NCBI GenBank assembly: GCA_002269645.1
Contig: NIVC01001377.1
Span: 186,001 to 250,000, forward strand
DNA length: 64,000 nt
Source of the DNA: Macrostomum lignano
Lineage: Eukaryota
Reading direction: 5' to 3'
Part shown: positions 1-64,000 of the stretch, one piece after another
How positions within the stretch are numbered: the first letter of the stretch is position 1
Layout of the letters: the number at the start of each line of letters is the position of its first letter
Notes under the pieces: model-generated
Databases searched by the model: none
Seen by the model: only the letters and a program-made list of their open reading frames with translations
What the model was told of the DNA's origin: nothing
Position numbers and translations under genes: made by a program

Positions 1-372
1 CTGCGCCTCACTCAGTGTTGAGGCGGGCGCCAGATGGTCTGAGAGGATGCGGGCGGTAGCTTTTTTCTCATCATTTTGACAGGCCATCAAGATTTATGAG
101 GTCAGAGCCTATTGTTCGTGTTCACTCAAGCGTGTGACAGCTTTGACAGCTATGCGTTTTACCCCTAAAAGTACTTTGGGATTAGCGATTAGCGATTTCT
201 CTTCATTATCTTTACTTTCTATTTAATAAGAGCTTTCTAATGTATATTTTTTCATTAATTTCCGTCAATCCTACGCGAAAAGTCATAAATCATTTTGTTG
301 CGATTTTGATTGATTTATGGCTGCACCTGTCATCTTTTTACGACCCTGTGGGAACTGATAGGAACTCCCAGT

Positions 373-503
373 CACGTGATTCTGGGTAGTAACAAGCTTA
401 GCCAATCAGAAAATTCGGCGCTCATTTTAACAAAACGGCTCAGCCAATCAGAATCGACGTGCTCCATTATAACAAACTGTGGTCCAGTTGGCGGCTATTT
501 AAA
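373..503 (+). promoter_or_regulatory. Pol II promoter-like cluster (E-box, two CCAAT boxes, TATA-like)
   Basis: CACGTG 373-378, AGCCAATCAG with CCAAT at 402-406 and 444-448, TATTTAAA 496-503 in canonical order and spacing. No downstream CDS identified; it could be the U3 of an LTR. Confidence 0.4.
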
Positions 504-2174
504 CCGGTGTTTTTGGCCCGGTCGGACCTGGACCGCCTGGGACCTTAGCCTAGCTTGAGACATCCCGGAGCGCGACCGTCATTTCTTGATCCCCGGATTG
601 CGACTTCCCCCATCATCATCAAGGACGAGTCCCCCCGGTCATCAGCAGCGAACATCAAAGTTAAGATCATCACCTGCTAGCTATCTGCGAAGACCGTGAC
701 ATCAGCATCATCCCGGGTCTACAGCTGCGAAGCATCAAGCCGATTCGGTCACTGTGGATTACCTGGTCTCCGGCTGTTGAGTTTCTGATTGGTTGGGTGA
801 GAGGCTACCTAGACTTGCTTGATTGGGTGATTCCCTATCTGTCCCCTGTTTCAGTAGCTGGATTAGGCTCTTTTGCTCATTTTGTCCAGTAGTGCTGTTA
901 CTGAGGCAGAAATCATTCAATAATACTGCTAGTAGTCTGAAACTCCAATTCAATCTGAGGTGTGAAGTGATTTAAGGAGGTTAAATCTGACAGTTATTTT
1001 TATTGGTTTTATTTCTTTGTTCGCCGATGGCTCAGATGAGTAGCTAAGCTAGTAGGCGCCGGTCACAGTGGACCAATGGCAAGGCAGTTCTCAGTCGATC
1101 AATCTATCAAATCAGTTAGCGAAACTGCCAGTAGTGCAGAATCGGCTCCAGAGATGTACTTTGTGCACTCTAGGGTAGCCAAGCGGCTCGGGTGATGAAT
1201 CATGCGGTCTCTGAGGTTCGAGTTAGCCTATCATCAGCGCTATGAGATGCTAGTTGGCGCGTTGAAGGCCAAAAGTACAATTCCTCGTATTTAGCAATGT
1301 AATAGTACATGTAGCTACCCAATAGACTCGCCACTGCAAGAATCCCCTGCACTATGCGATGCGATCCCATGCGATCTAGTCCCAGCAGTGTCCCTTATCA
1401 TCGGCTATGACTTCGAGATTGACAGCAAAAAGACACTAGTTGGCAGGTAAGTGCTAAGCCCCTTCTAGTCGGAAGCCTGATTTCGAGAGTCCCGGTGTGG
1501 TGAGCCAGGGCTGGTGGCAGCGAGTAAGATAATCTGCGGATTAGCTAATTTCTACCTTCAAAATTCTCCCTGCTTGTCTCTCGCTGTCCCTCTCTTAGCT
1601 ATAGGACCTAGACTGCTCGCCACACGATCAAGCTACCATGGGGCTGACCATCTGACAGGAGAGGAGTGGGGGGCCAGGACTCTAATTGATTTATTTCTGA
1701 GACCTGAGGCCCGAAGGCTTCCCCACAAGGGGGCCGGAAGGTCGAAACCCATCAAAAGGATTAAAAGCGCGCCCAAATTATCAAATTAGTTACTCCATAG
1801 ACCCCCCCTTTCGGGTCATAGACGATGAAAAGAAAATCTTCAATAGCTTGATTCTCCCACTAAGGATTAAATTGCTGGCTCCTAGGCTCTATTGGCTTGA
1901 AAAATGCTATGGTATAAACTAGGTTAAAAAGTCGCAATTAATCATGTTGACAACACCGATTTCACGTTGGATTTTTTCCCACTTAAATCTGTACCCAGTA
2001 GGTACAAACCCAATAGGTAGCCTCAAAACTTTGAGCCTGTCTATTGGCTAATGCAGACGACTGACGAATCAGATTAGATATCTAAGTCATCGCGGTTGAT
2101 GTTTTTAAGCGAGCTGATTCCTGGAAGCCGCGGTTGATGGTATGCTGTTGTTGCAAAGCATATAGCTACACAAT

Positions 2175-2510
2175 ATGCCTGCTCTTGTATGTCTAACCCT
2201 ACTACTGAGTTCAGTGCTGTTGGCACCAACTGAAACAGGCAGCTGCTCAGAGGGAGTAACAACTCGGATCAAGTTGAGCAGAAAATCTTTGTGTCTAAAA
2301 ACGTCAACGTCTCTGCAGAAAGTTCTAAAAGCCTACGGTGAGCGACCGATTGAAGAACGTGTGTACCTGTGCGCAAGGAACCAGCACTGCTTGGGAATGT
2401 TCCAGTCGGCTGATGGCATCTGCTACGCGTATTTAGGAACACGATACCACCTGGATAAGCTTTTTGATCCGGGAGATTGTGTGCTCTACTTAAAGGACTT
2501 CTCAACTTGA
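2175..2510 (+). CDS. Small secreted Cys-rich protein, PAN/apple-like (111 aa, single exon)
   Basis: ATG start, hydrophobic signal-like N-terminus (MPALVCLTLLLSSVLLA), LCARNQHCLGMFQSADGICY resembles the PAN C-x5-C-x-x-F...C pattern. AATAAA follows near 2598. Confidence 0.55.
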   Translation: MPALVCLTLLLSSVLLAPTETGSCSEGVTTRIKLSRKSLCLKTSTSLQKVLKAYGERPIEERVYLCARNQHCLGMFQSADGICYAYLGTRYHLDKLFDPGDCVLYLKDFST

Positions 2511-3979
2511 ACGGACCATCAAACAAAAAATTAAATCCAGCATATCTGAAAATTACGCAAACCGAACGTTAAAAACCTTAAAATATACAAAAAAAAAATA
2601 AATGCTGTTTTAAGCCGGTGTTCATTTCTTCGCTTAAAATTGAAACTTAGGGGGTTCGTGATGAAGTACAGCCGTAGAATAACACATCAATAAAACAAAT
2701 ATCGTCTACTCGTAGGCTCGAACGAGCAACATGCGGATACGCGGTTGATCGCGGCTGATTGTCGATGTGCGTACTGCTGGTGTGAGCCGAGCTACGTTGG
2801 GTGCCTTCGACAGAGGCTGCAGCGTCCGCAAGTTGAAGCCTATTTCTTAACTTTTGTCCCCTCGCTCCAGACTCACATTGGGTCCTCTCGTTGCCGTTCA
2901 GCCTCGGCCAGGTGACTTATAAGCATTTTCTTATGGCTTATAATGCGTATGTACATGCATGAGAACTGGGTTGCTATAAGGTCTCAGAACTGAACACGAT
3001 GTCAGCTGACAATGAAAAAATGGCCCGAACACCAAAAATGGCCATGAAGTTCAGGTCAAGGTTAGGCCACAGTGGATTGATGAAACCTGTCAAATTTGTA
3101 GCCAAGCTACATGTATACTCAACATTTTTTCAAGCATTTTTTAATATAAAAATGGTTGGCCAGGTGATACACAGACGGTGGTCGAAATTTTCCCTGCTCA
3201 CTGGGGCAAAAAGTGGCGACCTTTTAATGTTGCTGAGTACATTTGCAATTCCGAAACGAACAATTGGTACTAGGCTTGTGAATTAAACGCATCCGAACTC
3301 TAATACCTCGTTAGGATGATCCGATGAGATAATTTGGTGATGTGAATGTGAGGGCACTTCGTCCAACAACCAAATTTTCAGGACATAACAAAACGTGTAA
3401 AACTTTTATCTTATCAAGTTATCAGCTGCCTCATTTTCTTTAAAAAATAAGACCACCGGTACTTATTTTTTGCTGTATTTTTGTTGTTATTAAAACAACA
3501 CTCGGCAACAGTTTAAGTAGAGATTAAAGAAAAAACGTAAACATAGCACGATTACTTGGCATATTGATGACCATACTTACCTAGTATATACGAGTAATAA
3601 TAAAAATATCTAAGCCTACTAGCAAAACTAGTAAACTGGGATGATTACAGAATTATGCGGTAACTTCGATTTAAAAATTAACTACAGCAAAAAACAAACA
3701 AATCGTAGCGAAAATTGTCAAGACTTGCTTGCAGCCACTCTCAGGTTAATGTACTCAATCAACACGGATAGCTTTACTAACACTTTAAAAGCTAACTTTG
3801 CAATGGTAGTTATTTAATAATTGATGAAATTTATAAATAATGAATAGTAAATTAGACTTATATTCACTCATTTCGTCAGATAAAAGTAAATAACGGATTG
3901 ATATTACAGTGACTACTGTAAGCTGGCTTCAGCATGGGCAAAGAAAAATGTCAAGTTGTCCAACTCAGATGATATAATA

Positions 3980-4164
<185 letters not shown>

Positions 4165-4226
4165 GGAACTGGGGACACAATAAAGTCTGGGCAATGCGAA
4201 ATATCCTCCCTTCCTAGCAACCATCA

Positions 4227-8125
<3,899 letters not shown>

Positions 8126-8154
8126 ATCCTTGACCAGATAGTTAAATCTTTAAA

Positions 8155-8700
8155 GACATCTGGGAGGGTGACAGTCTCAGCGGATCTGGGAGGGTGACAG
8201 TCTCAGCGGATCTGGAAGGGTGACAGTCACAGGGGATCTGGGAGGGTGACATTCACAGGGGATCTGAGAGGGTGACAGTCTCAGGGGACCAAGGAGGGTG
8301 TTAGTCACAGGGGATCTGGGAGGGTGACAGTCACAGGGGATCTGGGAGGGTGACAGTCTCAGGGGATCTGGGAGGGTGACAGTCACAGGGGATCTAGGGG
8401 AGTGACAGTCTCAGGGGATCAAGGAGGGTGTTAGTCACAGGGGATCTGGGAGGGTGACAGTCTCAGGGGATCAAGGAGGGTCTTAGTCACAGGGGATCTG
8501 GGAGGGTGACAGTCACAGGGGATCTGGGAGGGTGACAGTCACAGGGGATCTGGGAGGGTGACAGTCACAAAGGATCTGGGAGGGTGACAGTCACAGGGGA
8601 TCTGGGAGGGTGACAGTCACAGGGGATCTGGGAGGGTGACATTCACAGGGGATCTGGGAGGGTGTTAGTCACAGGGGATCAAGGAGGGTGACAGTCACAG
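8155..8700. repeat. 26-bp minisatellite immediately upstream of MYG1
   Basis: Unit TCACAGGGGATCTGGGAGGGTGACAG, about 21 copies. Confidence 0.95.
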
Positions 8701-9059
8701 TGGAATGTGGTGAAATCATTATTAATCTGAAAAATGTGAAATCAAAAACAAAAAAATCATAAATAAAATGAAAAATGATTCTAACAAACAAACAGCAAGT
8801 AAAGTTGTATTTTCGTACTACTTTAATTGACTCTAATTCTAAACAGCATTAATTGATTGCAGTGAATGCGGTTTGGCCAATCATAGATCATCTTGCTAGA
8901 AGTATTTTAGCAATTCAAAATTGCATTAAACAAAATTTTAAATTGGGAATAATATTAGAAGAAAAGTGACCAGAAAAAGTCACAATACAACCAAATCACC
9001 AGACAGACACCAAACTTGCAAATATTAATATTTCAAATAACAATGATAGTATTAATTGG

Positions 9060-9715
9060 CTTTTAGGGAGATTTTCAGGATGGGTTTGAGGGCGATTCTC
9101 AAGATGGGTTTGAGGGCGTTTCTCAAGGATGGGTTGAGGGTGATTCTCAAGGATGGGTTGGGGGCGATTCTCAGGATGGGTTTGAGAGCGATTCTCAAGG
9201 ATGGGTTTGAGAGCGATTCTCAGGATGGGTTTGAGGGCGATTCTTAGGATGGGTTTGAGGGCGATTCTTAGGATGGGTTTGAGGGCGATTCTTAGGATGG
9301 GTTTGAGGGTGATTCTTAGGATGGGTTTGAGGGCGATTCTTTGGATGGGTTTGAGGGCGATTCTCAGGATGGGTTTGAGAGCGATTCTCAGGATGGGTTT
9401 GAGGTCGATTCTCCGGATGGGCTGAGGGCGATTCTCAGGATGGGTTTGAGGGCGATTCTCAGGATGGGTTGAGGGCGATTCTCAGGATGGGTTGAAGGCG
9501 ATTCTCAGGCTGGGCTTAGGGCGATTCTCAGGATGGTTGCTTGAAGGCGATTCTCAGGCTGGGTTGAGGGCGATTCTCAGGATGGTTGCTTGAGGGCGAT
9601 TCTCAGTCTGGGCTGAGGGCGATTCTTAGGATGGGCTGAGGGCGATTCTCAGGCTTCTCAGGATGGGTTGAGGGAGATCCTCAGGCTTTTTAGGATGGGT
9701 TTGAGGGCGATTCTT
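9060..9715. repeat. 23-24-bp minisatellite just downstream of the DDX1 stop
   Basis: Unit AGGATGGGTTTGAGGGCGATTCTC, about 27 copies; gives the MGLRAILR pseudo-ORFs. Confidence 0.95.
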
Positions 9716-9777
9716 ATATTGTCGAATATGAACTATTACAGATAATTTGGCATGCAACAAAGAGTCAAAGAGGCCAG

Positions 9778-12700
9778 CTACATAACGGGTGGGCCGAAGC
9801 GCATCTGCAGATAGCTATCCTGAGCTTGAGTCTCCAGACTCGCAAGCGACTTCACAGCGGACTGCATCACGCTCACGTGACCCTGGTACAGGCCAGCGCC
9901 GCCTTTTCTCTGCTTCTGTCCGTACACAACTTTGCCATCGAATTCGTTCACTGGCACAGTCATATCCGTGTCGATTTGATCGATGGTGACGCCCAGATGC
10001 TCTTCGACATCAGCTAGCAGTTGAGGCTCGTTGTACCAAATACAGCAGCCGCCCACTTCAACTAGGTTAGTGTTGGTGCAGCCGCGACCCTTGGTCTGGC
10101 AGTTGCTATGGTACCAGACTTTCTCTTTCACGTTGGCAACAAGCGAGATGGCCAGGCCCATGCGCTCGGCGCGACCGACACGGCCGATACGGTGCACGTA
10201 GTTCTGCTTCTCGTCTGGTAGCGTCACGTTGATCACGAAGGGCAGGCCTGGGTGAAATTGGGTGAGAGATGAGATTGGGTGAGAGTGAGATTAGGTGAAG
10301 GTGAGATTGTGTGAGAGAGATTGGATGAGAGTGAGATTGGGTGAGTGAGATTGGATGAGAGTGAGATTGGGTGAGAGTGAGATTGGGTGAGAGTGAGATT
10401 AGGTGAAGGTGAGATTGTGTGAGAGAGATTGGATGAGAGTGAGATTGGATGAGAGGTGAGATTGGATGAGAGGTGAGATTGGGTGAGAGGTGAGATTGGG
10501 TGAGAGGTGAGATTGGGTGAGAGGTGAGATTGGGTGAGAGTGAGATTGGGTGAGAGGTGAGATTGGGTGAGAGGTGAGATTGGATGAGAGATGAGATTGG
10601 ATGAGAGGTGAGATTGGGTGAGAGGTGAGATTGGGTGAGAGGTGAGATTGGGTGAGAGGTGAGATTGGGTGAGAGGTGAGATTGGGTGAGAGTGAGATTG
10701 GATGAGAGGTGAGATTGGATGAGAGGTGAGATTGGATGAGAGATGAGATTGGATGAGAGGTGAGATTGGATGAGGGGTGAGACCGAATGAAGACGGAACT
10801 AAGGTGAGTGTTGAGGGGTTGATCAGGAAAACAGGAGACAGGAAACAGCCAAATAGAAAAAGTGAAGTGAGATCAGAAAAGACAGCATGAGATCATTAAT
10901 AAAAAGGGGTGGGATCAGAATAAGACAGGGTGGGATCAGAATAAGACAGGGTGAGATCAGAATAAGACAGGGTGAGATCAGAATAAGACAGGGTGAGATC
11001 AGAATAAGACAGGGTGGGATCAGAATAAGACAGGGTGAGATCAGAATAAGACAGGGTGAGATCAGAATAAGACAGGGTGAGATCAGAATAAGACAGGGTG
11101 AGATCAAAATAAGACAGGGTGGGATCAAAATAAGACAGGGTGAGATCAGAATAAGACAGGGTGAGATCAGAATAAGACAGGGTGAGATCAGAATAAGACA
11201 GGGTGAGATCAGAATAAGACAGGGTGAGATCAGAATAAGACAGGGTGAGATCAGAATAAGACAGGGGAGATCAGAATAAGACAGGGTGAGATCAGAATAA
11301 GACAGGGTGAGATCAGAATAAGACAGGGTGAGATCAAAATAAGACAGGGTGGGATCAAAATAAGACAGGGTGAGATCAGAATAAGACAGGGTGAGATCAG
11401 AATAAGACAGGGTGAGATCAGAATAAGACAGGGTGAGATCAGAATAAGACAGGGTGAGATCAAAATAAGACAGGGTGGGATCAAAATAAGACAGGGTGAG
11501 ATCAGAATAAGACAGGGTGAGATCAGAATAAGACAGGGTGAGATCAGAATAAGACAGGGGGAGATTAGACAGAGTGCTCAGCTCAGGATCCAAAAGCAGA
11601 TAAGCAAAATGACGCCAGTCACTCACCTGAGATATCAATACCTCTAGCAGCCACATCGGTGCAGATGAGAAATCTCACATCAGCATTTTTGAAGCGTTCT
11701 AAATTGTCCTTGCGCTCCTGCGGCTTGCGGTCGCTGTGCAGACAGACGCAACTGTAAGGCGCGCCTTTCCTAGCCCGAGGTCCGCCACCCTTTGTTATGA
11801 ACAGGTGCTCCAGGTTGTCGCAGTCTAACTTAGTGCGACAGAAGATCAAGCACCGATCCATGTTGTGCTTCTCAATTGCTCTAATCACGTATTCGCCTTT
11901 GAGCAGTTTGACAGCTTCGGACAGAGTCTCCGGACTGTCTGAGCTGCCAACACGATCGTTGAGATGTACACCGTCAGTTTGAATTCTGGATTTGGTATTT
12001 TTGTTCAGCAACTGCCTCCAGGACTGGTCAGCCAAGGGGTCCACTGGGCACACGCAATGATGAATGGTGTCGGCCACAGAGTCTTGGCCTTTCAAATCGA
12101 TCCATACAGGAAAGTACATGAGGCGTTCGGCCATTCGCCGCACCTCCTGGGCGTGCAGAGTGGCCGAGCAGACCACCATCTGGAGGCGGCGGCCGTCGGC
12201 CGTCACCTGCAGTTGCCGAGGGGGGGGAGGTGTTCCGATAGTTGTCTCAAAAACCATCACCTCAGGGTGATGGCCGTCACCTGAAGAAGACTGGCATCTT
12301 CAAAGTAGGCTCTTAAACCGCAATTGGATGATACTGAGGATCGTCTCTAAAGTATAATGAGAATCGCATCTGTAAGACACCCGTTGAAAATGAACTCTGT
12401 AGGCTAGTTAGAGCGCAATTAGAGTGCATATTATAAATTATACTGTGACTGTTTATATTGCGTCCTAAAACGCCATGTTCTGCAGCTACTATTCAGTGAC
12501 TGCTGTTTGCCCGATGCTTGAAAGCGTGTTTAAATTTTTTTGACTACTGTTGGCTTCCGAAATACCTCGTATATTGTCATTCTAGTTAGCAATTGTCATA
12601 GCTGTTTGTTGTGACACAACGTGGGATGCGTTTCAAAGTATTCATTAAAGACTTTAAGTTAAAGACATATTCCAAAACAAATTAAACGTAAACACAGAGG

Positions 12701-15700
12701 GAGCTATTTGCTTAAAAATATTTTCTATCTACAGTTAAAACAGGGCGATTGAGCCGCCCTTGTGTGCATTTTTTCTTTCTGTATTTCTTGTTTTATTTTA
12801 ATCACCATCAAAATATTGAGTGCAGCAAAATAAATTCGATTTTTTCACAGGGGCCTATTCTGCCCTTCTTCGTCGCCTTCGCCATCTTTCCTTGGCGTCG
12901 TTTGCTAACCATTTTATGACTGCCAGTAGTCGATGCTCTTTTAAATCTTGCTCAGTGTCATTTTTTCGTTGTTTATTTTGTCCTATGAAGGCTTCGTTGC
13001 ATGTGTACTCGTAAATCCAGCTGCATATTACTGTGTCAGCATCAATTTAACTAGTACAGTGACTGAAGTTTATCAGCCCGATTGCTACTGTTACTTTGTA
13101 CAACAGCTTTTTTGCTGTTTTTATGTTCTTTCATGTGACCTGATGAAGAAAGAGCCACCTGAGGTCCATTTGGAAGGTTTAAGAGAAGATCATGGAGAGC
13201 AACAGCAGCTCCCACAGCTTTAAATGAAAGCTCAGGCAGCTGTTCGGTTCACCTACGCCGGATTCGAGTGGAGTTTCGTGACTAAATGCTGCCATCTGAC
13301 ACGATTCAAATTAAACCAACTTAGTTGCAATGAGAAAACCACTTTGCCGCTCAACTTTAGTTAATCGAGAAGTTTTGACATGACACAACGTTAATCATTA
13401 CCAAACGTGGCGTCGTCTGGTCTGGCATCCAGAACCACGGAACATTCCAAGGCTGGACGCCTACATATGACACTATCTACCATGACAACAAGATCAGTTA
13501 CATTGTAAGAACCGCCAAAGACAAAGCCACAGGAATATTTCTTAGTTCTGTGCATAATTGACGATTAACTTCTGGCAATACCGCTGCTGCGGCCCAAGGC
13601 TGGAGCCCAAGTGGTAGCGATGCATTATATGACCATGCTGTCAAGACCTATACCCGCCTTAGGCTAAGCTGTAGAAGTGTCCATAATATATATATAAATA
13701 ATATATACAGGTGGATCAACTTTATCTATCTTAACCGGTGATTTACCGGAGGTAGTGAGGTAGTCACTATGTGCACATGCTTCCTGGAAACCGGAGCAGT
13801 GGAGAAAACTGGCACCCTCAACTGAAGTGCCGATCCAAGTAGTATATGGTGAGAAGCTGGAGGATGCTGTTGTTCTCCATGTCACAGCACACGAATGTGA
13901 CACAACAGACACTGTAAACATGTTGCGTACTGTCATACGAGAGAAGCGGCTTAGCCAAAGTGATCTACTTGCACATGTGCTGCCGAATTGAGTAAGGAAG
14001 ACTGGTCGGCAATCGCTGCTTCCACTAAGCATAATTTGGATGAAGCGACAAAAGATGAAAGGGTAAGTAAATTTCGTTCTTTGACTCATTTGACATATTT
14101 TATTGGAGCACCATTTACAATCGTGATCTTGTACATGTAAATGATGCATCTATCTCTCTATATCCTACAACTCACAGCATCTCACATAAGCCTGTCTCAA
14201 AGTGCCAACCGGAATCCAGCCGCAACACCAGCTTGAAGATGGGTGCGCTACTCGTACTCTGGCCAGCTTTAGCAGCCAACTGGGCTCTGCGAATATAGTG
14301 CTTCAATGGTGACAGCGCGTGAGTGCCAGCAGTGGTAGTAGCTATCTTGAATGCATACGCTCGTATTTAGACCCACGTTTTAAGCTTTTGTGCTAATAAA
14401 AAGCTTTAGCAATATATTTAGAAGTCTTCTCGAGGAATTAAAATTAAATTAAATTTTGGATAATTTAATTTAATTAAAGATTTAATTAATTAATTAAAGC
14501 CAGAGTACGATTTTTAAAGAAAATTAATGATTAGGCCGTTTTTAGATCGAAATTATTTTTCTTATTTCTCAGGGTGCACTTTCTGCCGTACCTTACTTAG
14601 TTGGGGGCATATGCCAAGAGGCAGGTTGAATTCAGCGAATACGTTGGGTATCAATCGAAGGTACACGTAAAATACGAGTACAGTAATGATTTTTGTTCAT
14701 CAGTAAAGTAAGCCGAATAGACACGTTTTCAGGCTTTTTTAAATCTAAGATTCATATCCTGGTGGGCTGCTAAAGCTAGTTAAAGCAGCAAGAGAAGTGG
14801 GAAACTGACTTATATCTGTATTAAATTATTGTATTATCTGTGTTTGCTTCACTAGGCATTTACTGGATGCAACTGCTCCATCTAAGAGTGATTGAAGCTG
14901 AGATGCGCTGCAGTGTGGAGTCGCCAGTCTGGCCGGAGTTTACCCTGCAGTTTCGATGTCGATTCATGTGAATCTTTCTGTTTGAACGGATGCAGAGCTC
15001 GAGAAATTCCAGGACTGTATTTCCACAAATAAAATGATGATATAACTATAAACAAGGCTGTTGTGAGTTGTTAGGGAGATCTTATACATGTAGTCCCTTC
15101 AACTGTTTATAAAGGGTGAAAAACGAAACAGTTGGGAGAGGGCTTATGTTCTAATGTTACCGGTGTGTTATTTAGATTTGTTGACTGCAAGAAAGTGGAG
15201 CATGCAATAGTAATGTTAATGTGTTTCCCTTTGAACATTACTACTGCATAATAGCTCTGAACATTTTGTTTCCCTTTCTGTTGCTATACTACAGGTTAAG
15301 GCCAGGAACAACTCCGCTCTTATGTGCGCTGTGGAAACACACATAGAGCAAAATACCGTGCTCATCAATGTATGTGCTCAGGGCGCTGCTCCATGTGGTA
15401 TTCGCCGAAGACGACCTGCTCACGGAAGTCGTTGACGATGCATCGGTTTCTCCCGAGGTGAGGGCTACATTGAGAAGTCAAGAAGTCAAGATATGGAATG
15501 GCTCTGCAATTGAGAAAGCCCTTCTCTTGGCTAGAGGCAATGTGATGCCCTGAGCTGTGGATCCCTCCACGGGCCAGGGTCTGCCTACTGGCCAGGTTCT
15601 GCTGCTCCAATCGACTACGGCGGGTCCAAGAAGTTTTTATGAACCATCCCGACGTGACACTCGAGGACGGGCCGCTCAAGAAGTTGATTTTGAAGCATTT

Positions 15701-18700
15701 CAGGCACCTTAAGGCAGAGAGACGAAGTCTGATTCGGCAACCGATATTAATCACTATCTTCATCATCAAGACCTTCGTGCCATCTGTCCATGCCCAGTCC
15801 AAGAAAGGTGCAAAAGCTATTGAAATCTTACAAACGTTCTCTTCAAAACAAGTACCACAAAACTCTATCATGCGCTCAATGCACAGGAAAATTAAGGGAA
15901 AAGTGAGAACCCCAAAAAAGGCGATATCGAGATTCACAAAAATGCATTTTGAATGAACCAGCTGCGCATGAATTCTTGACCTGGAATATTTTGATTAGCA
16001 GCATTTTTCTCTAAAGCAATCAGTGGACAAGAAAATTTTCGACATTTTACTTAAGTGTGAAATTTGCACCCACCTTGCACTTTATAGTCCTAAAGCCTAT
16101 GAATATGTTGTTATATATCGCTTGCGTTCGCTATCCCTCTGGATGTGCTGGCTGCCGCAACACAATCCTTGCGGGGCCACAGCGCAGTGTGCAATGAAGA
16201 CGAGGTCGGCGACGATGCCCCAGCCGACCCAGTCGTCTGGAATGGTACGGTGCACAGCACCAAGGCCCGGGCCCGGTACCACGTCGGTGCCGCGTACCTG
16301 ACTGGCGAGCCGCAGGAGCCGCTTGATCTTGAGTGCACGAATAACTGCCTCGGTCATCTGGCCACCTTTTTCGAAATTCTGCGGCCGACCCATTCGCTCG
16401 GCTCTTCGCCGATAGTCAGGTCCGGCGCTACCTGGCTCTGCAATCAGTTTGCAGACTACAGTGATGATTGGCGGCACCTACTGATCAGCTACAGGACGTC
16501 AATGGCCCGGACCGGCACTGCGATCCAGCAGTGGCTAGACAGCGCCGACAACATCAGGCCTGTGCCATACGGAGAGTACGCAGCATTTGCCGAGGCTGCC
16601 GGAGCTCAGCCAATGGACCGTGCGGAGTATAACACCATGGTCGATAATGTCCTGGCCACTGGCGCCGCCGCGCAGGGCCAAGGGCTAGCGCAGGCCATAG
16701 GAGGCGCCGCCCCACAGGTGGACCTGGCTGCGTTGGGCCCACTCCTCGCACAGGTACAGGCGCAGCTCGCTGCGCAAGGCGGAGCCGCCGCGGCTGCCCG
16801 CCCGGCTGCCCAGGCGGCTGCCCAGCCAGCTGCCCAGCCTGCCGCACAGCCAGCAGCCCCAGCCGCAGCACCGCAGCCGCCACCCGGCCCAGGCGGCGCA
16901 GCCGGAGGAGTAGGCCGAGGCCGAGGAGGAGGCCCGCCTGTCCCTGCGCCAGGCCACCAGGCGACCGGTGGTCTGCCGACCATGGCGGAAAACTAGAGCC
17001 GCTCAGGCCTCTACCACAGGCGGTGGCGCGCCCGCTGAGCCCGCCGCCTGCGCCTGAGCGAGATACTTCAGCTAGCACTATCCCGAAAGCCCCGGTTGTC
17101 GAGCGGCCAGACGTCTCGGGGCAGCCAACCAGGCCTTCTTTAACTTCAAAAGCGGATTTCAAACGCTAAATGCATTCCTGGATTTTGTGATCAAGCTTTA
17201 CAAGAACTATATCAGCGACGCAGCTAAGACGATGGCACAGCCTTTTACTACTGCAATGTGGTAGCCGATGCATATCAGCTGATGCATTTCCCGAACTTGA
17301 CTTGTATTCCGCGGCTGCCAGCATTGGCATTGAATCCCACGAGCTGCATTTGATTCGCAGCATGGCGCTGCTTTACATGCGGATTCGAATGTGTGGCGAA
17401 AGACCTTCCATGCACAAGAAGCAAATTAGGGACGAGGCAAAAGCTCCTAAGGACAGAAATATTTTTCTACCTGAAGTTCAGCCTATTTCAGTGGATGCCT
17501 AGTAAGTTTAACTCATACTATAACTGTACAAGCAAGCTTTAAAATGATTGATTGGAAATAATCTCTCGAAAAAAGATTTCAAGAGCTTTAAATACCGGAT
17601 TTTTCACGGAGGGATCGTACCGTCCGCGGAGGGGGTTGGCTGGGCAGTCTAGTCTTACTTCTTTCTCTGTGGAGTCAATCTCCTCTGAACGCTCCCCCAA
17701 GCTATGTGTGCACTATCTGTACGTGTATCTTCCATGTCACTGCACGCCTGGCTAGCTGGGGCCCAGACAGGGAATACTCTACATATGAAGTAATACTTCC
17801 CGATTCAGGCCTGTCTGGGCAGACTATCCCAGGCCAATGTTTCTTGCAAAGAAAACTAGCATGACTTGCCCAACGTCCTTTTTTCGAAAGATCAGAAGAG
17901 CCGGGGCAGAGAGGACGGTGAGAATAAAATGATTTTGAAGAGGAAAACAATGAATTAAGGACGCTTAATGTACATTATGTACACAATAGTGCGTACTCTG
18001 GCTCTAGAGTTGAACAATGCAAGTACATGTGCATTTTCCCTTGTCCCTTTGTTGCAGCTCATTTATATATCTTCAACAAAGTTTAGAGTAACGAAAAAAT
18101 AAAATTTTCAAATGCTGTGTTATTGACTGTAATTTCCAGCTATGCAAATGCGACACCAAGAGATAAGAAAATAAGCTTCTATTCTTTTCCAAAGGACCCT
18201 TCTTTGCTGCAGCGATGGCTACATGCCATTCCGAACAGAAATCTAAGTGCATCAGATTCTGTGCATCAAAAATTTTACGGAATCTGATTTTGTGACTCTG
18301 TCATCGGATGGGAAGCGAAAACTTGCCGCTTTGAATTCGAAAATGCAGCTGATTCGACTCAAAGCTAAAGCTGTTCCAGCTGTTCAAAGCTAAAGCTGTG
18401 TCCAGGCTCAAACCAGTGCACTGACGAATTCCTTGGAAACGATGAATTGCATGATTTTGAGGATGCTCTAATGAAGGTTGAAAGTTCTATGCTTTTATCA
18501 GGATTTGTGAGAAGCACGGACGATGAATCTATTTTATTCTACCGAATCAAGAGGTCCGTCTCACAATTCAATTCAGCTCATCAGCTTCTTGCCTCAGTCA
18601 TTGTGCTTAGGGATCTCACCTTTCAGGCGTCTATGTTTGGACTTGCTTCCCCAGCTCAAAGTTCTGACCAGTTCAGTCATCTGTTTCCAAATCAAAAGGA

Positions 18701-21700
18701 TTTATCGCATTTGCGACAGCTGTGAACTTTGGAAAACATGTTGGCATTGCTAAGTCTTTTGTTGATAAACTAACGATTCGGCCGCTTTATCTTTATTTGT
18801 CAAACAAGTTTTTAGTTGCTATCTTGAATCCATTGCCGAAGATTCTGACCGTAAATTTGTGAAGTTTATCGCCCAACAATACTCTCTCGTTCATAATGAT
18901 CATTTCTGATGAACCATGCTCATCCTTGCGCAGAAATGAGCAAGGCTTTCTGAACGTAATGTTCTACGTCGCAGGCTACCTGACCAAATCAGTCAACAAA
19001 GGGTGCCAGCAATGTAAGCAGTTTTTAATTAGCAAAGAAAAACCGCTTTTACTGGAGGTCACAACTGATTTCCTTTCTATTCATCAATTTCTTGTGCGCC
19101 AATTGACTAGAGGTGAATTGTGCAGCCCTTCAGATTCTGCCTTTATTTTGTACATGACAGTTTAACGCCTTCGGGAATATTTGCAGTTTAAAAGAACTGC
19201 TTCAGAAGTTATTGAGCAGCAAACTACATCAGATTTTGTATCATTCTTAATAGTTAAGATGCAAACAATGTGGATTGTGACGCAAATCTTAGTTTAAGCG
19301 ATGACAGCTTATCTGCAGCGTTTGATTCGCAGTACAATCGTCGCTGGCGCAGTCAACTGAACTGGCAGGTTCCACGGCAGAAAAGCACCCAAGGATTGCC
19401 TTCAAGAACCCGATGGTGCACAAAAGAGCTATGCTGGCTGCACTTCAGTCAGCTGAGTCAAATGAAGTTGCGGCCAGAAGACAATCGCCTTCTGGCTGAC
19501 TTGGTCGCTGCTAAGGAACGGCAAGTTATCCACGCCGTTTATCTTGCCGAGTTGGTGTGTCACGATGGCACGACCGTCGATTTGGAATCTATTAATAGAC
19601 ACGATCCAATTCATTGGCTAGAAAGTTTGTCACGGCAAGGATGCGCTGAAAGTTCACTTGCTCTCGGTAAAGCGAAACTTCTCGTGGTCATCAGTTGAAG
19701 CTAGTGTAAATCAATTCCTAAGGGACATGCGCACGAGCAAGGATAAGGACAAGTACTACCTCGTAGAGTACCGCCAACTTCTATGCCTTTTTGGAGTGCA
19801 AATTATCATCTGACCTATATTTATTACAGCTTACGTCAATTAGGCTAAATGTCTGATTCAACAGCGTGCAATCAACCGCCTCCCAAGAGTAGAGAGAGAC
19901 CTTTTATCTTTTCTTTGTGTAGTAAAAGTCACTTTACCAATAGTTTCTTACAAATATTTTCAATATTTTTTACGTTAATTAACGCTCTAGTTCTATAGTC
20001 TGTGAGCTTTTACCACAGAAAATGTTTGGTATCTTTAAACATCGTAATTTGAAGTCCACGCACCACACTTTGCTACGCAATTTTTCATTTTTTACTTCGC
20101 TGTACTTTTAGTAACAATGTTGACGTGTTTTATTGTCACTGGTAATACAAAGTCTTTTATAATATAATAAAAATATATAAATTCCTTCAGTAAGTTTTAT
20201 GACAAATTAAATATATGGCATAATAAAGTATTACTATTAGTAGCGGCTTTAATAAATTCACAAGATACCTCAGTTTCCGTGTTAAAATATATCTAGATAT
20301 TAAAAAATACCTAGGATTTACCTAAATAAAATTTATCGTTTACACGAACATGACAAGTGCAGACTAGTTACTCAAATAGGGTGACAGCACAAAGTAAAAA
20401 AGCTTACATACCCTCAACATTCTACTTAACTTATGGTAGGGTGAAAAAATATTTTTGAAATATTACGACAGCCGCCAAGTAGAGTCTGGGCGCCGACTTG
20501 GCGTAATCCATACCGGTATTTAAGTCTCTCACAATGAGAATAATTTGGTTGAAACCTTCAACCCAGTATGTTGAATTGCTCGGCTGAAGCACAAGTGCAT
20601 TATAATTCCGCAGGGTGGTTGCAGTGAGCTTGTAATTATCCTCTTATGCAACTTACTGTTTATATTCCGCTACAGTTAATTCAAAATGTATCTATATTTT
20701 ATGGTGCTTAATTAGTTAAATGATTATATTGTTAAATGCTAATGAAGTGCTAATGAAAACTTGGCAAAATTCTGTCATCAAAATTTTAGTGTCCAAGAGC
20801 TATCGATTGACAGCATGTTTTTGTGTAAGCCATCGTTATTTGTCCGCCTCTGGACGAATAACAAGTACCTTTTGTGCACCAGCTATAGTTATATTGATTC
20901 CTTCCTAATTACTCGCGATTTCGGCCTCTTTACGTAGGTATTCATAGTTTTTTTGGCCTATATGCTCTCGTAACTCCCATGTATTTTGGTATTTCACTGT
21001 GTGGCCATTTTATTGTGGAATTATACGAGCGTACATAAATCCCATTAATGAAACTTGTTTGGCAATTGAGAAGACTAATGCTTCTTTGCCAACAGATTAG
21101 TTGTGTCCACTGTGCCAAAATCCAGTGTCTTATCTTTCGAGACACCTTCGATTTTGGCACGAATTATCAGCTTCTGATGCGATTGATGTACTAAAGGAAG
21201 AGAAAAAGAACACTGTGCTGCAAAAAGTCGAACAATCTTGGGCAGCAAGCACAGCTAAGAAAATTAAGCCTGAGGCACCAGCATCTAATGAAACTGTTAC
21301 TAATTTGCCAACGCTCGACGATTTCGAGGAGCATCTTAAAAGTTACGAAGGAACACAAAAAGCTGCTAGTACATCTGTGCAGCGTCGTCGAAGTTTAGCT
21401 GCTATTATGCGGCACATCGGCACGGACGACCTATTCGATGTTATAAAGGAAGACAATCGTCGCGCTGTTTCATCCTTCTTAACTGAGAAGAGCACGGCGC
21501 CTTGGCACTTACGAGTACTTACGGTCCCGATTTAAAAAGCTCATTGAACGTAGCGAGATGACTTCAGAGCTAGATTCGTTTGAGGCGACTTGTGCGTGCT
21601 ACGGAAAGTCTCGTTTACAGGATGAGAAACGCGCCGAAACTTTGCGCAGAATAAAACTGGACGAGGAAATACTCTCCGTTGAAGAAATTCGTGCCATTCT

Positions 21701-24700
21701 TGATTGCATACAAGCGTTGAAGCCTCCGGCTGAAGTCAATAATCAATCTGAGGAAACAATTCCCTATCTAAGACTCAATTTTATGTGTTCTCGTAGCACT
21801 TTAACTGGGCCGACGTTGTTTCAAACGCCGTAGTGAAAGAATTCACTTGTTGGAAGGAGGAAGAGTGCCGTAAGGAAGGAGCGCTATTCAAAGTTTTTAA
21901 GCATAAAACCGGAGAGTTAGGACCGGTTTTTATCTCTGTCGAAGAAGTTAAGGATTTGCTTATTGCATATGGTGAGCATCGACTTAAATCTGGCGCCAAA
22001 CCTAATGATCATCTTTTTTTATTCGGCGCAAGAGACCACTCATTCTCGACACTTCTGCGACAAAAGAGATCAAAGTATCCAGCATTCGAAACTATTAAGC
22101 GCTTGAACGCAAACAGCTTTCGCTATTTTTGGAGACTAAAAACCGTGAATTAAATGGAAACGACCCCGAGAAGCAACATCTTGTGAACTATTCGATGAAC
22201 CACACAAGGGCTGTTGCCGTTAAGTCTTACATGGCGAACACAACTACTTATGCCCGAGCCGCGAAGTCTGCGCTGGAATCAACATTCGATACCGCTCTAG
22301 CGGATGGCCAAGGCAGTGTTGATGCACCGACGTCAAGTTGCACACCAGCCATGAACTCGTGGCCTGCCTGTCGTAAGAAGGTCAATCACGATGCTTCGGA
22401 CGATGGAAAGAAAAAGAAAGCAGTCCAAAGCAAACCTGAAAAATAGGTTGTGCACAAACGGCACTCATCTTCGTCCCAACCTCCATCGATCGATTCGTCA
22501 GAACCTGCAGAGAAAAAGCAATCTGCTGAGGTTAATTTTAACAGCAGCCGTCTACAACACGAACATAGCTCGTATGTGTAGAACACTAGAGTGCGGAGAC
22601 ATAATCAACGCTAAGTTTTCTACATATCCTTTTTGGCCTGCTATGGTCTGCAATGACCCGGTTTCAGGAATTCGGATTCGTCGACAGGAAATTCACGTAC
22701 AATTCTTCGAAAGACCTCCTACTAGAATGTGGATTAAGTTCGGCAACATCAAGCAGTTTGATCATCAAACACGACCAATTCTTTCGTTTTTCTTTTTTTC
22801 CTTTATTGTGCTTTTGCTACATAATATTTAGCCCCATCATTGCCCTCTTTCTGTTTTTGCTTAAGAATTGAACCAAGCCCCGGTTTTTTGCTTTGAGCTG
22901 CTGATTTCTGCTGCGTGCTGCTTTTTCTGAAATAATTCCTTCAATTAAAAGGCGTAAAAGTCTCTAGGCGTAGAGCGGTTGCCTCGCTCTATCGGCTATT
23001 TGATTGAAGAGTATTTCAATTTCAAAATTGTTTCATTATCGTTATTGGTTTAATTTATTTTCAATTGTTGACTTAATTATCGTTAATCACTATTAGTCAA
23101 AAAGCTTTTTCAAACATCTATAACAGCAATTGGAAGATTGGGTAACCGAATATATAAATATTGAAAATGGCATACACAGTATGGCTACATGTGTTTATCT
23201 ATATCTGACATTATTAAGGCGCACAGGCTGATGTCACGATGGTTAGGTTTAGGGTTAGGGTTAGCTGCGTCACGCTTAATTTTTGTCTCTTTCTCGTGGG
23301 ACACACTGCGTCATTCTTGCGTCATTATTTCAAGATTTCCGCCACGTCAGATTTTTTTTCTGTTCGTCATTGACGGTCACCAATAGTACGCGTACATCAT
23401 TATCTGAAGCATAGATTTTATATTTGTTTCTGTTTTTTCCACTAATCTTTCCTGTGTCTATTTATTTCATAATCCATGCAAACAAACAATAACTGCAGCT
23501 AACTGTAGTCGGCAGCAACGACCTTAATGCTGTAACGCATCCAGAATGTCTCAGAAGTGATAAAGCACCAACGATTTGCAATGCCTCAAAAGTGCTTCGT
23601 GTGAAACTTTTCAGTGACTGAATTTATAACTAAACTAAATAAAGAGTCGTTATAGAGTCGCCCCACGGCCACGAGAGTCAACCCAGAGCCTCGAAGTGAC
23701 TTTTGGGCGATTCTTAGACAACTGTGTGACGATTTGAACCATGACTTCTCATCGTCGTTGTCGTTTAGAGTCACTTTTTTTCTTCTTTTACCTGTATAAT
23801 CTGCAACGGTTCTGGGGCGATGCAAGTAACTCTGGGACGCTTTTTCTTCTTGGATTGAGTACCGTTTTTATCGGGAAATTGGGAATTGCCTCTGAAGGAT
23901 ACTGAGAATCGCTTTTAGACCACTTTGGCCTTAAACAACACGAAGGATCCCCTTCTACCCCTAACCGATAGCAGCACTCCCTCACAATGCCCCAAAGCCG
24001 CTCACCTTAGGAATGGCCCTATGGATGCCATCAATCAGGCTTCCATACCCAGCCGATAGCAGGCCGTCGCACTCGTCCAGCACAAACAGTCGGCAGGCCT
24101 GCAGAGACAGCGCGCCCTGATCGATGAGGTCCTTCAGCCTGCCTGGCGTGGCCACAACAATGTCCACACCGCGCCGCAGGGAGTCCAGCTGCTCCTTGAC
24201 AGCCTGCCCGCCAATGATAAGCAGCTCAGTAGGGCTAGGATTAGTCAGGTAGCGTTTGAACTTGCGCAGCTGATCCAGGGTCTGCTCGGCCAGCTCCCGG
24301 GACGGCTCGATGATGATAGCCAAGGGCGCGTTCTTTGGCGGAGAGGCCGAGCTGGACTGGCTGCCAGAGCTGGAGGACTGAAAAAATGTAGATCATTAAA
24401 ATTTTACTTGTTTCTAGATTTAAAAAAATGTTTAAAAACGATCTGAAAGACGCGGTTTGTGTCTGTTGCACAATGTGTTGATATGTGTTGTTAGTTAGAC
24501 ACATTAAAAACATGTTAGTCAAATTTTTACAAACATATTGGGCAGACCCCTTTTAAACCTTCAAGAGACACCGCGCCCATAAACACGTTTGACAAACATA
24601 TCCTACAAAAACTTTGAAGACAGTCACCTGAGCCTGTTAGAAAGCTCTTTAGAACATATTTACAGACACATAAACCTTTTAGACAGACACCTAACCTGTT

Positions 24701-27700
24701 AAGACAGACACCTAAACCAGATAGACAGACACTAAATCAATTAGACAGACACTAAACCTGTTAGACAGACACCTAAATCTGTTAGACAGACACCTAAACC
24801 TGTTAGACAGACACCTAAATCTGTTAGACAGACACCTAAATATGTTAGACAGACACCTAAATATGTTAGACAGACACCTAAATCTGTTAGACAGACACCT
24901 AAATCTGTTAGACAGACACCTAAATCTGTTAGACAGACACCTAAGCCTGTTAGACAGACACCTAAATCTGTTATGTTAGACAGACATCTAAATCTGTTAG
25001 ACAGATCTAAACATTTTAGACAGACACCTAAATCTGTTAGACAGATCTAAACATTTTAGACAGACACCTAAATCTGTTAGACAGACACGTAAACCTGCTA
25101 TTAACACCCTATAGAACCTGTTAGAAATGCAGAAAGGCTAACAAATGCAATAGTCTCACTGGTCCCAATGCTACGCAGTCCTTAGCAGCCTGGCAGACGG
25201 CCACAAAAGGCTTGGACGGCGGATGCTTGAACTCGCTAAGGCCAAAGTTGACCCGCAGCTCAGCATTCTTCAGGCACACGCAGGGAAAGAACGCAGCGCT
25301 CCGATGCCCGGCATCAATGTCGAACGCTTTGCCAAACAGTTTGCCATTCTTGGAAAATGCAATTTCGCCCTTGTCCAAATCGATGAAGCAGCCAATTGTG
25401 TCGCTAAGAATGAACGATTCGCCGTACGTGTCGAACTGTTTATGGTGCGACTTTTTTCCCGTGCCGCCGTAGCCGTAGCCCTCGCCGTCCGTGCCAAGAT
25501 CAAGTTTGGCTGCCGCTGTGGCCCAGCCAATCCTAGCCAAGCCTTCGTCCGTGACCGTGGCCTCGAAGTAGTACTTGCCGCGGGTCTTCACCCCGGTTAC
25601 GGCTCTGGTGCCGTGCCAGTCCTGTGGGACATTGTTTAGCATAGCAACTGAGTTAATCCTGTATAGTTACATGACTCAAAACTTTAAATAGACAAGCTAA
25701 AATGCGCATAGCAACTAAGTTGTTGACTATGGATACGTCATTTTAATAATACATTAATACATCCAAAACAACTAGCCAAAATCCACATGGTTCCTAAACA
25801 AAAAATGACTAGCCAAAACCTACATAGCAACCAACTTGTTTACTACGGATACGTGATGCTAATCATCGGTTCCCAAAAAAATATACTAGCAAAAATATGC
25901 ATGGCAACCAAGTTGTTTACCATGGATACGTGATGCTAACTATCGGTTCCTAAACAAAAAATGACTAGCAAAAATCAGCATAGCAACGAAGTTGTTTATC
26001 ATGAATACGTGATGCTAATTATCGGTTCGTAAACAAAAAATGACCAGCAAAAATCTGCATAGCAACCAAGTTGTTTACCATGGATACGTGATGCTAATTA
26101 TTGGTTCCTAAACAAAAATGACTAGTCAAAACTTTGTATAGCAACCAAGTTGTTTACCATAGATACGTGATGCTAATCATCGGTTCCTAAATAAAAAATA
26201 ACTAATCGAAAGTCTGCATAGCAACCAAGTTGTTTACCATGGATACGTGATGCTAATCATCGGTTCCTAAACAAAAAATGACTAGCCAAAATCAGCATAG
26301 CAACGAAGTTGTTTATCATGAATACGTGATGCTAATTATCGGTTCGTAAACAAAAAATGACCAGCAAAAATCTGCATAGCAACCAAGTTGTTTACCATGG
26401 ATACGTGATGCTAATCATCGGTTCCTAAACAAAAAATGACTAGCCAAAATCAACATAGCAACCAAGTTGTTTACCATGGATACGTGATGCTAATCATCGG
26501 TTCCTAAACAAAAAATGACTAGCCAAAAGCTTGTATAGCAACCAAGTTGTTTACCATGGATACGTGATGCTAATCATCGGTTCTTAAACAAAAAATGACT
26601 AGCCAAAATCTACATAACAACTAGTTGTTTACCATTGATACGTGATGCTAATTATCGGTTGCTAAACAAAACAGACTAGTCAAAACTTTGCATAGCAACC
26701 AGGTTGTTTATCATGAATCCGTGATGCCAATCCTCGTTTCCTAAACAAAAGATGACTAGCTAAATGCATAGCAACTAATTATTTACCTTGGATACGATTA
26801 TGCGACTTAACAATGCGTTTTTATGATATCTAAAACTGACAAGCTACATACGTACATAATAATCAAGCTTTGTTCGCAGATAGGCAAGCCATTGTTCAAC
26901 TCATTCACTAACCCGTTGGTGCCGACTCTGCACCAGCAGTCCCTCTGCATCGATAGCCAATTGTTCAGTACGATCGTGCATGTTAAATCGCCAGTGCTTC
27001 TTCTGGGCAGCGGCTGTATTAGAATTGGCGGCTTCAGAGGCTGATGCAGACTTGCCGGATGATTTGCCTGCAATGAAGGTTTGTAAGTTTGGTCAATTCA
27101 AAGTCATTATGTCAGAAGAGTGCGTAGGTAAGAGTAGAGAGTGCGTAGGCCAGAATATATAGGGAAGAGTGGGTAGGGGGATTAGGGTAGAGTGGGCAGG
27201 GTATAGTAGAGGAGAGTGGGTAGGGTAGAAGTAGAGTAGGTAAGGTAGAGTATGGTGGTGGGTAGGGTAGAAGGGGAGAGTGGATAGGGGACAGTAGGGG
27301 AGGGTTGGTAGGGGAGAGGGAGTATTTAGGGGAGGGTTGGGGAGCATGTAGGGGAAAGTAGGTAGGGGAGAGTGGGTAGGGGAGTGGGTAGGGGAGAGTG
27401 GGTAGGGGAGAGTGGGTAGGGGAGAGTGGGTAGGGGAGGGTGGCTAGAGGAGAGTAGAAGAGTGGGTAGAGTAGAGAAGTAGAGGAAGTGGGTAGAGGAG
27501 TGCGCAGGGAAGTGGTTAAGAGACTAGGTAAGTGGATTAGCTAAGAGTAAGCAAAGGCAGCTCAATCCCACCTTCACTAGCATCTTTAAGTGTCTCATAG
27601 ACAATCTGCAGCACAGGCAGGCAGAAGGCGCCAGTCTTGCCACTGCCAGTTTCAGCAGCCATAAGGACATCGCCGCCGCCAAGAATCAGGGGCACAGCCT

Positions 27701-27797
27701 CGCCTTGAATATCGGTGGGAAGAATCCAGTCCATCTCTGATACAGCTTTGGATAGTTCGGGCATAACACCCATTTCTGTTTCGAATGCTGTTGCCAT
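9778..27797 (-). CDS. DDX1: ATP-dependent DEAD-box RNA helicase DDX1 (SPRY insertion), 6 exons, about 754 aa
   Basis: Exons 27797-27572, 27067-26913, 25621-25160, 24377-24006, 12206-11627, 10247-9778. All junctions are GT-AG and total 2265 nt, in frame. Motifs [12 protein letters not shown] ([17 protein letters not shown]), [42 protein letters not shown]. Confidence 0.97.
10250..10785. repeat. 16-17-bp minisatellite at the 3' end of DDX1 intron 5
   Basis: Unit GAGATTGGGTGAGAGGT, about 32 copies, grading directly into the acceptor at 10248-10249. Confidence 0.95.
10905..11570. repeat. 21-bp minisatellite in DDX1 intron 5
   Basis: Unit GAGATCAGAATAAGACAGGGT, about 31 copies. Confidence 0.96.
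15368..15750 (+). pseudogene. Decayed BEN-like domain ORF
   Basis: Across a stop and a frameshift it reads [15 protein letters not shown]...[40 protein letters not shown], a helical pattern resembling BEN domains. Recognised by eye only. Confidence 0.35.
16118..16996 (+). CDS. GC-rich orphan ORF with Ala/Gly/Pro-rich C-terminus; 5'-truncated, possibly viral capsid or gag-like
   Basis: 283-aa open frame (16145-16996, no ATG start) in a sharply GC-rich island within AT-rich intron. It has a globular-looking N-half and a [15 protein letters not shown] tail. Confidence 0.45.
   Translation, partial: SLAFAIPLDVLAAATQSLRGHSAVCNEDEVGDDAPADPVVWNGTVHSTKARARYHVGAAYLTGEPQEPLDLECTNNCLGHLATFFEILRPTHSLGSSPIVRSGATWLCNQFADYSDDWRHLLISYRTSMARTGTAIQQWLDSADNIRPVPYGEYAAFAEAAGAQPMDRAEYNTMVDNVLATGAAAQGQGLAQAIGGAAPQVDLAALGPLLAQVQAQLAAQGGAAAAARPAAQAAAQPAAQPAAQPAAPAAAPQPPPGPGGAAGGVGRGRGGGPPVPAPGHQATGGLPTMAEN
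16987..17060 (+). promoter_or_regulatory. Candidate -1 programmed ribosomal frameshift cassette
   Basis: G_GAA_AAC heptamer 16987-16993 directly before the TAG, a 6-nt spacer, a perfect 9-bp stem (17000-17008/17052-17060) and an inner 10-bp stem (17017-17026/17041-17050). The -1 frame stays open for about 58 codons. Confidence 0.4.
17170..17500 (+). mobile_element. P-element/THAP9-like transposase C-terminal fragment
   Basis: [37 protein letters not shown]...RNIFLPEVQ matches the H-x3-LI-x-x-x-x-x-Y-x-x-IR C-terminal pattern of P-like transposases. Confidence 0.45.
17540..17950 (-). pseudogene. PWWP-like domain relic
   Basis: [42 protein letters not shown], then in a shifted frame a helical KNPVFKALE segment. 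Resembles NSD-type PWWP (WP-x-x-V-C-x-D-P...V-x-F...R-x-W). Confidence 0.35.
18110..19250 (+). mobile_element. Internally deleted, decayed P-element (THAP domain plus transposase C-terminus)
   Basis: Frameshifted THAP: KCCVIDC...[24 protein letters not shown]...[10 protein letters not shown]...RLKAKAVP (18110-18385). C-terminal FYVAGYL...CQQC...RGELCSPS (18896-19165). The catalytic core is not seen. Confidence 0.75.
19301..19500 (+). pseudogene. Decayed DUF4806/BEN-like ORF
   Basis: [29 protein letters not shown] / [18 protein letters not shown]. Reading TGA as a mutated TGG restores an NWTG..G.K..AF motif typical of this family. Confidence 0.35.
21101..22831 (+). pseudogene. C2H2 zinc finger - tyrosine recombinase (phage-integrase fold) - PWWP gene, disrupted by about 4 frameshifts and one stop
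   Basis: [19 protein letters not shown]; SAM-like [10 protein letters not shown]...[15 protein letters not shown]; [10 protein letters not shown]; KVFKHKT (21899-21910) GELGP; NANSFR (R 22121); [13 protein letters not shown] (H 22201, Y 22228); [26 protein letters not shown]...[13 protein letters not shown] (22586-22765). Confidence 0.75.
23241..23264 (+). repeat. Short interstitial telomere-like repeat
   Basis: GGTTAG GTTTAG GGTTAG GGTTAG. Confidence 0.6.
24660..25110. repeat. 21-bp minisatellite in DDX1 intron 3
   Basis: Unit AGACAGACACCTAAATCTGTT, about 21 copies, degenerate at the edges. Confidence 0.93.
25690..26800. repeat. 79-80-bp tandem repeat filling DDX1 intron 2
   Basis: Unit about CATAGCAACCAAGTTGTTTACCATGGATACGTGATGCTAATCATCGGTTCCTAAACAAAAAATGACTAGCCAAAATC; measured periods 79 and 80; about 14 copies. 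Confidence 0.93.
27130..27540 (+). repeat. G-rich degenerate 15-bp repeat in DDX1 intron 1 (G-quadruplex potential)
   Basis: GGGTAGGGGGAGAGT-type units with many GGG runs on the plus strand. Confidence 0.85.
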
Positions 27798-27830
27798 GGT
27801 TACTGAAGTGTGCAGATAAACTAAATTAAA
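27798..27830 (-). promoter_or_regulatory. 3' splice acceptor 5 nt before the DDX1 ATG (5'-UTR intron or trans-splice site)
   Basis: Sense strand ...TTTATCTGCACACTTCAG|TAACC ATG; AG at 27804-27803. Confidence 0.55.
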
Positions 27831-28315
27831 TTTAAAAAACTCAAACTTTTTTGAAGTATCAACTGATAGCAAACTATAGGGAAAGTGGTTTATACAGAGA
27901 AGGTACTTCCAAGCAGAATGTATTGCTAACCAAAATCTTTATGCCAATATATTTCATTTATAAAATCCTTAGCAGAAAGGTCATGTTTTTAACACAAGGA
28001 AGATGAGTGCAAAACAAATTATTTGATATACTCTTGGCAACAATAATGAAGTTGTTTCCCCTTGCAGTGGGATGTAATTATTTTACAACCTCAATTGCAA
28101 GCTAGTGGTGTAGCTTGCACCCTCATTGCAAACGATGGCTACTTTCAAAATTGCTAAGTATATAAAATTAAATATATAAAACAGCAAATATAACTGTCTT
28201 AATAAGGAAAATACCTTGTCATTTAATAAGTACAACATTTGTATTCTTTTGGGTAGGCATTTTTGCAACTTACCACTAGTCTATCACAATTTATAGTGGC
28301 TGGGTCAGCCAGGTT

Positions 28316-28456
28316 TGCCAGCAGTTGCATATGTATAATATAAATAAGAATCGCCTGATACGAGGAGATGAGCCTCCTCAGGAGATTCTGTATGGTTTGA
28401 TCATCCTATATCAGGCAATTCTTTGTATATAATCCATGGCATGTGCAACTCTGGCA
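28316..28456. mobile_element. Imperfect foldback/MITE-like palindrome
   Basis: Outer arms TGCCAGCAGTTGCATATG (28316-28333) and CATGTGCAACTCTGGCA (28440-28456). Inner arms AAGAATCGCCTGATA (28346-28360) and TATCAGGCAATTCTT (28409-28423, one mismatch). Confidence 0.5.
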
Positions 28457-29854
28457 GAGATAACTATTATCTTTGCTATCTATGTCTATCTATCTTGTTG
28501 GTTTGTCTATAGTAACAGAGTTACGCTACTGATTATCATTATTCATAACACTGGGGGAATAGATGAGGTGCATAGGCAAAGTGGATAACATAGTATATAC
28601 TAAAAAAATTCTAGCATATATTGGCTTTGTATGCCAAAAGTTAGATACATACAGTTGGTGCACAATTCTCAAGAGAAAATAGTGTATATACACACTTAAT
28701 ACACACTTAATAGAATCACACAGAAGAGTTTTAGTTAAGTAGCAGAAAGATCAAAAAGTTTATTTTTTCAAGTATAAATTACAAGCTTTCCTGTTTTTAA
28801 GTTTGTAACAAAACAAATGTTTAAATATCAATTTACTATAAATAGCCTAGTAGGCCCCTATGGGCAAAAAATAATTATTAACAAATTATAAGCCAAAGCA
28901 AAAAGGGTCTTTTATGCAAGGCAAACAGCTGTTTATTGCCAAAACACAAAAATGTCATTTATTGTTGCAACAGCAGACCTAGATTTGAGAGTATCACTAT
29001 ACTATGCATGTATACTAATTTTTTTGGCATACATTTCTAATTATTCAATTTTTGTTTGGGTATATACCCAGAATGATCTGGCTATAGCACAAGAAAAAAT
29101 AGGGACATCTGGCATAATTTAAACCTTGGAAGCTTAGTTGCAAAAGGGTTCTATAGTCTAAATCATACTAGGTGCACCATGTATGCCTAAACAAAAATCG
29201 AATATGTACAAATGCATGCCAAAAATTAATAGAAGCAAATTCTTAAAACTATGCTGATATTGCAATAATAAATGACTTTTTTATTTTGTGACAATAAATG
29301 ATTTTTTTAATTGTGTAATGGACCTGTTTGGCAATACTATTCAAGAAAATTGATAGGCCTAATTGCAACAATTTATTTAAATGCCTTATTACAAGATTTA
29401 AAACCTAGAAAGCCAGAAATTTATGTTCAAAAAATATTTTTCTCATCTTTTTCTATTTTACAATAATTTACAATATCAATAGATAGGAGTGCTATATCCC
29501 AACTATGCACATCTATTTTTGGTTTGCGTGCAAGGCCAATGCACATCTAAATTTTCAGATATATGCTATTGACTAAAATAAAAATAAGAGCTCTGTTCAG
29601 TTTATTTTTTACAAATGGTATAGTGACAGGTGACTATAGAAATAATGGGTATAAGTCTATGTTTGGGTAAACAATAGCAAGCAATGAAGCAATAAAACAT
29701 AGTCATAGGCTAGGCCTATTTGATACAAAAACTAACATTTTTCTAGAAATAGGCATATTAGCATTATGTAATAATATATACTTTTCTGAAGATTTTTCTG
29801 AATAAGAAACAATTTGTTTCATATATTCACCATTTTTATTGCAACTTGATTGAA

Positions 29855-30068
29855 CATATTGCACCCCCCAAAAACCAAAATTTGCACCCCTTAAACTTGA
29901 TTTTTTGCCCCCTAAACGCATTTTTTGCACCCCTTAAACTTGATTTTTTTGCCCCCTAAATGCATTTTTTGCATCCCCTAGCTTAAAAACTGGCATCTCT
30001 TACACTCATGTTGGCACCCCAAACTTGGACTGCCCCCCCCCAAAATGAAACTCCAGATCTACCACTGT
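29855..30068 (-). mobile_element. Probable end of a non-autonomous DNA transposon
   Basis: Repeated TTGCACCCC(T)TAAA subterminal motifs ending in CTCCAGATCTACCACTG (reverse: CAGTGGTAGATCTGGAG...GGGGGGGGCA). The partner end was not found. Confidence 0.35.
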
Positions 30069-31232
30069 ATATTAACTTTTGTTTTTATTATTTATTTTTC
30101 ATGATATTAGGCCTACAAATAGCTATCTAGTCAGCAATATTATAAGCCTTGAAAGTACTTTTTGGTAGGCCCTATAACTTTTCAAGGATATGCATTTATG
30201 CAATTCCATAGTTTTTCCATGCCATAGTCCAGAATGTGGCCATTGTGCCAGTAAATTCAGGTATATTTTTCCCCCTTACTGACAATCTTAGCAATGTTAG
30301 CATATAGAATTTTCACAAGTCTAAGATTGTAATTAGTGTACACATAACACAGCTTTTGCGCGACCCGTTTGAAGCTTTTAAAGGGCAGTATTTGGGTTGA
30401 CCCCCAAAAAGGCGACGCCCACGTGCGTCTAAAAGTGTAGGCGCAAGTATAACTTTTTATGCGCCATCGAATATATATCTTTTTCAGTCTGATTTTTGTA
30501 GAAAAAATTTAGGTGAACTGGTGAACCCAGGTAGGGGTAAATACATTAGTTAGTCTCGATTTGTCTGTAGTTGCGTTCGCGCGCTGCTTGTGCTAATTAT
30601 AATCAGTGCTTGTCGAATTGGTGTAAATTCAAATGCACAAAAATAGTATAAATCATTTTTAGTATATAGGATATTAAAAGTATTAAATTTTATTGTTTCT
30701 TTGTTTTTGCTTTTATAGTTAGCAAATTGTCTTTCTTACTTTAAAATCGACGACAAAAAGTCAATAGGCACAAAGATTTGTTAAAATTTACGCGTAAATT
30801 ACCAGACCTGCTTGAATTTAAATTTAGAGTCTGTATAAAGCTAGACGATAAATATTTTTTCATGAATGATTGATCTAGTATAGCTAAGGTAGCTACATAT
30901 TTAAATACTTATTTAATATAAAAAGTATAAAACTAAAATGAATAAGCAGTGAATTGGGCAGATAATTATAGCCAGCTGTTTTTTAATGATGTATCAAGAT
31001 CAATTATTCATGAAAAAATATTTATAAAATCCGTCGTAGCAACATGTTTTATAAGTTATATCAAAAGAAGAGCTTTGTATCTGCTTCCAATAAAAAGCTA
31101 TCACCATTTTAAAGTGAAAAAGTGAAAATTTCCTATCTCGCCATAGTGCATTTTTTTCGTGAAAATCAGCCTTTAATAAATTTTCCAAGAAACGAAGTGT
31201 CCCGTCCTTCTTCTTCTAGTGGTCCTTGGTAT

Positions 31233-31430
31233 TGGACACTGGACACATTGGACACCCCTTATTTTAACATTAGTTATATATTTTGTCTTTATAAAAACGT
31301 GTAAATATTTTTAATATTACAATTATTGCATACGCTTAATTTTGGCAATATTTGAATTATTAGCATCAACAAGTTTCGACTTTTGTTAGAATAAGGGGTG
31401 TCCAAGTGTCCAGTGTGTCCAATGTGTCCA
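31233..31430. repeat. Inverted-repeat pair built from TGGACAC iterons around an AT-rich spacer
   Basis: TGGACACTGGACACATTGGACACCCCTTATT (31233-31263) versus AATAAGGGGTGTCCAAGTGTCCAGTGTGTCCAATGTGTCCA (31390-31430). Confidence 0.7.
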
Positions 31431-32149
31431 GCTTTTATACAGACCCCTTGAATTGGGTTACACTTAAAAATACTTCAAAAATGAATTAAAAATGAATTTA
31501 ATCAATGGCCTGCGACAATGGCTGTGCTCAACTTCGGTATTTCAAGCAAGAGGCATATACGTAAAAATGGATCGAGCCCTGGATAAAAGTACATGTATTA
31601 GCCAAACATTTGCTATCTGGCTACTACTATAGCATGCACGTACATGTAACTGCTTTTGAATGGCGGACTCCCATGAAGTCTCGCCCACGATATCTTTTGC
31701 GTCATTGATGAGACCTGGTCTCTCGATTGGGTACATTGTGTTGCTCAAATCAATAAACTTTTCCGATAAATCTGCGCTTGGTAGCACGAACCTTTCAGTT
31801 GGCGGGGTGACCCTCCAATTGGGTCCTCTGCGACGCGCGTTATTGTCACTTGATGTGAATGCGCACCAGCTGAATTTGGGTAGCAAGAACACCACACATG
31901 GAAATGCACCCACACATTTAATAACGGGGCGTTGTAATCGACGTGTACCATTCCGATCCACCATCACGCCCATTACAGTAAGTATCACAGCGGTACAATA
32001 CATACAGTACAAGTGAATATTAATTAATAAAAAAATTCGATGATCGAATTTCCTAAATTTCTGAGTGCATGTTCGACATCGAATCGGCACAGAAAATTCT
32101 GGGTCGATTCTGGGCCGAATTTTTCGCCGGGACCCGGACTTGCGATGGC

Positions 32150-33170
32150 CGCAGCTTACGGACTAGCAAGTGTGAGACGAGGACGATCGCTCTTGGACCA
32201 CAGTTTTATCCGCTTTAATTTGCATCCAGCCGACCAAGCAAAAGCCGAAGCCCCTCCCTTATACTTCACATGCAAAGCCCATGATCTGGCGGCCTGCCTT
32301 CTTAAGGAGGGCCTACAAAAGCAAAGAAACCGCGCTCCCTGGTGGAATCCAGCAGAGCTTGAGGCCCTTTGCCGAGAGAGAAGAGAAAAAAAACTACCAG
32401 CCGGTGAAGGCCTTTAGTCGATCAGCCAGCTAGCCTCACCAGCAGCTCTTTAAGCCTTAAGCTCCTTGAAAGACTGGTGCTAATTTGCGCCTGCCCTCGG
32501 TCAAGCTAAAGCGCTTCCTCCTGTGGCCTAGCGACCTAAGCGTCAAAGGTAACCTCGACTTTCTCTATAAAGTTAAGCACAGAGCCTGCCGCATGACTAT
32601 ATTGGCCTTACTTACCCTCTACTGCCTTTGAAGGCATGAATGTCTTACTCTAGTGCACATCATAGAAGAGGCGGCGAAGTGCACCCGGTGACTTCTGGAT
32701 GCTGGGATGACCTTCAAAAAAGTGTGGGATTCGCTTATATCCCGCACTCGGACCTCTGCCTCAAGATTATTGAGTATGATGGGCTCAACATCGACCTCAC
32801 GGACGCGATTCCAGCCGTGGAAGAAGCGGTGTGGAGCTATGCTCTCAGCAGACTGGACTTAACTTCACTGCTTTTCTAAGCGAGGTGCTTGCCATCAGCT
32901 CCTGTGCGGCAGAGCTGCGCCGAAGGCAGCTCAACGGTAGGAAAAAATTTTCACTCCGACAGCCAAGCAGCTCTTGGGCCCTCTGCCATGGCACCACCCG
33001 CTCCAAATCTATCCTGGATTGCAATCAGGTGGAGTTCAAATGGATCCTGGTCCACGCTGGTTTTCTCGGCAACGATCGAGTGCGCTGTCTTACTGGCCTT
33101 ATTCTGGGATAGCCCTTATCCCCAAAACGTCACCACAAACCGCGACTTAATTAACTATCTTGAAAATCGC
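32150..33170 (+). mobile_element. Old, internally deleted LOA-like LINE relic
   Basis: Fragments collinear with ORF2 of the 40.5-46.5 kb element: RAPWWNP, KHRACRM, IPHSDLCL, SEVLAISSCAAEL, FKWILVHAGFLGND, CLTG. Many stops and frameshifts. Confidence 0.8.
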
Positions 33171-34078
33171 CACTAAAATTCTTTATACATGGTCACTTAT
33201 AATTTTGGTGCTCCTGTACTTGTACAACATTCATAACTTCTTAACGTGCCCCACGGATACATGTATATGTACAGTTTTTGAGTAACCTGAGTAACCCCGA
33301 CGTCAATAGACATCTATGAAAAATTGGTACTATAATTACCATTTTTATTGCACTATACTATACTTTTTTCGCAGATTTTTTCTACCGTCTTTATACTGCT
33401 GCACATGCAAGCCACTCAAAGTCAACGAGGTCACGGACAAATATCTCCTTCTAGATTACACTAACGAATAACGACGTCGTACGCTTGTACATGTATGTCG
33501 TCGTCATGCGTCGAAAATTTCTTTTAATCAACAAGATAAGTAGTTTTTTCTCAACTATACTTTTTAACTTTAGATATTAAAATAAGAAATACCGTAAGCT
33601 CAGGTTAGACTTGTCTATTTGAAGATAGACTCCATGGATGGCAGTTCAAAATTTACTGGAGTACTGCAGAGTGTAAAGGCATGGTGTTCTACAGGAAAGC
33701 TAATTTTAACCGTACGTAAAGACTGCATACTGAAATTATAGCAAAACTACAGCAGACGAAATGAAACTTTGAGATAAGATTCGAATTTAAATTCAAAACA
33801 AAAAACTGCATAAGCGTCAAAAAATGAAAAAGTGAGTTTAAAACAAAGGCGAAAATGTGTCAGCTGTAAAAACATTTTTCCGTTATTTTTCTAAACTTAC
33901 TATTCTAAGTTTCACTTTGCAGGTCAACGAAAAATTTACTCCTTGCATTTTAACCGTAGAGTAGCTTATTGTAGATGTCGACGTGCATTTATGATGTGAG
34001 TTGTGCCTAATGGCGATCTGTTTTTTCGTTATAATTTCTCACGGACCGCATCGGCTTCGCTTGGTTGTTATACTCTTC

Positions 34079-35750
34079 TTAGGCAGAATCGAAAGGTCTC
34101 ACTATTTGCACAACGGAGAACACAAAAGCGAGTCCCTAGAAAAAATCATCGTTAATTATTTACTCATTCACTATGTATTCAGTGAACGCTAATGTTCAGG
34201 GCATAATGCCGGTTTAGAAACAGAATAATCATCATTAATTATTATTACATGTATATTTAGCCATTTGCTCACCTGCATGATGCATGATAGAATTACTTCA
34301 GAAATAACCATCCACATGTTGAACTTGTAGTTGTTAATCGCTTTGTCCATGCAGTCCTGGAAAATTTGTGTGCAGATTTATTGAGTTAAGTAGAAATCCC
34401 TTGATATACAATTGAGACTTTATGATGCAAGATGCAGCATTGAAGAATGATGGGAAATAGTTACGACAGGTGTTGGTCCTGTAAGTTATTAGAATTCAGG
34501 ATTATATGCAGCAATTAATCTGCAAAACATCTGACGCTTCGCAAAGGCGAAAGTTGCGCAGAGACTTTCACAATGTCTTTATACGTTGTGAACCGACAGC
34601 CTTAAAGTTGATTTCTGTAGCTTTTTTTATTTTTGAGCAGAAAAAAAGACAAATTCACCTCTTTGTGAACGAATCCTTTCTCTCTAGCGGCCTTGATGTC
34701 ATCCGCCGTGTTGCAGTCCGGGCTGTGCACCAGACAGCACGAGTCCGGTAGGGTCCGCTTTTTGCCATTTATGTTCACGTTGAATGATTTGTACCAGGGC
34801 GTTTCTAGGTAAATGTTTTTGCCATCGATTCCCGACCAGCCGCAGCACGCGCCCTGGATGAGAAAGTAGATGAGAGAGCTTGTTTTAGACAAATGTCTTG
34901 ATCACGATAAGAACTTTTTAATGTCCTGAAGATCCTGTTTACGAGACCTGAAACTTATTGCCACTGACTTGCAGCACTTTAGCAGGCTTCAGCATACATC
35001 ATCGTCTCACCTCGCGTTGAAATTTGTCCAGCAGTTCGGACATGGCCTGCATCCAAGGGTCGCTGTTTATGCCGTAATTGCGCCGTACGTCGGACATTAT
35101 CGAATCTTTGGTTTCCTGCATATCCATGCTCACTGAGATGCTGTAACCAACCAGGAAAGCCAGGTTGCCAACTAGGGAGCCGCAGAGTAGTCCTGCGTAC
35201 TAATTAGACATTATATTGGAGGTTTTGATTTAGTAAGAAAAGCATTAATTAAAAACTGAACCGAAATCAATGTTTCCGAAAGACATAAGACCGTAAATCT
35301 AGGAGCTACTATCAAAGCTAATTTTTGTTCTTTTTCCATTCCGTCAACCCGCGACCTAACTCAATATGTGACAAAGGCCTACACACCAAAAGACAACAGA
35401 AATGCAATATAGATTAACTCAAAATTAAAAAGGACTCTAGCTTTCATTTAATCATTCTTTAACTCCATACACAAACAACATCAGCTACTTACAATAAACA
35501 GCATATATCGTAGGCCAGTCAAGCAGGTAACGAGGCCGATGATGCCAATAATGATATCTATGATGCCAATGGACATGCTGAGCGTTCCGTCTGTGGTTGA
35601 ATTCTGCGTCCTGCCAACCTGGTCATCCTCCTTCGACACGATCTTCTCGGCGATGCCGTAGGCCATCATTGTGATGCCGGAGACAATGAAGAACACATTA
35701 ATCACCAACGGGAAGATGCAAGAAAACTGCCATTTGAACACAAATGCCAT
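34079..35750 (-). CDS. Tetraspanin-family protein, 5 exons, about 260 aa
   Basis: Exons 35750-35493, 35199-35011, 34853-34659, 34356-34273, 34135-34079, all phase 0, GT-AG, 783 nt. Four hydrophobic segments; large loop with CCG, LPDSCC and two further Cys. Confidence 0.88.
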
Positions 35751-36295
35751 GCAAATGGATCGCCAGAGCTGAAAACCAAGTTGGCAAGTAGATTCGTGAG
35801 TTAATCGGTTTTTACACAAGTTTCACCAGATTAACGAGACATTGATTGATTGTAAATTTCTAATTTTATATAGTAAATAGGCTTGCATCAAGATTCAACC
35901 TAGACAAAATTTGTTGGTGAGTTCAAAACGTCTAAATTAGACTCGCTATTCGCCAGAAGCCAATTTTTTTCTTTCGTGCATAGAAGACTAGCAACACTTT
36001 GGGGTTGGGAGGCAATAAATTCAGTAATAATAATGTTATTACGTGAAAACCATTTACAGTCAGTCTACTTAAAATTGTTAAAAAAGAAAATCAGTTAGCA
36101 CCGACTGCCATATGAGAGCAACCCCCCTTAAGTCCCTCATCCCCATTGAGCGTTATTTCATCCAGTTTTCTTGTTATTCTAGAAATTTCTTGTAGCCTGA
36201 AAAGTCACGTAGGAAATCAACGAAATTCAATACTAAGTACTACTTAACAGTAGTGCAGTTAGAGTTCTTTAATCTAGGATATTTCATGGCACGTC

Positions 36296-36302
36296 TATAA
36301 AA
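36296..36302 (+). promoter_or_regulatory. TATA box of WSC-PAN gene 1
   Basis: TATAAAA about 70 bp upstream of CCCACC-ATG (36369). Confidence 0.55.
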
Positions 36303-36368
36303 GCAGCCGAAATGAGGAAGATAACTTGCCGCTTTATAGTTAGAAACCTGCAGTTTTCTATACCCACC

Positions 36369-37365
36369 ATGCTATTCATCAAGCTTGCTTTTGTCACCTG
36401 TGTGACTGTCTTTTTTCTGGTGGCTTCTTCTGGCCAAGAGATTCCATTCATTTACATTGGTTGCTATAAAGATGACCACGATAGAGACCTGAAAGGACCC
36501 TTTAAGGATATGGTTCAAACAGCTACTCATGAGCGTTGTAGCATCTTCTGTGAAGAAAGAAATTTTCTGTTTTTCGGTTTACAAAATGGTAGACAGTGCT
36601 TTTGCGGTAATGCTTATGGATTGTATGGGCCTGTAGCGGAGAGCGGCTGCTCTTTCGACTGTCGTGGAAACTCAACCCAGAAATGCGGTGGGAGTTTTAA
36701 AAACTCGGTCTTCTCCCTTGTCTATCAAGGTAAGGCTTTGTATGCTATAGTAGATTATTTTTGTCGGTTTACTGTTATATTATACACGGAAACTGAAGCC
36801 TATGTATCAACTGGCAGTCATGTGACAACTTGTCGGACAAGTCAACTAGAAGCACCCTAGAAACAACTAGAAAAAGCAATTCAAATGCCTCACTTATAGG
36901 TTTCCATGGGTTTAGGACTCCGATTGCAGTCAGTTTGGTCTGTAGCTTTTCCTTGAGCTTCATTCTAGTCTTAAGTTAAGATGAAATCTCCACTTTTTCC
37001 ACCAAGAGCGCAGGGTAGGGACCTGGAAGGGATATCTCAAAGTTTCTAGTCAATTTCGTGACTTCGTCTATACCATTCTGATGCTTAAGTTGACATTCCC
37101 TTCACCTTCTGTAATGATTTCTACTTCAGCTGGAGACGGTTTCACTGTGACGAAACGGACCAGTCAAGTGATGCCGGAAGGACGGAGTAAGTTTTGGACC
37201 AAAGCCGCCAGATCCTACACAGAGTGCCTGATCTTCTGCCAGTCCAAAGTCAACTGCAAGGCTGCGTTTTTTGCCAATCAGCAGCTGCTGTGCTACCTGC
37301 TGAAGGCGGCCCAACTGCCTGGCAGTCTGAATGGAACCGCTGGAGACTATTTTGTCCGCAACTGA
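36369..37365 (+). CDS. Secreted WSC + PAN/apple protein, copy 1 (2 exons, about 198 aa)
   Basis: Exons 36369-36729 and 37130-37365 (phase-1 GT-AG intron). Signal peptide; WSC YIGCYKD...CSIFC...GLQNGRQCFCG...CRGNSTQKCGG; PAN ECLIFCQSKVNCKAAFF...LCYLL. Confidence 0.88.
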
Positions 37366-39473
37366 GCTGATCTCTAACTAGTCAGCAACTCCTTCTTTTG
37401 AGGAAAATAGTTTTAATATCAAGATCAAGAACAGAAATTGTCTAACACTTTTTATAACTTTTGAAGACCTCCTAATCTAACGAATTAAAAATATTGTCAT
37501 TGTATCAAAGAAATGCTATCAAAGAAAATAAGTTTCCTTCAATGAACGCAGCTTAAACATATTGAAACACTTTAATGAGCAACAATACTTATTAAATAGG
37601 CTTTGACTATTTGGATTATTTACATGTAATTTAGAAACTGGGACCTGTAATTCAGGTGAAGTACCGGAAATATTACTCTAATATTCAATGGAAGTTTCGA
37701 CGATTTATCGATGCATGCCTGAAAGACAAATGACTCTTTGGCTTGCTAAGCTTTATTCAACATCCTAAATAATAACAGGAACTCTTAGATAAAAGTGTTT
37801 TACTATAACATGGAATCGGAACACAAAACTCAGCTTTAGTCATTAAATATTGTGGTGCGGCATTCTTTCAATGCGTTTTAGTAATATTTACATTAAAACT
37901 AAGGTTGAACTACTTTGTATTGATCTCATAAAAAATAAAAACTCTTTGACCGTCACGTAGCTAGCTAGTGGCCTGCAGTTTTAAATTTTATTTAAAATTT
38001 TGAAAAAAAGAAATAAGCCTTTTATACACGAAATAACTAGTCGAAAACAAATGCATAGCAGAAGATGTACGCCGACGGATAATTACGCTCGCGGGTAGCA
38101 AATAGACAAAATAATAAATACACAGATAAATAGCGGAACTAGCGAAAAGATGATTTTTAAAAACAGTAGAAGAAGGGAACCAGATTACAACAAATGAAAA
38201 GAATATTAAAATCAGAAAGCAAATAACGAACACGGTGCATCGAGAGTTTCGCTTTCGGAATTGACAACTCATTAGAAAGCATTTTTATGCAGCTAGCAAA
38301 GATTGACATCGAACTTCTAATTGCAAATCGCAGGAAAATCTACGGGAATGGAATCCATCTTTCTGAATATTTCCAGCACTTTTTTACATGATTTAGCTGA
38401 AACCATGAGGCTATTCTTTCGGACTATTTTGGCCCCGGTCCGAAAGAAACTAGTCAGCTGATTAACGTTGGGCAATGCAACCTCTTGGCGACATCACAAA
38501 ACGATTTTGTGCACTCCTTTGACTGTTGAGCACAAACAAGCACGCCAATTTTGTACGCTCATGTAAACTCTGTGCATAGTGGCCTGGCCCTCATCGGTGT
38601 GAATCACACGAAACCCACCCGGCTAATTTTCGTGCACACAAGACAATTAAACAAGAGAGTCAAATGTGTGTACCGATGAGCTGCTCCGAGCCCCCCCCCC
38701 CACCAAACATCCTGAGTGCTCTTCCTAATGGGCTGCAGCGGCTTGCTTTAGTCTTGCACATGGGCCGCAGTTCTTTGATCTCCCAGTCGGGTTGCCTTGA
38801 AAGAAGTTTTAAAACGAAGTTTTCTTTATCAGTAAACATGACTGCGCATAGGTTTGAAGTCTTTAAATTCTTTCACAATAGTATCTGAGCTATTGAACCC
38901 CCCCCCCGGAAAATAGATCATGGAGTTGAAAGGATGTAGGCAGGTCGGTAAACACAGGGTCTTCCAAACAAGTAAATATACCTCCTCCGACTGGAAGCTT
39001 TTACGCCAGCCAGTTTCTGATATAGTAATAGCTACTGATACAAGTAATAGCCTAAGAGTGGTTGCAGAAAAGATGAATATACTACGGATTTCAACTCGTA
39101 GATATATCAGCATCTTTTTCGAATTTTGGTGGACCTTTCAATGGTCATTTTGACCTCTTGTGGCTCATGCAAAAATGGCTTCTCTTTAGCTTTCGAATTA
39201 TCGATTTTCTCTGAGATCAGATGTAGTACTTCTAGGTTGTAGTCAGCAATTTGACAGTGCAAAAGCGCGAACTGAAATTGAGACCAAAGTTATGCATGGG
39301 TGCTGATACAGAAATAAATAATAACTACATTATGCATCTACACTACTGTCAGTAAAACTATAATTCATTTCGGGTTGTTTTTGTACGTATCCAATGCGTA
39401 TCTTCTCCATATAAGAGACGCACTCAAGCTCATTCTTGCAAGCCCAACTGTTCCCAATAACCTGCAAGACGAA

Positions 39474-42400
39474 ATGCATCCCAACATTCTGATAACTGTA
39501 ACCTGCTCTGTCCTCACCTGCGTCTTTGGCCAAGTCATTCGATTTTCACACGTCGGCTGCTACAAAGATGATCAACATAGAGACCTTCGAGGAGCCTCAT
39601 TTATCGACACTTATTTGATGACACAAAAGCTCTGCGCCAGATTCTGTCATAAGAGAGGCTATTCATACTTTAGCGTGCAGATTGAAGAGCAGTGCTACTG
39701 CGGATGGTCATTCGGAACGTATGGAGCAGTCCCTGATAGCGAGTGCGACATGGCTTGCCCAGGTAACTCAGCTCAGAAGTGCGGCGGCAGCTGGCGAAAC
39801 TCCGTATTTTCTTTGATCTACTACCGTAAGTTGTTGAAGAATGCTTGTTATTGAGCTTATGCAGGAGGCTGTCTTGGACAACTAAAGTGAAAAAACGCTG
39901 CTCTCACAAATTATACAATGTTTTGTTTCTGTACATGTTTTGAGGGTGAATTTGGTTTGGATTCTCTCTAAAATAAGGGGCGCAGACAATTCCACGAAAA
40001 GAATAATCATATAAATCAAGCATAGATCAGATCAATCACAAAATTCCGATCGCAAGATGACGCCTACATGACCTGAAGTAGCAGCGTCCTTTGATTTCGA
40101 CAGTTCACGAATGCTAAAAGCCAAGGGAACTTCTTTTGCTGCTTCATTACACAACCGATGGTTGCAGCAAGGATAGAAAAAATCCGCAGTCTTCTTTTAG
40201 CAGGGTCGACACCATTACCCAGCAGCTTGCTAACCGGATGTCTGCTAGCCGTTCAGCTCGTTATCCAGACATTCTATCAGAGTGAACGGGATAAACTACC
40301 TACCCGATTGACTGCTGCGACACGGACGAGGCCCATATAAATAAATAAAAAAATGTCTGAATACATCGTCAGTGGGCGAAAGTCAAGCGCTAATCGAACC
40401 CACAGGCTGGCAAGCATCAGGCTAACAAACATCAGGTTAGCAAACATCAGGTTGGCAAACATCAGGTTAGCAAACATCAGGTTAGCAAACATCAGGTTAG
40501 CAAACATCAGGTTAGCAAACATCAGGTTAGCAAACATCAGGTTAGCAAACATCTTGACTTACTTGACTTAGCTGCAGGGCTGTCCCGGAGGGGACACAGC
40601 GGGAAGGCGCGGGCGCCCATTCCGCTAGTCCCTGAACGGCCGACGCGTCGCTATGGACGGAGGGTTGGCGCCGCCCAGGGAGGTCCCCCAGTGTCGCCAG
40701 CAGCTATGGTGCTCTCTGGAAAGGAGAGTTCAGCCCTGCGGGTGGCCCGAAGGTAGCGCATGAGCTGATTAAAGTTTTCGGGTTTGCACGCTTCAGTAAT
40801 AGATGTGTGTGGCCCGAGGTAAGTGAGTCTGGCCCGCGTGAAGGCGGGACAGATGCTGACGAAATGCTCAGCGGTTTCGTCACCTGAGTTGCAGAAACTA
40901 CAGGTGGCGTTGGTGGCGTTGCCCTGCAGGTACTGGTGCCTGGAGAAGCAGCCGTGACCAGAGAGGGTCATGGTGGCAGCCCGGATGTCTCTGCGCGAGA
41001 GGCGCAAGAGGAGCTTCCGGAGCTGGTGAGAGGGCTGAGGGACAGCGCCTCTGGATTGCCTGCAGTTCGTGCGGTTCGCCCAAGTCGAGCGGTGCTGAGT
41101 CCTGATCCACGCTTTGATGCGCGAGTCGATGACACAGCCAGGATCGGGACAAGAGGTTCGGGGCCGAGAGAGGAGCCGGAGGCACCAACTTTTGCAAGGG
41201 TGTCAGCCAACTCATTTCCTCGGATCCCCACATGCCCCGGAACCCACTTAAGGGTAATTTTGTTGGCGGAACCCAACACATTGAGGAGTTTGATACAGTC
41301 AAGGACTGTAGCAGAGTTGGTGCTGCAGCCACTGATGGCGTGCAAGGCAGCTTGGCTGTCCGAATGGAAAATGATGTTCTTACCAGTAACGCCAGTGGCG
41401 AGAAGCTCTGCAGTGCAGGAGCTGATGGCCAGAACTTCATTTTGGAAAACACTGGAGTTGACCCCAGTGTATTGAGCGTGGGTAGCGATGACCCTCCCGT
41501 TCAGAAAGATTCCAACACCAAAGCCGGTGTTGGCTGACTGCTTAGAACCGTCGGTGTAGCAATGAAGCTCACCAGGGTTCCAATGGTCATTGATGTTATC
41601 GCGCGAGTCGATAGCTACGGAGTAGCGCTGTCTCAGGTTGAGCGTTGAGGCAATGCCATCGGTGAAGACGCGATTGGCCTGACACTCGTTGAGAAAGTTG
41701 AGGCACAGATCGCTATGCGGGACAAGGTTCCGCTTAGCAGGTGCTCTCATGTAAATGAATTTGACGCCGGCATCAATTAGACGCCGCGTCGTTCTAGCCG
41801 CCTCACCCCTGATGAAGAGGTCAAGAGGCGGAAGATTAAGAAAGGCCCCCATGCCAGCAAAGGGCGTGGACCTGGTGGCGTTGCAGATGAGCCTACACGC
41901 TCTGCCTTGGATCGTGTTGAGCAGGTCTGCATGGCTTTTGACCTGGGTAGCGCTAACCCAGACAACAGAGGCGTACGTAATGGCAGGTCTAACTACGGAA
42001 GTATAGATCCACCAAAGCCGCTTTGGGGATAGACCCCAAGAAGTGCCAAGTGCTCGTCGGAGCTGGGCCAGGATGGCTGAGGCACGCTTAGCTTTTGCTT
42101 TCACGTGGAAGGACCAGTTGAGCCGGTGGTCAAGTGTGACCCCGAGACATCTGGTCTGGTGCGCGAAGGCAATATCTCTGCCGTAGAGCTGCAGAGGACG
42201 TATGTTCCAGCGTAGTCTGCTGGTAAACATAATGGCAACGGTTTTGGGCTCAGAGAGTTCCAAACCATTGTCATTGGCCCAGGATTCTGCTTTGCGGATA
42301 AAGCTCTGCATCAGATCCCTGAGCGTGCTGGGAGACGGTCCTGCCACAATGGCCGTGACGTCATCAGCATACCCGACTTTGAAGACGGGGTCAGGTCGGG

Positions 42401-45400
42401 AGTCACTCAGAAGAGCGTCCATGACCAGGTTCCAGAGCGTCGGGGTGAGGACTCCGCCTTGGGGTCCACCCTTACAGACTCTGGTGGAGGCAGTTTGCCC
42501 AAGAAGTTGGGCAGTGACCGTACGGTTGGAGATCATGTACATGATCCACCGTATGAGGGTAGCATGAGCTTTGCGATTTTGAAGGGCCCTCTGAAACGCT
42601 TCAAAGATAACGTTGTCGAAGGCGCCAACAATGTCAAGAAAGAGAGCCAGGGCGTAACCGTCACCCAGTACCGCCCGTTCAATCTTTTCGACAATCGCAT
42701 GCAGGGCGCTGTCAGTCGACCTCCCGGTACGGAAGGCGTGCTGATTATTGCTGAGGGGCATCGCTGTCAGCTCGCAGGAGAGCAGCCGCCAGAGAATAAG
42801 CCTCTCAGTGAGCTTAAGCATTGCTGACGTTAAGCTAATTGGCCGGAAGGCCTTGACGCTTTGGTAGTCACCCTTCCCAGGTTTGGGAATAAAGACTACT
42901 CGAGCTTCAGTCCAGCTTTTGGGAACGTATCCCAGCTGGATAGAGGCCCGCATAAGATTGCGGGTGAGTCTCAGGAACGAGGGTATCTTGGCTGCTTCAC
43001 GAAGGAGAACAGGGTAGATACCATCAGGTCCAGGAGATTTGAAGGGTTTGAAGGTTCTGACCGCACGAGCGATTAGGTCTTCAGTGACAATGCCCGCCGC
43101 TAGGGTGGCTCCATCCATCGAATGGTTGGGCTCCGGTCTAGCAGTAGGTACCCTCGGGAAGAATGTGCTAAGCATATGCTGAAGCACTTCTTCAGGGTCT
43201 TTAGTAAGAGAGCCATCATCTTTTTTTATCATGGCTAATTTGGACATTTTGTCCATTGTAAGGGCCTTGACAAGCCTAGAAGTAGGTCTGTCTTGATCCA
43301 ATTCATTGCAGAATTGGCGCCACTTACATTCCTTGGCCTTGCGCACTTCAGATTTGAAATTGCGGGAGGCTTGCCGGCAAAGCTCCATGTCCTCCGGGTT
43401 TCCGGTCTTCATGGCACGGCGATGAAGGCTTTTGGCCTTCCGCCTGAGTTTCCCCAGCTCCGGGTTCCACCACGGCGCCGAGGTCTTGCCTCTGTAGGCG
43501 CGAGCAGGACAAGCCGCTTCGTAGGCTGCAATAATGCAACCTGTCAGCGTCTCAGCCATATGATCCACATCCTCGCAGGTCTCAATCGGACGTAAGTCCG
43601 TGAGTTCCTGCAGGTGCAGATCAAGGGCAGCCTTGTAGGCCGCCCAATCAGTGTTGCGGATATTGCGTCTCCAAGTGATCGGAGACTGGGTTTTAGTGTC
43701 CGCGATATTAAAGGCGATAAAGCAGTGGTCAGACAGGGAGGGCTCCTCAGACCAGACTCTCCACTCCTTGACTCTGTCAAAGAGTCTTGGGGTAACGAGT
43801 GTGGCGTCGAGGACCTCGGTCCATCTGCCATTATTAAAGGTAGGAGTGCTGCCGCGGTTGCAGAGCATGAGGTTTGTGTTAGAGATGAGGGCCAGAAGCT
43901 CCTCTCCTCTAGTGTTGGTATCTTTGCTGCCCCAGTGCTTGTGGTGCGCGTTGAGGTCGCCCCCTAAGCACAGCTCAGCGTTCTGGGACTCGCAGTACTG
44001 CGCAAGGCGCAGTAAACTCTCGGGAGCAGGGTCTCTGTCGCCTGGGATATAAACCGAGGCAACAAGACACGTACGCGGAGAGAAATGATTAGATTGGATG
44101 ACGCAAAGGTCTCCATCAGAGAGATCAGTCCTCAGCCAAGCCTGGAGATGGCTAGCAGCGAGGATAGCCGCTCTAGGGCGGCTGTTCCCCGGGCCACACA
44201 CATAAAAATCAGAGTAGCCAGAGGGAATGTTGGGCAACTTACCGTTGCGCATCCAGGGTTCCTGGATCAGGATGAGGCCTGGCCTGTACAGCTCAGCAAT
44301 CTTCATCAGATTTACTGACGCAGATACGCAATGCTGTAAATTTATTTGCAGACAGAATGTCGCTCCTTTGGCAGCGTGGAGCTTAGTCATACTGTATTAA
44401 ATGCAATATCTGGCTAGAGCCCAGGGCCATCAAGGAGACTTGGACAACAGATCGTCCTCGTCCCAGGCCGCTGGGGCTTGACTGGGAGATGGGAGTTGGT
44501 CGACGTCCATGGCCTCCTCACCCCCACCGGCCCCCCCAGCAGAGTCCTCAGGCTCCGATGACAGGATGGAGGAAGCTTCCTCACCTGCATCTTTACCTTC
44601 AGACCCCACCAAGGTGGCCGAGGAGAGCTCGGATTCCGAAGACCCGGCCTCGTCCTCAACTCCTTCTCCGACTGGCAGGTTTGGTTCCCGGGGCTCGGCC
44701 GGAGCCGTTACCGCGGTCGCCGAACTGCTGCTAGCAGAGGGGCGAGATGCAGCTTTGGCTTTGGGATCGGCTTGCGCCTTTCCTTGGGCCTTAGACTGCG
44801 CCCCGCTCTTGCCGGAGATGCCGGGGTTGGCAGTAGCCTTCCCTTTGGCAGACTTTCCTCGGCGCAACTTGAGCTTGAGGGCACCCAGCTGGAAAGAGGA
44901 TCCATTAGGGTACCGACTCGCCCAAGTGCTGGAAAGGCCGAGGACAATTGAGTTGCCCGTCTCCCCCCTGCGGACTTTGCGGTGATACACCAGTCCACTA
45001 GCAGGGAGGTCGGGGTTCAGACGCAGTAGGACCCGGCGAATAACGTCTGGTCCAGCTGCGGTGCTCTTAGCAGGGACGAAAACCACATAGGGTATCGTCT
45101 TTGGACGCTGGCCCTCGCGAAGAAAAAGAGCTCCACCAAGGTCAGCATCCAAGGAGACCGTCGGTAGCCGCTGGAGCAGCCGCCGAGCGTCCTCCTCGCT
45201 GCTAGGAGCAATAAGAACGAATGTGCTTCGCAGCACCATCCGCTCAACGCCGATGGAGATTCCCTCCTCGACAGTCAGCTCAATCAGATAGGAGTCAACA
45301 GCACTCCACACTTTTTGAAGCTGATCAGTGGTCCAGTCCTGGTCGCGACCTTGGATGATCACTCCCGGGATTTTGGCCTTGGCCTTCGCCGCAAAGGTAG

Positions 45401-47263
45401 CTCCCGAAGGAACCTCCTTGTTGGCAGTGGCCATTTGTTGCGCCGTGGTTTCGGCCTCAGCAGCCGCGGCAGCAGCTCCAGGGAGCGCCGCCGCTGAACT
45501 ACTGGAGCTTCCACCGGCCGGCCCGCCTGGTTGCCTTGGGACTCCAGTCGCTTCAGCATCCATGGTGGACGCCGCCGCTTTGGCCCCCGCAGCTCCCTTC
45601 TTGGCCTGCCTTTTGGCGCGTTGTTTAGCGCGTTTGCGCTCAAGCCGAGCCCGCTGAGCTTCATCGGATCTGCCAGATTTGGCCGGTCCTTTAGGCTCAG
45701 AGCTCGCGGTTCCCTTAGATCCACCAGCGGAGCTGGCAGGTCTTAGGGTATTTTGAGTTTGGTAGCTCTGGTCGGATCTGCCAGCAGAGCCAGCCGGTCC
45801 TTCCTTTGCCACAGTTGAATCAGTCGGTTGGGATCTGCCAGCAGGGCCGGCCGGTCCTTCGGACTGAGGTTGGGGTTTAGAAGGGTCCCCGTCCCTAGAA
45901 ATAGCTTGTTTATCCATAGTCGGCTCGAAGGCCATGATAAAAGGTTGGTGGGCTACCCTCAAAGGGGCGCGGTACCCACCCGGCCGCTCCACCTGACCGG
46001 GCAGTAGGCCAATAGCACCCTCAAGGCTGGCCCGACACCAGGAGGGGGACCGCTTGCGACCGGACTACTCCCCGGCCTTCCAGCCCATCGGCACGGTCAA
46101 CACCTTAGGCATTAGAGAGTACGTTGAGCAGTACCACGGCCTGCAGGTTGGCGAGCCAGACCCGCATACCCAAATTCGGCCGAAGCCACTGGATAGGGTC
46201 GCCAGCGCCGGAGCCCAGTCTGTCCAGCAGCCCTAGGGACTGCCTTGAACACACGCGGGGACGAGTACCCTGGGTCGACTTGCGAGACAGCGTGGGGGGG
46301 GTCTGCGGCTGCCAGAGGCAAATAGAGGGTGCAGACCTCCCACCAGCCTTGACCTGCTGAAGATAGGGGCAGGCGTGAAGCATCGCAGACCTTAGCCCAT
46401 GGGCCTAGTCTGTCTCATACTTCACTGGCATGCTGAATACGCCTTCGCGTGCTAGCAAACATCAGGTTAGCAAACATCAGGTTAGCAAACATCAGGTTAG
46501 CAAACATCAGGTTAGCAAACATCAGGCTAGAAAACATCAGACTAGAAAACATCAGACTAGCAAACATCAGGTTAGAAAACATCAGACTAGCAAACATCAG
46601 GCTAGAAAACATCAGACTAGCAAACATCAGGCTAGAAAACATCAGGCTAGAAAACATCAGGCTAGAAAACATCAGGCTAGAAAACATCAGACTAGAAACA
46701 TCAGACTAGCAAACATCAGGCTAGAAAACATCAGGCTAGCAAACATCAGGCTAGAAAACATCAGGCTAGAAAACATCAGGCTAGAAAACATCAGACTAGC
46801 AAACATCAGGCTAGAAAACATCAGGTTAGCAAACATCAGGCTAGAAAACATCAGGCTAAAAAACGGGGTGTCTAAATCTAAACGCAGTAGTATGAATTAT
46901 TCATGCAATACTGGGTACTTTTTCATTTTTTACGCACGCGTGCGTACTCACAGACTCATCAAAATAGTAGAGAGTGTTTCGTTTACGTTTTACCTTTAAC
47001 GCACCCCTTTAAACGCACTCATTTTAGACGGCGATAACTTTAATTTGGCCAAGCGTCCAATTTTGCCGGTTTATGTACCTAACAATGACTATTTGACTGT
47101 CGGTGCCCGATCCAATATTGAGTGCGTGATCATCTGCCAGTCGAACTTCGACTGCAAGGCTGCGATTTTTGCCGCTCAGGAACTGACGTGCTACCTGCTG
47201 AAGGCGGTCAATCTGCCTGCCAGTCTGAGCGGAACCGCTGGAGACTACTTTGTCCGCAACTGA
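39474..47263 (+). CDS. Secreted WSC + PAN/apple protein, copy 2 (2 exons, about 195 aa; 7.2-kb intron hosting a LINE)
   Basis: Exons 39474-39825 and 47028-47263 (phase 1, GTAAG...TTTTAG). Same WSC and PAN motifs and the same C-terminal GTAGDYFVRN as copy 1. TATAAG near 39410. Confidence 0.85.
40403..40553. repeat. 15-bp minisatellite, left arm
   Basis: AGCAAACATCAGGTT, about 10 copies, ending at the LINE 3' tail. Confidence 0.95.
40651..44390 (-). CDS. LINE ORF2: AP endonuclease, reverse transcriptase, RNase H, zinc knuckle (about 1246 aa if one frameshift near 41141 is repaired)
   Basis: APE (QINLQH, IQEPW, GGDLNAH, SDH); RT (SPGPDG, FRPISL, LDIVGAFD, GGPQGGVL, YADD, LGVTLD); RNase H (YTDGS, EVLAI, SDSQAAL, WVPGH, GNELAD); CSFC-x8-H-x4-C. 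Confidence 0.93.
44430..45935 (-). CDS. LINE ORF1 (DUF4780-like, no CCHC knuckle), about 501 aa from ATG 45935
   Basis: Intact ORF immediately 5' of ORF2 (39-nt spacer). Low-complexity basic N- and acidic C-termini around a core WTTDQLQKVWSAV...LLRLNPDLP resembling LOA-clade ORF1. Confidence 0.8.
   Translation of the reverse strand: MAFEPTMDKQAISRDGDPSKPQPQSEGPAGPAGRSQPTDSTVAKEGPAGSAGRSDQSYQTQNTLRPASSAGGSKGTASSEPKGPAKSGRSDEAQRARLERKRAKQRAKRQAKKGAAGAKAAASTMDAEATGVPRQPGGPAGGSSSSSAAALPGAAAAAAEAETTAQQMATANKEVPSGATFAAKAKAKIPGVIIQGRDQDWTTDQLQKVWSAVDSYLIELTVEEGISIGVERMVLRSTFVLIAPSSEEDARRLLQRLPTVSLDADLGGALFLREGQRPKTIPYVVFVPAKSTAAGPDVIRRVLLRLNPDLPASGLVYHRKVRRGETGNSIVLGLSSTWASRYPNGSSFQLGALKLKLRRGKSAKGKATANPGISGKSGAQSKAQGKAQADPKAKAASRPSASSSSATAVTAPAEPREPNLPVGEGVEDEAGSSESELSSATLVGSEGKDAGEEASSILSSEPEDSAGGAGGGEEAMDVDQLPSPSQAPAAWDEDDLLSKSP
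46453..46858. repeat. 15-bp minisatellite, right arm
   Basis: Starts with AGCAAACATCAGGTT units identical to the left arm, then drifts to AGAAAACATCAGGCT/ACT; about 27 copies. Confidence 0.95.
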
Positions 47264-47899
47264 ACTCGGAACAATTGTTGAAAAATGAACGAAACTGAAC
47301 TCATTTCTCAAGCTCTAAATAATCTGGAAACGATTGTTAAAATGTATTGACTACAAATTTGCAAGATTAGTTTAAGGTCTTTGCAGAGTATGAAACGAAT
47401 GGATGGATCTACGCCATACCCTCAGAGTAAAATATACTGGTTTCCGCCTATTGTAGGTTTAGATTCAATTGTAGGTCAAGCCAATTTAAGGAAAGAACGA
47501 ACCACTTACGCTCAGTCAAATACAAACTATAACAATTTTTTTATTGTTACCCTTCTTTTGCGTGCAGATTAGATTAGATTAAACTGGAATACGAGCGTAT
47601 ATTATATTACGGTTGTGACCACAGTGTATGTTTGTGAACAAAAATAATGGTAATTATTAATTTTACAGTTTTTATGCTTTTTACCATAGAGATTTCCCGC
47701 TGTTGGAGAGCGGGAGCAGACCGCGTGTTGGGATTTTCAAATCCAAACCCCCCCACATAGAATTTTTTTACCGAGACAAACTTCAAGACAGAAAATAAAC
47801 AATTCGATAAAAGAGAGGAGGGAAGATACAGGCGGATATAGGAACTCGTTTAGAAAAGTATTTCAAATCATTAACTGCCAGAAAATATTAGAAAACGAG

Positions 47900-48600
47900 G
47901 TTGTGGGCTTACATAAGCAGAGATGTCCTTTGTGTCCAGATGTCCAGAGATGACCTACTACCTTCTGGAGTTCCATCAAACACACGGTCCGCTCGGGGAG
48001 CGGACGTTGGATTTAGAGGCTTTCGACAAGTGGCTCCAAGAGAGTGCTCTTGGATGGCTCCAAGTTCGGCACCAAGTCGAACTGACAGCGGATCAAAGTC
48101 AAGAAATTAACAAGGATCTAGTGTCAGCGCCTCAGGGGAGATGTGCATGGTCCTAACCGGCCATGGTTTCTTCCAGAGACATATCTCGTTGCAAACCGGT
48201 TGCCCTCTCACCTGTCCTTTTTGTGGCATAGGAGAGGAGACCGCGGAGCATCACGTCACCTTCTGCCCTTACTTCAACAAGGCGCGGCACAAATATCTCG
48301 GCCACCCCCAGCGGATGGACGAGCTGACCACCCCGGACAATATCCGTGAACTTCGCGCCTTCGTCGGGGATACTGGCTGGATGAGGGTCGCCGATGCCTC
48401 CACTGCGAACCTGCCGACTACTGATGGGGGCTGGGCGCACCCCCAGGGTTAATCCTTGAACTCTTTTACCTTGGGGTTGCAATAGGGGCCTCGCGGCCTA
48501 TTCGCGGCGCCTGCGCCCCCCCCGTCAGTAGTGAGTAAGTAAGTAAGTAGTGTCGGCAGCGCTCTACCAAGGCTCAATATACGAGCGTAGATAGCTTGTG
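47900..48600 (+). pseudogene. Decayed zinc-finger ORF interrupted by a truncated LINE; possibly related to the N-terminus of the 21.1-kb recombinase
   Basis: Removing an 8-bp duplication (TGTCCAGA) and the LINE insert gives RCPLCPEMTYYLLEFHQTHG...LEAFDKWLQES...[14 protein letters not shown]|SAALYQG. Confidence 0.3.
48126..48547 (+). mobile_element. 5'-truncated LOA-like LINE (ORF2 C-terminus plus 3' UTR)
   Basis: VLTGHG...[19 protein letters not shown]...RHKYLG; (TAAG)n tail near 48535-48547; 7-bp TSD TAGTGTC at 48119-48125 and 48548-48554. Confidence 0.85.
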
Positions 48601-49990
48601 GCAAAATTAAAAGAATAATTTGTTCGGAAAAATTTAGCGGGCACATAATGCGGATAGAAAATGCCCATCACAGTTAGCCATTGTTGCGGGACAATAAAGT
48701 CACATACACATTATCGGGAACCCATCAAGGCTGATTGACCTACAAAGCCTATACTATGCGAGCTAACAATAACTTGGGTGGTGTGATTAAACTTCCTTGT
48801 CTTTCCATTATCATCTTATGCCTTAAACTGCAGATGGACTGGTTTTCAACAAACCTTAATTGGTCTAGAAAAGTGGCTTTTGGTAAAACTCTGTATTTAA
48901 TGGTGTATAACATATATTTGATAAACTCAACTAACTTTGTGTCCACATGGCTATGAGGTGTGTCCATAAGGTGCACCTGCATCAGGAGGGGGGAGATTGC
49001 AGTTAGCGATTTCATAAAAAAAAGTTGTGCCAGCTGTCTAAAACTATCCTGCAACTCTTCAGATATGAGCTAATTAAATGACATTTTTCTTGCTGCAGTA
49101 TCGCATTTTTCTCATTCTCATAATGCATGAATTTTGTCAAGAAGCTATTCAACTTAGAGTTTAGGACCCTCCAATTATATTTTTCTCATTTATCTGACTT
49201 GAAGTCCCAATTAGCTATTCGAATGCATGTAGCTCTTGAAGAAGGGTGAAATGTTACCGCCGTAATCGTTATCCAGTAAAATTTCTCTACAGGTGTAAAA
49301 ATTCCCAGAAACATCAACTACACCTTCTTGCGTTCTATTTGGATAAAACTGCATTGAATTTCGACAAACTGGCTTTCATTTTCGGCGTCAGCTATGCCGC
49401 ACGTCCAAACTTCATTCGATTTCCACAAACCGAGAACCAATTTCGGTAAATTTCATTCAATTTCAACTGACAGAAAAATGTAAAAAATAGGAATCGATTC
49501 AATAAATTAGTGTAGAACTCCAAATAATAACAAGGCCTGGTAATGGCTGCAGCTGTTCATGGACGAATTCGACTCACATTGAAAGCGCGAATCCATTGAC
49601 TCATCTAAGCTTTCTGCATGGCTTCCAAAGTCAATAAAAGTTGCTTGTCGTGTTTAAAGAGATAAGTAGACGCAATAATTTAAGCACTACTTTTAGGAGT
49701 GATCCAAAGATATTGTCACATTTTACCACAATTAGATAGATACGAGCGTTACAGAGAGAAACGCAAACTAGAGAATTCTTGCCCACGCGCCCTTGCGACC
49801 AGACCTCGCGGTCTGGGGCTGAGACCCAGCGCCTGCCAGTCAGACACGAAACAGTCACTTAGCGTCGCAGTTCGCCCTTGGACATGGAGCTTCCGCTCCA
49901 TCGGCTAGTGCAGGAGGATCAGCGCCAACGGGACTTGGTCGCCGTGGCCGTGACTCCGGAGGCAGGGGCCCAGCAGCATCTGACAGCGCT

Positions 49991-50070
49991 GGACATAACT
50001 GTCTTAGACATAACTATTTTAGACATAACTATCTTAGACATAACTATCTTAGACATAACTGCCTTAGACA
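49991..50070. repeat. Short 15-bp tandem repeat
   Basis: TTAGACATAACTATC, about 5 copies. Confidence 0.85.
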
Positions 50071-51410
50071 AGTTCAAAAGCAACTTTTTCCAGCTGCATT
50101 CAGCAATCATAGTTTTTTCTTGTTTAACTGTTCTTTTTTCCGAACCGATTCGGAAATGCAAATAAGAAAACTCGCAGACAATCTAGATGATAACGTGTGG
50201 TGGAACAAAACCTTTTTCAGCGTTGTCTGAGCGACGCTTCCTGCAAATTTACTTTGGCCAGAAACTGCACGAGTTCCGAGTTGACACGCAAAGCGGGAGC
50301 TTGGAACCGGAAAATGAGTTTTGTCAGTTATTATTCTTTTCCTAGAAGGCTTTTCTAAAACTCTGCTTGCATGTAGCAAGCAATTGCAAATGATTTCATT
50401 AAGATTTTGGCCTGTATAAGTTTTTATAGTTTGGTCTGCGAGTTTGATATGATCTTTCACCATGACTTATCTGAATGCTATGCAAGCGAATGATGGCCAA
50501 CCCGTAAGACTCAGGATGTCGCTGTGAGTATCCTCATGGGTGTGCGTGCCCTGGGTTCATCTGCATGAGCATGACTGCTTGCTTCCTCTCTAAAAATCTC
50601 AGCACAAACTACTTTACTTCGATCGAGTTCATCTGCTATATGGCGTTTCCCAGTCCATTTTGTATCAGTTTCACGGTCTATAGTGCCAGATTAACATTCA
50701 ATAGCGTCAATTTAACGTTCCTCCCAATCTAGCCCGCAAAAAGTTTCGGCTCATCATCAGTCGCGTAAAAGCTCCAAAAGCTTATGTATATTTTATGATC
50801 TGTTTAACTCGCTTTTCAGAGTGACGCTCTAGTTCGTCGAATATTCGCATGCTTAATTGGTTAATTGACTAAAAAAACTTTACTTTTCTTTACTTGACTT
50901 CATCGTCAACCGGCAGAGCCGCCCAATTCTTTGTTAATTTTAAGGCATGCCTACAAAGCACCTGATTTTGTAGATGAGTACGGCTCCAATTCACATTTGA
51001 GGGAAAACCATCGAAGTAAGCAGGTTCGACGCCAAATCTGTAAGTCGGCCTCTGCAACTGATGAGCAAGGATTTGCATCAAAACACCATCGAGATCCGAA
51101 AATGCAAAAAACTGGTGCGATTTCTTTGCACTACTTCATGCCCGACTTTCTAGCGGGAAGTCCGAACAACGGATGAAGTCCTTGCTGCTGTGGCATTCTC
51201 GCAACGATAATGGAATTTTTCCGATACTGTTGATGTGAATTCCTATCTACTCGTACGTGAAGTTTTAAAACAATCGAGATAAGATTTGTAAATTATCTTG
51301 CTTCAATATTTAGGCGTTGTACTTATGCTCATACCGTTTACTTGAAGTAGTAAAATCGAATATATATAATCCGCTAGCAAACATTCTCAGATTGCTCAGC
51401 CAACTGCTAC

Positions 51411-51449
51411 CCAATAGGGTTGTCTTTTCCAAAGTCATGGCTATTTAAA
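51411..51449 (+). promoter_or_regulatory. CCAAT + TATA-like promoter of WSC-PAN gene 3
   Basis: CCAAT 51411-51415 and TATTTAAA 51442-51449, about 70 bp upstream of ATG 51517. Confidence 0.5.
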
Positions 51450-51516
51450 GACAACTTCTGCAGGAAAAGCTTCACAAACTGCAAATCCAATTCCAAGTCT
51501 CAAAAAATTTAGCAGA

Positions 51517-64000: not shown

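Follow-up and report, generated by a model that had tools for sequence, protein, structure and literature searches.

The Qinviridae, of the order Muvirales, are negative-strand RNA viruses with a genome of two segments. Among other negative-strand viruses, copies of the nucleocapsid (N) gene are well-known endogenous viral elements (EVEs), as in the bornavirus-like EBLN elements and the rhabdovirus- and chuvirus-like N copies of arthropods. Such N-derived copies are often 5′-truncated and often keep an open frame, and many arthropod EVEs have been described as sources of piRNAs. For the Qinviridae, the ICTV description assigns the RdRP to an L segment of 5.6-6.6 kb and N, as the only product, to an S segment of 1.6-1.9 kb, and its family tree (Figure 2 there) is based on RdRP phylogeny (PMC10721934). 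The family is known almost only from metatranscriptomes, its virions and replication are undescribed, and the true hosts of most members are uncertain (PMC10721934 among other sources). Published structure comparisons group qinvirid N with mononegaviral N (PMC10721934; PMC11315766). As for endogenised copies, an RdRP fragment from Camponotus floridanus is on record (PMC6540820), and the Qinvirus clade has been listed among the EVEs of Machilis and arthropods (PMC6955108).

The locus described here lies in a window of 64 kb, the window being the whole stretch of DNA that was analysed. Judged from its sequence, a GC-rich island in this window is probably, at roughly 0.88, the chromosomal fossil of the last third of an N gene from a qin-like negative-strand RNA virus. 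As an EVE it is of an ordinary type, and the virus family from which it would derive is rarely seen. Its placement, made on N alone, reaches only as far as 'qin-like', as the element contains no L- or RdRP-derived sequence. Its features are the following.

16103..17130, + strand: the whole element, a probable 5′-truncated EVE from the N gene of the S segment (GC profile; homology confined to the island)
16103..16993, + strand: the N-gene remnant, a single open frame of 297 codons (ORF listing; stop-to-stop reading)
16181..16618, + strand: stretch with homology to the C-terminal lobe in N of qin-like viruses (phmmer, tblastn, viral profile, alignment)
16619..16993, + strand: C-terminal tail of low complexity, rich in Ala/Gly/Pro/Gln and in the same frame as the core (composition)
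16793..16864, + strand: 12-nt tandem repeat, 5.9 copies, which yields the Ala-Ala-Gln-Pro repeats of the tail (TRF; repeat family D1)
16987..16993, + strand: heptamer GGAAAAC, in frame G_GAA_AAC, not of the form X_XXY_YYZ (direct reading)
16994..16996, + strand: TAG, most likely the N gene's native stop codon (distance from an Arg-Gly repeat)
16997..17130, + strand: GC-rich (0.69) sequence after the stop, presumably derived from the 3′ UTR of the viral N mRNA (GC values)
17000..17060, + strand: stable bipartite hairpin, not conserved in relatives (folding)

The island, its open frame and its viral relatives

In 100-nt windows, GC content climbs from 0.35-0.41 at 16000-16050 to 0.64-0.82 at 16150-16900, and it has dropped to 0.49 at 17100 and 0.42 at 17150; the flanking DNA is at 0.43-0.44. 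The ends of the element are approximate, the 5′ end falling within 16103-16181 and the 3′ end, a boundary defined by composition alone, within about 17130-17170. No further copy of the island or of its flanks at 12-21 kb is present within the window, and no long terminal or inverted repeats surround the island; at the gathering threshold, Rfam gave no matches over the full window. The same window holds many minisatellites, an intact-looking LINE located 24 kb from the island, whose domains are those of an endonuclease, RT and RNase H, and exon-like ORFs of the SPRY, WSC and PWWP types. The island appears embedded in host DNA, with sharp GC edges, AT-richer non-viral flanks, the LINE, host-like exons and satellites in one contiguous window. 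Kinship of the island's ORF with ORF1 of the LINE was also considered, and the two proved unrelated on comparison. Exact look-ups yielded no record of the island's ORF or of ORF2 of the LINE.

The frame from 16103 to 16993 contains neither an internal stop nor a detectable frameshift, its sole break being the truncation that removes the N-terminal part of N. The ORF as listed (16145-16996, 283 aa) begins at a GTG, and the earliest in-frame ATG, at 16502, comes after most of the conserved region. Composition-preserving block shuffles of the whole island reached the 297-codon length in 1.35% of cases, and those of the less GC-rich N-terminal part reached the observed length in 0.1%. In the conserved part GC3 (0.68) exceeds GC2 (0.51). 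An ORF of 202 aa is also present on the minus strand (16554-17162).

Word-index protein searches with the whole ORF and with its N-terminal part returned no matches, and when the ORF was compared by sequence with Pfam, PHROGs and the PDB, low-complexity noise was all that came up; the family surfaced only by exhaustive HMMER search. With 16103-16720 as query, exhaustive phmmer found 15 proteins at E <= 1e-3 (E 1.2e-18 to 7.6e-4). The best of them, P0001, has 59% identity (E 1.2e-18), and the remaining matches form one family of proteins of about 385-545 aa, to which the element aligns over the last third only. By tblastn, homology within the window is restricted to 16181-16618 (E 3.5e-20 to 2.7e-8). 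When a profile of five viral N proteins was run against the 1102 six-frame fragments of the window, the sole match was 16103-16993 (E 8.8e-14), the next-best fragment being at E 2.8. Identity to the viral contigs is 28-34% in pairwise comparison, and to L001, a degraded qin-like N copy in another genome, it is 59% across 127 codons; scans of metagenomes and IMG/VR found no close relatives of the pair formed by the element and L001. In P0009, a relative of 384 aa, the matching stretch is about residues 250-363, and in the viral profile of 387 positions it is 262-347. What is absent is the N-terminal two thirds of N, and no start codon lies ahead of the conserved part. The copy is no autonomous gene and cannot yield a nucleocapsid protein.

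An AlphaFold model of P0009 was searched against BFVD with Foldseek, and the top seven matches (E 9e-12 to 8e-7) are all qinvirus or qin-like N: Wenzhou, Shahe and Sanxia qinvirus-like virus 1, Frankliniella qin-like virus, Beihai sesarmid crab virus 4, Xinzhou nematode virus 3 and one unnamed entry. The next match is at E 0.25. Against the PDB, a confident model (pLDDT 89.5, pTM 0.86) had no Foldseek match at E <= 0.001 and no solved nucleoprotein, a weaker first model had rabies N on top at E 0.86 only, and a profile search with the family alignment had no match. The label 'nucleocapsid' is taken from the annotation of the qinvirus S segment and from published structure comparisons (PMC10721934; PMC11315766), not from a fold match obtained here.

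The members of the family sit alone on contigs of 1.3-2.1 kb, each with a single ORF and AT-rich flanks. Five of them are viral contigs from IMG/VR, 1601-1803 nt long. In one of these five, L011, the termini are complementary at 13 of 13 positions, which is what a complete negative-strand segment should show. L012 (434 aa), L013 (451 aa) and L014 (364 aa) have ORFs of the same length as three of the qin-like BFVD entries. The tails that follow the core vary from 0 to about 150 aa. Two relatives adjoin LTR-retroelement genes, and P0020 is a qin-like N copy in a chromosome of Bemisia tabaci, annotated only as an unnamed protein. In the element, the tail is composed of 31% A, 17% G, 14% P and 11% Q; it is the disordered low-complexity tail of the virus, in part lengthened by the 12-nt tandem repeat.

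Much of what the preliminary description had noted from the letters is confirmed by these results. The abrupt GC-rich island (about 16103-17130) has the sharp rise and fall that it described, the 283-aa ORF is there and is longer than chance in block shuffles, and the Ala/Gly/Pro-rich tail is borne out by composition, with Gln as a further major residue. The suggestion of a candidate endogenous viral element holds as well, since homology to a viral structural protein lies between non-viral, AT-richer flanks in a eukaryotic genome. It had named viral capsid, nucleoprotein and gag sets as the targets for profile and structure searches; kinship to a virus was indeed found, the match being qin-like N, and kinship to toti-like viruses or retroelements was not.

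The stop codon, the heptamer and the hairpin

A short Arg-Gly repeat occurs near the end of the tail, 20 codons ahead of the TAG, and in the relative L003 the corresponding distance to the end of the tail is 21 codons. Because this spacing is about equal, the stop looks native, and the earlier caveat that it might be a simple indel in the A-run is therefore not needed. Some 130-170 nt of GC-rich sequence are kept after the stop, and the relatives with a complete contig have 145-503 nt there; the 3′ untranslated origin proposed for 16997-17130 is drawn from its GC content, the stretch having no sequence homology.

The heptamer GGAAAAC, which directly abuts the TAG, occurs six times on the + strand of the window. 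The hairpin begins 6 nt after it and consists of an outer stem of 9 bp (17000-17008 with 17052-17060) and an inner stem of 10+2 bp. Its free energy of -39.9 kcal/mol (z = -3.3) was equalled by one in 200 shuffles; in the whole 64 kb it ranks among the top two 65-nt windows for stability, and three of 169 GC-matched windows are equally stable. The -1 frame stays open for 60 codons, as far as about 17167; at 60-70% GC, and with an AT-rich flank where that sequence ends, this is unremarkable. As a local structure the hairpin is real, and it was either inherited from a viral untranslated region or arose by chance in sequence of 78% GC. Its stability exceeds the expectation from GC content, and the EVE explanation leaves it unaccounted for.

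In the preliminary description these features had been read as a slippery heptamer before the stop, a 9-bp stem enclosing a 10-bp stem 6 nt further on, and a -1 frame open to the edge of the island, together forming the layout of toti-like capsid-RdRp and gag-pol junctions; the source virus would have had a capsid- or gag-like gene whose -1 slip site and stem-loop led into a polymerase. The stems, the spacer and the open frame are as it stated, the spacer falling within the 5-9 nt expected of such a cassette, the hairpin is unusually stable, and the heptamer is present at its place. However, the heptamer does not merit the word 'slippery', its first triplet being GGA and its form not X_XXY_YYZ. 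A canonical C_CCA_AAC does stand directly before the stop of L011, and L002 has a canonical heptamer 27 nt upstream, the chance expectation being about 0.4 in the last 60 nt of 10 sequences (1/512 per in-frame position). Three relatives also have a Pro/Arg/Gly-rich tail in the -1 frame. In those relatives, however, the frame changes at the junction of core and tail, whereas the tail of the element is already in frame with its core. Moreover, the kin of the ORF is N of a segmented negative-strand virus, and there is no polymerase downstream because the N gene is alone on its segment of 1.6-1.9 kb. The -1 peptide, which is short and ends where the GC island ends, has no similarity to the -1-frame peptides of L003 and L011 under composition correction (a weak match to L003, E 0.03, appears only when the correction is left off). 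In 12 relatives no significant structure follows the stop or a candidate slip site (z -1.75 to +1.71), no comparable hairpin occurs anywhere in the contigs of eight of them, and Rfam at E <= 10 over 16800-17300 gave nothing relevant and no frameshift element. Homologues that lack the heptamer and the stem had been named beforehand as evidence against the proposal, and each of the 12 relatives examined lacks the hairpin. We infer that GGAAAAC and the hairpin are not a capsid-polymerase frameshift cassette, a reading that has become very improbable; scarcely better are the odds that the two are a fossil recoding signal of whatever kind from the source virus.

The hint of recoding comes from the -1 tails of these relatives. 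In L003, L010 and L011, N stops right after the conserved core, and the -1 frame, never the +1 frame, continues for 35-56 codons. These continuations are Pro/Arg/Gly-rich with basic ends and resemble the in-frame tails of other members. Two of the three are viral contigs, with a mutual identity of only 33%, and in L010 and L011 GC content drops near the end of the -1 frame. Some of this may be real recoding, although assembly indels at runs of G5-6 or U4 are the likelier source. One could propose that qin-like viruses generally make N with a C-terminal extension through a -1 shift on the S segment, which would be either ribosomal or due to insertion of one nucleotide by the polymerase. No literature on frameshifting in the Qinviridae is evident from titles and abstracts. 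S-segment tails in the -1 frame, if real, would be unusual for a negative-strand RNA virus.

Origin and present state of the element

The element is probably a DNA copy of the 3′ part of a viral N mRNA that became fixed in chromosomal DNA, the host being eukaryotic and animal-like. It could have originated when the enzyme of a host retrotransposon reverse-transcribed the mRNA, with an early stop or a template switch. The 5′ truncation expected of LINE-mediated insertion of an mRNA is present, only the last third of N being retained. Between 16991 and 17400 no A-run reaches a length of 5, and the longest direct repeats shared by the two junction zones are chance matches of 7 nt. Because neither poly(A) nor a target-site duplication was found, the mechanism of integration is putative and the 3′ edge remains one of composition. 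As to a retrotransposon origin, we also note the LINE at 24 kb in the window and the two relatives beside LTR-retroelement genes.

At the protein level the element most likely has no present role and would be a young or slowly decaying fossil, which could still act as a template for small RNAs. The openness of 297 codons, beyond 98.6-99.9% of shuffles, fits a recent insertion and leaves room for selection on a protein.

A different account is that the host has co-opted the fragment and expresses it as a protein, for example spliced to an upstream exon or started at an internal ATG, and that the product might interfere with related viruses as other domesticated nucleoprotein fragments do. An uninterrupted frame above the expectation from composition and a GC3 higher than GC2, as in undecayed coding sequence, speak for this account. 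However, a start at the ATG of 16502 would leave out most of the conserved region, a reading of the sequence shows no obvious splice acceptor at the 5′ edge, only the C-terminal lobe of N is there to be expressed, and the sole close relative, L001, is degraded, so that co-option seems unlikely. Somewhat less doubtful, and compatible with the EVE explanation, is that the fossil is transcribed and supplies piRNAs or siRNAs directed against related viruses. The repeat- and transposon-rich surroundings and the general knowledge of EVE-derived piRNAs in arthropods would suit such a locus, whereas the flanks, unrepeated within the window at 12-21 kb, would not. An island that is not viral at all, be it a chance frame in a GC-rich patch, a fragment of a host gene or a misassembled contaminant, could be argued from the long frames that GC-rich DNA yields on both strands, as the 202-aa ORF on the minus strand illustrates, and from the empty word-index searches. 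This can hardly be entertained against frame-consistent homology to viral N at E 8.8e-14 and 59% identity over 127 codons to L001, and an RNA virus is not expected as a 1-kb contaminant of a DNA assembly with clean host flanks. A fossil of a qin-like N gene remains the preferred explanation of the island.

Comparison with known systems

The resemblance to the -1 cassettes of toti-like viruses and retroelements is one of layout: a 7-mer ending in A_AAC, a spacer of 6 nt and a strong stem-loop. The element differs from them in that the first triplet is GGA and not XXX, no polymerase follows, homology to capsid or gag is lacking, and the signal is not conserved in relatives. It is a reminder that a stop codon in GC-rich DNA can have beside it a heptamer-like word and a strong hairpin which together imitate a frameshift cassette.

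With the N-derived EVEs of other negative-strand viruses the element shares the copying of an N mRNA into host DNA. It differs in the family of the source virus and in showing no visible poly(A), target-site duplication or evidence of co-option.

The closest system is N of the Qinviridae (genus Yingvirus), compared here through examples such as Wenzhou, Sanxia and Shahe qinvirus-like virus 1 and Beihai sesarmid crab virus 4. The stretch 16181-16618 matches their C-terminal third at 28-34% identity, residues conserved in the family are kept, from [14 protein letters not shown] to DYSDDW, and after the core comes a variable tail of low complexity, a feature of several members. In contrast to these viral genes, the element is chromosomal DNA and about one third of a gene, its tail exceeds that of every relative seen in length and, by far, in Ala/Gln/Pro content, its GC content is 0.61-0.74 as against 0.45-0.58 in relatives, and the hairpin after its stop is without counterpart there.

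Like the qinvirus EVEs reported so far, the element represents the same virus clade endogenised in invertebrate genomes. The Camponotus fragment, the only one for which the gene is stated, is RdRP-derived, whereas the element is N-derived, and it thus adds an N-derived copy beside the RdRP-derived one. Because the relatives include one from Bemisia tabaci, several from short-read assemblies and copies next to LTR-retroelement genes, the comparison suggests that qin-like N fossils are more widespread than annotated. For a family with so few certain hosts, a chromosomal N fossil is a record that, at some past time, a qin-like virus was associated with one definite host lineage.

Identity of the open frame in the GC-rich island

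The preliminary description had singled out an abruptly bounded GC-rich island holding a long ORF with an Ala/Gly/Pro-rich tail, and had proposed an endogenous viral element (EVE) of toti-like or gag-pol type. Island and frame were confirmed: GC content is 0.61-0.74 from ~16100 to ~17130 against a background of ~0.43, and the frame is open for 297 codons (16103-16993), with a predicted ORF at 16145-16996 starting at a GTG and no in-frame ATG upstream of 16502. Composition alone does not account for this length: 1.35% of block shuffles of the island were open as far, and 0.1% of those of its initial, less GC-rich portion. The last 125 codons, located 3′ of the conserved core, form a low-complexity tail rich in Ala, Gly, Pro and Gln, 72 nt of which are made up of a 12-nt tandem repeat.

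Curated libraries and word-index protein searches gave no match to the ORF; an exhaustive HMMER search of 1.84 billion representatives matched 15 proteins. One of these (P0001) is 127 aa long and shares 59% identity with the window, and the other 14 constitute one family of ~385-545 aa sharing several conserved blocks. The window aligns to the last third of the family only, over a stretch of 14 residues followed by LGHLATF, SLGSSP, DYSDDW and slightly further, and tblastn with all family members located homology at 16181-16618 only. Full-length members are the sole gene of their contigs, which are 1.3-2.1 kb long and AT-rich on either side of it. A BFVD search with the AlphaFold model of one member (P0009) gave, as its seven best matches, only nucleocapsid proteins (N) of qinviruses or qin-like viruses (E 9e-12 to 8e-7; 16-28% identity over 355-421 columns). 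The family also includes five viral contigs of 1601-1803 nt from IMG/VR, three of which have ORFs (434, 451 and 364 aa) agreeing, in length only, with the BFVD entries for Wenzhou qinvirus-like virus 1, Sanxia qinvirus-like virus 1 and Beihai sesarmid crab virus 4. The ends of the 1625-nt contig L011 (positions 1-13 and 1613-1625) are perfectly complementary over 13 nt, as is characteristic of intact negative-strand segments, so that L011 probably represents an entire S segment of such an RNA virus. A profile of the five viral N proteins gave a single match among 1102 six-frame fragments of the window, at 16103-16993 (E 8.8e-14). According to the ICTV, Qinviridae are two-segment negative-strand viruses whose L segment (5.6-6.6 kb) encodes the RdRP and whose S segment (1.6-1.9 kb) encodes nothing but N (PMC10721934). 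Given the family search, the structure matches, the viral-contig profile and this description of the S segment, we consider the island to have been copied from the 3′ portion of a qin-like N gene, with a probability of roughly 0.88. The proposed viral origin is thereby upheld, with the profile and structure searches pointing to a qin-like N rather than to a toti-like or gag-pol protein.

State of the copy, its relatives and its surroundings

The copy has suffered one truncation, by which the N-terminal two thirds of N were lost; its frame contains neither internal stops nor detectable frameshifts. Neither a poly(A) tract nor a target-site duplication was found at the island edges. The closest relative, locus L001 from JGI metagenome 3300040801 (59% aa identity over 127 codons), has a gene broken several times and flanks unrelated to those of the window, and is a separate, older-looking insertion. 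Part of the N-terminal half survives in it as well, with a 12-nt microsatellite breaking the sequence. On a Bemisia tabaci (whitefly) chromosome (OU963869.1; locus L005, 10001-10870 of that locus), a 289-aa 'unnamed protein product' falls within the N family (profile E 3.5e-61) and is apparently a qin-like N fossil that has escaped annotation.

The window DNA is eukaryotic and contains dozens of micro- and minisatellite arrays. Since the satellite blocks at 3996-11569, 24662-27515 and 57509-63775 are dense (periods of 4-118 nt) and their GC skew is extreme (up to +0.6 and -0.7), the data suggest that the region is rich in repeats and possibly subtelomeric or heterochromatic. Clues to host genes are restricted to three exon-like ORFs, listed here ahead of the LINE of the window:

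22391-22831, + strand: exon-like ORF with a PWWP domain
25121-25642, - strand: exon-like ORF with a SPRY domain
36312-36860, + strand: exon-like ORF with a WSC domain
40968-45992, - strand: LINE (non-LTR retrotransposon), apparently intact, with ORF2 and an upstream ORF
40968-44390, - strand: LINE ORF2, 1140 aa, with endonuclease, reverse transcriptase and RNase H domains
44430-45992, - strand: LINE upstream ORF, 520 aa, matching no Pfam family

The LINE (0.52-0.60 GC) is GC-rich like the island, and the two are unrelated. Among the relatives, a 2.9-kb contig (L003) carries a full-length N-like ORF followed by an LTR-retroelement integrase (Integrase_H2C2, rve) at 1460-2740, and in P0006 an aspartic-protease-like N-terminus is fused to the C-terminal part of N, so that some qin-like N copies lie inside or beside LTR retroelements. 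Together with the 5′ truncation and the presence of a LINE in the window, these associations suggest that integration may have occurred by retrotransposon-mediated copying.

End of the frame, heptamer and hairpin

The tails of relatives vary widely in length and composition, from none (viral contig L014) to ~150 aa (P0005). The window tail ends 20 codons past a short Arg-Gly repeat and that of L003 21 codons past a similar one, a likeness in spacing which points to the TAG at 16994 as the native end of the gene. The 130-170 nt of GC-rich sequence beyond it gave no match, and would most simply derive from the beginning of the 3′ untranslated region of the virus.

At this stop the preliminary description had placed a -1 frameshift cassette. 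GGAAAAC does abut the TAG (16987-16993), a bipartite hairpin follows after 6 nt (17000-17060; -39.9 kcal/mol, z -3.3), and the -1 frame, as claimed, is open, for 60 codons. The hairpin is a real structure, stronger than its GC content predicts, and across the 64 kb a single further 65-nt stretch (57216-57280; -38.8 kcal/mol, GC 0.82) matches its stability. That stretch sits just upstream of a 20-nt tandem array (57509-57942). What does not hold is the label 'slippery', as the heptamer reads G_GAA_AAC in frame instead of X_XXY_YYZ and the word occurs six times on the + strand. Nor does a polymerase lie downstream in the 60 codons of -1 frame, the S segment of this family having none (PMC10721934). 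Conservation was likewise lacking: sequence 3′ of the stop (90 nt) or of any candidate slip site folded no better than shuffles in the 12 relatives compared (z -1.75 to +1.71), and whole-contig scans of eight of them revealed no comparable hairpin. Rfam returned no family for the entire window at gathering score, and nothing in it resembled the hairpin. A toti-like or gag-pol cassette is thus not supported, and it is very improbable that heptamer and hairpin are a recoding fossil.

A different situation is seen in L003 and the viral contigs L010 and L011, whose N ORFs (126-1259, 230-1372 and 50-1213, respectively) stop just past the conserved core and are followed by 35-56 open codons, in the -1 frame in all three and in the +1 frame in none. 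These tails could be assembly indel errors at homopolymers, and runs of U4 and G5-6 do occur near the N end in L003 and L010. They could also reflect genuine recoding on qin-like S segments, by a ribosomal -1 shift or a one-base polymerase insertion: the -1-frame products are Pro/Arg/Gly-rich, have a basic end and look like the tails that other members of the family carry in frame; the N bodies of L010 and L011 are only 33% identical to each other; in both, GC stays high for ~120 nt past the annotated stop and then drops; and L011 has C_CCA_AAC immediately 5′ of its stop. In the window, core and tail share one frame, so the site at the tail end does not correspond to the position of the frame change in these relatives. 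The -1-frame peptide of the window has no composition-corrected similarity to those of L003 and L011.

Place among known viral fossils

Coming from an obscure virus family with uncertain hosts, the element merits moderate attention. It is one more member of a well-known class, the fossils that negative-strand RNA viruses have left of their nucleoprotein genes. For qinviruses, an RdRP-derived fragment has been reported in an ant (PMC6540820), and the Qinvirus clade is listed among the EVEs of Machilis and arthropods (PMC6955108).

Follow-up and report, generated by a model that had tools for sequence, protein, structure and literature searches.

HIV-1 integration is directed into transcribed gene bodies by LEDGF/p75, whose PWWP domain reads H3K36me3; this reader belongs to a separate host protein that HIV-1 integrase binds and is not encoded by the element. 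A survey of reader capture by transposons highlights chromo and PHD domains, not PWWP (10.1101/2021.11.30.470311). Eukaryotic mobile elements that integrate by a tyrosine recombinase include DIRS, Ngaro, PAT and VIPER, which also encode reverse transcriptase and RNase H, and Cryptons, which have the recombinase as their sole enzyme (Kojima & Jurka 2011, PMC3212892).

We analyzed a 64,000-nucleotide stretch of flatworm DNA (hereafter, the window) in which an earlier note had described a tyrosine recombinase apparently fused to a C2H2 finger and a PWWP domain, inside an intron of DDX1. All the features listed there were found on the plus strand where the note had placed them, with some corrections (Table 1), and DDX1 exons on the minus strand do flank the relic, which is antisense to the gene. 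The DDX1 SPRY exon had database matches of 55–64% identity at best; repeats in common with M. lignano contigs, at 82–93% identity, point to a Macrostomum-like flatworm as the host. We give a probability of roughly 50% to the reading that positions 21092–22775 are the remnant of a dead Crypton-like transposon, with the PWWP most likely part of the same element, gained in this lineage only, as a C-terminal domain or a short overlapping downstream ORF. No element termini could be defined around the relic; the best flanking candidate, a terminal inverted repeat (21046–21076 vs. 23010–23038), was rejected when 30 of 500 shuffles gave an equal or better pair.

Table 1 Features of the relic and its host gene in the window
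Feature	Positions	Strand	Basis or remark
DDX1 exons (SPRY, DEAD, Helicase_C)	9778–12260 and 23982–27872	-	
DDX1 intron holding the relic, 11.7 kb	12261–23981	-	Flanking exons 11619–12260 and 23982–24323
Frame-2 piece: finger and first half of helical core-binding (SAM-like) domain	21101–21499	+	tblastn to P0001 residues 459–595, 36% identity; family alignment
C2H2-like zinc finger, CPLC-x12-H-x4-H	21104–21160	+	First family-homologous residues
Frame-0 piece: second half of core-binding domain	21492–21790	+	Both ends frameshifted
Frame-2 piece: catalytic domain part 1, HKT lysine hairpin and NSFR	21791–22141	+	Family alignment, tblastn
HKT	21902–21910	+	
NSFR (Arg II)	22112–22123	+	
Frame-1 piece: catalytic domain part 2 and basic tail	22126–22446	+	Family homology ends at ~22330
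H-x8-Y	22201–22230	+	Catalytic His 22201–22203; Tyr nucleophile 22228–22230
146-codon intact ORF with ATG, frame 2	22391–22831	+	Basic N-terminus, predicted long helix (residues 30–65), then PWWP barrel
MSH6-type PWWP beta-barrel (…KQFD)	22595–22768	+	Pfam, PDB phmmer, AlphaFold

The recombinase part of the relic (21092–22330, plus strand) matches a Macrostomum lignano protein, P0001, over 417 residues at 36% identity (E = 4.6e-65), far beyond chance. The match is spread over four frame pieces (frame 2, frame 0, frame 2 and frame 1), with ~12 residues deleted relative to P0001 at the start of the frame-0 piece. It begins at the claimed C2H2 finger, which receives no score from Pfam zf-C2H2 and follows a C-x2-C-x11-12-H-x4-H pattern common to all homologs; a TAG (21098–21100) lies immediately 5' of it, and no homology to the family was found farther upstream. 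The recombinase landmarks named in the earlier note were located as well: HKT, NSFR and H-x8-Y correspond in the alignment to HKT, (T/N)xxR and H-x8-Y of the family. The first catalytic Arg region, by contrast, is not scrambled as had been thought, but is readable in frame 2: S*HFNWADVV aligns there with GNFHRADAV of P0001 and contains a premature in-frame TAG (21794–21796) and Trp in place of Arg I (TGG, 21806–21808). The copy is dead, because Arg I is replaced by Trp and the ORF is broken, its lesions comprising three frameshifts, one stop and the Arg I change; in addition, the family N-terminal region is missing and the 3' end is truncated. The basic tail of the frame-1 piece runs to a TAG (22444–22446) at which the recombinase ORF may naturally have ended, and three homologs (P0002–P0004) stop at the equivalent point, 40–60 residues past the Tyr.

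When 1.84 billion representatives were scanned exhaustively, homologs were found in nine clusters, the closest at 36% identity, and these constitute a small, previously unannotated protein family. Its members have CHHC-like and C2H2-like fingers at the N-terminus and conserve five catalytic residues (R, K, R, H and Y) as well as the H-x8-Y spacing; T, N or R stands in place of the second His (that of HxxR). The profile searches suggested in the earlier note left the recombinase motifs unmatched: Pfam gave no match at E ≤ 10 for the stitched window recombinase, including Phage_integrase (PF00589) and DUF3504 (PF12012), no recombinase family on the separate frame pieces and none at E ≤ 1 for six full homologs, and a profile of the family alignment retrieved no recombinase among PDB sequences. 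By the earlier note's own reckoning such failures count against its reading, but they weigh less because a fold search does recover tyrosine recombinases. With an AlphaFold model of the homolog P0004 (residues 170–520, pLDDT 84.3) as the query, 10 of the 11 best Foldseek matches in the PDB were tyrosine recombinases, namely XerA (probability 1.0), Cre (TM 0.44–0.47), and the Tn1549 and Brujita integrases; vaccinia topoisomerase IB was also among the matches. The family motifs sit at secondary-structure positions that fit a recombinase catalytic domain. The two-domain fold of tyrosine recombinases, helical core-binding plus catalytic, is thus confirmed for the family at the level of a predicted structure, and the window copy is assigned to it by homology at 36% identity.

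The PWWP with its Y/W/F cage, another claim of the note, was borne out by Pfam (PF00855, E = 1.2e-10, 42.2 bits against a gathering cut-off of 25.6), by phmmer against the PDB, in which MSH6 (2gfu) matched at 7e-10, and by AlphaFold, which predicted five strands with pLDDT >90 that fit the PWWPs of NSD2, NSD3 and MSH6 at an rmsd of 1.1–1.7 Å. Identity to invertebrate MSH6 N-termini is 45–53%. The aromatic cage is kept in the aligned columns as Y (22625), W (of PFWP) and F (of QFF), which we take to be the equivalents of human MSH6 Y103, W106 and F133. What remains is the beta-barrel only: the match covers profile positions 1–63 of 93, compared with 1–90 in intact relatives, the C-terminal helical part is missing, and the nearly invariant Trp of beta1 (VWAK) is Asn. 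Neither the missing half nor an MSH6 PIP box or MutS sequence was found in the window. On the minus strand, an AATAAA and an A-rich tract adjoin the truncated end. An origin as a recent copy of host MSH6 was rejected, as no database PWWP is more than ~53–55% identical to it. Finger-plus-PWWP proteins (P0081 and P0023) were considered as relatives of the element and also rejected; BLASTP shows no similarity, and P0081 adjoins adh_short genes.

The barrel starts ~260 bp past the end of the recombinase homology, with which it is collinear and shares a strand, and lesion density is similar in the two parts. Tight collinear adjacency makes a shared origin of the recombinase and the PWWP the most likely reading of this sequence, and both may formerly have been parts of a single protein, which one dead copy cannot show. 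The ORF that encodes the PWWP overlaps the end of the frame-1 recombinase ORF by 56 nt, and their frames would be joined by a single indel anywhere from 22355 to 22581, the A-run at 22405–22425 being one candidate place. Long basic C-terminal extensions in P0001 and P0010 indicate that the family C-terminus tolerates additions. Two separate ORFs fit as well, with TAG 22444 lying where P0002–P0004 end and the PWWP ORF intact by itself.

Comparison with the homologs gave the proposed fusion no independent support. Homolog proteins carried no second match on the PWWP (0 of 9 clusters), tblastn with eight PWWP queries found no PWWP at loci L001–L006, and L007 and L008 are 99%-identical copies of the PWWP-free elements at L004 and L006, for a count of none at eight loci with flanking DNA of up to 10 kb. 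Homologs that end before any PWWP count against the fusion by the earlier note's own reckoning, although this result is softened because the homologs are distant. Ten further PWWP matches included none with a transposon domain. No second copy of the window element was present in the window or in the collections searched; viral contigs yielded no further family loci, and metagenome contigs yielded one, on a contig of 2.5 kb that leaves no downstream space. Exact-product look-ups of the window ORFs returned nothing on record, and a literature search found no description of a recombinase–PWWP element.

The absence of the PWWP from every homolog is also what favors a secondary juxtaposition, in which a recombinase relic and a PWWP fragment of separate origin came together when either landed beside the other, the PWWP being a stray pseudo-exon or part of some other repeat or gene. 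Several properties of the segment agree with such an origin: the similarity spans only ~58 residues, roughly one MSH6 exon, many PWWP database matches are single-exon ORFs that end at the same place, the PWWP occupies a separate intact ORF in a different frame, and the minus-strand AATAAA and A-rich tract suggest further insertions. We nevertheless consider juxtaposition rather unlikely. PWWP-coding relics are rare, and midway along an 11.7 kb intron there is only a small chance of finding one that is collinear with an unrelated recombinase relic, shares its strand and lies within ~260 bp of it; moreover, neither the PIP box of MSH6 nor MutS sequence lies nearby, and identity of at most ~53% to any database MSH6 argues against a recent host copy.

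A different history for the same adjacency is that the transposon took up a host MSH6-type PWWP gene fragment as passive cargo, as Pack-MULEs and other elements do, and that the fragment travelled with the element but never functioned as part of the recombinase. The M. lignano relatives are 8–9 kb long with an ORF of only 3.3 kb, which shows that the family carries much extra DNA, and the PWWP is incomplete, reduced to its barrel and stripped of the beta1 Trp. Against this stand the retention of all three cage residues and of a confidently folded barrel, the single indel that joins the PWWP to the recombinase frame, and the open 146-codon ORF, the last being insignificant at this lesion density, at which we estimate a probability of ~0.24 that it would be free of lesions. 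On balance, passive cargo appears quite unlikely.

That the family is one of transposons is best seen in M. lignano. A 9.4 kb block is 99% identical between L004 and L007, and L006 and L008 have an 8.4 kb block in common, also 99% identical; both pairs have sharp ends, with unrelated flanks and neighboring genes, and the L008 copy lies antisense inside a UQ_con gene. The empty site for one of these elements is in the window itself (277–425), where the alignment is gapless after removal of the element and one CCCC. This element has CCCC at both ends, against CCC(T) at the empty site, and a subterminal inverted repeat of ~14 nt, and the second element has CC at both ends. The relatives are demonstrably mobile, because 99%-identical blocks with sharp ends occur at unrelated loci and an empty site exists. 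The L004 element contains no other sense-strand ORF of at least 120 aa, annotation of the L006 locus called no further gene, and the M. lignano blocks contain no reverse-transcriptase ORF. Near the window relic there is likewise no reverse-transcriptase similarity, the only one in the window being at 40968–44390. The family is Crypton-like, without reverse transcriptase, and the earlier identification of a eukaryotic tyrosine recombinase transposon, now dead, is supported by both the fold recovered for the family and the mobility of its M. lignano members. It is very improbable that the relic is no transposon but a pseudogene of a domesticated host finger-recombinase gene, possibly with a PWWP, like the Crypton-derived DUF3504 genes: low copy number wherever the family is seen (1–3 members per 90% cluster), introns in some members (L002, L003 and L005) and an AG dinucleotide exactly at the start of homology (21099–21100) would suit such a gene, but the relatives are mobile, as judged from their empty site and from the identical blocks that lie at unrelated loci, and the family keeps all its catalytic residues, unlike DUF3504 genes (PMC3212892).

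We propose that the ancestral element encoded a protein with a C2H2-like finger, a helical core-binding domain, the catalytic R/K/R/H with a Tyr nucleophile, and a basic tail. Cryptons suggest how such an element would move: excised as a circle, it would recombine at a short target of identical sequence, which in the M. lignano relative would be the 4-bp CCCC. The copy described here would have inserted antisense in the intron of a Macrostomum-like flatworm's DDX1 gene and then decayed. An MSH6-type PWWP would have been acquired by the same element in this lineage only, either as a C-terminal domain, which needs one indel, or as a short overlapping downstream ORF, and, if functional, could have tethered the recombinase to the H3K36-methylated chromatin of transcribed genes. 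A more specific proposal, that a macrostomid lineage of this finger-bearing Crypton-like family gained the PWWP as the C-terminal domain of its recombinase, is tentative and, in our judgment, somewhat unlikely; were it right, this would be the first case of an H3K36me reader built into a tyrosine-recombinase element, where it would steer insertions toward the bodies of transcribed genes. One insertion, that in DDX1, underlies the idea of gene-body targeting.

The solid point of this study is a eukaryotic tyrosine recombinase family that is invisible to current profile libraries and forms a further branch of the Crypton-like transposons, which are poorly sampled. Their apparent recent mobility makes the copies in the flatworm model M. 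lignano candidates for experimental study. The link between recombinase and PWWP is speculative and comes from one decayed copy; if it is true, a mobile element has independently built in the reader that HIV borrows via LEDGF, and gene-body targeting by a tyrosine recombinase becomes testable.

Among known systems, the family is like Cryptons, especially the animal CryptonA elements (PMC3212892), in having a tyrosine recombinase as its sole enzyme and a low copy number, and perhaps also in its ends, with no long terminal repeats and the short direct repeat CCCC on either side of the M. lignano relative. Its motifs (V/Y)TN(T/H)(S/C)xR and H-x8-Y resemble those of CryptonA, and a global hhalign alignment brings the catalytic R, xxR, H and Y into register. 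When seven groups were compared by hhalign, CryptonA was the best (P 0.008) and the others had P of at least 0.3 (DIRS, 0.4–0.5), with no significant link; the Crypton, DIRS and prokaryotic recombinase alignments used were machine-read from supplement 4 of PMC3212892 and may contain errors. Unlike Cryptons, the family has T, N or R at the His of HxxR, CHHC-like and C2H2-like fingers and, in M. lignano, the ~14 nt subterminal inverted repeat; animal Cryptons are reported without a C-terminal domain, whereas a basic tail, and perhaps a PWWP, is present in the window copy. DIRS, Ngaro, PAT and VIPER are alike in being eukaryotic mobile elements that integrate by a tyrosine recombinase, but neither their reverse transcriptase nor their RNase H occurs beside the relic or inside the M. 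lignano elements, and the inverted or split direct terminal repeats of DIRS-like elements are absent too. In sequence, the window PWWP is closest to the N-terminal PWWP of MSH6, from which it differs in having no PIP box or MutS sequence nearby, no helical half, and Asn for the beta1 Trp. Chromoviruses (Ty3/gypsy) pair a DDE integrase with a chromodomain that reads H3K9me, and so differ from the window locus, where the fusion itself is only putative; with a Royal/chromo-like histone-mark reader at the C-terminus of an integration enzyme, they offer the model for a recombinase–PWWP protein.

Recognisable protein sequence between 21092 and 22775 of the window is distributed over five collinear reading-frame pieces on the + strand (table below), and the C2H2 finger, tyrosine recombinase and PWWP domain that the earlier note had listed are all present in these frames. 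The relic is antisense to DDX1, which lies on the minus strand around it, and sits within a DDX1 intron of 11.7 kb (12260 to 23982). Upstream of the relic, this intron also contains three + strand ORFs of 89–142 aa (18447-19698) that match nothing in Pfam or the PDB, and one of them has a YVAGYL...C-x2-C motif that we take to resemble the C-terminus of P-element/THAP9-like transposases; these ORFs may be another transposon relic sharing the intron with the recombinase relic. Past the relic, and before the next exon of DDX1, is a short interstitial telomere-like repeat of the TTAGGG type (23240-23265, ~3 units).

Coordinates of the relic pieces, the host gene and other features of the window
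Feature	Position	Strand	Remarks
Recombinase piece 1	21101-21499	+	frame 2
Recombinase piece 2	21492-~21790	+	frame 0
Recombinase piece 3	~21791-22141	+	frame 2
Recombinase piece 4	22126-22446	+	frame 1, TAG at end; frame open again beyond, to 22581
PWWP piece	22391-22831	+	frame 2, unbroken 146-codon ORF with ATG
DDX1 exon	11619-12260	-	carries Helicase_C
DDX1 SPRY exon	25121-25642	-	matches DDX1 proteins
MYG1 exons	4227-8125	-	adjoin DDX1
Three WSC-domain exons	36312-36860, 39375-39854, 51517-51900	+
Non-LTR retrotransposon, apparently intact	40968-45992	-	G+C-rich, with flanking minisatellites; ORF2 of 1140 aa (endonuclease, reverse transcriptase, RNase H domains); upstream ORF of 520 aa, no Pfam match
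Inverted-repeat element, ~290 nt, looks like a MITE	52013-52304		82-83% identity to M. lignano locus L008 22577-23316, both orientations
BIR + RING (IAP-like) ORF	56693-57514	+	G+C-rich, followed by a minisatellite

The recombinase copy in the window is dead because it carries frameshifts near 21495, 21790 and 22130, a deletion of ~12 residues at the first of these, a premature in-frame TAG (21794-21796) and a Trp codon in place of catalytic Arg I (TGG, 21806-21808), and is missing its N-terminal region. The Arg I region had been described as scrambled; it is mutated instead, reading HFNWADVV against NFHRADAV in the homolog P0001. Family homology starts abruptly at 21092, right after a TAG, and the 60–460 N-terminal residues of the homologs, CHHC-like fingers included, are absent from the window.

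An exhaustive phmmer search of 1.84 billion representative proteins found the Macrostomum lignano protein P0001, hypothetical and 1090 residues long (E 4.6e-65, 36% identity, query residues 1-417), together with eight weaker homolog clusters (P0002-6, P0008, P0010 and P0025) from M. lignano and from ENA and Logan assemblies. Profile searches, which the earlier note had suggested as a check on the recombinase motifs, gave no Pfam or PDB recombinase match: neither the recombinase pieces nor their stitched 409-residue version matched Pfam even at E<=10, the homologs contained no Pfam families, and a profile of the homolog alignment found no recombinase among PDB sequences. In the alignment of the family, GNAxRPDV, HKT, (T/N)xxYR and H-x8-Y are invariant or near-invariant, and a C-x2-C-x11-12-H-x4-H finger is conserved ahead of these recombinase motifs. 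When residues 170-520 of the homolog P0004 were modelled with this alignment (pLDDT 84.3), tyrosine recombinases made up 10 of the 11 best Foldseek matches in the PDB; matches included XerA (probability 1.0), Cre (TM 0.44-0.47), the Tn1549 integrase and the Brujita integrase, with vaccinia topoisomerase IB lower among them. The family motifs occupy the positions expected of recombinase catalytic residues in this model, with Arg I in the loop that follows the catalytic domain's first helix, HKT at a beta-hairpin turn, the second Arg in a helix, and His and Tyr on either side of the last short helix. The recombinase landmarks originally read from the sequence are therefore correct, on a structural and comparative rather than a profile basis.

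At least in M. lignano, the recombinase family is a transposon, and PAA84835.1 is an intact M. lignano protein of this family. P0001 and P0092, members of the same 90% cluster, lie on different contigs beside different neighbour genes and have in common one 99%-identical block of ~9.4 kb (element 1; L004 7203-16586), at the edges of which similarity ends sharply; P0010 and P0093 show the same pattern with a shared block of ~8.4 kb (element 2), whose copy at locus L008 is antisense to a UQ_con gene and lies within its span. Element 1 starts with CCCCTATAGGCACGTTTATGAC and ends with GTCATAAACGTGCCCC, its ends comprising a 4-bp direct repeat and a subterminal inverted repeat of ~14 nt, and no reverse-transcriptase ORF is found in the M. 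lignano element blocks. The window holds the empty site for the element at L004, a 9.4 kb recombinase insertion in M. lignano contig NIVC01000359.1. Window 1-346 matches the left flank of this insertion (L004 6855-7205, 93% identity) and window 351-1732 its right flank (L004 16590-17994, 89% identity). Repeats common to the window and M. lignano loci, at 72-93% identity, point to a Macrostomum-like genome for the window. Once the element and a single CCCC are taken out, the L004 junction aligns gap-free to window 277-425, and the window therefore carries the empty site, with the junction at ~346-351 and a target reading ...TACGACCCTGTGGGAAC.... The interpretation of the relic as a tyrosine-recombinase transposon is thus supported and strengthened by the modelled recombinase fold, the 99%-identical blocks at unrelated M. 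lignano loci and the empty site.

Long internal tandem arrays occur in the M. lignano elements, comprising seven 451-bp units upstream of the ORF in L006 (8448-11602), where the unit includes sequence annotated as coding, and 80-bp and 190-bp units downstream of the ORF in L004 (13274-16002). A 240-nt stretch of the window (29845-30083, minus) has 72.5% identity to an interior portion of element 1 outside the ORF (L004/L007 9401-9617), with no recombinase coding similarity adjoining it; it could be a small repeat common to both or the trace of another element copy.

The PWWP segment scores 42.2 bits against Pfam PF00855 (threshold 25.6), and its three cage positions hold Y, W and F. AlphaFold predicts five strands (pLDDT above 90) for the 146-residue ORF, and the model superposes on the PWWP domains of NSD2, NSD3 and MSH6 at 1.1-1.7 A. 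MSH6 ranked first, followed by NSD3 and NSD2, when PDB sequences were searched with phmmer, and the closest database sequences are invertebrate MSH6 N-termini (45-53% identity), which are preceded by a PIP box and followed by MutS domains. The PWWP domain of the window is incomplete: it covers profile positions 1-63 of 93, compared with about 1-90 in ten intact relatives, its nearly invariant beta1 Trp is Asn, and neither the remaining half nor a PIP box or MutS sequence is found downstream. Directly past the truncation, 22780-22960 is T-rich on the + strand and reads on the minus strand as AATAAA and then an A-rich run. A retroposed sequence inserted on the minus strand could have its 3' end here and could have removed the rest of the domain.

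We estimate a probability of about 0.6 that the PWWP segment is part of the same element as the recombinase. In favour of this, the two relics are collinear on one strand, separated by ~260 bp, placed in the middle of a long intron, and alike in lesion density; PWWP-coding relics are rare, and long basic extensions are found at the C-terminus of P0001 and P0010 in the family. Across 22355-22581 both frame 1 and frame 2 are open, and one indel there, for example in the A-run at 22405-22425, would join the frames without reverting any stop. Against linkage, the homologs lack the domain: none of the nine homolog clusters gave a second match on the PWWP, and tblastn with eight PWWP queries found none in six homolog loci, the other two (L007 and L008) being copies, at 99% identity, of elements among those six. 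No further copies of the window's own element were found in the window or in the protein, viral-contig and metagenome-contig collections searched, and no element termini are definable around the relic. A fusion therefore fits no better than two overlapping ORFs or simple juxtaposition of PWWP and recombinase, given that the TAG at 22444 lies 72 residues past the Tyr, near the C-terminal ends of P0002-P0004, and that the PWWP ORF is intact independently of the recombinase frame. We regard it as less likely than not that the PWWP served the recombinase as a functional domain. Gene-body targeting, as the earlier note proposed, is plausible with a lower probability again; among the four insertions observed in M. 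lignano, one is intronic, and a lone antisense intronic insertion is uninformative on targeting. Transposons are known to have captured chromatin readers, chiefly chromo and PHD domains (10.1101/2021.11.30.470311), and our literature search found no published tyrosine recombinase with a PWWP domain. Both fusion and targeting are plausible and unproven.

The features of the M. lignano elements agree with the Kojima & Jurka definition (PMC3212892) of a Crypton-like element. Compared with Cryptons, the family has N-terminal fingers and, in element 1, a subterminal inverted repeat, and it lacks the His of HxxR and a detectable profile relationship; in animal Cryptons, a C-terminal domain is reported to be absent. 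Profile-profile comparison with the published Crypton alignments was not significant, and its best match was CryptonA (P 0.008), in which the catalytic R, xxR, H and Y lined up. Cryptons, and CryptonA especially, are the closest known kind to this recombinase family.
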